Assembly: GCA_977016875.1 (NCBI GenBank)
Contig: CDRNST010000004.1
Location: 1,116,001-1,180,000 of the forward strand
Direction of reading: 5' to 3'
Source: Pavona decussata
Taxonomy: Eukaryota
DNA length: 64,000 nucleotides
Part shown: piece by piece, positions 1-64,000 of the stretch
How positions within the stretch are numbered: the stretch's first letter is position 1
Layout: every line of letters starts with the position of its first letter
Translations under genes and position numbers: made by a program
The notes under the pieces: model-generated
What the model saw: the letters and a program-made list of their open reading frames with translations, nothing else
Told to the model about the DNA's origin: nothing
Databases searched by the model: none

Positions 1-7
1 ATTACAG

Positions 8-1021
8 ACCAGTTGTTCATAGCGTACAATGTAAGTGATGCCGTGTTTGATGGTAATGTTACAGGTGACCATGTCGTGGACTCCAATGAAAAAAGAGTGG
101 ATGAAAGAGAAAATGTTGGAAAGCCTCCGGAGAAGGAAAGGTTTGACATTCCGTAAATAATAATGTTATGGTGTCCTTGATTCTGAACAGCTTAAATAAT
201 ATTCTTTCTAACTAATGCATTCATGAGCCCCAGACAGTGAGAGGGCTTCCCTGTTTACACAAAGGACGTTGCGTACTTTTGTTAGTGCACATACTTTCTG
301 ACTGTGCATCTCGAGATACACAGGTTACCTATGGGTGGTGCCTACATGTACTAATACAGGAATATTTTGGAGGAAGCAGAACTTAGTAAGTTCTCTTGGT
401 ATTAAAAACAAAATTGTGGGTAACCATGCGTTTTTCAGAGATATAAAGCTTCAATTTAGTAAAAAAAAAAAGCCATACATTGCTTTCTTCTATTTTAGCA
501 CTTTTTACAATAATTGTTTCTTTATTATCTCTAAAAATGCGTGGTTCCCCCCAATTTTCCTATTGGATTCCAATAGGCCTTGCTGAGATCTGCGTTTCCC
601 GCATAGTAATAAACTGCGCAAAAATATCTCTGTATTAGTAGGCACTGTTCTTATAACAGAAATTACGTGCAGAATACTGAAGTGTAAAGTGCACTAAGCC
701 GGTGTTGACAGCTCTGACAGTATCCTGTACGATAGCATTGGAGAAGTGTTACTCTTGTTCGTTTGTCAAATTGTCCTGTATGATTAACACAGATAATTAC
801 CGTGTATCCAGTAGCAATGTCCAGTTGCATTGAGCTGATGAGGAATTCTATTGTTTCAGTTCTACAGAGCCTCCTAGAAGTGACAGCAGACATCACCAGG
901 ACCACAGTCGTCAACAACGTGATGTGCAAATCAAAGCTCCAAGTGATAACGGTGAGTCTAATTAGAAATTGTCCTCTGTGGGTACCTGGTTTGGTAGTAA
1001 TTGTGTTGTTTTTTTTGCCTG

Positions 1022-1067
<46 letters not shown>

Positions 1068-3987
1068 CAAATGTTGACCAAGCAGATCTAAGGGAACCTT
1101 CTGATGCAGACGTTAATAAGCAAGAACAGCATGTTAATGATGAAAGTCAAATACGTAATGGGATTCATCCAAGGGGCAGTGATCAAGGCAAAGCAAGAGA
1201 TAGTTCTCGGAATGATGGCTACCCAAGGCATGGGAATGTTCCATTAAGAGACAGCAATCAAGATGTAAGGATTGCAGACAAAGAGCCAGTCACTCAAGTT
1301 AGCTCACCAGTGAAGAATAATGCCATGAACAAATGGTCAGATATTTTAAAGGTGAATACTACTCAATGTCCTCCCTGTCGTAATGATACTAATTAATACT
1401 TGGGAATTTGGGAAGTTTGTGTAAACTGTGAAAATTTATACGCAAAAATACGAAATCCTTACTTCAGTCTCGTGTGATAACAGGTATGAATACGTGTAAA
1501 TGTACTGTAGACACCTTGCATAAACTTTCTTAGCTTTAGTTACTTTCTCAGGCTGGTTTCCTTTTCTTTTTTTTCTTTTTTTTCACCTTTCTTTTGCTGT
1601 GGCTTGTAAACTGTTGAAAACTTGTGGGGTTGATATTGAAAAGCCTTAAAATACATTTTTATGTCTAAATGTAGTCCATACTGTACCTAAATCAAACATG
1701 TAAAATTGTAGTTTTTTTCATGTAATTACTTCTTTAATCGTGATAATTGCCTGTTGTTTACACTAAATATGGCAATGGAACAGCCAACGGTTGCTAGGTG
1801 GTGTCAGTAATGTCAATATTGGTTTCAAGTAATATTATTATTACATTGATAATCAGTACATACTAATGATAGAATTACATTTCCGATTGTTTGATAAATA
1901 CAAAATTTTTCAATAACAACAATAATAATAACAGTCACAGATATAACATAGCATGGGACGCTCCAAAGTAGAAACCTGAACTTTCTTGAATAATAGAAAT
2001 GTTTCCCAAAGAGCACGGTGTTCTGGTGCTGTCACGTGTTTTGTCTGTGAATCTCCGGTACCGGTGTAAATCTTGTCAACACACCATTTCTTTCATCCTT
2101 TCTTTCTCAATTTTTTTTTTCTGACAGGCTGCCGAACAAAGCCAGTATGGCAAAAGAGAAGAAGGTGGTAAAAAAGCTGTAAAGGAAGGATGGGAAGAAA
2201 ACAAGAGGGAAGAAATGAAGACACCAGATGAGGATCGAAAGCAACTTGGTGAGGAAGAGGCTGCAGATGAACAGATTGATAAGCCTGTGGCACAGGTGGG
2301 ACGTGTGGGTGACAGACTGGGTTTACAGGGAGACCAACACATCAATGCAGGTGGAGCCCAAGGAGACAGTGAACGTAGGAACCAAGAAAGTGAAGAGAAT
2401 GACAAGAGGGATAAAGGAGAAGAAGGGGCTGGTGGTTTATCTCGAGAGAAAATGAACAAGCAAATGGCTGAATTGGAAGAAAGCTACCAACAAAAACAAC
2501 TTCAACAACAGGAACAGCTGAAGGCAGCCCAGTCACAGCAGCAGGCTGATGGGAGAAGACGTATGGCAGCTGATAACAAGGTTGTTCCCATACCAGCTGT
2601 ACAGAGACAAGACAAAGCAGATGAGGAGCACAAAACACAGGCAGATGGTAGGTTTATATCACCCAGAATGTCATGATACATCCGAGGTCAGACAAATCAC
2701 AGAGTGCCTGGAAGGAAATGTGAGAGGCGCTGCTAGTGAAGGAGAATTACGGTGTATTTTTGTGTGTAGGAACCCCCCAAAAAAGAGGTTCACTACGGTG
2801 AATTTGGGTGCCTTCAGGGTCCGCTGTTGTGTCAAAATAAGATTTTTAAGTGAGTGACAGAAACACTTGTTTCTAGGACCCTCAAAGACCTTCAAAAGAT
2901 ATGTTCCGTAGGACGAAAAAACCTTTCCTGGTTTGGGGGGGGGGGGGGGGGGGCTGGGACAAACTGAAACTGTGGCAAATCTGATCTTATGTAAGAAAAT
3001 CAGAAAGAAAAACTGGAAATAATATTACGTTCCTGTGGGCCTTCTACTCTTGGTGTATTGGCCATTCCTGAATTGCAGTAAGTGAAAACCTATTGCTGTT
3101 AGAATTCTAATGAACAGACCTTCGTCAAACATTTGTTTCTTTTTTAGCTGATAGTGATGATGAGGATGCAGATAAACCTGACAACGAAAAAGAAGATCCA
3201 GACGAGGAAGATCCTGATGATGCTGGTGAGGAAGAAGACGATAACATGGAAGATCAACAGCAGCAGCAGCGGGTTCATCAGAATATACAACGACACCAGG
3301 GCAACAGGAAATACGATAGATCACTCAAGGCTGCTGCTGTTACTGATGATAATAGTCAACAAAATAGACAAGAATCTAAGCGGACGTAAGTTATCAATTA
3401 ATAGCACGCACATCTCTTACCAAGCCAGAGAAGGTGTTGTTGTTTTTTTTTTTAATCTGCTGTTGAGGAAGCAAATATGAAGTCATGACAGAAATCAAGA
3501 GTCTTCCGTGCTGTAAGATGAGTTTCTGCACAGGCCTACCAAGCTAGTGAAGTTAATTATTTACCTTACATACAAGTGTACCTCATTCGAGGGGTTATAA
3601 ATCGCTCAAATTCTCAACGGCCGTCTTGTAACCCAATGCTGTTTCATAGATGTATTCCTACTCACACAACGCGTGGGTGAATTCTGGCTTGGGTGGCCTG
3701 TGCATTCTCAATCTACGTTTTCTTTTAAACGACGTCGGCAATGGCAATAAACTAGACACAGGAAATTAAATCCAGTCTTATCAGTGATTAGTTCACCATC
3801 CTAGTTATTGATTAGTTTGTAGTTTCCGTGCGTAATCACTGTGCATATACTAGTTTGACACCTGTCTCTGCCTCTTGCCGAAAGAGAGTTCTTGAATTGC
3901 TCCGAGTTGATTATAATGTGAAGTCTAGGAGTGCTTCTAAACATTTGTCCAAAAAACGAGACTTGGTCCTTTAACAGGTCTGCATAA
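8..3987 (+). CDS. 3' exons of an acidic/Gln-rich low-complexity protein, probably luminal or secreted (GOLIM4/GOLM1-like or granin-like; identity uncertain); 5' end lies outside the window
   Basis: Phase-consistent GT-AG exons 8-140, 860-951, 1086-1351, 2128-2647, 3148-3385 and a probable last exon 3978-3987 (ACG TCT GCA TAA). The translation is rich in D/E/Q/K/R, with N-x-S/T sites (NVS, NVT) and a coiled-coil-like MNKQMAELEESYQQKQLQQQEQLK. No globular domain is visible. Confidence 0.7.
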
Positions 3988-5552
3988 ATTATATTATGAA
4001 TGGATCTTGTCCAGCTTATTTGTTAGCCTTGTCTTAATTTGGTTTGTAAGGTGAACAGTTAACTGCCATGCTAGGGTTGTATAAGAGTTTTCAGCAAACA
4101 ATCCCTGCGTTGGTTGGTTTTCAAACCTCCTTCACGGTAGTAACATTCTTTGTATTTACTTCACGAATTATTAATTATTTGAGAGAACACCATAAATGGT
4201 TCTCGTTTGTTGCCTTAGACAGCCGTGCGGGGCCCATTTCTTTCTGTCCTTTTGGTCTGCTTTCATACTCTCCAATCGCAATTATATAATTCGTGGGCAA
4301 AACAACAGACGCAAATCCATGTAGGTGGGTGAATGTGGGCACTGGACAACGCATGCGTGCAAAATTTTATTTGAAAAGTTTAGAATTATAACAAAGTTCA
4401 GTAGACGGATTTTGATAAGACACTTGCTCCTTGCCTCACAATAACAGACGAGGAAAAGCATTGTCAAAACTGAAGCTTTACCGCGTGAACAATCGACTTT
4501 CATTTAAGCGGTTGTAATCCTTTGGTGTGTGCTGGATTTTTAAATTTGGGGGGATCCGAGGGCAAGTGTCTTATTAACACCTGACTAATATATAAGTTAT
4601 TACAATTCGTAGTTTGGGGAAACTAAAAATAATTGCACATTTGGTGCTTAGGATTTTTAGATACAATCTTCTAGATAGTAAGGATGTACACGTTTGGATT
4701 TCTGTATACTTCACTCATCGTTACAACACATGTTAACTACTAGCCAAGTGTCTATCCTGCGACATAACCACCTCCCAATCACTTTAGCTCTTTGCGGCCA
4801 GGAACGATGAGAGTCAATGGGCCAGTTATTTAAACAGACTTTAACTTAGACCGCGGCTTAAGACAATCAGTGGGCTCCCAAATCTGTTTATAAGTAGTCT
4901 ATTTTAAAAATAGTTTTCTAGTCTGGGATGCAAGCCTTCTTGTTATCGTCGGCAGTAATCAATGTATAGATATGATTGTTGGCAAAATTGAACATGGCTT
5001 AGAACGTGGTTTTGTTAAACACCGTCTAAACTGTCTTTTAATTACTGACCCAATGTTTTCGCAGGCTAGACCAATGTGGTATGCAAATTAGTTAGAGTAT
5101 TCCCACTCAACGGGACTCCTTCATCAGACCGTTCTCTACCTCTGAAATAAGGAGAGGTTAGTCCTAATTTGAACTAAAATAATTTTTAAGAGAATCGTGA
5201 AACTGGGACACACCGCGACACGATTGCAACTCTGATAAACGAAGAAATGGAATTCGAATTTCCATAAGTCAGCTGACACGAGGTCTGTCAAATTGAATCA
5301 TTTGGAGCCGTGATGACCCGGCAACTCTGAGTGTACCATGTAATCAAGACTTTCTCCTTCATAGTCAGCTCACATCCAGAATAGGTGGTATGTTCTAGAC
5401 TTTTAAGAGAGAACGTTGACGCACTATAAGTAACTTCCTTTACACATCATATATACCATCAAGGTAAAACCTAGTGGCGGTGTTAATATCTATTTTAAGG
5501 GAATTGCTTTAACGTGCTCAGATATTTATTGCGTAGCAGTAAAAAGTAAAAG

Positions 5553-5570
5553 AATAAATAAATAAATAAA
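5553..5570 (+). terminator. Cluster of overlapping AATAAA polyadenylation signals, probable 3' end of the first gene
   Basis: aataaataaataaataaa about 1.6 kb after the predicted stop, followed by T-rich sequence. Confidence 0.4.
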
Positions 5571-7921
5571 AATAGTGCTAGTTTGCATATTTATTTATGG
5601 ATTCTCTCAATTCTTTATCGTCAAACTGTAGGCGTAAGTTGTGCAAACCATAGAAACCAGAGGCTTTTCACCTAACGAAGGGTTTTATATCGCGGACTTG
5701 GGGGAGGGGAGGGTAGGATTAGGGCGAAATGCCTTGTGGGGACGAAGAATATATTGCCATTTAGTATGTGTACGAGAGTTAAAGAAATAAAGGAGGTAAC
5801 ATTTTTCGCGAGTTTGATTTTCTGTGTAGTTAGCATTTGCTCTCAATGAACAGTCTCCGATGATGGCTGTGTGAAGTGCAGACATTCCCCACTTGTTTTT
5901 CAAAGGCCCGTTCAAGCGAGCCACTTTGGAACGAGCATTTGGTTTGAGCCTAACTTCTTGTCTGCACACGATTTGACGAGTGCTCAAATTTTATAAATTG
6001 AAAAGGACGCACGTTCATAAGTCTCTGGCGAAAAAAGTGGTGCCCTGTCACAGAGATTTGGCTGTACTTTGGTACAAACTGCGCAAATATTTGACTAAGA
6101 ACCTCCTCTCTGCCACTCTTAGAGCACCGGGTTTCACTGAGGAAGAAGATACCATAATATTTTTTTTTTAGTGATTTCTCCAAAATACACAGGTAGAACT
6201 CAATTTTTCACCAAAAATAGGTGACACTGCCCCAGGAAACTCTGTTCCTCTGCAGCTTCCAATCAGTGACCGTTTTGGGTGTGTTATCTGTATTCGGTCA
6301 ACTAATAGGAGAGCCTGGTAGCTATGGGATTTGAATTTGTGATACGTCCTATGAAAAAGTAAATTGTCTGATAGCAAGACAAAATAGAAATTTACTATTA
6401 AAGAAAGTCGTTTTAATTTTATTGAGATTTTATAGCATACATATAATAAGTATTGATAGTAAAACAAGTAAGGGCATAACGAGAATCGGAATCTTTTTAA
6501 TTTTTTTATTTATTTTTGTTGCTGTGCTTATCTGAAATTCTCTTTATTTGGTCATTTTACTTTTTGCTTCCTCCTGAATGGAAGAAAAACCTTCCTACGA
6601 GGACTTGTCGATAGCAATAGCGTACGTGAAAAAATTATTTTTAAAAAGTCCTTCACAGTGAATTCGTATCACGATGAACAATAAAACTGCACAATTCGAG
6701 TTCTCTTCTCATGAAAAATATAATCTGCTCTTCAGAGGGTGGCAAATCGCTAGTTAGCTTACCTGTAGTGTTGTTTTCATTCCATTAATGATGAAAATGG
6801 AAAATGAAATGAGAGAAAAAGATGAATTTAAGAGAAAAAAAAAGTTAAAAGATAAAAATGAAAAATGCCCCGTTACGCCCATTCTCGTTACGCCGTTACT
6901 CGTTGTGCGTGTTACTATACTAACAACCTCTTTTAAGGTTAAAATAATTTTTCAGTCATTGATTTTTCTGTTCATTCGTGTAAACTGTGGCGTGGTAAAG
7001 CTACAGTCCACAAAATTAATGGTAATAACTTGTTAAACAACATTACATTCCACCATTAGTTGAAGTTCTAACTTCTCACAGGTTTTTCCAAATAGAAGAT
7101 GGCTTTCTATGTTCTCTCAGAAAATGATGCACGGAGCAAGTGCATTAAGCTGCTTTTCTAGTCCCCAAAGCGCATCATTTTCTTAAAAGGACATAACAAA
7201 AAACCTCTATTCGGTTTAGAAACTTCGTTCGTCTGAGTAGCCGAACGAGTGCGAAGAACTCTCTGCGTTTGTGTACAGCCTCGTTCCCAGCCTGCCTCAG
7301 GCTAGGGAACGAACTTCCCACACGTCATAGTCGACCGCGTGCCGGTTAACTTTTCTTGAATGGACAAATACTTGCTTTAACTAAAAATCCAAATTCGCGT
7401 TGTTGGCTTCCGATTTCTACAGATCATTCAGTGACGTTTGACTGCTTGAAAACAAACCTTTCGTTTCGTTTGTAAAACGTAAGTATCCTTAGTGTTTTAG
7501 CTTGTTTTCCTACTCCAAAAATAACGTTTCCTTACCTCTTAATATTTCGTATGTCCAACTGAATCACTTTGACTGCTATTGACAGCGAAGTAACCTTTTT
7601 CCTTCTGTATTCGTCGTCTTTGATAACGCTTTTAAAATACTGCATTGAACTTTGCCCGGCGAACATCCGGGTGGGCTTAACCTCAGCTTGCTGTCGCTAT
7701 TTACTTTATTCTAAAAATGTAATGCCCAACGTCGTTCAGTTCTGAACTTGAGCTATTATTGAAAACAGCCCGGCACTTAGCAAGTTAAATAACACTCATT
7801 CTTAGAACAGTCAAGTCTTATTGGTAGCATTTTTTCAATCTGAACACCCTGCGTAAATAATTAGATGAACCACATTGTGGTAGCAAATTATAATTGTACA
7901 ATAATAATCTAAAGGATTTCG

Positions 7922-10039
7922 TCACAAATCTCTAAGCTGATCTTCCAGTAGTTTCCTGTATTGGTCAAATCCGCCATCTTGTCTTATAACCGAGCCATTG
8001 GAACACATCCATACTTCTTTACAAACGCTTCTCACGAGTCGCTCGTCATGAGTTACCATGACAACGCCACCCTGCAATGAAAGAACACTTGTCACACAAA
8101 TTGGCGACATATTCATCTCACAGTAAAAGTAAGGTCAAGAGCACCCTGCGTGATTTCTAAAAAAGTTCCCGTAGACATTTTTGAGCCCAATAATTGTTTC
8201 TAGCAAATATCAGTAAGTGTTTACTGATCGATTGTTGGCAGTTTTTGTTCCGTGTTCCCCAATGTGTTTCATAAATTTAAAATTTTGCCTTCAAAACCAA
8301 TGAGCATGGAAACCCCTACTATGCATGGACAAGCTGTACAAGAAAAATAGCCGTTTTTCGGGGGAGTGGGGGTGGGGGCAACAACAACGTCGAGTCACCT
8401 TATAACTGTTTAAAGCAATCCCGAGAGCCTCTATCGTCTCCACATCTAAATGATTTGTCGGTTCGTCGAGGATGAGAAAATGTGGCCTAGGCATAACAGA
8501 ATGACAAATAAGATTACAAAAAATAAAATACTACTCCGATACAAAAACGCACCTATGCTATCATTCACACACTGCACTCATCAAGGCCACAACCTTTCGA
8601 CAATTGTTTTTTCAACAAGATTATCAGCTAGTACATGTCCAGATATCTACCTAACTACAACTGAGTTATCCACGCCATTCGAATCTTCTTGACAAGCTTC
8701 TCACAGAGGTAGCTCAGTATCACTCCATATATATCGTATTTGCATGATGTTCAGTCTCATGTTGGTCTGTCCTAGCTGGTCATAATCATCAAAGTCTCAG
8801 TCATAACCACTTAACTATTTTTGTTCACCTGTCGACAAGCTCGTAACAGACCTGAGAGCCAAAGTACCTGTTATATCTACGTATTTGCATGATATTCTTG
8901 TGTCAGACCGGTCCTACCTTATCATGCTCATCAAAGCCATAACCACTCGACTCTTCTGTCCACCTGACAAGCTTCTCACAGGCCTGAGTGCTAAGTCACC
9001 TATCACTCCATATCTACCCAGCTGACGGCGATACTCTTCCTCATGCTGCCCTGTAAAAACATGTTAGAACAACATCAAACTAGCAATCTTGCTGAGTTGG
9101 CTTCCTCGACGTAAAGACGGTGTTTCACCCATAAAATTTTTACTTTTATTCTGGGTATCATATAGTGCACCGGAGGGATGGAGTTTTCGCGGTTGGGCTT
9201 CAGAGAGAACGGATCCATAGGTCGGATAACAGATAACTAACACCAGAGTGTATGAGAAGGATATGAGAAGGAATTTTCCAACATAAAACAGTTTAGATTA
9301 CTATGCGCTACATAATCTCGTTCCTAGGGCCAACATTTCCACTGGGTAGGTGCACGAAGGAGCGGACGCTCTGGAAACGGATTTAAACCTCGTACGCATA
9401 TAAAAATCTTGGCTCCAATCTGAAGGTCGTGGCACAGCCAAACATCATCTGTCAGCTTTCCGGCTGCCGCTGGATACCGCTCACAAAGTTGTGGAAATGA
9501 TAATACATGGAGAACTTGGACGATTGCGTCCTATCAGTAAAAAACTGAACAGAAGTATGAAATGTCACGGTAATATTAGTGTATAATCAGCGGTCACAAC
9601 AGCTCGTTTCGGTGACATCTGCTCAGAACGCCAAGAATGTCAACAGACCTACCTGGAAATTTTGAGGCGAGTAATTCCAGCGGAGACTGCTCTGAGCCAA
9701 GTTGGTCTACGTGATGCTGACTGAAATAACCAATCTTCAAGTTTCTGTAGAATTTAAAAAAAAAAAATTCAAAATTGCACTTGGGTGAGTTCATGCTCTT
9801 ACACCATTCCTGGTGGCTTTCATAGCATCTTCACGAAGCCAAATGTGACAGAGACAAATGACGCAAAAACAACTAAACAAACCAGCGCAAAGTTTAAGGC
9901 AAATACGCATAAACTAATTGGCACAACTGGTCATCGTTTTTTCTCCTGGATTCGTTGAAAAGATATATAGTTACACAAGTATGCATTCTGTGATTGAAAG
10001 GAGCGGGGGGGGGGGATGTGACCGCGCAAATGGATTCGC

Positions 10040-10071
<32 letters not shown>

Positions 10072-10151
10072 ACTCGAATCTCTTTACGGCTGTCAGTTTA
10101 CCTAAAGTTATCGACTCTATTGATAAACCAATCATTCGTTTCTATCCCCAT

Positions 10152-10182
<31 letters not shown>

Positions 10183-13100
10183 AACCCCGTTATCCATTTA
10201 TTATTAACGGCGGTCGGGCAAGAAAAACAAAATAAGAGAGGTTTTTACCGTGAGAACTGAAAGCTGATAATTTTTTGTGAGTCTGTGAGTTTACTAAATC
10301 ATTTTTCAATATACTAAAAAAAGTTTCAGGAACCCGTACGTGAATCGGTTGTTCGGATGTCACACATTCAGACAGAAAACGCCTTTTTTTTAATTTTTTT
10401 TTTTTATTTTCAATTTTTTTTTTATTTGAAATACGTTATAATAATTTATGCATTAGGTTCGGCTCATGAAAAGTTCGGCGTCTGAATCAAAGCCGTTCCA
10501 AAGCCGAAATTCCCGCCTGAGCCAGGCGGGAAGAACGGCTGAGCCGTTCCAAATTGAAACAACCGTTCTCAAATGATTCAGACGCCGAACTTTTCATGTA
10601 CATAATTCAAGGTATTAGGTTCGGCTCATGACAAGTTCGGCGTCTGAACCAGGCCTAAGCATTCAATCAATTGAGTATATACCATTATGCAAAAGTGCAC
10701 GAAAATTTTGCCTCAGTAAACATAGGGTATTTACACAATATTGGATAAACGTAGTCTTCAGTNNNNNNNNNNNNNNNNNNNNNNNNNNNNNNNNNNNNNN
10801 NNNNNNNNNNNNNNNNNNNNNNNNNNNNNNNNNNNNNNNNNNNNNNNNNNNNNNNNNNNNNNNNNNNNNNNNNNNNNNNNNNNNNNNNNNNNNNNNNNNN
10901 NNNNNNNNNNNNNNNATTGCCGACCAGTCTCCACGTTCTTCGCTTAAAAAGTTGAAACTTCTTTAAAATCGTAAAATGATTTAGTAAACCGACAAACTAG
11001 TAGTAAGGAGGGTCGATATCCAAGATGGCGCAGGAATGGAATGTGAAAATACGGCCTTCTGATTGGTCCATTTTTGTCCTTTGATCGATATCCAGCTCTC
11101 TGATTGGTTAGGGACCATATCGACCCCCTTACTACTCAGACTCACCAAAATCTTATCACCTTCGAGCTTTCAAAGAAACAGCCTTATCGTGAACGGTCTT
11201 TTTCTTATTCTTTCTTTTGATCACGGTCAAAGTGTGTCAGTTTATCTCAGTTACGAGAGTAGGATCTACATCAACCGAAGTGAATTAACTGTTGACTGAC
11301 TTTCAATATAAAATATTTTACCATCCAAATTCATGTCCTACCTGTGAGCAAACTTCAGACCAGACACTGGCTCTAGTTCACCAAGTAACAGCTTTAGTAA
11401 TGTTGTTTTACCCTGTCCGTTTTCACCAACCTACAAGGAAATCAGTACAACTTATTTACTAACCTATAAATCTGTACACACACTGAAACGTGTCCACAAA
11501 ACAACTGATCACAAAACTTACAGTCAAAAGATCTCAACTGATCTGTATAGGTTTGTTACATGTACCAATCAAAAAACGTCAACCTACCAAAGCAATTCTT
11601 GACTCCTGATTTGCGGAAAGACTGACTTTATTGAGAACAACTTTTCCTTTTTCATAGTAGAAGGTTACCTGCACAAGTACATGAAGAAAGGATATTGACA
11701 TAACTCAGAGCCGGGGGGAGACAAAGAACGGCTGCGAGGGAGACTAATTCATCAATGGCTGTGATCGACAGTATCTCAGCCTCCAAGGCTTAAGACTTGA
11801 GTTACCCTCGATAACAGTTAAATGTAGCTAATGAGAAAATAACAGTAATTTGGAAAATCATTAACTTCTCTAGGCAAACAATGTGTTATGCAGCTCTTGA
11901 AAGTGTTTAGACAACTTTTCTGGTATAAAAAGATTTCTTGTTAATATCCCATTCTGGAAACTGTTCTAAACTGATTCTGTATTAAAATTTGGAAGGTGAG
12001 TTTGTTTTCTGCCAAAAAATTCAATACAAGGTGTCTCGTAAAAGTTTTTGAGAATACCTTTAAATATTTAGTGAGTTACGATATCTTCAAAACATAACTA
12101 CCAAAAGATTCATGGGAAAACAGAGCAACCAAAAACTACTGACCTCATCCAGTTGCAAAACAGGGGGAGACAGTTTTTCACATTCAGGAAACCTACAATA
12201 AAGAAAGTAAAGACAACGTGTTATTTATCAAACACGACTTAGCCCCACAATACGATTTACGCCTGAGCTATCACAAAAGTGCGTAGAAATTCTGTATCAA
12301 GCCAAGTGTACCAAAGTACTACACAAGCCAGTGCTCAGGGTAGAGAATAATAACGCTTAAAACGTTTCTGAAAACGAGGGAACCTCTTCTATTTCTCAGA
12401 CAAGGATTGCATAAAAACGGAAACTGGATTTACTATGTGTCAGTAGTTTAGGGTGATACTGTGTAGGAAAAGATCTTAAGCACAACAACTACGGCCTCAT
12501 GCAAGTTAACAATCACAAGAATTCTGATCAGCAAAGATTAGACAATATATTTGACTTACTTGAGAACTACTGGCGGATCCACCACAACTGGCTGAAGATC
12601 CGGACTAAAATGACAGACAACAAATATGAGAATGAAGCAACCTCGCTTACCTAAGGGTGGGGTGGAGGTGGGGTGAAGTGCTGTTCAGTGGGGTGGGATA
12701 GGGGGACTAAATCATGCATTTGACCCATTTCGGATGTAAATAACAAAATAATGCATGGTTACTTTAAGAAAGAAGTGAAGAAATGAGCACTGAAAACAGA
12801 GATTATTGCCTTTGACTAGAAGAACACTGGTATTTACATTCAACAACAAATTCAAGTACACACGTTCAACACTCACTCAGGTTAATTTGAGAAAGAAAAG
12901 AAACCACTGCATGGGAAACAATATTGGAAGGGAATTTTAGAAAGTGTAAAACCTAATGTGCAGTTCTTTGAAACGAGTTTGATTTGCTATAAAGGGTGTT
13001 TAAATTTATTAAAGGAAACACAGTCTAGGTGAGGCAACCTTAAACTAACAACACAGGCCGGGGGAATTTCTGGTCACATTAGTTAAGAAGCCAAATACTA

Positions 13101-25403: not shown

Positions 25404-27748
25404 GGCATTAGGTAACATAGGGTGAAGCGGTCTCGACTGATCGGAATTTTCCGATCGTCCTTGTGACGTCATCGTCCGACTGCTTTCACGAAATAAACAA
25501 ATATGGCGCTGAAGAGCTTTATTATCCTTTGCATTGTGTGATAAATTTGCCGGCGGCCAGCTCTGTTGGGACAACTATTCCTCAGTTTACACACTGAAGG
25601 ACTGACAAAGCAGATTTTTTCGAGGAGTGGATGAATGTTTACATGCCTTTACCATTTTATCTTTGCCCACCGCTTCACTCGATGTTACTTCTTTGTACTG
25701 TTGCAGAGGACACTACATAACATAGGGTGAGGAGGATCCGAGCCCAACTGGATCCAGTCTTCGTTTGGAAAAGTATTCCTCATTAATTATTTGACTCAAA
25801 AGCAGTTCTTTCGATGAATACATGAACATATGCTGTTATATGAATTTTCAACACCTGATGAAACTGTTTACATCTTTCACGAAAGTACTGTTTAATACTT
25901 CTTTGTACTGTTTTTGCACTACATAATAGGGTGAGGGTGACGTGTAGTGGCATTTGCAGAAATGAATCATAAACAACAAGTGATTTTTCGTTGCAGGTCA
26001 AATAAAGCGCGATAATGTCAAACACAACGCGTGCGCTTTTTTTGTGTTCTTTGACCGATATTTGGGAAGAGTAGCAATAACTCCCTTCTTCCGCTGAACT
26101 GCCTATATTAGCGGGAACCCGGGAAAATCTGGCGGGAGATTTGAGTTGTAATTTACCTTTGCGTAGCTCGCGTCTTGATAATGGAAGAAAATTATGATGA
26201 CTTTGCTCCTTGCGAACAAATTCCCAAAAGAACCTGCTACGTTTCTTCTATGGATCAGGTCGCAAAGCTAATAATTTTCAAGTTTTGAAACGAAAAATAC
26301 TGTAAAGTTTTCCTGTTACAAGGGTACTGGTAACTTTGGAAATCATGGTGAGTTAATATTTATTAATTTTTGGTTAACGTTTGCCCCCATAATACAGTTC
26401 TGCTGAGTCCTGTCAATTGCTGCAAATGTGGGGATCTAACCTTTGGAATAATAATAATTAAAAAAGAAAATCAATGGATTTAGAATCCACAGGATGACAC
26501 TGAGACACTTCTTACAACAATAACAACACAATCCTTCCTTTAACTTAACATATTGTGATCCTTTTTTTGAATTATGGAGTTCCTCACATACACAAAACTT
26601 CAATTAGAAGAAAACGTGTTAGTGAAAATTAGGAACTTCACTCTGGACAGTGCTCTTTTGTTATTTAGAATGTTTGGTGACTTTACAAATTCAACCCCAG
26701 GAGAATGCCCCTTACAAGAAATCTACCCCAGCCCCCTCGCCCCCTTCCCATTGCCATGCCCTGGAGAGGCTGATGAAAGGATCAAATGGTTGAAAAAAAA
26801 AGGGGAAAACTTCTGATTAGGTTTACTCAAATTGTTAATGTGGTTGGATTATTTCAAAAGTCTGGATACAACAATTGCATAGTTGTAAATGCAAATGTCA
26901 CCATAGATGCTATTTGTTGCTGGGTACACACCAGAGACATAATTCCTATAAAATTGCAGTTTGTAGTCTTTCATGATCACATGCATGCCCTTTCTGGTCT
27001 TGGTATCATGTCCGAAATTCAAACAATTTTTTTTAAAATAAAAACAGGCACCAATATAGAGACATCAATGCTTGCAATGTGGTCGATTGATTTTCAAACT
27101 ATAACACTGTGCCTAGATTACAGGAAAGGAAATCACAGACTTTATTTTAATTATTTCCCATGATTAAAGATAGCAAAATATTGTCCAATATAGTTACTTT
27201 TAACATTACAAAAGGGAGGAGGACTAAAGCATTTACCTTTCGGGCTTTTACAAAGAAGCTAGTCCTCCCATTAAAAAAATATAAATAAATATATTTTTAT
27301 ACACTTCAACATAGGTTGTTGAAAATTCATGTATTCATCGAAAGAACTGCTCTTGAGTCAAATAATTAATGAGGAATACTTTTCCAAACGAAGACTGGAT
27401 CCAGTTGGGCTCGGATCCTCCTCACCCTATGTTATGTAGTGTCCTCTGCAACAGTACAAAGAAGTAACATCGAGTGAAGCGGTGGGCAAAGATAAAATGG
27501 TAAAGGCATGTAAACATTCATCCACTCCTCGAAAAAATCTGCTTTGTCAGTCCTTCAGTGTGTAAACTGAGGAATAGTTGTCCCAACAGAGCTGGCCGCC
27601 GGCAAATTTATCACACAATGCAAAGGATAATAAAGCACTTCAGCGCCATATTTGTTTATTTCGTGAAAGCAGTCGGACGATGACGTCACAAGGACGATCG
27701 GAAAATTCCGATCAGTCGGGACCGCTTCACCCTATGTTATCTAATGCC
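25404..27748. mobile_element. 2.35-kb non-autonomous DNA transposon with about 430-450-bp terminal inverted repeats (MULE/foldback-like)
   Basis: 25404-~25856 is a near-perfect reverse complement of ~27313-27748 (GGCATTAGGTAACATAGGGTGAAGCGG... / ...CCGCTTCACCCTATGTTATCTAATGCC). No intact ORF inside; TSD not clearly recognisable. Confidence 0.85.
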
Positions 27749-29379
27749 CACCGCACCGCCTGATCCGCCACTGTTCTGCATGGAGAAGCGACACACTTTG
27801 GGTTTACTGTTTGCCCAGATTGCAGTTTTATCAAAGCGAGAAACAAGTGGACGACTCAAATCAGCCGTAGACTTTCTCAATGTCACCGAAAATTACAGGT
27901 TTGATTCAGCGAATTTCTTACTGACTGATTTATCGTATTCCTTTCCGACCGATAAATTCACTTCAAAATTGACTCTCAATTCCTCTAAATCGCTTGCGTA
28001 GGGAAAGTTGTCGCGTTCGCTTCTTGGGCGTAAACAAAGGGTTTCAAAAAATTTTCATTTACGGGCGGACCATTAGAAATCACAGGAGAGGGGGTGACAA
28101 TTCTCCAAAAAAAATTCCTGCGAAGGAAAATTGCAAAAAAAAAAAATTCCTGCAAGCATTTCACCCTTGAAAAAATAATTCCTGCAAATAAACTGAACCA
28201 AAGTATGATATCAAAACACAACGTGAAGTTGTTTTACTGTGCATCTCAAGAACATAACCTGCTCTTCTATCATTTAAACAGATTTTGCATGTATTGATGT
28301 TTTTAAAAGTGACAATGCAACAGATTACATTTGATCTCCTGCTCATTTATGGAGAACCATATTTCAAATGTAGAAGAAATATAAAATAATTTTGCTATAA
28401 CAAACCTTCAACAATAGTTCTTTTGAAGCCATAACAATATTAAACAAGTTAGGAACCAAAGTCACTCACAAACCCGATTTATATCTTGTTTGGATGTTGC
28501 AAAAAATTCATTAGATTATCCCAACAACCATTTCAAATATTAAAATTCAAGTAATATGTTAAATATATATTAAATAATAATTAATCAAATAAACTAATCT
28601 TACTATATGTATTCAGCTGCACTTTAAACTTTCAACAACTTGGGTGATGTAAAAAATATTGAAGGACTGGAAAATACTTGCTGTCGGTTCAAATTCTAAA
28701 AATTTGACTTTTCAATAGCCAGATTTGTTCAGATTTGGCTGTGTTTTATAAAAAAAAACCTCTTCCTTTAATGGCACAATGCATCCCTTAGTAGTCGGCT
28801 TGACCACGCGAAATACTGGAGACGCGAACGACTTCGTACATGCTTTTAAGCCTTTAAAAAGGCTTGCCAAAGAGAAACCTCTGCTAGCAAGGTAGACACG
28901 AAATGACAACACGGATCAAAAGAATCGGTCCGCTATCTAGTAAATATAAACTTATAGCGAGGATTGAAAGACTCAATCCAACACGACTGTTTTGATCAGG
29001 TGTAACAACAGTTACGATCAGAAAAAGAAGAGGATTGAAAGACTCAATACAACATATCGAAAAAAATAGCGAGGACATTTCGGTTTCATTGATCAGCCTT
29101 GCGTTAACATCTGCCGGAAGCGTCTGCCGACTAGCAAATTATTCACACTGTGCGTAGGGGTGTGTCATATGAGCCAATCATGAACTTTAAATTCGTTATA
29201 CCTGTTGTACTCTGGATTTTACTGTCTTGCCGAGTTCACCAGTTTAGCATTTAATATAATATGGTTCTAAGATCCAGCATCATCCAGTCTGACTCTTATT
29301 TTAACTATAAGCATAATATTATTATGCTATAAGACTTAAGAGATATTTTGTAAGGTAGATCATTGGGAACTTGAAATCG

Positions 29380-29620
29380 ATAGGGATGTTTTTAAGTGAA
29401 ACCTTCGATCAGGATGTTTAGTTGTTGAGTCTTCGTAATCAAGTGAAATCGTCGCTGGGAATGTTTTGCACTCTTTATATTCAAGTGAAATCCTTGATCA
29501 GAATGTTTTCAAGTCTTTGTATTCAAGTGATATCCTTGACAAATTTGCTGTAAACGATGTTCATGGGTTGTTCCACGAGCTGGGGAGATTTACCAGGCAA
29601 TGTTTTTGAGTCTCTGTGAC
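29380..29620. repeat. Degenerate tandem repeat of about 41 bp, about 5 copies
   Basis: Recurrent caagtgaaatcc.tgatcag.aatgttttt..gtctttgtatt. Confidence 0.6.
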
Positions 29621-30760
29621 TGATAGAAAGAAAAACCACACTGTAAATGAGACTTATAGCAACAAATGAATATGTAATGTTCTTTTAAAATATGCTTGGG
29701 AGCGAGTCTAATTTCAAAGTTTTTATATAACATAGATAACTATTATCAACTTTACAAATTTCTGTAACACCTTTATTGAGCAAGTAGACACAAAGGGAAA
29801 CCTACGTAATATTATAGTAGATTTCCTTACATTTTTCTTCAATGTTTTCATCAAATATTTCAAATCAGGGCACAAGGTGTAAATATTTTCTCATCTAAGT
29901 ATTCAATTGAGCCATCCCTGTATATCTGCCAAGTATCCAGCGAAACCTGTTTCTATCCAAGAGCTCACCAATAGCTGCCTTTGATTTCGTCTGGATTTTA
30001 AGTTCTTTTCACTAAAATTAATATCGAGAAATGAATGAAAAGGCGTTACTGGCTTGCAAGCCATAAGACAAATGCACAAGGGTGGTACTGTAACCCGCAA
30101 TTCTTCAATGAAGTTTTGATTTTGATCATCATTGTACGTGTTTTTGGTGATAAAACTGTATCTCTAATACTAGAATAGCAAGTTATACAGCTTTTGCATG
30201 GGAATCATTTTGAATTTTTCCCCGCAAACGTTTAACCGGTCAATTTCGCACAACTTCCTCGAACGTCAATTTTCCAACCTTAATAATATGGTTGCAAAAA
30301 TGAAAAAAGTAAGGACTGACAGAGCCTAGTTTTGTGGCTGTATTACAGAAGCCACAAATTTGTTTTGTTGATATGTACACTATTTACTTTGTTGGCCTAA
30401 CATAGTAACTTTATAAGAGTTAACAGTGCCCAACACATCTAGCTCCATTAGATAGTTAATATTGATGCAATAAGATAGCTACCTTTTGTGCAGCTGAGAA
30501 ATAACATTATTTTGTATCAACATTTTGGGCCTGGGGTTTAATGATATTATAAAGGTAATTGTGAGAGGCCAGTGTTTTTTAAAACGCTTCTTTCTACAGT
30601 TTCTAATACGTCCTGTAATGTTGAACAATGGGATATTGATCCATAGGTTGAGGCTTTTAGCCAATATTTTAATGCCGCTTTCTACTACGACCTGTGATGC
30701 AGCAAGCAATACTTTGCATGTAGAAGTTTCTCTGCCAGGTGAAGCTGTTAGCTAGTGTTT

Positions 30761-31071
30761 TTAAACACTACTTTCTAAAACACCTTGTGATGCCAAACAG
30801 TACTTTGTGCAGAGATGTTCCGTTTCAAGATCCTCATGCATCAAAGCCATGCCTAATGCAGCATACGTGGCTTGTGATCCTTGAGACCCGGTCCATCGAG
30901 CCAACGTGGCGAAACACTTGTCATCCAGTTTCGTTTGATCATGATCAATGTGCACCATCTCCGTCTCATCCAACAAAATGCAGCATAATGCCTTCCATTG
31001 TAAACCCAAGTCATGTGCTAGCAACAACAGATCATCACGAGACACCTGGCCAGGCTTATATGACAGAGGGT
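30761..31071 (-). CDS. Roco gene exon 13: C-terminal Death domain
   Basis: [73 protein letters not shown] matches the death-domain pattern (LA..LG..WK.L...L, I..D, L..W, AT...L..AL). Confidence 0.85.
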
Positions 31072-34000
31072 CTGCATGAAAAATATTTTACGGTTATTAG
31101 TAACTCCTACGCGGTCAAAAACGCGTACGTTAAGTCAGACTAGGACATTGTATACATTTACGTGATAATTAACCTCGTAGTCTTTAACGAATTCTTGTTT
31201 GATCGATATGTAAAGAAAGACTCTAAACCAATCGGTAAAGCCTGCGAATAATTCCACTGTCCCAGATCATTTTAACTTTGAATATCAGTAAATGTGACAA
31301 AACGTAGAGGAAATGTACCCGTAAATTTCTCGGAACACTCGAACAGTTTTCGGCCCCTTAAAGCATTTTTGAATTCCTTTTTTCTATCGATTGGTTGTAG
31401 GCTTTCGTACAAACCACCCCAAAGGAATGCTTAAGCTTGTAAAAGGTTTCAACGTTCTACGCTTCAAAATTAAATTGAAGCTCGAATTTCTGGTATTAAA
31501 CGCTGTGTACGTAAATTTGTGGGCCCGTACCTTGAGAAAGGCAAACCAGAGGCAGAAGTTGAATTTTGGCGACTTCATTTTCGAATTGTTGTTTAGGGTA
31601 TTTGTATGTAAAGGTGTCCCATACCAATCACTGTGAGGTAACTTACACGAATTATATACAACCGCTTGTACTCCTGGCCCCAGTTATTCAAAGAGCGGAT
31701 GACGTTATCCAGCGGATAAGTTGCTCTCCAGCAGATAAAATGTTTTTGTTGGAGGTTGGAGTACATTTTGTCCACTGGATAGCGACTTATCCATTGGATA
31801 AAGTTATCTGCTCTTTGAACAACTGGGGCATGGTGAGATGGGTAACCTTTGCCAAGTAACAATGTTGAGGTGGAAATGTTGCAAAGCGTAACGGCAAGGT
31901 CACACTTTTATATATTTTTTATAGATTTTGAACGAACGAAGGAACGAAGTAACCCACGAACCAACGAATGACGTGATTCCACTTGAAGTCCCTTTAAAAA
32001 TAAAAATAAAAAAGGAAAAAAGAAAGAAATATTTACCTGGGTAGTCATTGCGACGGAAATACTACGAGAGAAACAGAAACAAGGTTAATCTAGTGAATTG
32101 TTTATGCCATATGATGAGATAATGGTTCAGTCACTTAACTTCCTTACTAGGGCAATGCTCCGTGGGAATTAAGCGGTTTCCTCCTACTACTTAAATTTAC
32201 GCTGGAGAGTTAATTGTATTACCACAACAGTTCAAGCACCCTTTTCCAACAGACATAAACGATTTCCGAAGTCATTTGTCCTGGACATTCGTGTGTTGTG
32301 TTTTAAGTAAAAAGAGGCAAACAGGTTTGTATCATGCACATAGCGTTCAGTGGTACAGTTCCACGAGACAATTGGTAAATTATTTATGTATATGCTAAAT
32401 AGTGAGGGGCCTATAATACTCCTGTGAAGGACGCCAGAGACAACTGAATCAGACACGTACACATCCTAGTGTCTGTCAGTGAGGTGGCTATTAAAACACT
32501 TCAGCTGCCTCCGATTAACGGAGCGACTTTTCAGCCTCGTTGCCAAAAATGAGGCAGTACATCAGCGATTCTATTGCGAAAGGAACTTGGATGAGTTCCG
32601 AAAGTTCTGTCGAACTTTCTTCCTCATTTCTTGGTGTAGAACATTAACGAAGGAAACTTCACGCGGTCATAAAAAGTGCCAGAAATAACAAGATTTCACA
32701 CAGATAAGAAACAAGCACAACACCCAAGATAAACTTAGATGAGTTTATCTCGAAGGATAAACAAAACACATTGAATGGTCTTCTGATACCTTAAGCCAGG
32801 GTTTCAGCTTGTCTTCGTCTAACCGGGTATTAAGCTTTAAGGTGTGATCACACCTCAGAGGGTCTGCCGAGTCCAGTGAAATGAAGTGAGCACAGTCAGG
32901 ATGAAGGCAACAGGAAGCATGGTGCCACGAGCAGCCATCGGGTCCGTCCGATTCACCCACACACAGATCACAGCGTGCGCTCAGCCGCCATGTCATGGAG
33001 CGCAGCCACGGACATTGCTGACGAAGACAATCTAGAATGTCTTCAACACATCTGAGACGGAGAGAAAAGTAATCATGGACTAAACAAAAAGAATCCATTT
33101 TTATTTCTTATTTTACTCATCACCAGTGCGCTGAACTGAATTTCGCTCTGGTAGTATCTTACATAACTGTACATACAGAGAAATAAAATAAGAAAAATAC
33201 ATTCTCTTGATAGTGTACTGAACACTACTCTCATCCGCACACAGTCAAATTAATCGAGGCTTGCGAAACATGTAGTGTCCCTTTACATTTGAAACTCGTG
33301 GGAGCTAGGTCATTAACCTAGGGTCAAATAACAAACATCCTTGGTATGTGAGAATGATGTATTATTCAGTAAGTGACACAAGCATACTGGGAAAAAAATT
33401 CGAGTGCTCCTATCAGGAGTCCAACTTAAGACCTTCCGATTATTAGTTCGGATGCTCTACCACTGAGCTATAGGAGACTCGTGGGAGCTAAGGCCATTAA
33501 ACTTGGTATATGTCTAGCTCAGTAGTAGGTCATCGTTCGACTCCTGTTGGGAGAACTCGAATTTTCTTTCTCCGAGTATGCCTGTGTCCCTGACTGAAAA
33601 ATAAATCTATCACTTTTGTCTTTGTTTGTAAACCAACCAACCTGTAAACTTGTTGGCACACAGTAGCAGTCTCTCTCGCTTCATCTTTGCCATCATGAAC
33701 CAAATGAACCATGATCACGCTTTTGAAGCATGCAAACATCAAACTGAAGTCGCTCTGCCTCCCGATAAAAAATCGCGCTGCGTTGGCAAAAAGTTTAGGA
33801 GATCTTGCAGAATACTCCCGAGATGCCCATTGACCAAATAACACCACAAATCTGGCGAAAAAACCATAAGGAATATAGCCAGTGTTGAAGGTGAGGTAGA
33901 CTGGTGCAATCGAACCTTGGACACTTAATCCAGATATTTCATCGTCTGGCTTAGCTGTCAGTATAGATGGTACAAGGTAGAGTGGCTCACCATTTGGGGT

Positions 34001-37000
34001 ATCCCACCGACAAACCAGGTTGGATTTCTCCATAATGGAAAGAAGGGCTTCTTTTGAAACTTTAAGGCTGAGAGTTTGACAAACATAGCTGACAAGATCC
34101 TCCGACAAGATGCCCTTTTTGGCAAGGTTTTGGCGATGCTCCCGGATTACCATTGGTTCTTTCTTCCCGGACACAACTGTTATGATTTGACAAAATACAT
34201 AAATTAACCACTGTGGATCCAGTATGACCAGAGTTTTAGATTCATCAGCCTCATTGAAACAAAGTAACGCGCCACAATCACTCAGAAAGTGCAAAAGCTC
34301 ATCACAGTCTTCGTCTACTTCAAAACAACAAATTCTATCAGCAATTGCCTTGAACTCGGCTTTGGTGACATGTTTGACTCCATTACTGGCTAGACGATGA
34401 AGTACCTTCTCAACATAAAGCCACTGCAGAGGGATTTCCCGCTGTATGTGAGGTAGCGTAGAGGCCACAGCAATGACCGTTTGCCTCAATCTTTGGATAT
34501 TTGGATCCTCTTGTTGGAAAGGCTGCCCAGAACGAGTGTTGTCAACAGCAAACTTCTCATCGACGATGTGAGATGCAAATGCCTTTCTATGAAAACTGTC
34601 CAGGATGGCATTCATAGATGTCCAAGGATCTTCAACAACTTTGTCTGCATGCGTTCCAACTAAGATGACTGGTGGATGGGAAATACCGGAAGCATTCATA
34701 CTGCTGGAACCCTGAAAGGAATGAACCAAGTCCATCCACCTCATAAGGTGATCAAGACTGGATTCACCCCTGCACACCATGTTGGCCCCCTTTCCACAAT
34801 CCCCAGGCAGACTAGTGTCGCCCCTCTTGAATAGGTCTTTGCTCAGATCACATACAAGAAGATACACAGCTTCCTGTGACATGAAGATTGGATGCATGGC
34901 ATGAAAAAGAGATTGACCAGAAAAGTCCCAGATCACCGGCCAAACCTCTTCACCAACAGCAGAGTGTTCTTGTTGGAGGATACCCTCCACCAAGCTGATA
35001 ACTGTCTGTGGCAGATCATCTGAAGACTCAGGATCACTATCGAAGACGTCATCTCGGAAGAATGGCGAAGGAGGCTTCACACCATCATCTCTCTCTTTTA
35101 TTCCTGAAAGCAAAGAGGGAGTCGTATGGGAGTCAAAGAGGGAGTCAGAGGGAGTCAAATGACAATGAAATAGAACTTCTCGTAACACTTTTCATACTTT
35201 GATGCTTACACATTTTCTGCCAATTAAATTGCTTTCTAAAATTTAAAATCACTTTGTTAATGGGGGTTAAAATCAATAAGAGTGAATACATTGGGCATCA
35301 TCAAAGTTACGTACCAACTTCAACTTCCAACAAGAAAGCCATTAAAAAATTCAGGTTTGAAGGGGATTCAAACACATGACCCGTGTGATCAAGTCAGCTG
35401 GGAACTAGTCATTTCTGCGAGTGTAAATTGTACCTGTGGATTATGCATTCCCAGTTCACATTATGTGATATTTCATATCTTCACTTTCACCTATGGATGG
35501 TATCCATCCTCCATGGGTATAATACAAACTCCACAAAATGAGTAGCCCCCAACTGGCTTGATAAGCAATGGTATCTCAGAGACCACGGGTTTGAACTTCG
35601 CTAAAGTCCATATTTTTCAGGCTTTCTTTTTGCAATTTATTTTAAATTGATTGCCCAAATCTAATATACATTCACCATTAATCTGTTGTGGAGACAAGTC
35701 CATATGGTTTCCTACTCCATTGGAGAAAACATTTGCTCCAGAGGGAAGCTCCTGAAAAACAAATGAATCTTCAGCGCACGTCTCACTGTTCCACAGAGGA
35801 CTCTTTCTTGCTGCGTACTTCTTTGGCAAATCAGGAGTACTGGATTGTGTGGGAGAACCTGAAGAGTCATCAGATGCTCCTGACAGCTGCCGCGCCACAA
35901 GCTGAGCACTTTTGTGATCAAAAACAGTGGTGGTGTCATCGACTTGATGCGCTTTCCATGCCTTGATTCCAGCCTTTAACAGAGGTGTATCCATCTCCAC
36001 TCCCTGTGTGCTGGTTTCATGTTTGTTAAACATGTCTCCTTTGAGGGATCTTTTGAGGCTTGTTTTGCCCGCACCGTCCTGACCAATCAGCATAACTCGA
36101 ACACGGATGTCACATGTTTTACCATGTTCTAATGCTCTTTTGTATGCTGCTTTGGCTTTGCTGCCTCTTGCTAACACAGCTGGTGGAATAAGACCTGGGT
36201 AAGAGAGACACAAATGTATACAAACTTAAAATTACATTTCATGCATGAATGTTTCAAATTAAATATACCACTACCACAGAAGACACTGCACTTCGTTTTG
36301 GTTGGTCTGTTCACAACATTTTGAAAGGCCCTTTTAAACATCTAAAAGACCGTTTTCCCTACCCTTTTATAGTTCAGCTCGTGAAGTCCCTAACCTTTCA
36401 TATATGCACCTGACCAGCCTGAAAAAGGCACCCCTTTTTGGCACAGCCTCCCTGTTTAGAAAACCCCCTTTCCCCCTACCCTGGTTGTCACCAGTGTATT
36501 CAGTTGAGCTTACCTCTCTGTTCTTTATCAAACTTGACAGGCCGAGTGAGATTTGTCTTCAAAGAACCACGGTTGCTTTTGTAATACTACAAAGCAAACA
36601 GTTCAATCAGAGATTACTGCATGTAGAGTAGACATACTTATTATATTATTGAAAGAGAGGTGCAGGAGCATTTCCACTATTGATTTAGGTGCTTGCAAGT
36701 CTTAATATTATTGCTACATGTAACAGTTGCCAGCTTTCTTAATAATTGAAAGAGCAAGTCAGGGATGCAGGCTGGGATAAGTTCAAGTAAGCAGACCACC
36801 CCGAGCTTGTGTGATCAGCTCCCCCTTGACTATCAAGGAAGGGGCTGCTAGCATTCTGTTACATGCCAATTCGTATTTGTACCTTTTAGCATTGAACCAA
36901 TAAACAAAAATGAACTATTAGCATGGTGAAATCTTAGTGTAAATTTAAGTAAACACTAGCTGAACTCTTTTATAAAATGGACGATAAAGGTTTTTAGAAA

Positions 37001-40000
37001 GAATTAAACAAATTGACAGACATACCACCTAAGAGACTAAAAAAATAATTTCAAATCAGTTTAACTTTTATTTTCTTTTGTTTGTCTTATTACCATAAAT
37101 TATTTGAAACAACAGGAATAAAAGTCTGCCTGGTTTGAAACATTTTAAGCCAACAACAAAAATAAAACACAATAGGTAGTTTCACTTTTCTTACTAAACC
37201 CTTTAAAAGATCCAGTTACTATGCATATTATAACATACATTGGTGTAGTGTATACGACCATGTTTAAACCAGGCCTAGATGGATCTTCAATACACGGACC
37301 AAACACCCAACACTTAATGCAAAAAGGGCCAGGATTATCCCCTGTTAAGTATTCTGTTGTATTTCTGATCTCATGTATCTCAAGTATTCTGTTGTATTTC
37401 TGATCTCATGTATTTTTAATAACTGTATCCTTAATCACCCAACTCAACCAGTAAGTACTGCACTGACAGTTACAAGCAATATGCCATAACCTTTTTGACT
37501 ACACATCTTTGTTTGAGTGGTACATGTATGTATCCACATATAAGCCATGTCAAACCAGGTTTTTAAGCCAGAATTTGAAAACAGGGCATGCAATAGTTGT
37601 GTCTCTGGTAAAGGACTAGGTAATGGGAGTTCACAAGACAACTGGACAACAGGATGCCCTTCTGACGTAAAAAACCTAGCATCAAACAAACAAACAAACA
37701 CCCCAAAAAGCACAACAAACATAATTCCATCTACGTTATTCCTTGTTAAAATGATATACTGTATTGCTAACAAAAAGAGGTTTAGATAAAGTGTGTGCAA
37801 GGGAAGAATTTGATCCAAGTTAATTTTACCAAAGACCAGGCGGTGTGCGTCACGACCCACAAAGGGTGCTGGGTAAAAACATGGAAATGGCTCATTTGTC
37901 TCTGGTCACGATCGAGTAAATATCTCCCGAACGTAAGACTTATGTCGACTTACAGTTGCACTGAAACTGGGCATTCAAACTTTGCTTCCTTTTCCAAAAA
38001 CTATCACTAAAAAGAGCAATTTGGCAAATTTTAACGGTCTAGTGGCAGCCATAGATGTTTCTTGTTGGATACACAAGGCGATTTCGTTGAGTTATTCCCG
38101 GTTTGGAGACAATCAAAGGCGAAGATTATTAACCTCTTACTAACCAAGCGCGAGGGCCGTACTGGGGAATCTTGGCCCGAGGTCGTGGCAGTACGGAACG
38201 AGCGCAGCGAGGTCCGTACAAAAACGACCGAGGGCCAAGATTCCCCAGTACGGCTTGAGCAAGCTAGGTTAGTAAGTAGTTTATTATATGGCACTCGGAG
38301 CAAACTTGTTTATTTATAAAAAACGCACTTCCGGTCACTTGAATTCAAAGGGTTTCCGTCGTGACGTGTTTTTGATGACGCAAGCAACCCAGAAAGCAGG
38401 AGTTTGAAAACAAATTTACTGAACATTTACATGTAATCAGGTTGATTATAGAAAAGACTTCAAGAACGATTTGTAGCCAAATTTGACGAAAATCTTAACA
38501 GCTGAGGTTTGTTTTTGAAACTCACAAAAGGGTTTCGTCGATCCCAGAAAATTTACTAGGGCATCACAAAGTACGGATCAAGAAAAGGGTGCTGTGAAAA
38601 TCACATTGAACTTTAAAAGAAGTGGCATTAAGTCAATCGTCCTCATCGCTCTCATCTCTGGCTCGGAAACTCGGAAACATTCCATGTTGGAATCAGTCTT
38701 TTGGGTAGTTTCTTTGCAAAGAATGAAAGTATTTTTAGATTTTCTTTTTGCAGTTTAAGCTGTAAATTTTCAAATTTGCCGCTTGTCGTTAACAAAAATA
38801 CACGGCTTATGACCATTTCCATGGAAACGGTCCGTATGGTAAAATCCCGACCAAGAAAGAGCCAATCAGAATGCGTGTATTTACCTCAAGACTACCTTAC
38901 CATATAATAATTATGTTTATTCTTGTACTAGTATTATGTGCCGTCACGTCTGCTTGTGGACACTTTTTTTTTATGTATACATATTTAGACAGCGAGCAGT
39001 CGAGCAGTCCCTTTCTCCTAAGTTCTGTAGCGCATGATGGATCGAGCGAGCTAGCTAGCGGTGAGGCAGCGAGTTAATTTTTGTAATTTGGATAATTTTA
39101 TTAAGTGTCCCTTCGCGCGCAGGATCTGAGGAAAAAGTATGACTGCTCACAGTCTATTTTACATTTCTTTCGATCATTTTCAGTTTGCTTTTTTTATCTC
39201 AGGGTGAAAGAGATCTACATTTCCTTCTTGGATTTCTGGGAGAGAAATAGCATTTGCAAGCCCGTTGGCTTTTCCGGTCAGTTTCCCGGGAGTTGAGCTA
39301 CTTGGTTTACACGATCTCTTCATAGATTCTTTATTAGTTCAACGGCTTTCAACGGAAAAACCATAAGGGGTAGACCTGGGTAGACCCCGAAAATTCCAAA
39401 GTAGAAAGGATAAGCTAGCTTAAAGTGCAAAAGTATTGGCCAAACCCAGCAAGAGTAAGTAGCTTTAGCCTCAAGAAATTCAGTAAATCAACGACCAAAA
39501 CAACATGGCGGCGGGCGCGAGGTCGTCACCTTTGAAATGGCTACAAACGCAAGCAAATGCTTCAGCTTAAAAAGTAACCTAACCAGCATTAAGCCAATTT
39601 GTTCCTCTAACTTTGAAACGAATTTTAACCGGGCAAAATGTCACAGACTTCGTAAATGACGACATTTTCGACGGCTAACCTCTCCAGACTGAAGCTCTTG
39701 GGCACGAAGACTACTGATCAAATAACGCATTCTGATTGGTCGAATTTCGTGACGTACACCGCCTGACCAAAGACCATAAATAAGAATCTAAGCCATTTTA
39801 CTGATAACGAAATGGCAAAAAAAAAAAAATTTAAAAAAAAAAAAAATCAATAAATAAATCAATAATAATAATCATATACATTTCTACTAATTTACTTGAA
39901 ATAAGTGCCACTGGCTTACCTCTACTAACAAAGACAAGGTGTCAAATTGCTGAACATCGTCAATCGTAAAATGATAATTTTTCTTGGTCACCACTCTATA

Positions 40001-43000
40001 ACGGATTGACTTGCCTTTCCACCTATCAAATGAAAACAGCAGTCAAACAGCTTTCTAATACAAGCTTTTACTTTGAGAGGCTGCATAACTACTTGCTCTT
40101 CCCAGTTTTTTTGCTTCATTGCATAAATCTAGTAATTAAAGCTACAGTGGGTTACACGTGACAACTTCTTCCAGTAAGGAAAATTACATTCTAATTGACA
40201 TAGGTGATTAAGAACAAAAAAAGTATACCCAAAATTTCCCTTAAAAAATACCACAAAATACCAAATTTAAGAGATAATTACTTTACACCCAAAAAGATCC
40301 ATGTTTATGTAGTATCATTCCGTAATTCCATGGCTTCAAGGGGTATTTGGGGATGAATACCTCAAGTAATACTTCAAAACAGTCAAAAATATATCCCTTG
40401 TAATATTTGGACGATTTGGAAATATTGTGAGAGGTATTTATCCCAGATATCCTGTAGTATAGATCTGTTTATACTACAAGGCTGAGATCTGTGGATCACA
40501 GCACTGTCTGTATATTTATTCACATGCAAACGATTAACTTTCTTAGTAGAACATGTAAATTTCATACAAAAAGAATTGGGAATTTGGCCGACAAAAAATT
40601 CAAAGAAACTACATGTAAAATTTTTCTCATGTTTTTCTGAGTTACAGAAAGTTCATCAAAGTTTGCTTTATCTTTTTAAATGTAGCCAAATTTCTATGCT
40701 TCAGCAGAATGACCTAAAGATTATTCTGGCTTAACTAACTTGTCAGCTATGGAAGTGCTTAACTTTTTGCCACCAGTTTTGTTTCTTTCAGCACCATGCT
40801 AGGCAAGGGCAAGGTTATAGAGATGCTTTCCAGTAAAAGATTAAATATCACTTGTAGTCTTTTCAACCCTGAAGGCGATGTCATGGCCACCATCAAGGAA
40901 TTCCTGTCTGGTCTGTTTATAATTATAATTTTACATTTTATTAAACCTGCATGGAGATTACTGGGTACACAAAGAAACAAGAATTAATTAACTCACCACA
41001 AGTGGAGACAATAATCTCCTGGGTACGTGATGCACTCTCTGATAACAAACATTCCATCTCCTACACTGACATCTTTGACTACAGATTCCACCTCACTTGC
41101 AGACATTTTACCAATGTACCACCTAAGTAAATAAACAAGATAATTATTGGTTATACAAACATTTAACTCTAGAAGCCACGAGGATATACAATAATGGAGA
41201 CAATTTGCTTCTTCCAGGTAGTTTACATCCATGTCAATTAATAACCATTTGCAGCCCCAGCCACCTGACAAAGTGAACAAAAACTTTTATCTGCAACTTA
41301 ACAACCACATCAAGCTGAGTGGAAGGGTACCTGGGAAGTCTAGGGGCCTCCACTGTGTCGGACCCTAGACAGTAACATGCTCCCATGACTGGCAATTCCG
41401 GCAACCCAGCCGTGAGCCCCCATGCACAGTCATCCTGACACCCAACACACTGCACTTAAGCAGTGGAAGAGGGGAAAAAAGGGGGGAGGGGGAGGGGCAG
41501 AAAAACCAAGACAAACCACACAGAAACTCCACAGAAATCGCCATGCTTGAACATACTGCCACAATGCAGTGCTCTGTGCGTGCATGGTGCTAACCACAGT
41601 GCTGCTGATCGTACGATGAATGCCAGCTTTTCTTTGTTAGCTTAGTTTTAATTGCATTTAACTGCATATAATCATGTGAAAACAAGATTTATATTTTTAC
41701 ATTAAGTAAGAAATCCATTGTTGAACATTTACAGTCATGCAACATGTCACATTTCTGACACATAATGTCATATTTAAAGAATTAAAGAAGAATGAGAATA
41801 TCTGGTTATGAGACAAGTGTCCTGTCTGTTCCAATGCCTGCTATATAATTATATGACCAACATTTTTCAAGACAAACAACACCTGCAGGAATAATTGGGT
41901 TCAGAACAGGACACAAACCCAACCCCCCCCCCACCCCCAATTGTGTTAACATATAATTACAATCACTGTCTAATGCACCTACTCTTCATTCCAAGGGTGA
42001 ACCTGGACATAGATTTTTGAGTTGTCTACGATGTGATGGTCACCAAGAAGAAATTCATTCATAACCAGAGGTTTGCCTTCCAGGCGTAACAACTGACAGT
42101 CTGTAGGTACTCCACTCAATTCTGCAATCTGTTCTTTAAGAGATTGCACTTGATTAAAAAGATTTGTCAGCAGAGAGTATGTCTCTGAACCAACTACCAC
42201 ACGAAGCTGGATTTGTGAGGATGCCGTAGTTTGAAGGCGATGCCTTGGCAGAGTACTGTTTGTACATGAACCTATTGTGTAGAGAAAAAAGAGGGATTCA
42301 CCTATATTTATGGCCTGGCCCCAGTAATATGTTCAAAGAATGGACAACTTTATTTAATGGATAAGACGCTATCTAGCAGGTAAAATGTATTGGTTGAAGT
42401 ATGTTTTATTCACTGTCAGATAGCGATTTATCTTCTAAATAGAGTTATCCGCTCTGGTTTCTATAGACACAAAACTTATACAGCCATGTCAAATTGTTTG
42501 GTAGTACTAGATACAGTGTAGGATAAAAGGAGTAGCAGGCAGCAAGGGCCTGGAAATAGCCACTTTAAATGGTCCATTTTTGACAGCTTTCAGATAACAC
42601 TCTTTAAGAAATTTTTATTTCAAATAATACCATATTTATTTGATTAACTGCCCACCTTTGAATAAGCACCCACCTCGAATAAGCACCCATCCCACCCCCT
42701 CCAAACAAAAAACGTTTTTGTACAGTACTAACCCACTTGCAGTAAGAGGAGCATCGGTTGTGTTCCAACTTGGTTTTAGATACAGTAGTCAATGAACATA
42801 TATCTTGTTTATGGCTTGTTTATGTTAGTTTCTGTTCTTTGTTTTGTCTTGTTGAAGAGAAGTAAACTTGTTTTCCCTTGTTTTGTTATTCTCTAAAAGT
42901 GTCCTTACTTGCTGAAAATGCATGTTGGGGAAATAATAAGCGCCCACCCTCAAATAAGAACCCACCTCAAATAAGTGCCTACCCTCATGGGCCCAAAATT

Positions 43001-46000
43001 AAACAAGCGCCCAGGGTGGTTAATCGAATAAATACGGTATGTCATTTTCCACCAGTGCATGTAGCTTACGTGGGAAAAGCAAAGGCTATTTATTAAACAA
43101 GTATTTGAAAACAAGGTCAGGTGCAAAACTATAAAAATTGAATGTTCCAGACAAATTTGTGCACCTCCGTTTATTGAGTTGAAGGTATAGAGTTGAGACC
43201 GTTTTTCCTGCTTACAATCATTTGAACTAGTATTTCGTATTAATAAGTTTAAAGAAAAGGCAACAAATATTTCATTGTACTTGGCAAAATTGCTGATCAT
43301 TTTGACAGGACTGCTTATGGTAGTGAAAGGAACAGAAAAGAACATAATTGATGCAAAACTACTTAAACTACACTACATACCTTCCCCTGAATACAATGAG
43401 GACCCATCTGTGCAGTCATGGGACTCTAATCTGCTCACTGGTTCAGTTAGTTTGATTGGCAGTCCTTTATTGTTCTGGTAAAACTGTTAAAGACACAAGG
43501 AAAACTCATGAAAGCAATCTGGTTACAAAAAACTAATAAAAGTGGTTGAAATCCTATTATTTTATATAAGTTGCTTTATTTTTATATTATAGTTTATACA
43601 AATTATTTCAAATTACTGTTGATACTGATTGAAATAAACAGTGTTTCAGAGCACTTTTTTAAGAAAATTGTCTGCTGCAGGAATAAGGGTTAGTTTCAAA
43701 ATTTTGTTAATTTGTATAGTGTATTTTAATAGACGTTTCTGTAGTCTAAGAGCCTGAAATTCTCTCAATTATGAGGAGAAAAAAGTAATGGCTGGATTTC
43801 TCCTGTTTACTCTCTTTCTAACTTGCATTCTACTTGATTAACTTGTGATTGAACCTGGTTCATTTGTGTTTTGCTAAATTGCAAAAAAAAAAAAACAAAT
43901 TGACGCAAGTTTTTTAGCCTATTATTTTATATAAGTTGCTTTATTTTTATATTATAGTTTATACAAATTATTTCAAATTACTGTTGATACTGATTGAAAT
44001 AAACAGTGTTTCAGAGCACTTTTTTAAGAAAATTGTCTGCTGCAGGAATAAGGGTTAGTTTCAAAATTTTGTTAATTTGTATAGTGTATTTTAATAGACG
44101 TTTCTGTAGTCTAAGAGCCTGAAATTCTCTCAATTATGAGGAGAAAAAAGTAATGGCTGGATTTCTCCTGTTTACTCTCTTTCTAACTTGCATTCTACTT
44201 GATTAACTTGTGATTGAACCTGGTTCATTTGTGTTTTGCTAAATTGCAAAAAAAAAAAAAAACAAATTGACGCAAGTTTTTTAGCTGCCGTCTTCTTATT
44301 AACGATAAATTCTGTCATAACATTGTCAAAGTTGTTGTGAATCCATGAGCCACAGTCTTTTATGCAGTGCATTTCCAGCAACTTTGACAATCTTATGACA
44401 AAATTCATCATCAGTAAGAGGACAAATGCATCAACCCGGACAATCCCGGGGGGGGGGGGGGGGGGGGCTGGTACTTGGGTTCAGTTTTGCTCTGTATGTG
44501 CCGCTGGCCTCTCATAACTCCCGCTCCATTATAGTCTATTTTGTGGCCAGTTACAGACCCCATCTTAGTCACTTTTGGGAAAATGTAATTTTTGCGATCC
44601 CAACTAAGTCAACTTTCTATTTATGCATCTACTTTATCAATCCTTTTCATAGGTCATCCTAAAATGAATTGACACATTTTAAATTGAATGAAGAACACTT
44701 TACTTTTCACATACAGTACAAGCATTCCTAATCTTCCTAGAATTTTCTTACCCCAAAAACCCAAAAATGCGCTACCCCATTCTAGTAACTCTATTGAAAA
44801 TGCAACTCCATTCTAGTCAATCCAGTCATGAAAATGCGACCCCATCCAACGGCACATTCCCATTAGCCACTTATGAAGTAAGTACCCCCCCCCCCCCCCC
44901 GCCGGGGAGACAATCCAAGGACACACAAGACAATAAATCATGTCTCAAATGCAATGCTGTTAAACCTCTTAACTGCCCTATTTCTTGTTGTACATTATTT
45001 GTATGTGATTCACATTCATTCACTTACTTTTAGTCTTTTTGACCTCCCAAAACTGCAGTAATTGGCAATTACGCTATTGTGGTGCCCCTGCCTTAGTAAT
45101 AGTTGTTTTCCCCCTGTTATCTTGTCGTGTTGTTGTTTTTGTGTGTGTGTGTCTGTGTGTGTCTATAATAATTACTGTTACACATAGGTGAAGCTAATAA
45201 AAAAATAAAAATAAATAAAAACTGGTGACTGATGTCAATTTGTTAAATAGAATATTGCCACGAGTTGTTACAGCTGAATTTACAAATTTTCCATCAAATA
45301 ATTATGTTCTAATTATACCTTACAATGTTTATTCTGAGAGTGCAGAATTGCAGGATTATAACAAACAAATATGAAATAAATGTGATGTTATGTTTATAGC
45401 CTGGTGAATAAATGATTGACATATTTTTTTCCGTCAGTGACATACAAGTAGGCATACTCAGAAAAAGAAAATCTGAATTCTCCCAGCAGGAGTTCAACAG
45501 ATGACCTTCCAATATTTTCTTACTTAATTAAGTTTGGATGCCCTACCATGAAACTAAGTTCATGTGACAAACAACCTTCAAACTGCTAGTATTTGAATGT
45601 TGAAGGGTGGTATATGTGAAAGAAAAGGGTATATGCGAAAGAAATGTGGTGTTATGTTTCAAGTCTGGTGAATAGTATAGAAGTTTAATGACTTAGCTCC
45701 CACGAGTCTCCTTTAGCTCAGCAGTAGAGCATCCGAACTAGTAATCAGAAGGTCATAGGCTTGACTCTTGTTGGGAGAACTGGGATTTTCTTTTCTGAGT
45801 ACTGTATGCCTGTGAAACTGAATACATCTAGCAAATAAAAATATATTGGAGCAACAGAATGCCTTTTTGCAAACATGATGATTATACAGTACTTTTAGTA
45901 AAATTGTTCTGCACAATACACCTGATAATGCTGAATTATATTTATTTTACCTTCTATAACAGCAACTTACAAAAACGTTCCATTTTGCACCACCAATTCA

Positions 46001-49000
46001 TCATGAATTCTTATGTTCTGCTATGAAAATTTGACTTCAAAGCTTATTTTTTTTCTGTTTAGTTAAAGAGGAGGGGTGGGGGGGGGGGGGGTAAATAGAG
46101 CTTTTAGGTATTTACAAGTACAGCAACTTCTATAAGATGTGTATTTAAAAACAAATAAAGTCTGTATTACCGTGACCATCTCATCAATGCTGTTAAAAAA
46201 GTGTTGCTCATTAATGGTGAACATCATGTTCTTTTTACAAATCACTCTGTAATGCCTGATTTTGCCATCAATGCTGTAAAAAAAAGAGAAAAAACCACAG
46301 TTATCCTGTCCCAACAACAACTAAAAATTGAGCAATGAATAAAAATAATCAGGATATGCTAATATTAAAGTAAATTCTGTATTAAATGGTCACCCTTAAT
46401 TCAAGGGAACTCCAAACTTGATGACTTGCTACAGGACCACAGTGGTTAACAAGAAATCAACAAAAAAAATTAATATAACTTGTTGGAAGTGACTTAATCA
46501 CAAAACAAAACACTTCACAAAACAACAATATTTAATGACCAAATTCCATGGTTTTGTGGAAACTTGAGCAAAAAAGGGGATTTTTCATGCACTTTTGTAA
46601 CTTGAATGCAACCCCTCCCTTGATTAGTTGGCCACATTGTTCCAGTTGAACAAGTTGAAATATAATCATGAAGTAGCTCTGAGTTACATGATTTCCTAGT
46701 TTTAATGCAAAAATAGAGCCTTTTCTAGTGAGGGAGGGGAGGGGGCAGAAACAGTACTAATCTCAGGTTAGGGACTTAAACTATTAAATTAGCTCAACTC
46801 ATTGGGGGGGGGGGAGGTGGGGTGGTTAAAAAATCTGAGAGGCATACAGTGAGGAAAAATTGGCCACTTAGTAAGCCTTAATGGATTTCTTGTTATCATT
46901 AAATTAACCAAGCCAGTAACATACCAAACAAACAGGACATAGTCACCAGGAAAATTTACACTTTCTTTGACAAGAAACTTCCCATTGCTAGCGGAAGACA
47001 TGACTTTCTCTGCCTGGTCACGGGTAATTTTACCATGGAACCAACTTCAAAAAGAAACAAATAAAAAAACAATAATTATTAAAAAAGACAGTACTAACAA
47101 TTACTCAAAATTGTTCTCTGTAAAATTTGAGTCAAAGGACAAGTGCCAAATCAGGCTTTAAATATTATAATACTAAAATTATTTTTTATTACAAAAGGTT
47201 GACTAGTCTTATATGACCATGTCACATCTAACATAACATCAGAAGCATATACGCTTAAAAAAAAAACCCTACGTTTAAGTACTATTACAGTACCAATGGA
47301 AACCAGAGGATGAACTAGCAAACAAGTGTGCCCTTCCACCATAGGCAGAACAAAATTAATGTAAAATCAGTCGTCAAATGTATTGATTCCATCAATACAT
47401 TGCCAATGTTATCGGTGAGTTCCATCCCCCCATTGTCTGTCGCATTGCACAAGATTGGAAGCATTGGAAAAAGCCTGCGGCTGTCTGCATTGCAATCTGC
47501 TTCAGGAGTGAGTGTCAATGGAAATTAAAGAAATGCTCTGCTTAGATATTATAAAAAATGCCCAACCAATTGGTGCGACGTTTGGTTGGATCAGTAGAGG
47601 TACATGTAAAATTACAAATAGGCTGCAAGAAGTCCCACGAGGCTGTGGTACTTAATGTTACAACATTCACCTTGTCCGACTGATTGATTGAGTCAGAATT
47701 GTATGTTCTACCTACACGTGTTTGAGTGCACAACATAATGAACATATAACACTTGGCCATGGTCACCAGTAAGCTTTTGGTATACTGGTGCTATGTGTAT
47801 GCTCTGGAACATGTGAAAAAGGTGGCTAAGTAACCAAATCACTTGGTGAATTTGGCAGTGAGCCAGTCTTTATATCTGATGCAGGGTTATGCTACATTTG
47901 TATTCTCAAAACTAGTCTATGTAATGTCAATCACAGGATTACTGTAGCTGCCAAATCAACCAGCGCTCACTGTGTAAAGTTTTATTTACTGGAGTTATTA
48001 ACACCAAAGATTGTGTGGTCAGGAAAATAATTGAGCTCGTCCCAGCATGGCAAGCAAGTATCTTATGGTGTCACTCCAGTGAATAAAACTTTATATAGTA
48101 AGCGCTGGTTGATTTAATGGCTTCATTGGTCCTTATCGGTGATTCTCCATACAGGTAAGTCCAAAAACGCAACAATACAATGCCAGTTACAGTTGGCAAG
48201 TACACACCCTAAAATATGAAATTTACAACAACGCTAACTGAATTTATACGAAATAGGAGTTAAATACCATCATGCATGTGAAAGTGAAAGAAAATAATGA
48301 AAAAAAAATGTGCATCGCATGGTAACAGTTACTATAGCATATTTATTATTGCCATGTTGCCCTAGTGATTTGCTATTCGGAGTGATACAGCTGGGTGGAG
48401 ACAGAAAATGTGAAGTAAACTACGTGTATATTAAGGTTACCGTGTACCTTCACGGGTGACTTCAGTTAAATGGATATAGCGCCTCTCAGTTACATCACAG
48501 ATACCCAAAACCCTATATCAAATTAAAGCTTATAGAACTGGGTATTCAAATATTTCATTGCTTTTTCAAGAAAATAAATTCCCAGGTTTCCCGTAAAGTC
48601 GGAACTTGAAGGTCCAGGTCATTGTTCGAGAGTTCCAACTCAATGCGATTTTTATATTTTGTTTGTTTTCTCCAGGTTTTCTCCAGGTCAGGATCCCAAA
48701 AGCTTAAAAAACGTGTCGGGGTTTTCCATAATTCAATTTCGCTCAAAAGTTACAAATCATTTTCAAAACTGCGAGAAAACCATGCGGAGAGAACGCACGG
48801 AAATGGCTTCCAAGGAAAGAATTTTTACAATTATCGAATTCCCCAACACACTTTTGTTGGTTATATATTTTTCTAGCATCTGGCCCAATTTTACTGAAAT
48901 CGGCCAAATCGTTGTTGAGTTGTAACTCTTGAAAGTGTCTCCTGCAAGCGAAAATTAAAATTTGAGAAAACAGCGCTTGGAAAAAAATTCTCGCCACACA

Positions 49001-51839
49001 AACAAGTACCGCCCCCTAACGTCTTTATGGAAAATTAGCCAATCATTTTGCAAGCTACATTTTCTTCAGGTCACTTCCTGTGAAAATTTACTCACAGTTT
49101 TGCCGTACTCTCCTTCCAGAGTAATCAACTCTTTCACCATTTTGTTGGATATCTGTGGTGTTTGTTGTACGTGCACGTCAATTTTGTAATCTGCAATGAT
49201 TATGGGAAAAACAAAATGGGGACTGAAGCCGACCTCATCATGCAAAGCTGTTGGGCCGAAGCAGAAGCGGCTGAGGAGGGTAAAATTATAAGCGTTACGG
49301 AATTATCGGGGAACCACCGTATTAAACCGCATGTATTTTCTCAGTCAAATCAAAAATTCTTGCTACTCTTCATTTAGCCTGTGAACAGGCTCCCAAGTGG
49401 GGTATAGCTAGGGCGAAAAGAAAAATCGGCCAGCCGGGGAAGCGGAGAGCTTTTTGTCATCGCCCTATGCCCCACTTGGGAGCCTGTTCACAGGCTACTC
49501 TTCAGTCGAAAAGCCAGTGAATAAATCTATTCGCGCGAAATATTGTTGAAAATAGCGAAGTTTCGAAATTGCTCATCGAAAGTTCGGGTGAAAATTCGCT
49601 CTTGAAAACTCCCTTCTCTGGAAGATTTTAACACCTTTACCTACTTTAAAGTGTAGCATAAAGCTTTTGTCTTCTTTTATGTCAGTGTCGTACTCGAACA
49701 AACGCAACTTCTTCCACTAAATACAGGACATTCGAAGTGCAAGAACATGAGGGATTCAAGACTATAGACAGACCGTTCGCGCAAATATCACAACGGGTGG
49801 TTACACCAGCAGCAATATGCTGTTAATCAAAGTAAAATTTAACTTCCGGTGGAAATCGCTTACGTCCCAATTTCTCGGCAAATACTCACTCTTTTTCGAA
49901 AATTCTTTTTTTGTTTGTAAGAACTTACTGGGAAGTTTATTTTTATCTAAAAAAATGAAAATCCAAAAATTTTCTCTCTGAAGGTACACGGTAACTTTTA
50001 CTTTAAGAAAACAGCAAAGCAGCAGGGATCAAATCAATTAGCACTCCCACAGATCAAACATCTTATGCAGTGAACCATTACTCCACTGCACCTTTACATG
50101 TTTATCTCAATCTCAAAACATAGTTTTCTTTGGCTGTGCTGGCTGGCAAACTATATAAGTTTGTTTTTCCCGTTGTGATCTTTTTCTTTTTTTTTCTTTG
50201 AAGAGGTGGGTAAGCAGGTCTACCGATCGGTGTATTTCACAAATATTTTTGCCCAGGTTTTGGATAATTTCAGAGTAAAATTGTAATTGGCTTTGGAGAT
50301 CCTGCAAATGCAGCGGATTGTGGATTTATCGATTTTTTTCAGTCCCGGATTTTGGTTTTTGCCGATTATAAAATTCGGATCATGGATCTCTCCATTTTTT
50401 TCTCTATGTTTTCATGGCCGAAACATTGGATTGATTGTTGATTACATTCTTGTTCTTAATCCCTGAGAAACTTTGCTAAAACATAACCAGTACAAGGTAA
50501 CTGTTAAAAAATAATTTGTGGATTCGGATTTGAGTAAATTTTTTTACAGATCGATGGATTTGGGTGTTAAATTATAATAGACTGGCGGATTTGCGTACCC
50601 CTATTCAAACCCCTCTTTGAAGGTAAGCAAAATATGGATTTAGTTAAACTCTTTCCATCAGTACTAAGACCTGACAGGCTCTCTAAATGTTAGTCACTTC
50701 ATTGAGAGACAAGCTTTGTCTGTACAACAATTAAGAAAAATTTTTCCCCATCCCCCAACTGACCCATGTTTTTTATTTCAAAATGTTATGGTTTGTTTCT
50801 AAGGTAACCTTTATATACGTTTTAAGTGTTAACTAAAATAACTCTGACATCCCTATACCATATAACCCTCATAACCACAACTTCAAACACCTTTTAGAGT
50901 CTTGGGAAAGATAAACAAGAAATACTCCAGATTATTTGTTGTCTACATGTATTAATCTTTTTTTCTAAATATTACAATAAAAAATTGCCATTCCACAAAT
51001 GGGTTGATCATCTGTAGCAAACAGGGGTGTTTTCAGTTCACATTAATCTGGTAGCATTAGTGAATTCTCCAAAATGTTAATTAAAAAAATAAGAACCAAT
51101 GTATGGGGTATAAACTCAGGGAAATGAATTCAAAATTGGCACATATCTTTTCACAAAACCCTTTTCCACCAAAATTTATTTAATTACCGGCCCTCTTTCC
51201 TCTCTCATAGTAATACTTTAAAACGTAAGCCTATATTTGTTGATTGTTAATTAGCATTTTGGAGGTCACGTCCCAAGCATGCACATGTACATGTACATTG
51301 TAACTTATAATTTGAATTAAATTTTAAACTCACTTGAGATGCCATGGATGAATCTGCACGTACAAGACTGAGCCATGGTTCACACAGAACTCCTCCAAAG
51401 TATTGTACAATATTGTCAGCCCTTTATTGACAAAACACGACAAGTCAACCACACGAAGAAATAAACTCTCGGCAGGCAGACCCAAAATGGTAGACAATTG
51501 CTTCCTCAAATCAAAAATCCTTGCGGAATTTCCCCCTTCCGGGATAATGCTAAGAACTTGCCCAGTTTCCGTTACCACCTTGATGTAAAATAAAGTCGAG
51601 TTATTCTCTTTGCACGATAAATTGACGATAGTTTTCGGCTTTAACAAGTCCCCCAAACAAATGTGACTGCCATTTTTAACTTCCACCTTCGATCCATTTT
51701 GAGAAATATGGAGAATTTGAGCGGAAACTGGCAGCGAAGTCGCCTGGGAAATCTTCTCTTTTAGGCTTTCCACGGTATCCAAAGGAGTCACTTCAACCGC
51801 AATCCTCTTTGCATTTAACAAATCCACGAAAACTTGCAT
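30761..51839 (-). CDS. Roco-family protein Ubl-Ubl-SH2-Ubl-SH2-Roc-COR-Cys/His-rich-Death, 13 exons, 4002-nt CDS (about 1333 aa)
   Basis: Exons 51839-51334, 47044-46925, 46273-46171, 43483-43381, 42271-41983, 41122-40997, 40022-39920, 36586-36514, 36194-35676, 35103-33642, 33051-32790, 32061-32037, 31071-30761. All introns are GT-AG with matching phases (2,2,0,1,2,2,0,1,1,2,0,1), and the frame is open from ATG to TAA. Confidence 0.85.
32230..32690 (-). mobile_element. Degenerate non-LTR retrotransposon (CR1/L2-like) reverse-transcriptase fragment in intron 11 of the Roco gene
   Basis: [22 protein letters not shown]...RYVHDTNL is a decayed [22 protein letters not shown]...YADDT motif. Confidence 0.75.
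33370..33600. mobile_element. tRNA-derived SINE-like repeat present as a divergent inverted pair; relatives at about 45430-45820, 53910-54035 and 15830-16330
   Basis: tagctcagtggtagagcatccgaact...aaggtc.taggttcgactcct (A-box/B-box-like) on both strands; too degenerate to be a functional tRNA. Confidence 0.65.
33642..36194 (-). CDS. Roco gene exons 9-10: Roc GTPase and COR domain
   Basis: G1 [10 protein letters not shown]2 STQGVE, G3 WDFSGQ, G4 GTHADK, G5-like VDN. COR motifs [44 protein letters not shown]. Confidence 0.92.
36514..42271 (-). CDS. Roco gene exons 5-8: Ubl-3 and SH2-2
   Basis: Ubl: [14 protein letters not shown]...[28 protein letters not shown]...[21 protein letters not shown]2: WYIGKMS...[30 protein letters not shown]...[19 protein letters not shown]...LTRPV. 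Confidence 0.85.
43381..51839 (-). CDS. Roco gene exons 1-4: tandem Ubl-1/Ubl-2 and SH2-1
   Basis: Ubiquitin-like start [43 protein letters not shown]; second Ubl ending [11 protein letters not shown]2: [13 protein letters not shown]...[30 protein letters not shown]...[19 protein letters not shown]...LTEPV. Confidence 0.85.
43553..44285. repeat. Near-perfect 365-bp tandem duplication in Roco intron 3
   Basis: 43553-43917 is repeated from 43918; the only visible difference is poly-A length. Confidence 0.9.
48435..49996. mobile_element. About 1.56-kb non-autonomous TIR element at a TTAA-like site (Kolobok/piggyBac-like)
   Basis: TTAA|GGTTACCGTGTACCTTCA ... TGAAGGTACACGGTAACT|TTTA; no transposase ORF. 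Confidence 0.65.
49375..49497. mobile_element. TAG...CTA-ended MITE with 9-bp TSD (AcademH-like), nested in the previous element
   Basis: CTCTTCATT|TAGCCTGTGAACAGGCTCCCAAGTGGGG ... CCCCACTTGGGAGCCTGTTCACAGGCTA|CTCTTCAGT. Confidence 0.75.
50203..50615. mobile_element. MITE with GAGG...CCTC termini and 6-bp TSD TTTGAA
   Basis: TTTGAA|GAGGTGGG ... AAACCCCTC|TTTGAA. Confidence 0.65.
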
Positions 51840-53044
51840 CTTGTCAGTTGCGTTGCAGACTCAGTGCAGACTCATTCATTCAATCGTTCCACGTTGTATT
51901 AAATTAAACTAAAGTTCTGAAGGCTGCCACTCTTTCCCACAGGTGGAGAAGAAGCAAAGAAAAAAATCAAGAGACAAAATATAAAACATTTCGGCACATC
52001 TGGATTTCCGCATACTATGCTAAATCACAAGATACATGCTGATGATCGATATCGTTTCGCCATCTTCCAAGGCCAACCGCGTCAAGCTTCTCCATGACGT
52101 CATTCAGTGTCAGGTGCCTTCCGGAACTCGTCACACCATTGGAGGGTACACCTGTCACGTACTGTTATATTTTTTATTGATACATAATTTTTATCTCACA
52201 GTTTATGTCTTGCGTGATGTAGTCCCTTTGCAGGACTATAAAATTTTTAACAAAAGATGAATAAGAGAGAATAAATTTGCATAAGTTTTTTATAACATAA
52301 AAGTCCCAGTATCAGCCCGTTCCTCACCCCCCCCCCCCCCCGGCCAAAGAAAAAGATGGCCCAAATGGGCCATAGACAACCTACCCCATTTTTGGAGTTC
52401 ATTGAATAGGAAAAAGTGTGCTATGTAAGCTATTTAGGTATGTGCAGCGCCAAAGGGTATGATTTTTGAAGCGTTTTGGTCTGAAATTAATAGGGTATAG
52501 ATTTTAGTCTGAAAGGCTGGAAACGGGTGTAGATTCTAGAGACCTGGCCCTGGTTGTTAAAAGAGCGGACAACTCTATCTGAGTGGATAAACGTACTCCA
52601 ACCAATCGCTGGATAGCGATTTATCCGGTAGAGGTAGAGGTATCCGCTCTTAGAAAAAGTGGTGCCAGATCTAGAGCCAGGTACCACCAGCCCATGGTTC
52701 GAAATAGGATCAGGGTTTGGAGAACAGCAAATAATCTAAAAAAAAAGAGCAAGGCTGATTTCACGGTCAGGGAAGTATACAGCTACACACCCCCAGCAAA
52801 ATCAGAGGAGTACCCCACCTTTCCCCTCCTCCCCCCCTCGCCCCCCCCCCCCCCCCCCCTGCACACAGTTGATCTAGAGCCAGTTAAAAACCGTTTCGCG
52901 TGTTTCCCTCCTTTGAGTCGACTTGAGCCTGCGATGGACATTTCAGGGAAAAAGGTACACATCATAACGACATCATGTATGGGGACACAAATTGTACCGA
53001 TAAGAGCTTGTGATACGTACATCTGGATGGTGTGGACAAGAAAT
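51840..53044. promoter_or_regulatory. Divergent (bidirectional) promoter region between the Roco gene and SFT2D3
   Basis: The two ATGs are 1.2 kb apart on opposite strands. Full CRE TGACGTCA at 52095-52102, YY1-like CGCCATCTT at about 52058 and ETS/STAT-like TTCCGGAA at about 52119. Confidence 0.5.
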
Positions 53045-56000
53045 ATGGATTTGGACAGCAAAATTTCTGCTCTAAAAGATTTTGCCTCGTTTGGATCTTC
53101 GTCCAAAAATGGCTCGTCTTCATCGCGAAGTAATCAGAGTACTCAAAATTCTAACTCATCCTCACAAAATGGATGGGGAAATTGGTTTGCAAAAGGAGAA
53201 AAGGACCCAATTTTGCCGTCTCTTGTAAGTTTGTCTTTAGGCTACATGCTTAAATATTCCTGGTTATTTGGTCGTTTCTTGTCTACCAGAGTAAAGTTAA
53301 CAGCTATTGTTATGTCTAAGAAAATGGTGGTGGTGTTGTGAAAAACCTAGTGTACAGAAGTGTACTCTCATTCCCTCAAGAATACTTCTGTAATTATAAT
53401 TTGCAAAAATAATTGAAAAATGTACCCCCCCCCCTCCCCACGCAGGCTGATTCCCGAAACCTCCTATTCTTACTACCCCAACCCCTGTATTTTGGAACAT
53501 TATTAATCTGGAAATTCTGTGGGGTCTAAGTTGCCTCTCTTAACATTCTGTAACTACTTTGAGGTAATTTTAAAATATTAGAACTGTCGTTCTTTTCTAA
53601 TTCATTCATTTAATAAGACAAGTTATGGACCTGGGTTATGGGCAGCCTCTGCCTGGTACTGATTGGATAATTCATAAGGTCCAGGGTACAAGGTTTGGCC
53701 AGACTTGATGTTAGGGATTTGTGACAAATGTCTTACATACTTCTAGGATTTGAATGTTGATGAGTGATAAATCAAAATGTGAAAGAGATGTGATGTTCAC
53801 CAGGTTTAAAACATAACATCGCTTTTCTTTCACACATACCAATCGTCAACATTCAATCCCAGCAGTATGCAGGGTGTCTGTCACATGAGCCTAGTTTAAT
53901 GGCTAGCTACCATGAGTCTCCTGTAACTCAGTGGTAGAATATCTGAACTTGGAATTCAGAAGGTCTTAGGTTCGACTCCTGTTGGGAGATATTTTTGGAT
54001 TTTGTTTTTCCTTAGGATGCTTGTGTCACTGATTGAAAAATTCATCTATCATTTATTCACAAGGCTAATCTTTTATTGAACATAACATCACATTTCTTTC
54101 AGAATGAAACTTCTTTACTTCACTTAATTTGTAATTGCAAAATTATAAGGAAAATGCACCCCCCACCAATATACCTCTGATCACTTTCAAATAATTTTGG
54201 AAATTATACTCTCTCCCTAAAAACACCATCCTCTCCTGGAAAAAATTAGTCTCTTAGGTTTAAACTAGATTTTGTTTTTATGTTTTGATGCAGACACGAA
54301 CTCAAAGAATCACAGGATTTTTTATGTGCCTATTAATGGGAGTTTTCTGTTTTGTTATGGTAAGCCTAAGTTCATTTAAAGGTAATATTATTTTAATTAG
54401 TACAATAATGTTAATTTTGTTGACAGGCCTGAGTGGAGACCAACTTGTTCTTTAATCATAATAAGCTATTAGCAAAATGCAAGTAAAATTATGAGATAAT
54501 TGCAGACTTACATGTAATTAGGGAGCACTTAAGTGCTGTTTCCAATTGTGACGACAAAATCTGAGCAACAAGAAACCCATTTAAGCAGTCCATTTCCATG
54601 GTCCATTTGTGTGGCTCTAGAAAAATATCCATAGTAGTTACTACTACAAGAGAATTTCATTTAGGACTCCTATCTTCCTGGTTTCTATTTTTCAAGGAAA
54701 TGATGACCTCCCCTCCCAACCCACCCCTTTGAATTCTTCACAACTTAGAAGAGATTGACTCCATCTGGAAATAGTTAGCTAAAGTAAATTCTCCAAAACC
54801 AAGGTTGTCTTCAGTTATGTGTTGTTGCCGTTTATTAGCGATCATGCAATCTTAACCAATAAGGGAAGTGGTCAAGACTTCTATACTTGAACAGGACCCA
54901 CCAAACCACAAATTGATAGATGGTGGTCTCTTCATCCACCCTCTTCCTTAACCTCAAAAGATGGTGTTTTTATTGCATATCAACCCCTTTATCTACTGTA
55001 GAAGGAAAATTGACAGTGAGATTCAAACCTCACTTTTCTTGTGTATCTAGCAATACAGACTCTTGCTAGTTGAATATATATGTGTCAATAACTCAAATTA
55101 AAACAAATCAAATTTTGTTGGTAATCTTCACGAGATAGGTCGCATGTTTTTGATAACCCCCCCTCACCCCAGACAAGGTGAGTCCTCATCGAACAAACTT
55201 GTTATGACCAGTTCCCTAAGGGGTAAATGTGCACTCATTAAGGCAAAATACAGGATATAGCAATTGTCTCTAAATGAAACAGATAAACTAGAAGTTTCAT
55301 CTGTCAAATAACCTTGACATTACGTTTGTCATTTGTTTTAAACACAAATAGAGGATTGCCTTGAATGGCCATGGTGGACATCAATAAAATTTTACTGCCA
55401 TTTCCGGCATTGTGAACAAAATAAATTTTTGACACAAAATTAAGGGCAAATGGAAAATGACACTTGACAGGGTAAATCCCTCAAAATGCCTATTAAATTT
55501 CCATTACATGTACCTGCTGTTTTGAATCAAAATTGACAAAACAGTTGATGGCATAAATTTACAGTTGAATTTTTGAACTAAAATGTAATTATGTACTTTT
55601 CATGACATTTGCTGGAGATACAAGTACAAAACCTGTAGTGTTCTCGTTATTCCTTTAATATAAATTAAAGAATACAAAAGGCCACACAAAGCATTATCTT
55701 AATATTCTTGTGTGGTTACTGTAATTGTCCACTTATTGTTAACGAGTGTTTTATTCCTTTAAGCTGTGTTCCAGGTTTACTTGTTATGTTTACTTGTTAT
55801 GTATGTTTATTTGACTTTAGGCTAGCTTTGTTGCACCTTTCATGATCTTAAAGGCACGCAAATTTGTGCTTCTTTACACGATGGGCAGTTTGTTCACAAT
55901 AGGAAGGTAATGTACTGCATCCATGTTGTTTGATAACCACAATCAGCTGTCATTAGCAGCCAGAGACCTTCTAGTCATTAATTGTGAGACTGAGAAGCCA

Positions 56001-58966
56001 CATTCATCTGATTCAATGACTGTGGGCTTTGTGTCTCATTTGAAAAATCTTCAACAGACACATAGTAGGATCTCATGATGCTTAGTTTGGCCATCGTTAC
56101 ATATTTGAATTAACAAACATAATTATCCTGGTGATAGAATATATCATTTTGAAATTATGGTCAAATTTGACTCCTCTGCACCCAGTGAGTTTGACATGAC
56201 TAAAAGACGCCTTATAAGCATTTAGTTGCCAATTTGTGCCTGTTGAATGTTAACCAAGATTGTACAGAATAGTCCATTTTACAGTTGCATGCTTCGTGAC
56301 CTGGCCTTTGATAGAGACCTCACTCCTTTTCATATGTTAATCAGTTTTCTCTTATGCAAACCATACATTTACACACAAAAAGACCAACATTTGTATGTTT
56401 CTTCTGCAACCCCTCACCTTAAATTACTTGACAACTAGAGAGGTCTTTCTCATTGTTTTATGATGTTTATTACGTTTGCAGCATTTTGCTGTCTACATTC
56501 ATGAAGCTCACAATCTGAGCATGGAATCTGTGTTGACAATATTGTCACCACGATGTCCTTTGCTGAACTGGGTTTTGGCTGGCATGGCTGCATATAATCT
56601 GACAATGACAATCCTAAGCAAAAAGGAGTTTGGGGAGGGGGATTGTTTTCATTCGTTATATACCTAGACTGTCACTCAACAAAACCAGCAAGTTGTGATT
56701 GGTTAATGTTTGGTCATGTGCCCCTGATCAAATACAAATGCATCCCGACCGGGATATTCCTGCAGTTGTTGCCCTCTCAGTTGTTTGTTTGTTTGTTTGT
56801 TTTGCTGTGATTGTTGAAGGGAAAGTCTAATATATAACAAACCACTTAATGTATCCATGGTTCCTCGGGAAACTAGTTAGTTTTGTTTTCCCTCGAGTCC
56901 TGATGTTTCCCGAGACAAAGTCTTGGGAAACATCAGGACTCTCGGAAAAACAAAACTAACTGTTATATTTGAACGGGTTCAAGTGATCATTTTTCAAGGT
57001 TTGACAAGTTTATTTTTTATGCTGTATTTCAGTTTTTCTTTATTGTGGGGTCCTGTTAATCATGTCAAGCATTTATGTTCCTTTGGAAGACTTCCCTTTA
57101 CTGCTGCTTATTTTGGTTCAATGTTTGCTACACTCTACATGGCCATGATTGTAAGTACATGTAAATTATTCCAATGCATTTATTCACATATTTAAAGCTT
57201 TGAAATTTGCCTTGTAATATCTCCTGGCCTTTTTCCCATTCCTAGAGAAACAGTGTTAGTCAAATCAAGTATTATAAATGGACATCCTCACAATGGTTGT
57301 GGTCACAGTGCAGGGTTTAATCATGCTTGTCCTAAAATTCATGTGTAAACCCTAAAAATGCCCATTTTGAGATTGCACAGACAGTGATGTTAAATTGACA
57401 CCAAAAGCAGCCATCTATCTAAAGTATGTACATGTAACAAAGGAGCGTAAGCAGATATTTTGTATTAAGATCTTACTATACATTGCCAGAGGCCCAGTGA
57501 AAAGCTTTAATAAACATCGATATCATTTGTCCTTTTTTTGTTTAAAAGACAATTTTTGGTCTCATTGAAGCCTAGTGGAAACTTAAATGATGTACTGTAT
57601 TGAAAACAAGTTAGCTTTCAGGATCTGATACTGTAGTTTGATACTTTAACTTTTTTCCTCATCTATTCAAGAACAAAAATATGTTAGCAGTGCAAGAAAT
57701 CATTTCCGCAAGTTGTATCTTTGCTCCTAATTTCTGTGATGTTTGATTTCAGGTAAAAAGCACAATTCTAACGGCAGTTTGTGCTGTGGTACAAATCCTA
57801 GCTCTGATATGGTGAGTTGTTATGTCAGTCAGTACACCTGAGGTTTCAGAATCAGAAAGAATTTAGTGCAGTCTAAACTTTTCCTTGAAGTGCAACTCTG
57901 TGCGTCACTGTAATAATTACAGTGACGCACAGAGTTATTAATGCATCTGTTTGAGCTAAGATGACAAGAAACGTAAAATCCACTATCAGACTGACAAAAA
58001 AAAAATTATAGGTCGGACTTTTTGTAACTCCATAGACTTATTGTAACTCAAGGCAGTCCAAATGGTTGGCACGTAACCAACATATCACAGCCAACCCAAA
58101 TGACTGTCACTTAATTTGACAGGCCACAGGGAACCCAATTTGCTGCCTCTAACTCCACATACCGCAGGTAGCTCAAATGGATGGCACTTAACTCTGCGTA
58201 CAGTGGCGGTTAAAAGTACATTGTAAGTTGACAGTGTCCTTTGAGTTGCAATCCTCAACTCAAACTTGATAGTCAAAGCTCACAAATATTAAAGGTTGAG
58301 GCTCAATCATCACTGAATAATCAAGTCAAGCAAAGGATCTTGTGAGTTCAAGAACACGTATGAGCTTGTCACCTGACCGGTTCCTCCATAAACTTAATTA
58401 CAACTAATTACATCTCACAGCTCCTTTAAAATGAAGTATAAGAGCAACAATAAATTACAGGATAAAGAATGTTTCTAAACATTTTAAATGTCATGTTGCA
58501 ACTGAACAGATGCTTATAGCACCCAATTTGTTGAAAGATGGAGGCTAACTGGCTTACAGTTTAACCGGCTTTTGGATTTTTTTAGTTGTTGTAGATGCCT
58601 GGTGATGACTTTTTTCCATAATTTTCCAAAAACAGTACAATACTGGTTCAGTAAACTACATATGGTCTTGGTTTGATTTTTATCACAGTAAATGCCTCTG
58701 CCATAAGAACAGCATATACCATATTGATTAACCTTCCATAGACATTGAATATACAGTGTAACAGAATATAATATTGAACGCAACATTTTTAGAGTGTAGT
58801 CCCCATGGGATGAGTAGGTGTTTGTTGCCCCCAGCTTTACTGGTTTCAATTATTTTTCAGGTACTTTGTCAGTTACATTCCAGGAGGTACTACAGGCATG
58901 AAGTTCTTTACGAAGCTTTTCTCATCTGCTGTCACAAAGACAGTTTCTAGCACTCTTCCTGTCTAG
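53045..58966 (+). CDS. SFT2D3: Vesicle transport protein SFT2C-like (Got1/Sft2 family), 6 exons, 204 aa
   Basis: Exons 53045-53224, 54294-54359, 55821-55906, 57033-57150, 57753-57811, 58861-58966. Translation LPSLTRTQRITGFFMCLLMG...KARKFVLLYTMGSLF...SFSLLWGPVNHVKHL...RLPFTAAYFGSMFATLY...QILALIWYFVSYIPGG...LPV*; four hydrophobic segments. Confidence 0.88.
57894..57936. repeat. Perfect 21-bp inverted repeat with 1-nt spacer
   Basis: AACTCTGTGCGTCACTGTAAT-A-ATTACAGTGACGCACAGAGTT. Confidence 0.9.
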
Positions 58967-60299
58967 TAGCAATGAACAGTGGAAAAGTGGCTTCTGTCTT
59001 AGCAGTCCTTGGTGCTATCAAGGTAGTCAATCTCCTTAACAGGGACAAGTGGCTTGTTAATCTGTTGATCTACCATTGCAAATACAGTAGAGCAGTTCAG
59101 GTCAATAGAGTGGGATTAAATCATGCAAGGCTTGGAATCAGAAATATCCTGTCTAAACAGGGGAGGCCGTGGCAAGCTAGATCTACTTTAATAACATCAC
59201 ATGTATAAGAACTAGAGGAGCTTAGACATCAGCATCTCTTGAAATGGTTTGTTCATCCATCATCGTAAACATCCAGACAGCTGAGCACGAACGGATAGTG
59301 GGAAGTGTGGGAGTTGCTCATATTAGTGACAGCGAGAGAGGGATCTTTTAATGCACGAAAATGGGCTTTTTGGGGGGTAACAGTTAAAGCCTCAGGCCTC
59401 TTTTTGGGTCTAAAAAACTTGGCCTCCTGTTTCACGAAATCATTTATATACCAGAGGATCCGCCTGGAAAGGTAAGGCAGACTGATGGCAGCTGTTTGTC
59501 AAGTCAGCTGGGATGTTTTGACTGTCAGTGAATGTAAGGTTCAGAAGTGACTACTCCCTATAAGCAGGGTTGCCGCTCTACTGCGTGGTAATAAACTGTT
59601 GTGGATAGCTGTGATGAGAAGACATAAAAATGTTAATGGTCTATATATTATTAGACGAATTTCTGAACGCAATACAGTAGAAAATATAGAGCGTAAGGAA
59701 TATTTATTACCTATTATTTGAGAAGCAAAAGTTTAAAAATGCAGAACACCATTATGGTGGGAGCAGTATTATACATAGTGTAATATAGTGTAGGCGCCAC
59801 CCAAATAGATACCGGCTGGTAATCCAAAACAAAAGGTCTGGGCCCTGTTGCGCAAAGCCCGGTTAAGCTAATCCTGGGTTAACGTAAACTTTGATTCAAG
59901 TTTAATGACTAATCAGTAGATTCTTCCAAAAGATTTTTATCCTTTAGTTTTGACTTAGACTTTTCTTTACCGTTAGCTTAAAATTAGCGAGATGAAAATC
60001 TGGATAATTTTTAATTGAGGGTTAGCGTTAATCGGCTTTCGAACAACCGGGCCCTGGATAGCAGCAGACAAGGTAATAATATGCTTAGCAACCTTGCGTT
60101 TGAGTGGAAGCCCGGCTGGAGTTGACTTTGATCGGTGCTTTTCAGATGTAAATGCAAACTAGTGAGCATAAGAACGACATGATTTTCATATGAAGAGCAC
60201 TGAGGTTTGTATCAAAAAGTTAACTCCAGCCTCGATACCACTCAAAGGCCAGGTCCATAAGCACACAGCGGAAGGGCTGAGAGTATAACCGACCCAAAC

Positions 60300-60746
60300 G
60301 ACTTTTCTGACCACTTTTTGTTGTTTTAGCTCGGATCCACTGGAATTTTTGCATGTGGCCTGAAATTCTTTCAGGAAATGTTGCTCCAATGTTGTATCCG
60401 CTGCTTTGTGCTTCGTTTTGTGATAAAAAAAGAAATGTTGCCCATAGTCATAGCTTTTTATTGCAAACGAAGCACAAAACAGCGGATAAACATTGGAGCA
60501 ACGTTTCCAAGATTGCAAGCAGTCCCTTCCTCTTTAGTCGACAAGGTGCGCTTACAGCGCAGCGAGACTGGAGCGAGGATCCAGTTTTTTCGCGTTCGGC
60601 TATTTCGCGCGACCTCTCGACTATCCAGAAAGGGACTGCTTGCAGTCTAAACGTTTCCTGAAGGAATTCAAGGCCACATGCATGTGACACTGCTTGAAAA
60701 ATTCCGGTGAATCTGAGCTAAAACAACAAAAAGCCGCCTGAAAAGT
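60300..60746. mobile_element. Foldback-type palindromic element interrupted by a 141-bp MITE (60509-60649) with 9-bp TSD AACGTTTCC
   Basis: Arms ttttgttgttttagctc.gat...gcatgtggcct...caggaaa.gttgctccaatg and the reverse complement; inner element ...gcaagcagtccctt / aagggactgcttgcagtcta flanked by AACGTTTCC. Confidence 0.7.
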
Positions 60747-63700
60747 GTCATTACACGGAATGCCCGCAGGGCATGACGTGTCTAGGTTTCGGTCGGGTAT
60801 CTTTTTTTACGCGGGATGCCCTGAGGGGGCATACCGTGTCTAAAAACGGGTCGATTTCTTTTTTTTCTTTTCTTCTTAGTAGCTACAAATCTGTACATTA
60901 ATTTATTCATTAAACTCTCCCCTCTCCTACTCGGGATGTATTGTTCTGATTGTCTTCAACAAAAGCAGGCCAATCAAAATCCATTCTTGTCGCTTATATC
61001 GTGAGGGAGGGGACCCACTCACCCCTACCTGTGTGACGTCAATGCATCATTTGATATATTTATTAAAGACGGATTAAATTGTCGCGCCGTATTGTAAAAC
61101 ATGTTCTGGACTCAAGTGTGCCGTTTTCAAACGGAAATTTCACCATTTTGAAGCGGTAAATCGAAAGAATAACTTCTAAGAAGCACCCGACACGTAAAAC
61201 GGTGGAAATTGGTGAGAGTAAATAACAGGGTTCACCTCCAGCTGAAAATTGACCCTTGTCTTAAAAAGGGAGAAAATTGTAATTAGACGATTAGGAGAAA
61301 TGAGAAAAAAATGTAGATATACTTGCTTGGTGTTCTGGTTGCCTCATAGGGGTGTTTGCATTTCTTGGTTTGAAAGTCGATCGGCAGGTGCTCAATCAGA
61401 CTGTCTCTTGGCCCTAGGTCCCACACAAACTTAATTGCGCATTCAGCTTTGACTAAAGCTAAGCTGGGATTAGTTCAGTAATAAGTCAACTATCTGGGTC
61501 CTTTTGGGATCTGTAGTTTTTTTTCGTGTTACATTTTGAGTCTGGTTTCTAGCAAAACTGTAACTTATAAATTAGCAGTATAAAAGCTTAGCAGTAATTA
61601 GCAGTATAAAGGAAATTAAATACAGACCTTCGTGAACTCAGTAGCGTTAAGACTATTTTACGTCCACCAATTGATCAAGCCGACTCGGCCTAATTTGGTC
61701 GATTTTCACTCCGCGCTACACCAACAGAAAAATCTATCGGCTTACAAATTGTACCTTGCGATTGAAGCTACAAATCAGGTTGATAAATCGGTGCGTAGCC
61801 CTTATCCGACTCTCAAAGAACTGGACGCTGATGGTTAGCCTGCTTTTTTGGGACCTCACAACGCGTTATTTCCCACAAAGCCAAATATCGCAGGAACATT
61901 AGACTAGTCTTCTTTGTGAAAGATAAAGTGAAGAATGTAGCATATATTCTGGAACATTTTTTTCGAATGTTTTCTTCACCGTTGTACTGTTGTACCTGTA
62001 TATATCCTAGTACGTTTATTGAATACGAAAGCTTATCGTTAAGAAACAATGTTAACTTTGGAGAGCTTCATAAATTGAACTACAGCTTTTAGTTCATTGG
62101 CGAAACTCGTCGAGGGCAAGCAGGGCCAAAGTAAAAGGGACTTCATTCCAGCCAATAAGCATGTACCAGAAACCTGTTAACAGACTCCATAAGGGAGTAG
62201 GGCGTACACACAAAAATTGTGGCGCGTGGGGCTGACCCTATCCCCAACTAAGGAGCCTGCTAATGTGCGAAAGGCTCCCACGAAGACGAGGCCTAAACAC
62301 ACCTTTCAGATACTGCACGCAACGTTTATTTATTTTAATTTATAATTTTTTGGAGGGGGGGGAGGGGATACTGGCACAAATCACCAGCAACGCTTTGCAC
62401 TGTCAGGTATGTATTTAAAAGCCCATCCACTTTCCAGGTATGATGTTCTCACGGACTGTATATTTTATGTCCAAACCTGTTTATTTCTAACTGCTGGTAA
62501 TTTATTATACAGCAGTGTAAATACAATCACGATGGGTTAATAAATACAGTTTTGCTCAGTGTCAAAATTGACCAAAATGCACTGTTTAAGCTCCAGTGAA
62601 AACATTTGCTGGGCGAGACGGCTCCTTTAGCCTCGTGCTTTCGCCGATGGCAAACGTCTGTCAAGCTGTGGAACGGATTCGACGGACATTGGACTAGCTT
62701 TCTCAATTACTATAGCTTCATCCTGTCAGCACCGTGCACCTATCAATTCTTTCTTCGACCGTTTTACTGGACAACGTAAAAGAAGCCTCAGGACACCATA
62801 GCGTATTACAAGGTAGATTGTCGTAGGGCGGTTTTCAATTCAGTGTCTCAAGACCAAAACAAAAAAGCAATTACTCTGGCCAATCACAACAGATGCAAAC
62901 AGCGCAGTGAACCAATCAGAATTCAACGCAATGACCGGTAACAATACAACCGGCGCCAAGCGCGGGAAAATGCGTGTGAGCCAGTCACAATAGACCAATT
63001 TCCTTGCTTGGCTACGAGGTGTTTAAAGTGCTACTACGATCAAATTTTCTAATACCTTCAATTTCACTTGATTGGTAGATTATGTCCTGAAGTATATCAT
63101 TTCCAAAGTATATCCTCGTGCGATGAAGGGAAGTGGGTTTTTTTTGCGCTCAAACTCCATTAATTTTCGTCCGCCATTGAACCGCCATGTTCCTGCGGCC
63201 TGGTTACCAATGGCAGATGGTTTCCATTGACAACAGAGTTGGAATTTCGCGGGAAAATTTAGTGACGTCATTCTCTCAACTCGCAGTTCGAGCTATCCCC
63301 ACATGGCTAATTTTGTATTACGATTTGCGCTCCTGTTTTCGTAAATTCTTTCGTTTTTCCAAAAGAAACTAATTATTCATCTCAGAGCCTCAATGTAAGT
63401 TCTGTTGTGTTCTTTATTCGCCTAAGCCTTGTTGCCAAGTAACAATTTTAATTGGTTTATGGGTTTTGATTTTTTTTAAGTCGAGAAAGTGGCGCGAGTT
63501 CCCAGTGCTTACTAATCATAGAGCGTGGTAAGGGAAAACCAAAGCAAACATGAATTACTCTCGACACTCAAATAAAAACCGCTCGAGTACAAAGTGGATA
63601 GTAATACTCATACGGTTATACCTAGTAAAAACATGTATTCGGATGTAATATCTGATTAAACTATTTGTACTGTATTATATTCTGCAGTAACCAACTACAC

Positions 63701-64000
63701 TCCACAAGAATATAAGTTTGCCCTCACTTTTTAGAGGGCTCGTGAGTTTATTGAATGCGCTCGATTTGAATAATTAAATTCTTGCTTTTGCTCGCATTAT
63801 TCTTCTAACACTGTTCTTCCACAAAGGCGATAATGGCTTACTCCATGATACTGTGAACATTGCCTCCAGGTCAAAAGGCTTGAAAAATTCAAGACGATGG
63901 CTGAAAATAAACAACATAAAAACCTTACTCAATAAAAATGTTGCCTTTTACTTCCTTTTAATATAAATGCGGGTCTGTCGGTGGATAGAAAACTGAGGTC

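Follow-up and report, generated by a model that had tools for sequence, protein, structure and literature searches.

A single-copy Roco gene of stony corals that lacks a kinase and is predicted to carry ubiquitin-like and SH2 domains ahead of Roc-COR and Death

Gene model and domain order

We analysed a 64,000-nt stretch of the Pavona decussata genome (GCA_977016875.1, contig CDRNST010000004.1, positions 1,116,001-1,180,000, forward strand), referred to here as the window; all coordinates are window positions. Its minus strand carries a gene that begins at an ATG at 51839 and ends at a stop codon at 30761-30763, with 12 coding exons and 11 introns, 3957 nt plus stop and a predicted product of 1319 aa. 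Exon boundaries were fixed by conservation in six orthologous loci and domains were confirmed exon by exon through Pfam, PDB profiles or a fold, giving the order Ubl-Ubl, SH2a, Ubl, SH2b, Roc, COR, Cys/His module, Death and a C-terminal ESSV. The exons are as follows.

Exon 1, 51334..51839, minus strand: aa 1-169; start codon 51839-51837; two tandem Ubl domains; ends ...YVQIHPW; phase-2 donor
Exon 2, 46925..47044, minus strand: first part of SH2a, from a 12-residue segment to ...FLVKES; betaB5 is Lys, not Arg
Exon 3, 46171..46273, minus strand: middle part of SH2a (...KIRHYRV...); Pfam SH2 19.8 bits, profile positions 34-75; boundaries conserved
Exon 4, 43381..43483, minus strand: end of SH2a (15-residue segment) plus linker; phase 0 to 1
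Exon 5, 41983..42271, minus strand: third Ubl; ends ...YVQVHPW, as exon 1 does
Exon 6, 40997..41122, minus strand: first part of SH2b, from a 10-residue segment to ...FVIREC; betaB5 Arg present, alphaA2 Arg absent
Exon 7, 39920..40022, minus strand: middle part of SH2b; donor GAG/GTAAGC at 39920
Exon 8, 36514..36586, minus strand: end of SH2b (17-residue segment) plus KFDKEQR; phase 0 to 1
Exon 9, 35676..36194, minus strand: Roc P-loop (GQDGAGKT), switch I and start of a long interswitch insertion; internal exon
Exon 10, 33642..35103, minus strand: remainder of the insertion, Roc G3 (WDFSGQ) and G4 (THAD), COR-A and ~140 more residues (presumed COR-B)
Exon 11, 32790..33051, minus strand: Cys/His-rich module, C-x2-C-x9-C-x2-H-x4-C-x-H-x2-C-x-H ... 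C
Exon 12, 30761..31054, minus strand: Death domain and conserved tail ending ESSV; stop 30761-30763

The multi-exon gene proposed in the initial annotation is retained, and its counts of 12 introns, 4002 nt and 1333 aa are replaced by those above; the 14-aa gap between the two models may reflect one small exon missing or extra. Exon 4 was located through its similarity to the corresponding SH2b exon, and its longer 103-nt form is the sole form that preserves the frame in orthologue L017. An early model in which exon 4 measured 45 nt and exon 5 opened at an acceptor at 42206 was discarded, as this phase-0 path has no valid acceptor in L017. A search by tblastx against two orthologous loci revealed no additional conserved stretch of coding sequence within the gene, and the interval between the Cys/His and Death exons yielded neither a convincing candidate nor a conserved block for an additional exon. 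The introns contain repeats and a reverse-transcriptase fragment.

Conservation across stony corals

Six orthologous coral loci were identified. All 12 exons are colinear and on one strand in L017 and L021, as are the exons reachable within 10-kb flanks in L019, L020, L022 and L011, and every acceptor, donor and phase at the AG/GT sites is conserved across the orthologous loci. Such agreement in order, strand, splice sites and phase supports a gene far beyond chance. The encoded proteins are 55-86% identical to the P. decussata protein (79-83% for exon 8 in four orthologues), and the frame is intact over all 12 exons in the window and in two full-length orthologous loci. In diverged pairs (window versus L020, window versus L021, L021 versus L022), dN/dS is 0.05-0.60 on all exons, indicating that every exon is under purifying selection in these pairs. 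The Ubl exons are single-copy in the 602-Mb genome. On this genomic comparison, the gene is a single-copy stony-coral orthologue with synteny kept between a divergent upstream neighbour and ABCF3. The second neighbour initially named, SFT2D3, could not be confirmed, and the plus-strand ORF upstream of the gene (52583-53338) matched no Pfam family. Two further loci, L023 and L025 (43-47% identity), were set aside, with no SH2 or Roc exon in their short upstream flanks; they are probably paralogues and are uninformative on the taxonomic reach of the orthologue.

Ubiquitin-like and SH2 domains of the front half

Exon 1 scored 30.5 bits against Pfam ubiquitin (cut-off 25.4), with tandem Ubl limits at about aa 1-77 and 84-165. 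A profile built from 27 orthologues matched ubiquitin (E 5e-8), and Met1 is invariant across the 27 clusters. The AlphaFold2 model of exon 1 (mean pLDDT 85.4) contains two beta-grasp units, and Foldseek aligned ~165 columns to linear di-ubiquitin, ISG15 and the OASL tandem Ubl. The exon 5 Ubl scored 36.3 bits (cut-off 25.4) and resembles the second Ubl of exon 1 (E 2e-7). Ubiquitin itself, not the RA or RBD families, is the best match of the Ubl domains, alongside a weak Plexin RBD match (E 0.019). The Ubl units end in HPW and continue into the SH2 domains without a C-terminal Gly-Gly, so they are predicted to be incapable of conjugation; at the Ile44 position, the first Ubl has His or a variable residue.

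Searched against the PDB with phmmer, exon 2 (SH2a) matched the SH2 domains of SHP-2 (C-SH2), RasGAP and CSK (E 3e-12 to 6e-12). Pfam SH2 scores for SH2a refer to separate exon pieces rather than the joined domain (19.2 bits for exon 2 alone and 19.8 for exon 3). Exon 6 (SH2b) scored 29.4 bits (cut-off 21) and resembles the first SH2a exon (E 1e-11). The betaB5 motif is FL[VI]KES in SH2a, with Lys in 4/4 species, and F[VL]IR[ED] in SH2b, with Arg in 6/6 species. Because Lys replaces the phosphotyrosine-binding Arg of SH2a in all species seen, probably only SH2b reads phosphotyrosine, and we infer that SH2a is a degenerate or non-canonical binder. SH2b in turn lacks the alphaA2 Arg, so phosphotyrosine binding by the protein is not assured. 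The front of the gene arose through duplication of a cassette of one Ubl plus a three-exon SH2 domain with symmetric phases, and this phase-symmetric, duplicated cassette makes the Ubl-SH2 front a clean example of exon shuffling.

Roc-COR core, Cys/His module and Death domain

Roc was detected by Pfam in exon 9 (27.4 bits) and exon 10 (30.7 bits; cut-off 27), with motifs GQDGAGKT at aa 512, WDFSGQ at aa 706 and THAD at aa 798. COR follows Roc directly: Pfam COR-A covers residues 253-410 of the exon 10 ORF (53.1 bits, cut-off 35.3), and LRRK1 COR aligns with residues 234-420 (E 5e-4). No model matched COR-B in the ~140 conserved residues after COR-A. The closest solved relatives of the Roc-COR exon are LRRK2 (E 3e-11), prokaryotic Roco proteins and LRRK1, with 4wnr, 3dpu and 6hlu matched at E 3e-8 to 9e-7. 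Leucine-rich repeats gave no match in the nine exon ORFs scanned (exons 1-3, 5, 6 and 9-12). Pfam returned no kinase or ankyrin match at E <= 0.1 in any scanned exon, and the locus has no further conserved exon. These results support the assignment of the protein as a kinase-less Roco, with guanine-nucleotide binding and COR dimerisation predicted.

Nine Cys/His positions of exon 11 are invariant in 7 species, and this module is probably zinc-binding. It had no Pfam or PDB sequence match, and its AlphaFold2 model (pLDDT 48.6) was too poor for a structure search. The genome contains 38 matches to the module at E <= 0.001, its own copy included, several of which lie just downstream of Roc-COR matches when their positions are compared; the module is thus a family feature and not special to this gene. 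In exon 12, Pfam Death matched 7/7 orthologues (best E 6e-6), with the P. decussata window copy at 18.5 bits, below the Pfam threshold of 22.6. The orthologue profile of this domain matches the death domains of RIPK1 and TRADD (E 2e-6), and also those of ankyrin and FADD. The C-terminal ESSV, present in 7/7 species, fits the class I PDZ-ligand pattern [ST]-x-hydrophobic-COOH and is a predicted ligand. Domain searches, the fold and comparative genomics together uphold the arrangement first proposed for this locus, a kinase-less Roco with Ubl-Ubl-SH2-Ubl-SH2 before Roc-COR, Cys/His and Death.

Proposed mechanism

Roco proteins such as LRRK2 and DAPK1 matter in disease, and the input to the Roc-COR switch is still debated. 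The best overall explanation of the locus, to which we assign a probability of roughly three in four, is one coral gene with the architecture listed above and a mechanism that may be inferred from it. Taken by itself, a path from phosphotyrosine through the GTPase to Death is a tentative proposal, more doubtful than the architecture. SH2b, through its FLIRES-type arginine, would dock the protein on a tyrosine-phosphorylated partner; Roc-COR would act as a nucleotide-dependent dimerising switch, by analogy with other Roco proteins; and the Death domain, which has its nearest counterparts in RIPK1 and TRADD, would recruit death-fold adaptors, with the Ubl domains and the ESSV tail adding further protein contacts. 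Like this switch, the proteasome link and immune role suggested in the initial annotation are conjectural possibilities.

The same single gene could instead have a front that does not read phosphotyrosine, with the Ubl and SH2 domains serving intramolecular or structural roles in a constitutive Death-domain scaffold; we regard this as unlikely. The ubiquitin-fold domains might, for example, contact the Roc GTPase in the manner of Ras-binding domains, and the degenerate SH2 domains might bind unphosphorylated ligands. The betaB5 Lys of SH2a in all species, the missing alphaA2 Arg of SH2b, the lack of a C-terminal Gly-Gly on the Ubl units and the weak Plexin RBD match are in its favour. However, the betaB5 Arg of SH2b is invariant in 6/6 species under purifying selection, the first SH2a exon very closely resembles the SH2 domains of SHP-2 and CSK, both of which bind phosphotyrosine, and the Ubl domains match ubiquitin better than RA or RBD families.

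A bolder and rather improbable extension casts the protein as a phosphotyrosine-gated seed, with a built-in ubiquitin signal, on which a death-fold signalosome would assemble. The tandem Ubl superposes on Met1-linked di-ubiquitin; as a mimic of a linear ubiquitin chain, it would attract proteins that read such chains. Adaptors would gather on the RIPK1/TRADD-like Death domain, and SH2b docking together with the Roc-COR nucleotide state would set the timing. If so, one polypeptide conserved across reef-building corals would do the jobs of receptor, adaptor and ubiquitin ligase in TNF-receptor-type complexes.

In this gene the input side consists of modules with well-understood ligands (SH2 and the ubiquitin fold) and the output side of a Death domain; with both ends recognisable, it becomes directly testable in vitro whether the GTPase works as a relay between them. 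For coral biology, this conserved, single-copy gene is a candidate for connecting tyrosine-kinase signalling with death-fold signalling of the apoptosis or NF-kB type.

Linkage of the SH2 and Roc halves

Read from genomic sequence, the Ubl-Ubl-SH2-Ubl-SH2-Roc-COR-Cys/His-Death architecture very probably belongs to a single gene. The two junctions singled out in the initial annotation as joining its halves, 39920/36586 and 36514/36194, held up on inspection of splice sites: the donors are canonical (GAG/GTAAGC), the AG acceptors are pyrimidine-rich and the phases agree. In eight orthologous ORFs, homology to the Roc exon sets in exactly at the acceptor (GLIPPA), and the exon 9 donor G/GTRAAT is conserved as well. 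Orthologues of exon 1 and of COR lie on contigs of equal size (2165548, 1034747, 519946 and 441714 nt), so that the two presumably share each contig. Among annotated proteins, no orthologue falls in the range of 304-966 aa in which a stand-alone Roc-COR-Death protein would be expected; candidates were limited to 1.75x the query and no single exon exceeds 553 aa, which placed full-length orthologues out of reach, and the close database proteins are all single-exon ORFs from unspliced contigs. Runs that we guessed to be RNA, none of them on record as such, contained ~0.70 of the sampled words of 33533-36213, near the exonic fraction of 0.74 for this span, compared with 0.98 in DNA-like runs.

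Two adjacent same-strand genes, a Ubl-SH2-Ubl-SH2 adaptor (exons 1-8) and a Roc-COR-Death gene (exons 9-12), might have been wrongly joined, and this is very unlikely. Many Roc-COR paralogues in the genome lack the Ubl-SH2 front, the 36514/36194 junction is predicted from genomic sequence, and in two orthologues (P0226 and P0235) a Met lies seven residues inside the Roc exon. Against such a split, the intron between exons 8 and 9 (319 nt in the window, 151 nt in L021 and 151-617 nt among orthologues) is, at 319 or 151 nt, too short for a terminator, promoter and first exon. The conserved phase-1 acceptor of exon 9 also fits the phase-1 donor of exon 8 in seven of seven species, no conserved start codon was found at exon 9 in the orthologous ORFs compared, and the halves are tightly linked in every locus examined. 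Even so, the 3.3-kb intron of the single gene may hold an alternative promoter, or some isoforms may lack the front. A functionless product of decay or chimeric exon shuffling (a pseudogene), or an assembly artefact, is already close to refuted and extremely improbable: the family is prone to shuffling and the introns hold repeats and a reverse-transcriptase fragment, but the 12-exon frame is intact here and in two full-length orthologous loci, synteny is kept and, in diverged pairs, every exon has a dN/dS well below 1.

Comparison with known systems

The SH2 domains of SHP-2 (C-SH2), CSK, RasGAP, SYK and ZAP-70 are the closest sequence relatives of both coral copies. SHP-2, SYK, ZAP-70 and RasGAP likewise carry two SH2 domains in one chain, joined by a short linker, whereas the coral copies are separated by a Ubl. 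The coral SH2a has Lys in place of the betaB5 Arg, and the coral protein has no attached phosphatase or kinase. Exon 1 shares two head-to-tail beta-grasp domains with linear di-ubiquitin, ISG15 and the OASL tandem Ubl, but the coral units are fused to SH2 domains and lack a C-terminal Gly-Gly. The P-loop, DxxGQ and THxD motifs are common to LRRK2, LRRK1, MFHAS1 and the prokaryotic Roco proteins of C. tepidum and M. barkeri; compared with these, the scanned coral exons lack leucine-rich repeats, kinase and WD40, and identity outside the G motifs is low.

DAPK1 (death-associated protein kinase 1), a human Roco protein linked to cell-death signalling, has the same succession of Roc, COR and C-terminal Death. 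In place of its kinase, calmodulin-binding segment and ankyrin repeats, none of which the coral protein has, the front is Ubl-Ubl-SH2-Ubl-SH2, and the coral protein has in addition a long Roc interswitch insertion, a Cys/His module between COR and Death, and the ESSV tail.

The Roc-COR family is known for shuffling cell-death and immunity domains, and this genome contains at least 80 Roc-COR matches. Coral and invertebrate relatives attach kinase, DED-Macro, ankyrin, LRR, NACHT, CREB-binding, OTU, caspase or HEPN domains to the same core, frequently with Death, so the gene is not a new kind; judged by sequence, its architecture is a fresh variant within an already known shuffled family. The uniqueness first claimed for the locus thus has to be qualified, Roc-COR with Death being a large, much-shuffled coral family. 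None of the 15 coral or invertebrate Roc-COR relatives scanned had Ubl or SH2, and we found no literature description of Ubl/SH2 combined with Roc-COR/Death and nothing relevant there on SH2 with Roco or COR. Relatives such as Oculina patagonica LOC144636474 and LOC144659573 share a 30-43% identical core and the same interswitch insertion, and paralogues in this genome share the Cys/His module. In contrast to these fast-evolving, expanded relatives with their tandem, lineage-specific copies, the gene described here is a conserved, single-copy, syntenic orthologue.

Gene structure and orthologous loci

The gene lies on the minus strand at 30761-51839, with the predicted order Ubl-Ubl-SH2a-Ubl-SH2b-Roc-COR-Cys/His module-Death-ESSV. 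Pfam searches of open-frame pieces translated singly gave the matches below.

Pfam matches within the gene
51333-51839, minus strand, ubiquitin
46792-47001, minus strand, SH2
46066-46320, minus strand, SH2
41982-42200, minus strand, ubiquitin (36.3 bits)
40996-41280, minus strand, SH2 (29.4 bits)
35620-36213, minus strand, Roc P-loop
33533-35188, minus strand, Roc G3 region
Minus strand, COR-A (53.1 bits)
30764-31045, minus strand, Death (weak match)

The model was built from splice sites and phases and afterwards corrected by orthologues. It comprises 12 coding exons and 11 introns, with 3957 nt plus the stop codon encoding 1319 amino acids, in place of the 12 introns, 4002 nt and 1333 amino acids of the initial annotation; the source of the 14-residue gap was not found. 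Because the orthologous coral locus L017 offers no valid acceptor for the shorter phase-0 path of the first model, exon 4 was set at 43381-43483 (103 nt) and the start of exon 5 at 42271. When the whole locus was compared by tblastx with L017 and with L011, a second orthologous locus, no further conserved coding block emerged within the gene.

A search using the Roc-COR exon recovered graded exon-level ORFs, 92% to 55% identical, from assemblies of corals and from Tara coral metagenomes. Every database protein matched is an ORF running on into intron sequence, and thus derives from unspliced DNA. Six orthologous loci were compared (L011, L017, L019, L020, L021 and L022). L017 (55% identical) and L021 (67%) carry 12/12 exons colinear on a single strand, spanning 11 and 16 kb, and in L019, L020, L022 and L011 all exons inside the reach of the 10-kb flanks are present and colinear. 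Orthologue acceptors are all AG, donors all GT, and every phase equals that of the window. Exon dN/dS was 0.05-0.60 for every exon in well-diverged pairs (window and L020, window and L021, L021 and L022); the shortest exons were too small for judgement in the closest pair.

Evidence for a single gene

Comparison of the loci makes a strong, if indirect, case that exons 1-12 form one gene. The critical point is the passage from SH2b to Roc. Donors 39920 and 36514 both read GAG/GTAAGC, and pyrimidine-rich tracts precede acceptors 36586 and 36194, so the canonical sites proposed initially stand at both junctions. Of the two, only 36514/36194 truly links the halves, because the 73-nt exon 36514-36586 encodes the usual SH2 C-terminal end (17 residues). 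The intron at this link measures 319 nt in the window and 151, 300, 554, 560, 570 and 617 nt in orthologues, which leaves no room for a gene end, a promoter and a first exon. In eight orthologous ORFs, similarity starts precisely at GLIPPA, the first residues past the acceptor, with unrelated sequence preceding it and no conserved start codon at the Roc exon; the first methionine of the window's Roc exon sits within the Roc beta-1 strand. In each of the seven species, exon 8 ends at a phase-1 donor and exon 9 opens with the matching phase-1 acceptor.

The genome (602 Mb) holds one copy of each Ubl exon, against at least 80 matches to the Roc-COR exon. Orthologues of exon 1 and of COR lie on contigs of equal size (2165548, 1034747, 519946 and 441714 nt), which are presumably one and the same in each case. 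Of the sampled words of 33533-36213, ~0.70 are present in runs whose contig sets are transcriptome-sized, close to the exonic fraction of 0.74 for that interval, and 0.98 in DNA-like runs; the lower share suggests that the Roc-COR exons are expressed and is silent on their join to the front. Two separate genes, the second encoding a stand-alone Roc-COR-Death product, are very improbable given the short intron and the paired phases. A weak argument in the same direction is that no orthologue of 304-966 amino acids, the size of such a product, was found among annotated proteins.

Ubl and SH2 domains

For exon 1, a profile built from 27 orthologues matched ubiquitin, and the AlphaFold2 model (mean pLDDT 85.4, pTM 0.81) contains two beta-grasp units, with ~165 columns aligned by Foldseek to Met1-linked di-ubiquitin, ISG15 and the OASL tandem Ubl. 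The Ubl units end in HPW and continue into SH2, and therefore cannot be conjugated. The second Ubl of exon 1 is related to exon 5 (E 2e-7), as are the first exons of SH2a and SH2b to each other (E 1e-11), and the cassette exons have phases in common, all of which agrees with duplication of a Ubl-SH2 cassette.

SH2a is nearest to SHP-2 C-SH2, RasGAP and CSK (E 3e-12 to 6e-12) and is probably degenerate; its FL[VI]KES motif places lysine at betaB5 in 4/4 species. A front unable to read phosphotyrosine would fit this lysine and the missing alphaA2 arginine of SH2b, and is unlikely given that SH2b (F[VL]IR[ED]) has the betaB5 arginine in 6/6 species.

Roc-COR, Cys/His module and C-terminus

The Roc domain carries GQDGAGKT, WDFSGQ and THAD, and among solved structures Roc-COR is closest to LRRK2, prokaryotic Roco proteins and LRRK1. 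P-loop and G3 are separated by ~190 residues, and relatives have an equally large gap between G1 and G3 matches. The insertion, between switch I and DxxGQ (exons 9-10, model residues ~530-700), is Ser/Asp/Pro-rich and contains an 18-residue motif strongly conserved across orthologues.

The Cys/His exon has nine invariant Cys/His residues, no match in Pfam or PDB, and a fold model too poor for use. The module occurs at 38 places in the genome, this copy included, and several that were checked adjoin Roc-COR matches, making it a family feature. The window's Death domain falls under the Pfam threshold, 7/7 orthologues match, and the orthologue profile matches the RIPK1 and TRADD death domains (E 2e-6). 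The protein ends in ESSV in 7/7 species (window 30764-30775; L011, L017 and L019-L022), which fits the class I pattern of a putative PDZ ligand, a feature absent from the initial annotation. The tail after the Death domain, CL.SQGV[LM]ESSV, is nearly invariant.

Candidate mechanism

In other Roco proteins, Roc-COR is established as a nucleotide-dependent dimerising switch. By analogy, SH2b would dock onto a tyrosine-phosphorylated partner, Roc-COR would act as such a switch, and the Death domain would next recruit death-fold adaptors, with the Ubl domains and ESSV tail providing added contacts. We hold this scheme tentatively, at a probability of about 0.35 for the whole.

Neighbourhood and intron contents

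Downstream, two features belong to ABCF3:
24262-24388, same strand as the studied gene, ABCF3 start (nucleotide-level conserved block), 6.4 kb past the stop codon
22575-22730, same strand, ABCF3 PWI exon (PWI_ABCF3)

ABCF3 is also the downstream neighbour at four orthologous loci. Upstream, the gene is bounded by a block at 53024-53238, 1.2 kb from the start codon, which is conserved against L017 about equally in all three tblastx frames and hence at nucleotide level. An opposite-strand gene is called at the corresponding position of L017, so a divergently transcribed neighbour may have its first exon or promoter in the block. Pfam gave no match for the plus-strand ORF that overlaps the block (52583-53338), leaving the suggested SFT2D3 neighbour unconfirmed.

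Exons 3 and 4 are separated by an intron with a ~365-bp tandem repeat, seen as two identical 40-residue ORFs at 43571-43693 and 43936-44058, spaced by 365 bp; the opposite strand has a corresponding pair. The intron that precedes the Death exon holds a minus-strand open frame (32235-32465) resembling part of a reverse transcriptase, probably left by a retrotransposon. Far upstream in the orthologous locus L019 lies a full retroelement ORF (RVT_1, RNase H, integrase).

Comparison with other Roco proteins

Protein searches yielded 15 relatives of the Roc-COR exon, about 30-40% identical, with ten arrangements: kinase-Roc-COR-Death, DED-Macro-Roc-COR-Death, Ank-Death-Roc-COR, Ank-LRR-Roc-COR, CREB-binding-Roc-Death, NACHT-Roc-COR, NHL-Roc-COR-HEPN, Death-Roc-COR, COR-OTU-Death and Roc-COR-caspase. 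Roc-COR cores joined to death-fold or effector domains are thus a known type in corals, and a strongly shuffled one. Among sea-anemone immune genes, combinations of Roc/COR with TIR, kinase and Death domains are reported to be lineage-specific (PMC5094078). Neither Ubl nor SH2 occurs in any of the 15 relatives scanned, and no description of SH2 with Roc-COR was found in the literature searched.

Roc-COR paralogues lie in dense tandem clusters on six contigs of one genome (G000 contigs C289, C105, C14, C35, C436 and C25). C289 alone has about a dozen, C436 has three identical copies spaced by 43 kb, and many of the C25 copies include stop codons. As judged from sequence, what distinguishes the studied gene from its relatives is that it is a syntenic orthologue under purifying selection, present as a single copy, whereas the clustered paralogues form tandem arrays.

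Follow-up and report, generated by a model that had tools for sequence, protein, structure and literature searches.

The minus strand of a 64-kb window of the Pavona decussata genome (contig CDRNST010000004.1, positions 1,116,001-1,180,000 of a 602-Mb assembly; "the window" below is this whole stretch, and all positions are counted within it) contains a gene that opens with two blocks of exons, each coding for a Ubl that runs directly into an SH2 domain. The locus raises the question of whether the two blocks, referred to here as cassettes 1 and 2, are copies of one another that arose inside the gene, as the original prediction had it. The exon coordinates, the GT-AG splice sites and the twofold succession of intron phases 2,2,0,1 on which that prediction was built were all borne out when the sequence was read. 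The features are as follows.

51839-51334, minus strand: exon 1, 506 nt, from the ATG; ends with ..YVQIHPWHL plus 2 nt and is followed by a phase 2 intron.
51334..51839, minus strand: contents of exon 1, namely the start codon, Ubl-1a and then Ubl-1b (from sequence, Pfam, AlphaFold2 and Foldseek).
51342..51362, minus strand: YVQIHPW codons at the end of Ubl-1b (genome-wide pattern match).
47044-46925, minus strand: exon 2, 120 nt, phase 2 at both ends; N-terminal half of SH2-1.
46273-46171, minus strand: exon 3, 103 nt; middle of SH2-1; 3′ phase 0.
43483-43381, minus strand: exon 4, 103 nt; C-terminal end of SH2-1 and a linker; 3′ phase 1.
42271-41983, minus strand: exon 5, 289 nt; linker (..LPRHRLQT..) and Ubl-2, ending with YVQVHPWNE plus 2 nt.
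41991..42011, minus strand: YVQVHPW codons at the end of Ubl-2 (genome-wide pattern match).
41122-40997, minus strand: exon 6, 126 nt, phase 2 at both ends; N-terminal half of SH2-2 (WYIGK..FVIREC..DYCLHL).
40022-39920, minus strand: exon 7, 103 nt; middle of SH2-2; 3′ phase 0.
36586-36514, minus strand: exon 8, 73 nt; C-terminal end of SH2-2; 3′ phase 1.
35620..36203, minus strand: start of exon 9 (5′ part only), with a phase-1 acceptor CCCAG/GT near 36203 and the Roc P-loop GQDGAGKTS.

As read from the sequence of the window, exons 1-8 all lie on the minus strand between GT-AG sites and, when joined, give a CDS of 1423 nt with no stop codons; the phase-1 acceptor of exon 9 is compatible with the end of exon 8. 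Exon 5 is entered in phase 1 and left in phase 2, and its linker is conserved. The second cassette (exons 5-8) measures 591 nt, or 197 codons, and has phase-1 introns on both flanks, in agreement with the claim that it is a symmetric module. The Ubl-SH2 junctions read HPW-HLN-W in cassette 1 and HPW-NEE-W in cassette 2. A run of N is present elsewhere in the window, at 10763-10915.

Transcripts of the gene were sought in sequencing runs, 14 of which contained 25-62% of the words of an exon-rich stretch, a pattern expected of RNA. From four of these, probable RNA runs that each belong to a different study, contigs were aligned to positions 41045-47044. The contigs revealed splice joints at 46925/46273, 46171/43483, 43381/42271 and 41983/41122, all of the GT..AG type and on the minus strand. 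These are the joints between exons 2/3, 3/4, 4/5 and 5/6, and within the aligned interval they agree with the splicing that had been predicted. One contig of 1628 nt extends 715 nt past exon 2, which fits exon 1 plus a leader of about 209 nt, and also extends 220 nt past exon 6. Joints 1/2, 6/7, 7/8 and 8/9 are based on canonical sites and on the same positions and phases in those orthologous loci that reach them.

To see what the exons code for, each was searched against Pfam separately. Ubiquitin matches were obtained in exons 1 and 5, and SH2 matches in exons 2, 3 and 6. With PF00240 (cut-off 25.4 bits), Ubl-1a scored 30.5 bits over residues 3-43 of exon 1 and Ubl-2 scored 36.8 bits; Ubl-1b had no Pfam match. 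With PF00017 (cut-off 21 bits), exon 2 scored 44.3 and exon 6 31.8 bits, and exon 3 alone scored 18.8 bits, its match covering profile positions 43-74. Exon 7 alone gave no Pfam SH2 match; it is 42% identical to exon 3. In the exons past exon 8, on the same strand, there are matches to Roc (27.3 and 30.7 bits, cut-off 27) and COR-A (53.1 bits, cut-off 35.3), and a Pfam Death domain lies at the C-terminal end. No SH3 or kinase matches were found in the exons scanned, so the SH3-SH2-kinase order of the CSK family is absent.

The gene model therefore places Roc and then COR in one polypeptide, as is characteristic of ROCO proteins, with joint 8/9 taken from canonical sites. The gene is a single-copy gene of the ROCO type with the order di-Ubl, SH2, Ubl, SH2, Roc GTPase, COR and Death domain. 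With ROCO proteins such as DAPK1, LRRK2 and MFHAS1 the coral gene has in common Roc and COR-A, which follow the cassettes on the same strand, and with DAPK1 a Death domain at the C-terminal end. Unlike these proteins, it has a di-Ubl-SH2-Ubl-SH2 N-terminus, and it gave no sign of a kinase, an LRR or an ankyrin region. A non-exhaustive search of the full-text literature retrieved no description of a Ubl-SH2 ROCO architecture, and a search of the same kind retrieved nothing on SH2 intron phases.

The first cassette is not built exactly as the second, since exon 1 carries two Ubls and not one. An AlphaFold2 model of exon 1, for which 28 orthologous ORFs were used as input, consists of two beta-grasp halves (pLDDT 88.7, pTM 0.82), and in this model Ubl-1b is predicted to have the fold order beta-beta-alpha-beta-beta..beta. 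In Foldseek, the model aligned with both linear di-ubiquitin and ISG15 along some 165 columns covering the two halves (E ~1e-11, probability 1.00). In contrast to ISG15 and di-ubiquitin, to which the identity is 16-26%, the second Ubl of exon 1 ends with HPW and passes into the SH2 domain without LRGG. The same holds for all three Ubls: the ..LRGG conjugation end is absent, Ubl-1b and Ubl-2 end with ..YVQ[I/V]HPW and run on into SH2, and Ubl-1a passes into Ubl-1b without GG. The nearest relative of Ubl-1a is ubiquitin, and only Ubl-1b, with its HPW end, corresponds to Ubl-2. As no intron separates Ubl-1a from Ubl-1b, no more than the 3′ half of exon 1 has a counterpart in cassette 2, which therefore needed a new phase-1 acceptor. 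Thus, of the proposed four-exon cassette opening with a single Ubl, the HPW-ending Ubl stands, but the exon-for-exon match fails at exon 1 because of the extra N-terminal Ubl.

The prediction also relied on gene structure: both SH2 domains are split at the same three positions in the same phases, and both middle exons are 103 nt. All of this was observed. In order to learn how much of it is diagnostic, we inspected other SH2 genes of the same genome. Nine of ten SH2 N-terminal exons start with "ag/N TGG", which places a phase-2 intron a single base ahead of the Trp codon, and in eight of ten the 3′ end lies right after beta-C, likewise in phase 2; many Pfam SH2 matches in the genome are interrupted at profile positions 40-44. 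Of the three shared intron positions, two are thus family traits, being common to most SH2 genes inspected. The third is a phase-0 intron before [HFY]Y; among about two dozen other SH2s, this intron and the 103-nt exon were encountered only in a CSK-like gene (L012), whose SH2 N-terminal exon has CSK as its best PDB matches. This gene has the same three SH2 intron positions, phases 2,2,0 and a middle exon of exactly 103 nt, so that a CSK-type SH2 gene structure is found in both cassettes and in L012 alike.

The equal 103-nt middle exons put forward in the prediction were rejected as proof of duplication: a middle exon of this length is present in the CSK-like gene too, and in three orthologues (L031, L046 and L047) the counterpart of exon 7 is 100 nt long. 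The equality of the two exons in this genome is partly a coincidence. The 2,2,0 pattern and the 103-nt exon rather indicate that the cassette SH2 came from an SH2 of the CSK type. Unlike CSK, with which they share the three split positions, the phases and the middle exon, the cassettes are without SH3 and kinase, and a Ubl precedes the SH2; moreover, Lys replaces the FLVRES Arg in SH2-1, and SH2-2 is without the alphaA Arg. On sequence alone, the N-terminal half of SH2-1 resembles SHP2, RasGAP and CSK to about the same degree. The structural features put forward in the prediction are therefore real but do not by themselves diagnose duplication, two positions being generic and the rest shared with the CSK-like gene. 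A broader caution follows, namely that intron phases and exon sizes common to two SH2s are mostly inherited family traits and not proof of recent common origin.

Evidence for kinship of the two cassettes has to come from elsewhere, and the Ubl-SH2 junction provides it. When the 602 Mb were scanned with a degenerate DNA pattern for YVQ[I/V]HPW, exactly two matches were obtained, both in this gene, and the reversed pattern used as a control gave none. Neither exon 1 nor exon 5, used as a query against the genome, retrieved a further Ubl paralogue, and no second gene with a Ubl-SH2 module was found in it. When the cassettes were aligned, the Ubls were 27% identical (E 1e-6) and the SH2 pieces 36%, 42% and 47%.

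SH2 trees were inferred with IQ-TREE under LG+C20 from exons joined in silico. SH2-1 and SH2-2 came out as sisters with support of 54/94 (22 rows), 61/97.6 (27 rows) and 98/98 (34 rows). The largest tree includes 24 other SH2s of this genome; exon joining was unreliable for its PLC-gamma-like, GRB2-like and CRK-like rows, in which X was placed at the uncertain junction. The next branch outside the pair in this tree is the CSK-like SH2, with support of 66/89. In AU tests, the pairing of SH2-1 with CSK (p 0.047) and that of SH2-2 with CSK (p 0.029) were both marginally rejected. The two SH2s thus do not fall into unrelated families, an outcome that the prediction had named as speaking against it. 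The sister support was weak before rows were added. Raw identity between SH2-1 and the CSK-like SH2 is 38-42% and that between SH2-1 and SH2-2 33-42%; in an exon-wise search of the genome, the N-terminal half of SH2-1 matched ten other SH2 exons better than SH2-2.

Orthologous loci of other species show how old the arrangement is. Five were read: L031, L046 and L047 contain both cassettes up to the Roc exon, L048 extends to exon 5 and L032 to exon 3, the last two ending before the second SH2. Intron phases are kept in all five. The orthologue of exon 3 is 103 nt in each of six species examined, that of exon 8 is 73 nt in L046 and L047, and cassette 2 measures 591 nt in L046, as in the window, and 579 nt in L047, each length being a multiple of three. 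All ten cassettes from six species have a spacer of three residues in HP[W/Y]-xxx-W. Compared with the window, orthologues are 58-85% identical in SH2-1 and 38-66% identical in SH2-2. Exon-1-like ORFs form 28 clusters with 53-94% identity and exon-5-like ORFs 18 clusters with 62-89% identity, both from many assemblies and both with the junction motif kept. Database searches with exons 1 and 5 returned single-exon ORFs of genomic contigs and polyubiquitins only, and no full-length spliced relative; nor was a single-cassette relative found that could represent the ancestral state. Because the SH2-2 of the window groups with the SH2-2 of other species (98/94), the duplication predates the split of all sampled species. 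That it is old and was retained, as had been proposed, is further consistent with the low within-gene SH2 identity given above and with both copies being complete in L031, L046 and L047.

Taken together, a junction motif unique in the genome, SH2 domains that are sisters, a phase-symmetric block and orthologues carrying both copies support internal duplication, and we consider it highly probable that the Ubl-SH2 cassettes are an old, retained, within-gene duplication with the two-step history proposed below. Three other explanations were weighed against it, and the behavior of the Ubls bears on the first. In profile comparisons, Ubl-1b and Ubl-2 each have the other as best match, at about 18-30 bits. 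The signal drops to background when the last nine residues are removed, and the Ubl-2 body without them scores higher with ubiquitin and with Ubl-1a than with Ubl-1b. Since the signal is confined to these nine residues, the Ubl bodies were not counted as independent support.

Such limited likeness is what one would expect if only the three-exon SH2 block had been duplicated, the Ubls being of separate origin and ..YVQxHPW and the spacer having converged via a common Ubl-SH2 interface; the fact that Ubl-2 is typical for Pfam and Ubl-1b is not recognised by it fits as well. We nevertheless regard this course of events as unlikely. Repetition of the SH2 block alone would cause a frameshift, as its bounding introns are in phases 2 and 1; only Ubl plus SH2 together is flanked by phase-1 introns (1-1), and only that whole block is therefore repeatable in frame. 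This symmetry would account for Ubl and SH2 having travelled together. In addition, YVQ[I/V]HPW sits in the Ubl exon and not in the SH2 exon, and a motif of seven residues that occurs nowhere else in the genome is hard to gain twice.

Phase 1-1 symmetric exon modules are established units of metazoan exon shuffling, and cassette 2 is likewise bounded by phase-1 introns and has a length that is a multiple of three; it differs from single symmetric exons in spanning four exons with internal phases 2,2,0. The cassettes are thus phase-compatible modules that could have been brought in by two separate shuffling events from other genes already containing the Ubl-SH2 module, and the lack of specific likeness between the Ubl bodies, as well as an SH2 identity of just 33-42% within the gene, would be in line with this. 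A donor is what is missing: the motif pattern and both Ubl exons occur nowhere else in the genome, and database matches are orthologues of exon 1 or exon 5 only. Given also that the two SH2s are sisters at 98/98, import of each cassette from outside appears quite improbable. Hardly tenable is the notion that the cassettes have no specific kinship, with SH2s from unrelated families and phases and exon size that merely reflect generic SH2 gene structure, for even though most N-terminal exons begin and end as theirs do and the 103-nt exon recurs in the CSK-like gene, the tree unites the two SH2s, the third intron position is common only to the CSK-like gene and the unique junction motif ties the cassettes together.

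Duplication of the whole cassette within the gene could have proceeded in two steps. In the first, a Ubl exon ending with ..YVQxHPW would have been joined to a three-exon SH2 of the CSK structure type, the junction being a phase-2 intron one base before the SH2 Trp codon. In the second, the resulting four-exon block would have been duplicated in tandem within the gene. We infer that the events took place in this order. The gene would then offer a clean and datable case of a multi-exon domain block repeated inside a gene. Cassette duplication is an ordinary kind of gene evolution; what is unusual is the protein architecture and, possibly, a fixed Ubl-SH2 unit.

The invariant spacer and the motif suggest that Ubl and SH2 may pack against each other as one unit, as the prediction had also supposed. 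The two modules may serve as paired docking units that bring the Roc-COR switch and the Death domain to phosphorylated or other partners. As judged from its predicted domains, a ROCO protein without kinase and with two Ubl-SH2 units and a Death domain would connect docking modules of the phosphotyrosine type to a GTPase/Death-domain switch. More tentatively, Ubl-HPW-xxx-SH2 might be an undescribed supradomain in which the last Ubl strand and the invariant spacer fix the Ubl against the SH2, two of them having been kept with complementary defects of the phosphotyrosine pocket to form a paired non-canonical reader that controls the Roc-COR-Death switch in coral cell-death or immune signalling; we think it rather doubtful that all of this holds. 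Neither SH2 copy carries the full canonical Arg pair (FLVRES betaB5 and alphaA2). SH2-1 has Lys at betaB5 in six of six species (FLVKES or FLIKES) and keeps the alphaA Arg. SH2-2 is without the alphaA Arg; its betaB5 residue is Arg in the window and in both L046 and L047 but Lys in L031.

As can be seen from a comparison with orthologues, the two SH2 domains of the ROCO-type gene differ in their phosphotyrosine-pocket residues in a complementary manner. In the SH2 domain of the first cassette (SH2-1), the FLVRES arginine is replaced by lysine in all six species, while the αA arginine is retained. Conversely, the SH2 domain of the second cassette (SH2-2) lacks the αA arginine and retains that of FLVRES, except in the orthologous locus L031, where lysine is found. 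The compared residues lie within the following stretches:

Window 46927-47043, minus strand: SH2-1 pocket residues
Window 40999-41121, minus strand: SH2-2 pocket residues

One exon of the second SH2 domain also differs in length. Exon 7 (window 39920-40022) is 103 nt long versus 100 nt in the orthologous exon of three other species (L031, L046 and L047), i.e., one codon longer; this codon, in the βD/E region of SH2-2, has been gained or lost in a lineage-specific manner. An SH2 exon structure identical to that of both cassettes is present in the CSK-like gene of the same genome, L012:

G000:C151:580000-589999, plus strand: L012, with SH3, SH2 and kinase exons

In this gene, a long TAT/TAC microsatellite immediately precedes the SH2 acceptor site.

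The linker that joins the two cassettes contains an R-x-R-L-x-T motif, kept in five out of five species:

Window 42228-42245, minus strand: linker motif in exon 5, found at the same place in L031, L046, L047 and L048

Its variants are PRHRLQT, PRDRLHT, PRARLQT (in two species) and RSRLQT. Judged by sequence, the motif has the pattern of a site for basophilic (AGC-type) kinases, which makes it a candidate regulatory phosphosite.

The two N-terminal Ubl domains encoded by exon 1 (window 51334-51839) are predicted to adopt a fixed mutual orientation (pTM 0.82). The modeled pair resembles both ISG15 and linear di-ubiquitin; by this prediction, the ROCO protein carries an ISG15-like head. Between the COR and Death domains, there is a Cys/His-rich open stretch (window 32748-33107, minus strand) that had no match in Pfam and might represent a zinc-binding insert.

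Two tandem copies of a 365-bp unit (window 43553-44285; 99% identity) lie close by exon 4 in the intron that separates it from exon 3, and look like a recent local duplication. Short, very deep contigs from RNA-like runs (sequencing runs containing many words of an exon-rich stretch) cover intronic positions 42845-43044, 44445-44844 and 45645-45844 of the window. Their depth reaches ca. 2400x versus 10-50x over exons, and these stretches are probably dispersed repeats that are transcribed elsewhere.

Follow-up and report, generated by a model that had tools for sequence, protein, structure and literature searches.

A conserved lysine in place of the betaB5 arginine in a CSK-like SH2 domain encoded upstream of Roc-COR-Death in a coral gene

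Changing the betaB5 arginine to lysine is the textbook laboratory way of disabling an SH2 domain. To our knowledge, this arginine is absent from only three of the more than 120 human SH2 domains, and in none of the three is it replaced by lysine. A gene of the coral Pavona decussata encodes two SH2 domains, the first of which (SH2-1) naturally carries this very substitution, raising the question of whether SH2-1 is a dead copy or a working domain, and from which kind of gene it came. The initial annotation of the locus had described a CSK-like SH2 pair with complementary loss of the phosphotyrosine-binding arginines, inferring one functional SH2 plus one pseudo-SH2, or else altered ligand specificity. 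We analyzed the gene within a window of 64,000 nucleotides (contig CDRNST010000004.1, positions 1,116,001 to 1,180,000), from whose first letter all coordinates below are counted; all features lie on the minus strand.

One transcribed minus-strand gene encodes a product of the order Ubl-Ubl-SH2-Ubl-SH2-Roc-COR-Death, of which the SH2 pair forms the N-terminal module. Successive exons matched ubiquitin, SH2, Roc, COR-A, and Death in a Pfam profile search, and each of the two SH2 domains, spread over three exons apiece, has a ubiquitin-like (Ubl) exon ahead of it. Exon 1 (51336..51839), which is unique in the genome, runs from the start codon (51839) through Ubl1 and Ubl2 (PF00240, E = 3e-7) to a phase-2 donor, GTGAGT. 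The exon for the third Ubl domain, Ubl3 (41983..42271; E = 4.6e-9), lies between SH2-1 and SH2-2 and is covered by pieces and joints of RNA contigs. Three RNA-type spliced contigs from three studies (X1, X2, and X7) support the exon chain by joining SH2 and Ubl exons in the order 47044-46925 / 46273-46171 / 43483-43381 / 42271-41983 / 41122-, with GT..AG ends, and X1 continues 715 nt further than 47044, a length sufficient for exon 1. Further downstream lie a Roc P-loop exon (35620..36194; PF08477, 27.3 bits against a cut-off of 27; acceptor read, provisional 3' end), an open frame with the remaining Roc (30.7 bits) and COR-A (E = 4e-14; 33533..35191), and an open frame with a death domain (30764..31087). 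The Pfam Death score of this last frame, 18 bits, is under the cut-off, and its PDB matches listed are death domains (RIPK1 at E = 0.004; weakly THOC1, ankyrin-3, and PIDD). Roc is thus followed directly by COR, as in Roco proteins, an order also found in the orthologue L006. Roc, COR-A, and a C-terminal death domain stand in the same order as in DAPK1-type Roco proteins, but the coral protein lacks the kinase and the ankyrin repeats and has Ubl-Ubl-SH2-Ubl-SH2 at its N-terminus. Nor is the architecture that of CSK and MATK (SH3-SH2-tyrosine kinase): with neither SH3 nor kinase, the coral gene has its SH2 domains between Ubl domains, and the flanking exons encode Ubl, Roc, COR-A, and Death.

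The first exons of both SH2 domains exceeded the Pfam SH2 cut-off (PF00017, 21 bits) and were also recovered in a whole-genome scan. In SH2-1, exon A (46925..47044; 45.0 bits; present in X1, X2, and X7) spans the alphaA helix to strand betaC, and its FLVKES motif places Lys at betaB5 (codon AAA, 46968-46966), while alphaA2 is Arg (47022-47020). Exon B (46171..46273; betaD to alphaB, ..IRHYRV..), defined by RNA contig joints, matched the SH2 profile weakly (18.8 bits, model positions 43-74) and contributes a betaD4 His and a betaD6 Arg; exon C (43381..43483), with the end of the domain and a linker, is fixed by the joints 46171>43483 and 43381>42271 in all three contigs. SH2-2 begins with exon A (40997..41122; 31.8 bits), reached by the joint 41983>41122 in three RNA runs, with Arg at betaB5 (FVIREC, 41040-41038) and Ala at alphaA2 (41100-41098). 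Its exon B (39920..40022; ..SIRYRV..; splice sites read) is 42% identical to that of SH2-1 and has orthologous exons in L006 and L055, and exon C (36514..36586), assigned by similarity to SH2-1 exon C with fitting acceptor, donor, and phase, is 79% identical in L006. The motifs quoted in the initial annotation are thus all present on the minus strand, and its calls at betaB5 and alphaA2 were right for both domains. Its range of 39920-47044 starts and stops at real exon ends (SH2-1 exon A opens with base 47044, and SH2-2 exon B closes with base 39920), but the annotation missed the third exon of each domain, and SH2-2 ends outside this range.

The proposed complementary loss was not supported by closer comparison. 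A residue other than Arg at alphaA2 is ordinary: this genome has nine further SH2 exons with such a residue, among them those that we take to be the N- and C-terminal SH2 exons of SHP and those of SOCS and STAT-like genes. Human SHP2 has Gly at this position in both of its SH2 domains, according to the PDB matches. The second basic residue of the pocket can lie at alphaA2, in the Src-like class, or at betaD6, in the SAP-like class (PMC7530234); SH2-1 has Arg at both positions, and SH2-2, despite its alphaA2 Ala, has Arg at betaD6. Because SH2-2 keeps both the betaB5 Arg and a basic betaD6, it looks competent, and in this species it would act as an ordinary phosphotyrosine reader that does not need the alphaA2 Arg. 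Phosphotyrosine reading by SH2-2 is not, as far as the pocket residues can tell, a family-wide feature, because the pocket drifts: betaB5 is Arg in the window and in L006 (FLIRES) and Lys in the distant orthologue L055 (FLVKES), which thus carries Lys in both of its SH2 domains; betaD4 is Arg, His, and Ser in the window, L006, and L055, respectively; and betaD6 is Arg, Lys, and Gln. Constraint on SH2-2 is also weaker, with a dN/dS of 0.16 for exon A.

In SH2-1, by comparison, the lysine is fixed. All six sequences, those of the window and five non-identical orthologues (L005, L006, L007-11, P0153, and L055), have Lys at betaB5 within an F-L-[VI]-K-E-S motif, never the FLVRES that would have marked the window's lysine as private. 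Four sequencing runs from four studies showed no other letter at 46966-46968; contigs X2 and X7 matched exon A exactly where they covered it, and X1 had a single difference, an Ala-to-Thr change at 46992. We found no support for FLVKES being a sequencing error or an allele private to the assembled individual; these runs and the five orthologues rule both out, and we give the idea practically no credence. The codon is AAA in L005, L006, and L007 and AAG in L055, either of which is one transition from an Arg codon, yet synonymous divergence in exon A amounts to 0.4-1.3 between the species compared. Identity in SH2-1 exon A is 87-90% for the four closer orthologues and 65% for L055, and no other N-terminal exon is as constrained (dN/dS 0.05-0.09 at a dS of about 1); exon 1, for comparison, is 62-68% identical with a dN/dS of 0.14-0.25. 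These values give no support to the idea that SH2-1 is a pseudo-SH2 undergoing decay. Apart from betaB5, this half of the SH2-1 pocket has hardly changed. The alphaA2 Arg and the Ser of KES recur in all SH2-1 orthologues whose exon was available, as does the betaD4 His in the four sequences with exon B (window, L005, L006, and L055). In the same four, betaD3 is basic (Arg or Lys), and betaD6 is Arg, or His in L055.

Because the lysine is kept in all six species sampled and the exon is under strong purifying selection, SH2-1 looks, from its sequence, like a working but atypical reader and not like a dead copy. Its pocket probably holds phosphotyrosine weakly, by way of the alphaA2 Arg, the betaD4 His, and the basic betaD6; alternatively, it might hold another acidic or phosphorylated ligand. 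If the lysine were simply neutral, SH2-1 would bind phosphotyrosine normally, compensated by the basic residues at alphaA2, betaD6, and betaD3, all of which it has, and the C-terminal SH2 domain of p120RasGAP does bind phosphotyrosine without using its FLVR arginine. Under neutrality, though, Arg would be expected in some lineages, given the single transition and a synonymous divergence of about 1, and none of the six sequences carries it; Arg-to-Lys at betaB5 moreover attenuates phosphopeptide binding in the SH2 domains tested, according to a passage of PMC10132808 that cites Mayer 1992. We consider a neutral lysine quite unlikely.

This attenuation, together with a loss of about 1,000-fold in affinity when the betaB5 residue is mutated (PMC7530234), means that SH2-1 may bind no phospho-ligand at all and may owe its conservation to a structural or intramolecular function. 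As a true pseudo-SH2 with an empty pocket, it would serve as a rigid spacer or an intramolecular partner, packing for example on a neighbouring Ubl or on Roc-COR, and all reading would fall to SH2-2. Strong purifying selection is also compatible with such a role, and JAK kinases embed their SH2 domain in a larger binding module. Its best-kept residues, however, are those of the pocket (the alphaA2 Arg, the Ser of KES, the BC loop ..SVNFPGDY.., and the betaD4 His), and in L055 it is the SH2-2 pocket that is more degraded than that of SH2-1, so that SH2-2 cannot be the sole reader across the family. We regard an empty pocket in SH2-1 as unlikely.

Read as an atypical working domain, SH2-1 would be comparable to the JAK/TYK2 SH2 domains and to the p120RasGAP C-terminal SH2. 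The human SH2 domains that lack the FLVR arginine are those of TYK2 and RIN2 (both with His) and SH2D5 (with Trp), and the p120RasGAP domain is termed 'FLVR-unique' (PMC7530234). These four share with SH2-1 a conserved fold in which the betaB5 Arg is absent or off the ligand, and they still mediate interactions, whereas in SH2-1 the replacement is Lys and all other pocket residues are canonical. Our search, confined to one literature library, found no description of a natural, conserved Lys at betaB5. Tandem-SH2 proteins such as SHP2 and SYK/ZAP-70 likewise carry two SH2 domains per chain, which could read two sites or dock and autoinhibit, and those of SHP2 also lack the alphaA2 Arg; in the coral protein, in contrast, a whole Ubl parts the two domains, and the effector is a Roc-COR GTPase with a death domain in place of a phosphatase or kinase. 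We propose that the SH2 pair serves as a docking or regulatory module that would bring in or release a Roc-COR GTPase switch with death-domain output. To this explanation as a whole, with SH2-1 atypical but working, SH2-2 an ordinary reader, kinship with CSK, and docking for Roc-COR-Death, we give slightly better than an even chance.

The lysine has been kept across deeply diverged species in a pocket under very strong constraint, and SH2-1 offers a natural experiment on how far an SH2 pocket can work when its arginine is gone. The position of SH2 domains ahead of a Roc-COR GTPase and a death domain is unusual, and it suggests that these animals wire SH2-type recognition into death-fold signalling. 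A bolder version, to which we attach only a small probability, is that SH2-1 represents a natural, conserved 'FLVK' class of SH2 domains whose ligand is not plain phosphotyrosine but, for example, a motif that is acidic or phosphorylated in another way, or the ubiquitin-like domain next to it, with the Ubl-SH2 pair gating the Roc-COR-Death switch. If true, tyrosine-kinase-type signalling would connect to death-domain signalling in these animals by a route not described before.

As to origin, SH2-1 and SH2-2 are sister copies that arose when a Ubl-SH2 cassette was duplicated within the gene long ago, and their closest relative among the SH2 domains sampled is that of CSK. In full-length trees, in which the split genes (SHP, PLC-gamma, Vav, Shc, Fes, and others) were represented by their N-terminal halves, CSK, SH2-1, and SH2-2 formed a clade (support 95/92 and 94/97), with SH2-1 and SH2-2 as sisters (90/98 and 97/99); the two domains also have identical intron positions and phases. 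The CSK likeness of SH2-1 claimed in the initial annotation was thereby borne out, in the trees as in the searches. CSK was its best single-domain PDB match (47.8 bits, against 29.3 for the C-terminal SH2 of SHP2); after the orthologues, the next database matches were vertebrate CSK fragments (64-67% identity); and SH2-1 and the CSK-type gene of this genome, with SH2 and then tyrosine-kinase exons at C151:585.7 kb, were reciprocal best paralogues (46.5 and 42.1 bits, the next at 34.6 and 36.3). These bit scores and clade supports speak against the rival idea that SH2-1 is a slowly evolving, near-consensus SH2 of another or unsampled family whose grouping with CSK is a sampling artefact. Several results do lean toward that idea: CSK, SH2-1, and SH2-2 fell into a polytomy when only N-terminal halves were used for the tree; the clade took in a Vav fragment as well as a long-branch SH2 (u45); Vav is nearly as similar to SH2-1 in exon A as this genome's CSK (55% against 58%); and exon B alone gave E of about 0.3 for both BTK and CSK without singling out the latter. 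We judge it somewhat unlikely. Capture of SH2-1 from a CSK-like gene is plausible, but shared introns contribute little to the case: all three SH2 introns agree in position and phase with those of this genome's CSK gene, yet the one before the first Trp and the phase-2 one after betaC are widespread, occurring in at least 12 other SH2 genes. SH2-1 and this genome's CSK gene also have in common the third intron, which follows the alphaB helix in phase 0 (..LVE|); the vertebrate CSK fragments end there too, which may again tell against an origin outside CSK. The coral domains also resemble the CSK SH2 in their short betaD-betaE region (..KLTIDE.. against ..MFTINE.. and ..HFTIDD..) and differ from it in the betaB5 Lys of SH2-1 and the alphaA2 Ala of SH2-2.

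The window, from a eukaryotic genome of 602 Mb, carries a transcribed, spliced minus-strand gene in which two sister SH2 domains are set between ubiquitin-like (Ubl) domains, with Roc-COR and a death domain downstream. Pfam matches place Ubl1 and Ubl2 in a single exon that begins with ATG (51839-51336), followed on the same strand by SH2-1 (45.0 bits), Ubl3 (42271-41983), SH2-2 (31.8 bits), Roc, COR-A and a weak Death match; the PDB matches listed for this last frame were death domains, RIPK1 being the top one (E=0.004). The order Ubl-Ubl, SH2, Ubl, SH2, Roc was also found in two orthologous sequences, L006 and L055. Splicing was checked across 41090-47089 using contigs of three RNA-type runs from three studies (X1, X2 and X7) and one deep DNA-type run. 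The chain 47044-46925, 46273-46171, 43483-43381, 42271-41983 and 41122 onward, with GT..AG ends, was present in all three RNA-type runs, and none of these exon joints was present in the DNA-type run. The initial annotation had described a CSK-like SH2 pair at 39920-47044; both of these limits are genuine exon ends, but it left out one further exon per SH2. These are exon C of SH2-1 (43483-43381; 103 nt, encoding the 16-letter end of the domain), a separate exon according to the RNA contigs, and exon C of SH2-2 (36586-36514; 17 protein letters), which was placed by similarity and by fitting splice sites and phase and leads into the Roc exon. A frameshift at ~42250, between a frame-0 stretch resembling an SH2 C terminus (42255-42160) and the Ubl3 frame, was rejected because the RNA contigs show none; since they place a separate exon at 43483-43381, the likeness at 42255-42160 is due to chance. 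Database searches were run with single exons, and joined exon sequences were used for alignments and trees.

SH2-1 has Lys at betaB5 (FLVKES; codon AAA, 46968-46966), where Arg is the normal residue, and both sequencing error and private polymorphism are ruled out at this codon by the run contigs together with the orthologues. No run gave an alternative letter in it: the X2 contig matched the whole of SH2-1 exon A exactly, the X7 contig matched exactly across its 90 covered bases (46955-47044), and the X1 contig had one difference in the exon, at 46992 (Ala to Thr). Orthologous exon-sized fragments were recovered by an exon 1 search of 1.84 billion representative proteins, and further ones when SH2-1 exon A was used in a word search. 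L005 and L006, from two different assemblies, are 62-68% identical to the window in exon 1; the other sources are the Logan contigs L007-L011, P0153, and the far more distant orthologue L055 (34% identity in exon 1, 63% at the start of Roc), and three additional sequences (L052-54) contain exon 1 only. SH2-1 reads F-L-[VI]-K-E-S, not FLVRES, in all five orthologues (L005, L006, L007-L011, P0153 and L055), and the motif is therefore not private. A single transition would turn the Lys codon into one for Arg, yet Arg occurs in none of the six sequences.

The window and L006 were compared exon by exon using the Nei-Gojobori method. SH2-1 exon A had 90% amino-acid identity and a dN/dS of 0.05, followed by exon 1 (Ubl1-Ubl2; 63%, 0.14), SH2-2 exon A (66%, 0.16), Ubl3 (74%, 0.19), the Roc exon (61%, 0.28) and SH2-1 exon B (71%, 0.50); the ratios are rough, the exons being short and dS near saturation (~0.9-1.6 in most exons, 0.28 in SH2-1 exon B), and their ranking agrees across the three pairs compared. 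The comparison of the window with L005 gave dN/dS values of 0.09 (SH2-1 exon A) and 0.25 (exon 1). Within the N-terminal region, conservation is highest in the Lys-bearing pocket half of SH2-1, and this constraint on exon A (dN/dS 0.05-0.09) does not fit the proposal that SH2-1 is a decaying pseudo-domain. In SH2-1 exon B (46171-46273), the X7 contig differed at 8 of 104 bases and the X2 contig at 3, with 0-1 differences in neighbouring exons; several of these alter residues (..NEQH.. to ..NERQ..), and dN/dS was also highest there. Possible causes of this variation are allelic divergence or rapid evolution of the presumed ligand-specificity region (EF loop).

Pocket residues were assigned by HMMER alignments to SHP2 and by an alignment with ~40 further SH2 exons from this genome. 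SH2-1 combines its betaB5 Lys with Arg at alphaA2 (..KITRDQAE..), His at betaD4 and Arg at betaD6 (..IRHYRV..), while SH2-2 has Ala at alphaA2 (..KMSASE..), Arg at betaB5 (FVIREC) and Arg at both betaD4 and betaD6 (..SIRYRV..). In the same-genome alignment, the betaB5 Arg is absent only in SH2-1 and in one of the ~40 other exons, L022 (C215:540306-540440), where His takes its place (..FLVHKGES..). The alphaA2 Arg is absent in nine other exons, which we take to include both putative SHP SH2 domains (Gly), two of SOCS type and three STAT-like ones. SH2 domains with a basic alphaA2 are classed as Src-like and those with a basic betaD6 as SAP-like, both together being rarely used (PMC7530234), and human SHP2 has Gly in both of its SH2 domains at the position aligned with the alphaA2 Ala of SH2-2. 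The idea of a complementary loss of phosphotyrosine-binding arginines in the two domains fails on these grounds, because the SAP-like class uses betaD6 and SHP2 likewise lacks the alphaA2 Arg; with its betaB5 Arg and basic betaD6, SH2-2 in this species is probably not impaired.

SH2-2 is the less constrained of the two copies. A word search with its exon A matched only the window's own protein, so SH2-2 orthologues are limited to L006 and L055. At its betaD4 position the window has Arg, L006 His and L055 Ser; in the L055 copy, moreover, Lys occupies betaB5 and Gln betaD6. An ancestral cassette with Lys, in which SH2-2 later regained Arg, and a parallel change in L055 would each require two changes. 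Both SH2 domains of L055 (11955-12074 and 17333-17443; ENA ERZ25073755) read FLVKES, and the stretch GSFLVKES common to them is identical at 21 of 24 bases, as read from the two exon sequences; it could be a short gene-conversion tract.

PDB matches, reciprocal best paralogues and full-length trees agree with the proposed CSK likeness and support CSK as the closest relative of SH2-1 and SH2-2. The best single-domain PDB match of SH2-1 exon A was CSK (47.8 bits); the SHP2 entries listed above it sum two domains, the SHP2 C-SH2 by itself scoring 29.3 bits. Among 5.8 billion proteins, the matches next after the orthologues were vertebrate CSK fragments (64-67% identity). Within the genome, the best paralogue of this exon lay at C151:585.7 kb (46.5 bits, against 34.6 for the next match), in a gene identified as a CSK gene from its SH2 and downstream tyrosine-kinase exons, and the reverse search from this gene returned SH2-1 as the top paralogue (42.1 bits; next 36.3). 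In full-length SH2 trees, CSK, SH2-1 and SH2-2 formed one clade, supported at 95/92 (51 rows, split SH2 genes being represented by first halves only) and 94/97 (27 complete rows), and SH2-1 grouped with SH2-2 at 90/98 and 97/99, respectively; a Vav fragment and a long-branch SH2 (u45) were also placed inside the clade. The second exon of the Vav SH2, sought in L002 so that the Vav row of the tree could be completed, was not found. The tree from N-terminal halves alone left the CSK relation unresolved. Against the PDB, SH2-1 exon B matched BTK and CSK equally (E ~0.3), not separating them, and SH2-2 exon B had no SH2 match.

The genome's CSK gene, SH2-1 and SH2-2 agree in the position and phase of all three introns. 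Intron positions were rejected as proof of CSK origin because two of the three are not specific: an intron ahead of the first Trp and one in phase 2 following betaC are found in 12 or more further SH2 genes. The only one that may be informative is the phase-0 intron following ..LVE, a position where vertebrate CSK fragments also break. It is reasonable to infer that a CSK gene was the source from which the SH2 pair was captured. The genome has another CSK-like SH2 exon, L043 (C105:754995-755219; ..FLVRVS..YSLCV), which contains stop codons within its Pfam match and may be a pseudogenized copy of the CSK SH2.

The SH2 fold and family, and SH2 domains without the FLVR Arg, are already known. A literature search of limited scope, which is no proof of absence, turned up neither a conserved natural Lys at betaB5 nor SH2 domains fused to Roc-COR-Death, and nothing relevant on a natural FLVKES or FLIKES motif. 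We propose that SH2-2 would dock on a phosphotyrosine motif, and that the conserved SH2-1 pocket (alphaA2 Arg, betaB5 Lys, the Ser of KES, betaD4 His and basic betaD6) would bind an acidic or phosphorylated ligand, either weaker or of a different kind, or, alternatively, make an intramolecular contact. The pair would thereby position or release the Roc-COR switch, whose death domain would then recruit partners. As precedents, the SH2 domains of TYK2/JAK, whose ligand residue is often Glu, and the p120RasGAP C-SH2 work without a betaB5 Arg contact. A purely structural SH2-1 stays a live rival because Arg-to-Lys weakens phosphopeptide binding in tested SH2 domains, according to a passage of PMC10132808 that cites Mayer 1992, and loss of the betaB5 Arg costs ~1,000-fold in affinity (PMC7530234).

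Several further features were observed along the gene and elsewhere in the window. The SH2-1 exon B-C intron contains an identical direct duplication (43571-43768 and 43936-44133, ~365 bases apart, with identical ORFs). In every run, contig depth was very high over the intron stretches 42290-43090, 44290-44890 and 45290-45890, reaching ~188,000 in the DNA-type run; these stretches are repeats of high copy number or remnants of transposons. At 10763-10915 the window has 153 consecutive N, an assembly gap or masked sequence. Between COR and the death domain, a Cys/His-rich open frame (32748-33107) may be a candidate zinc-binding module.
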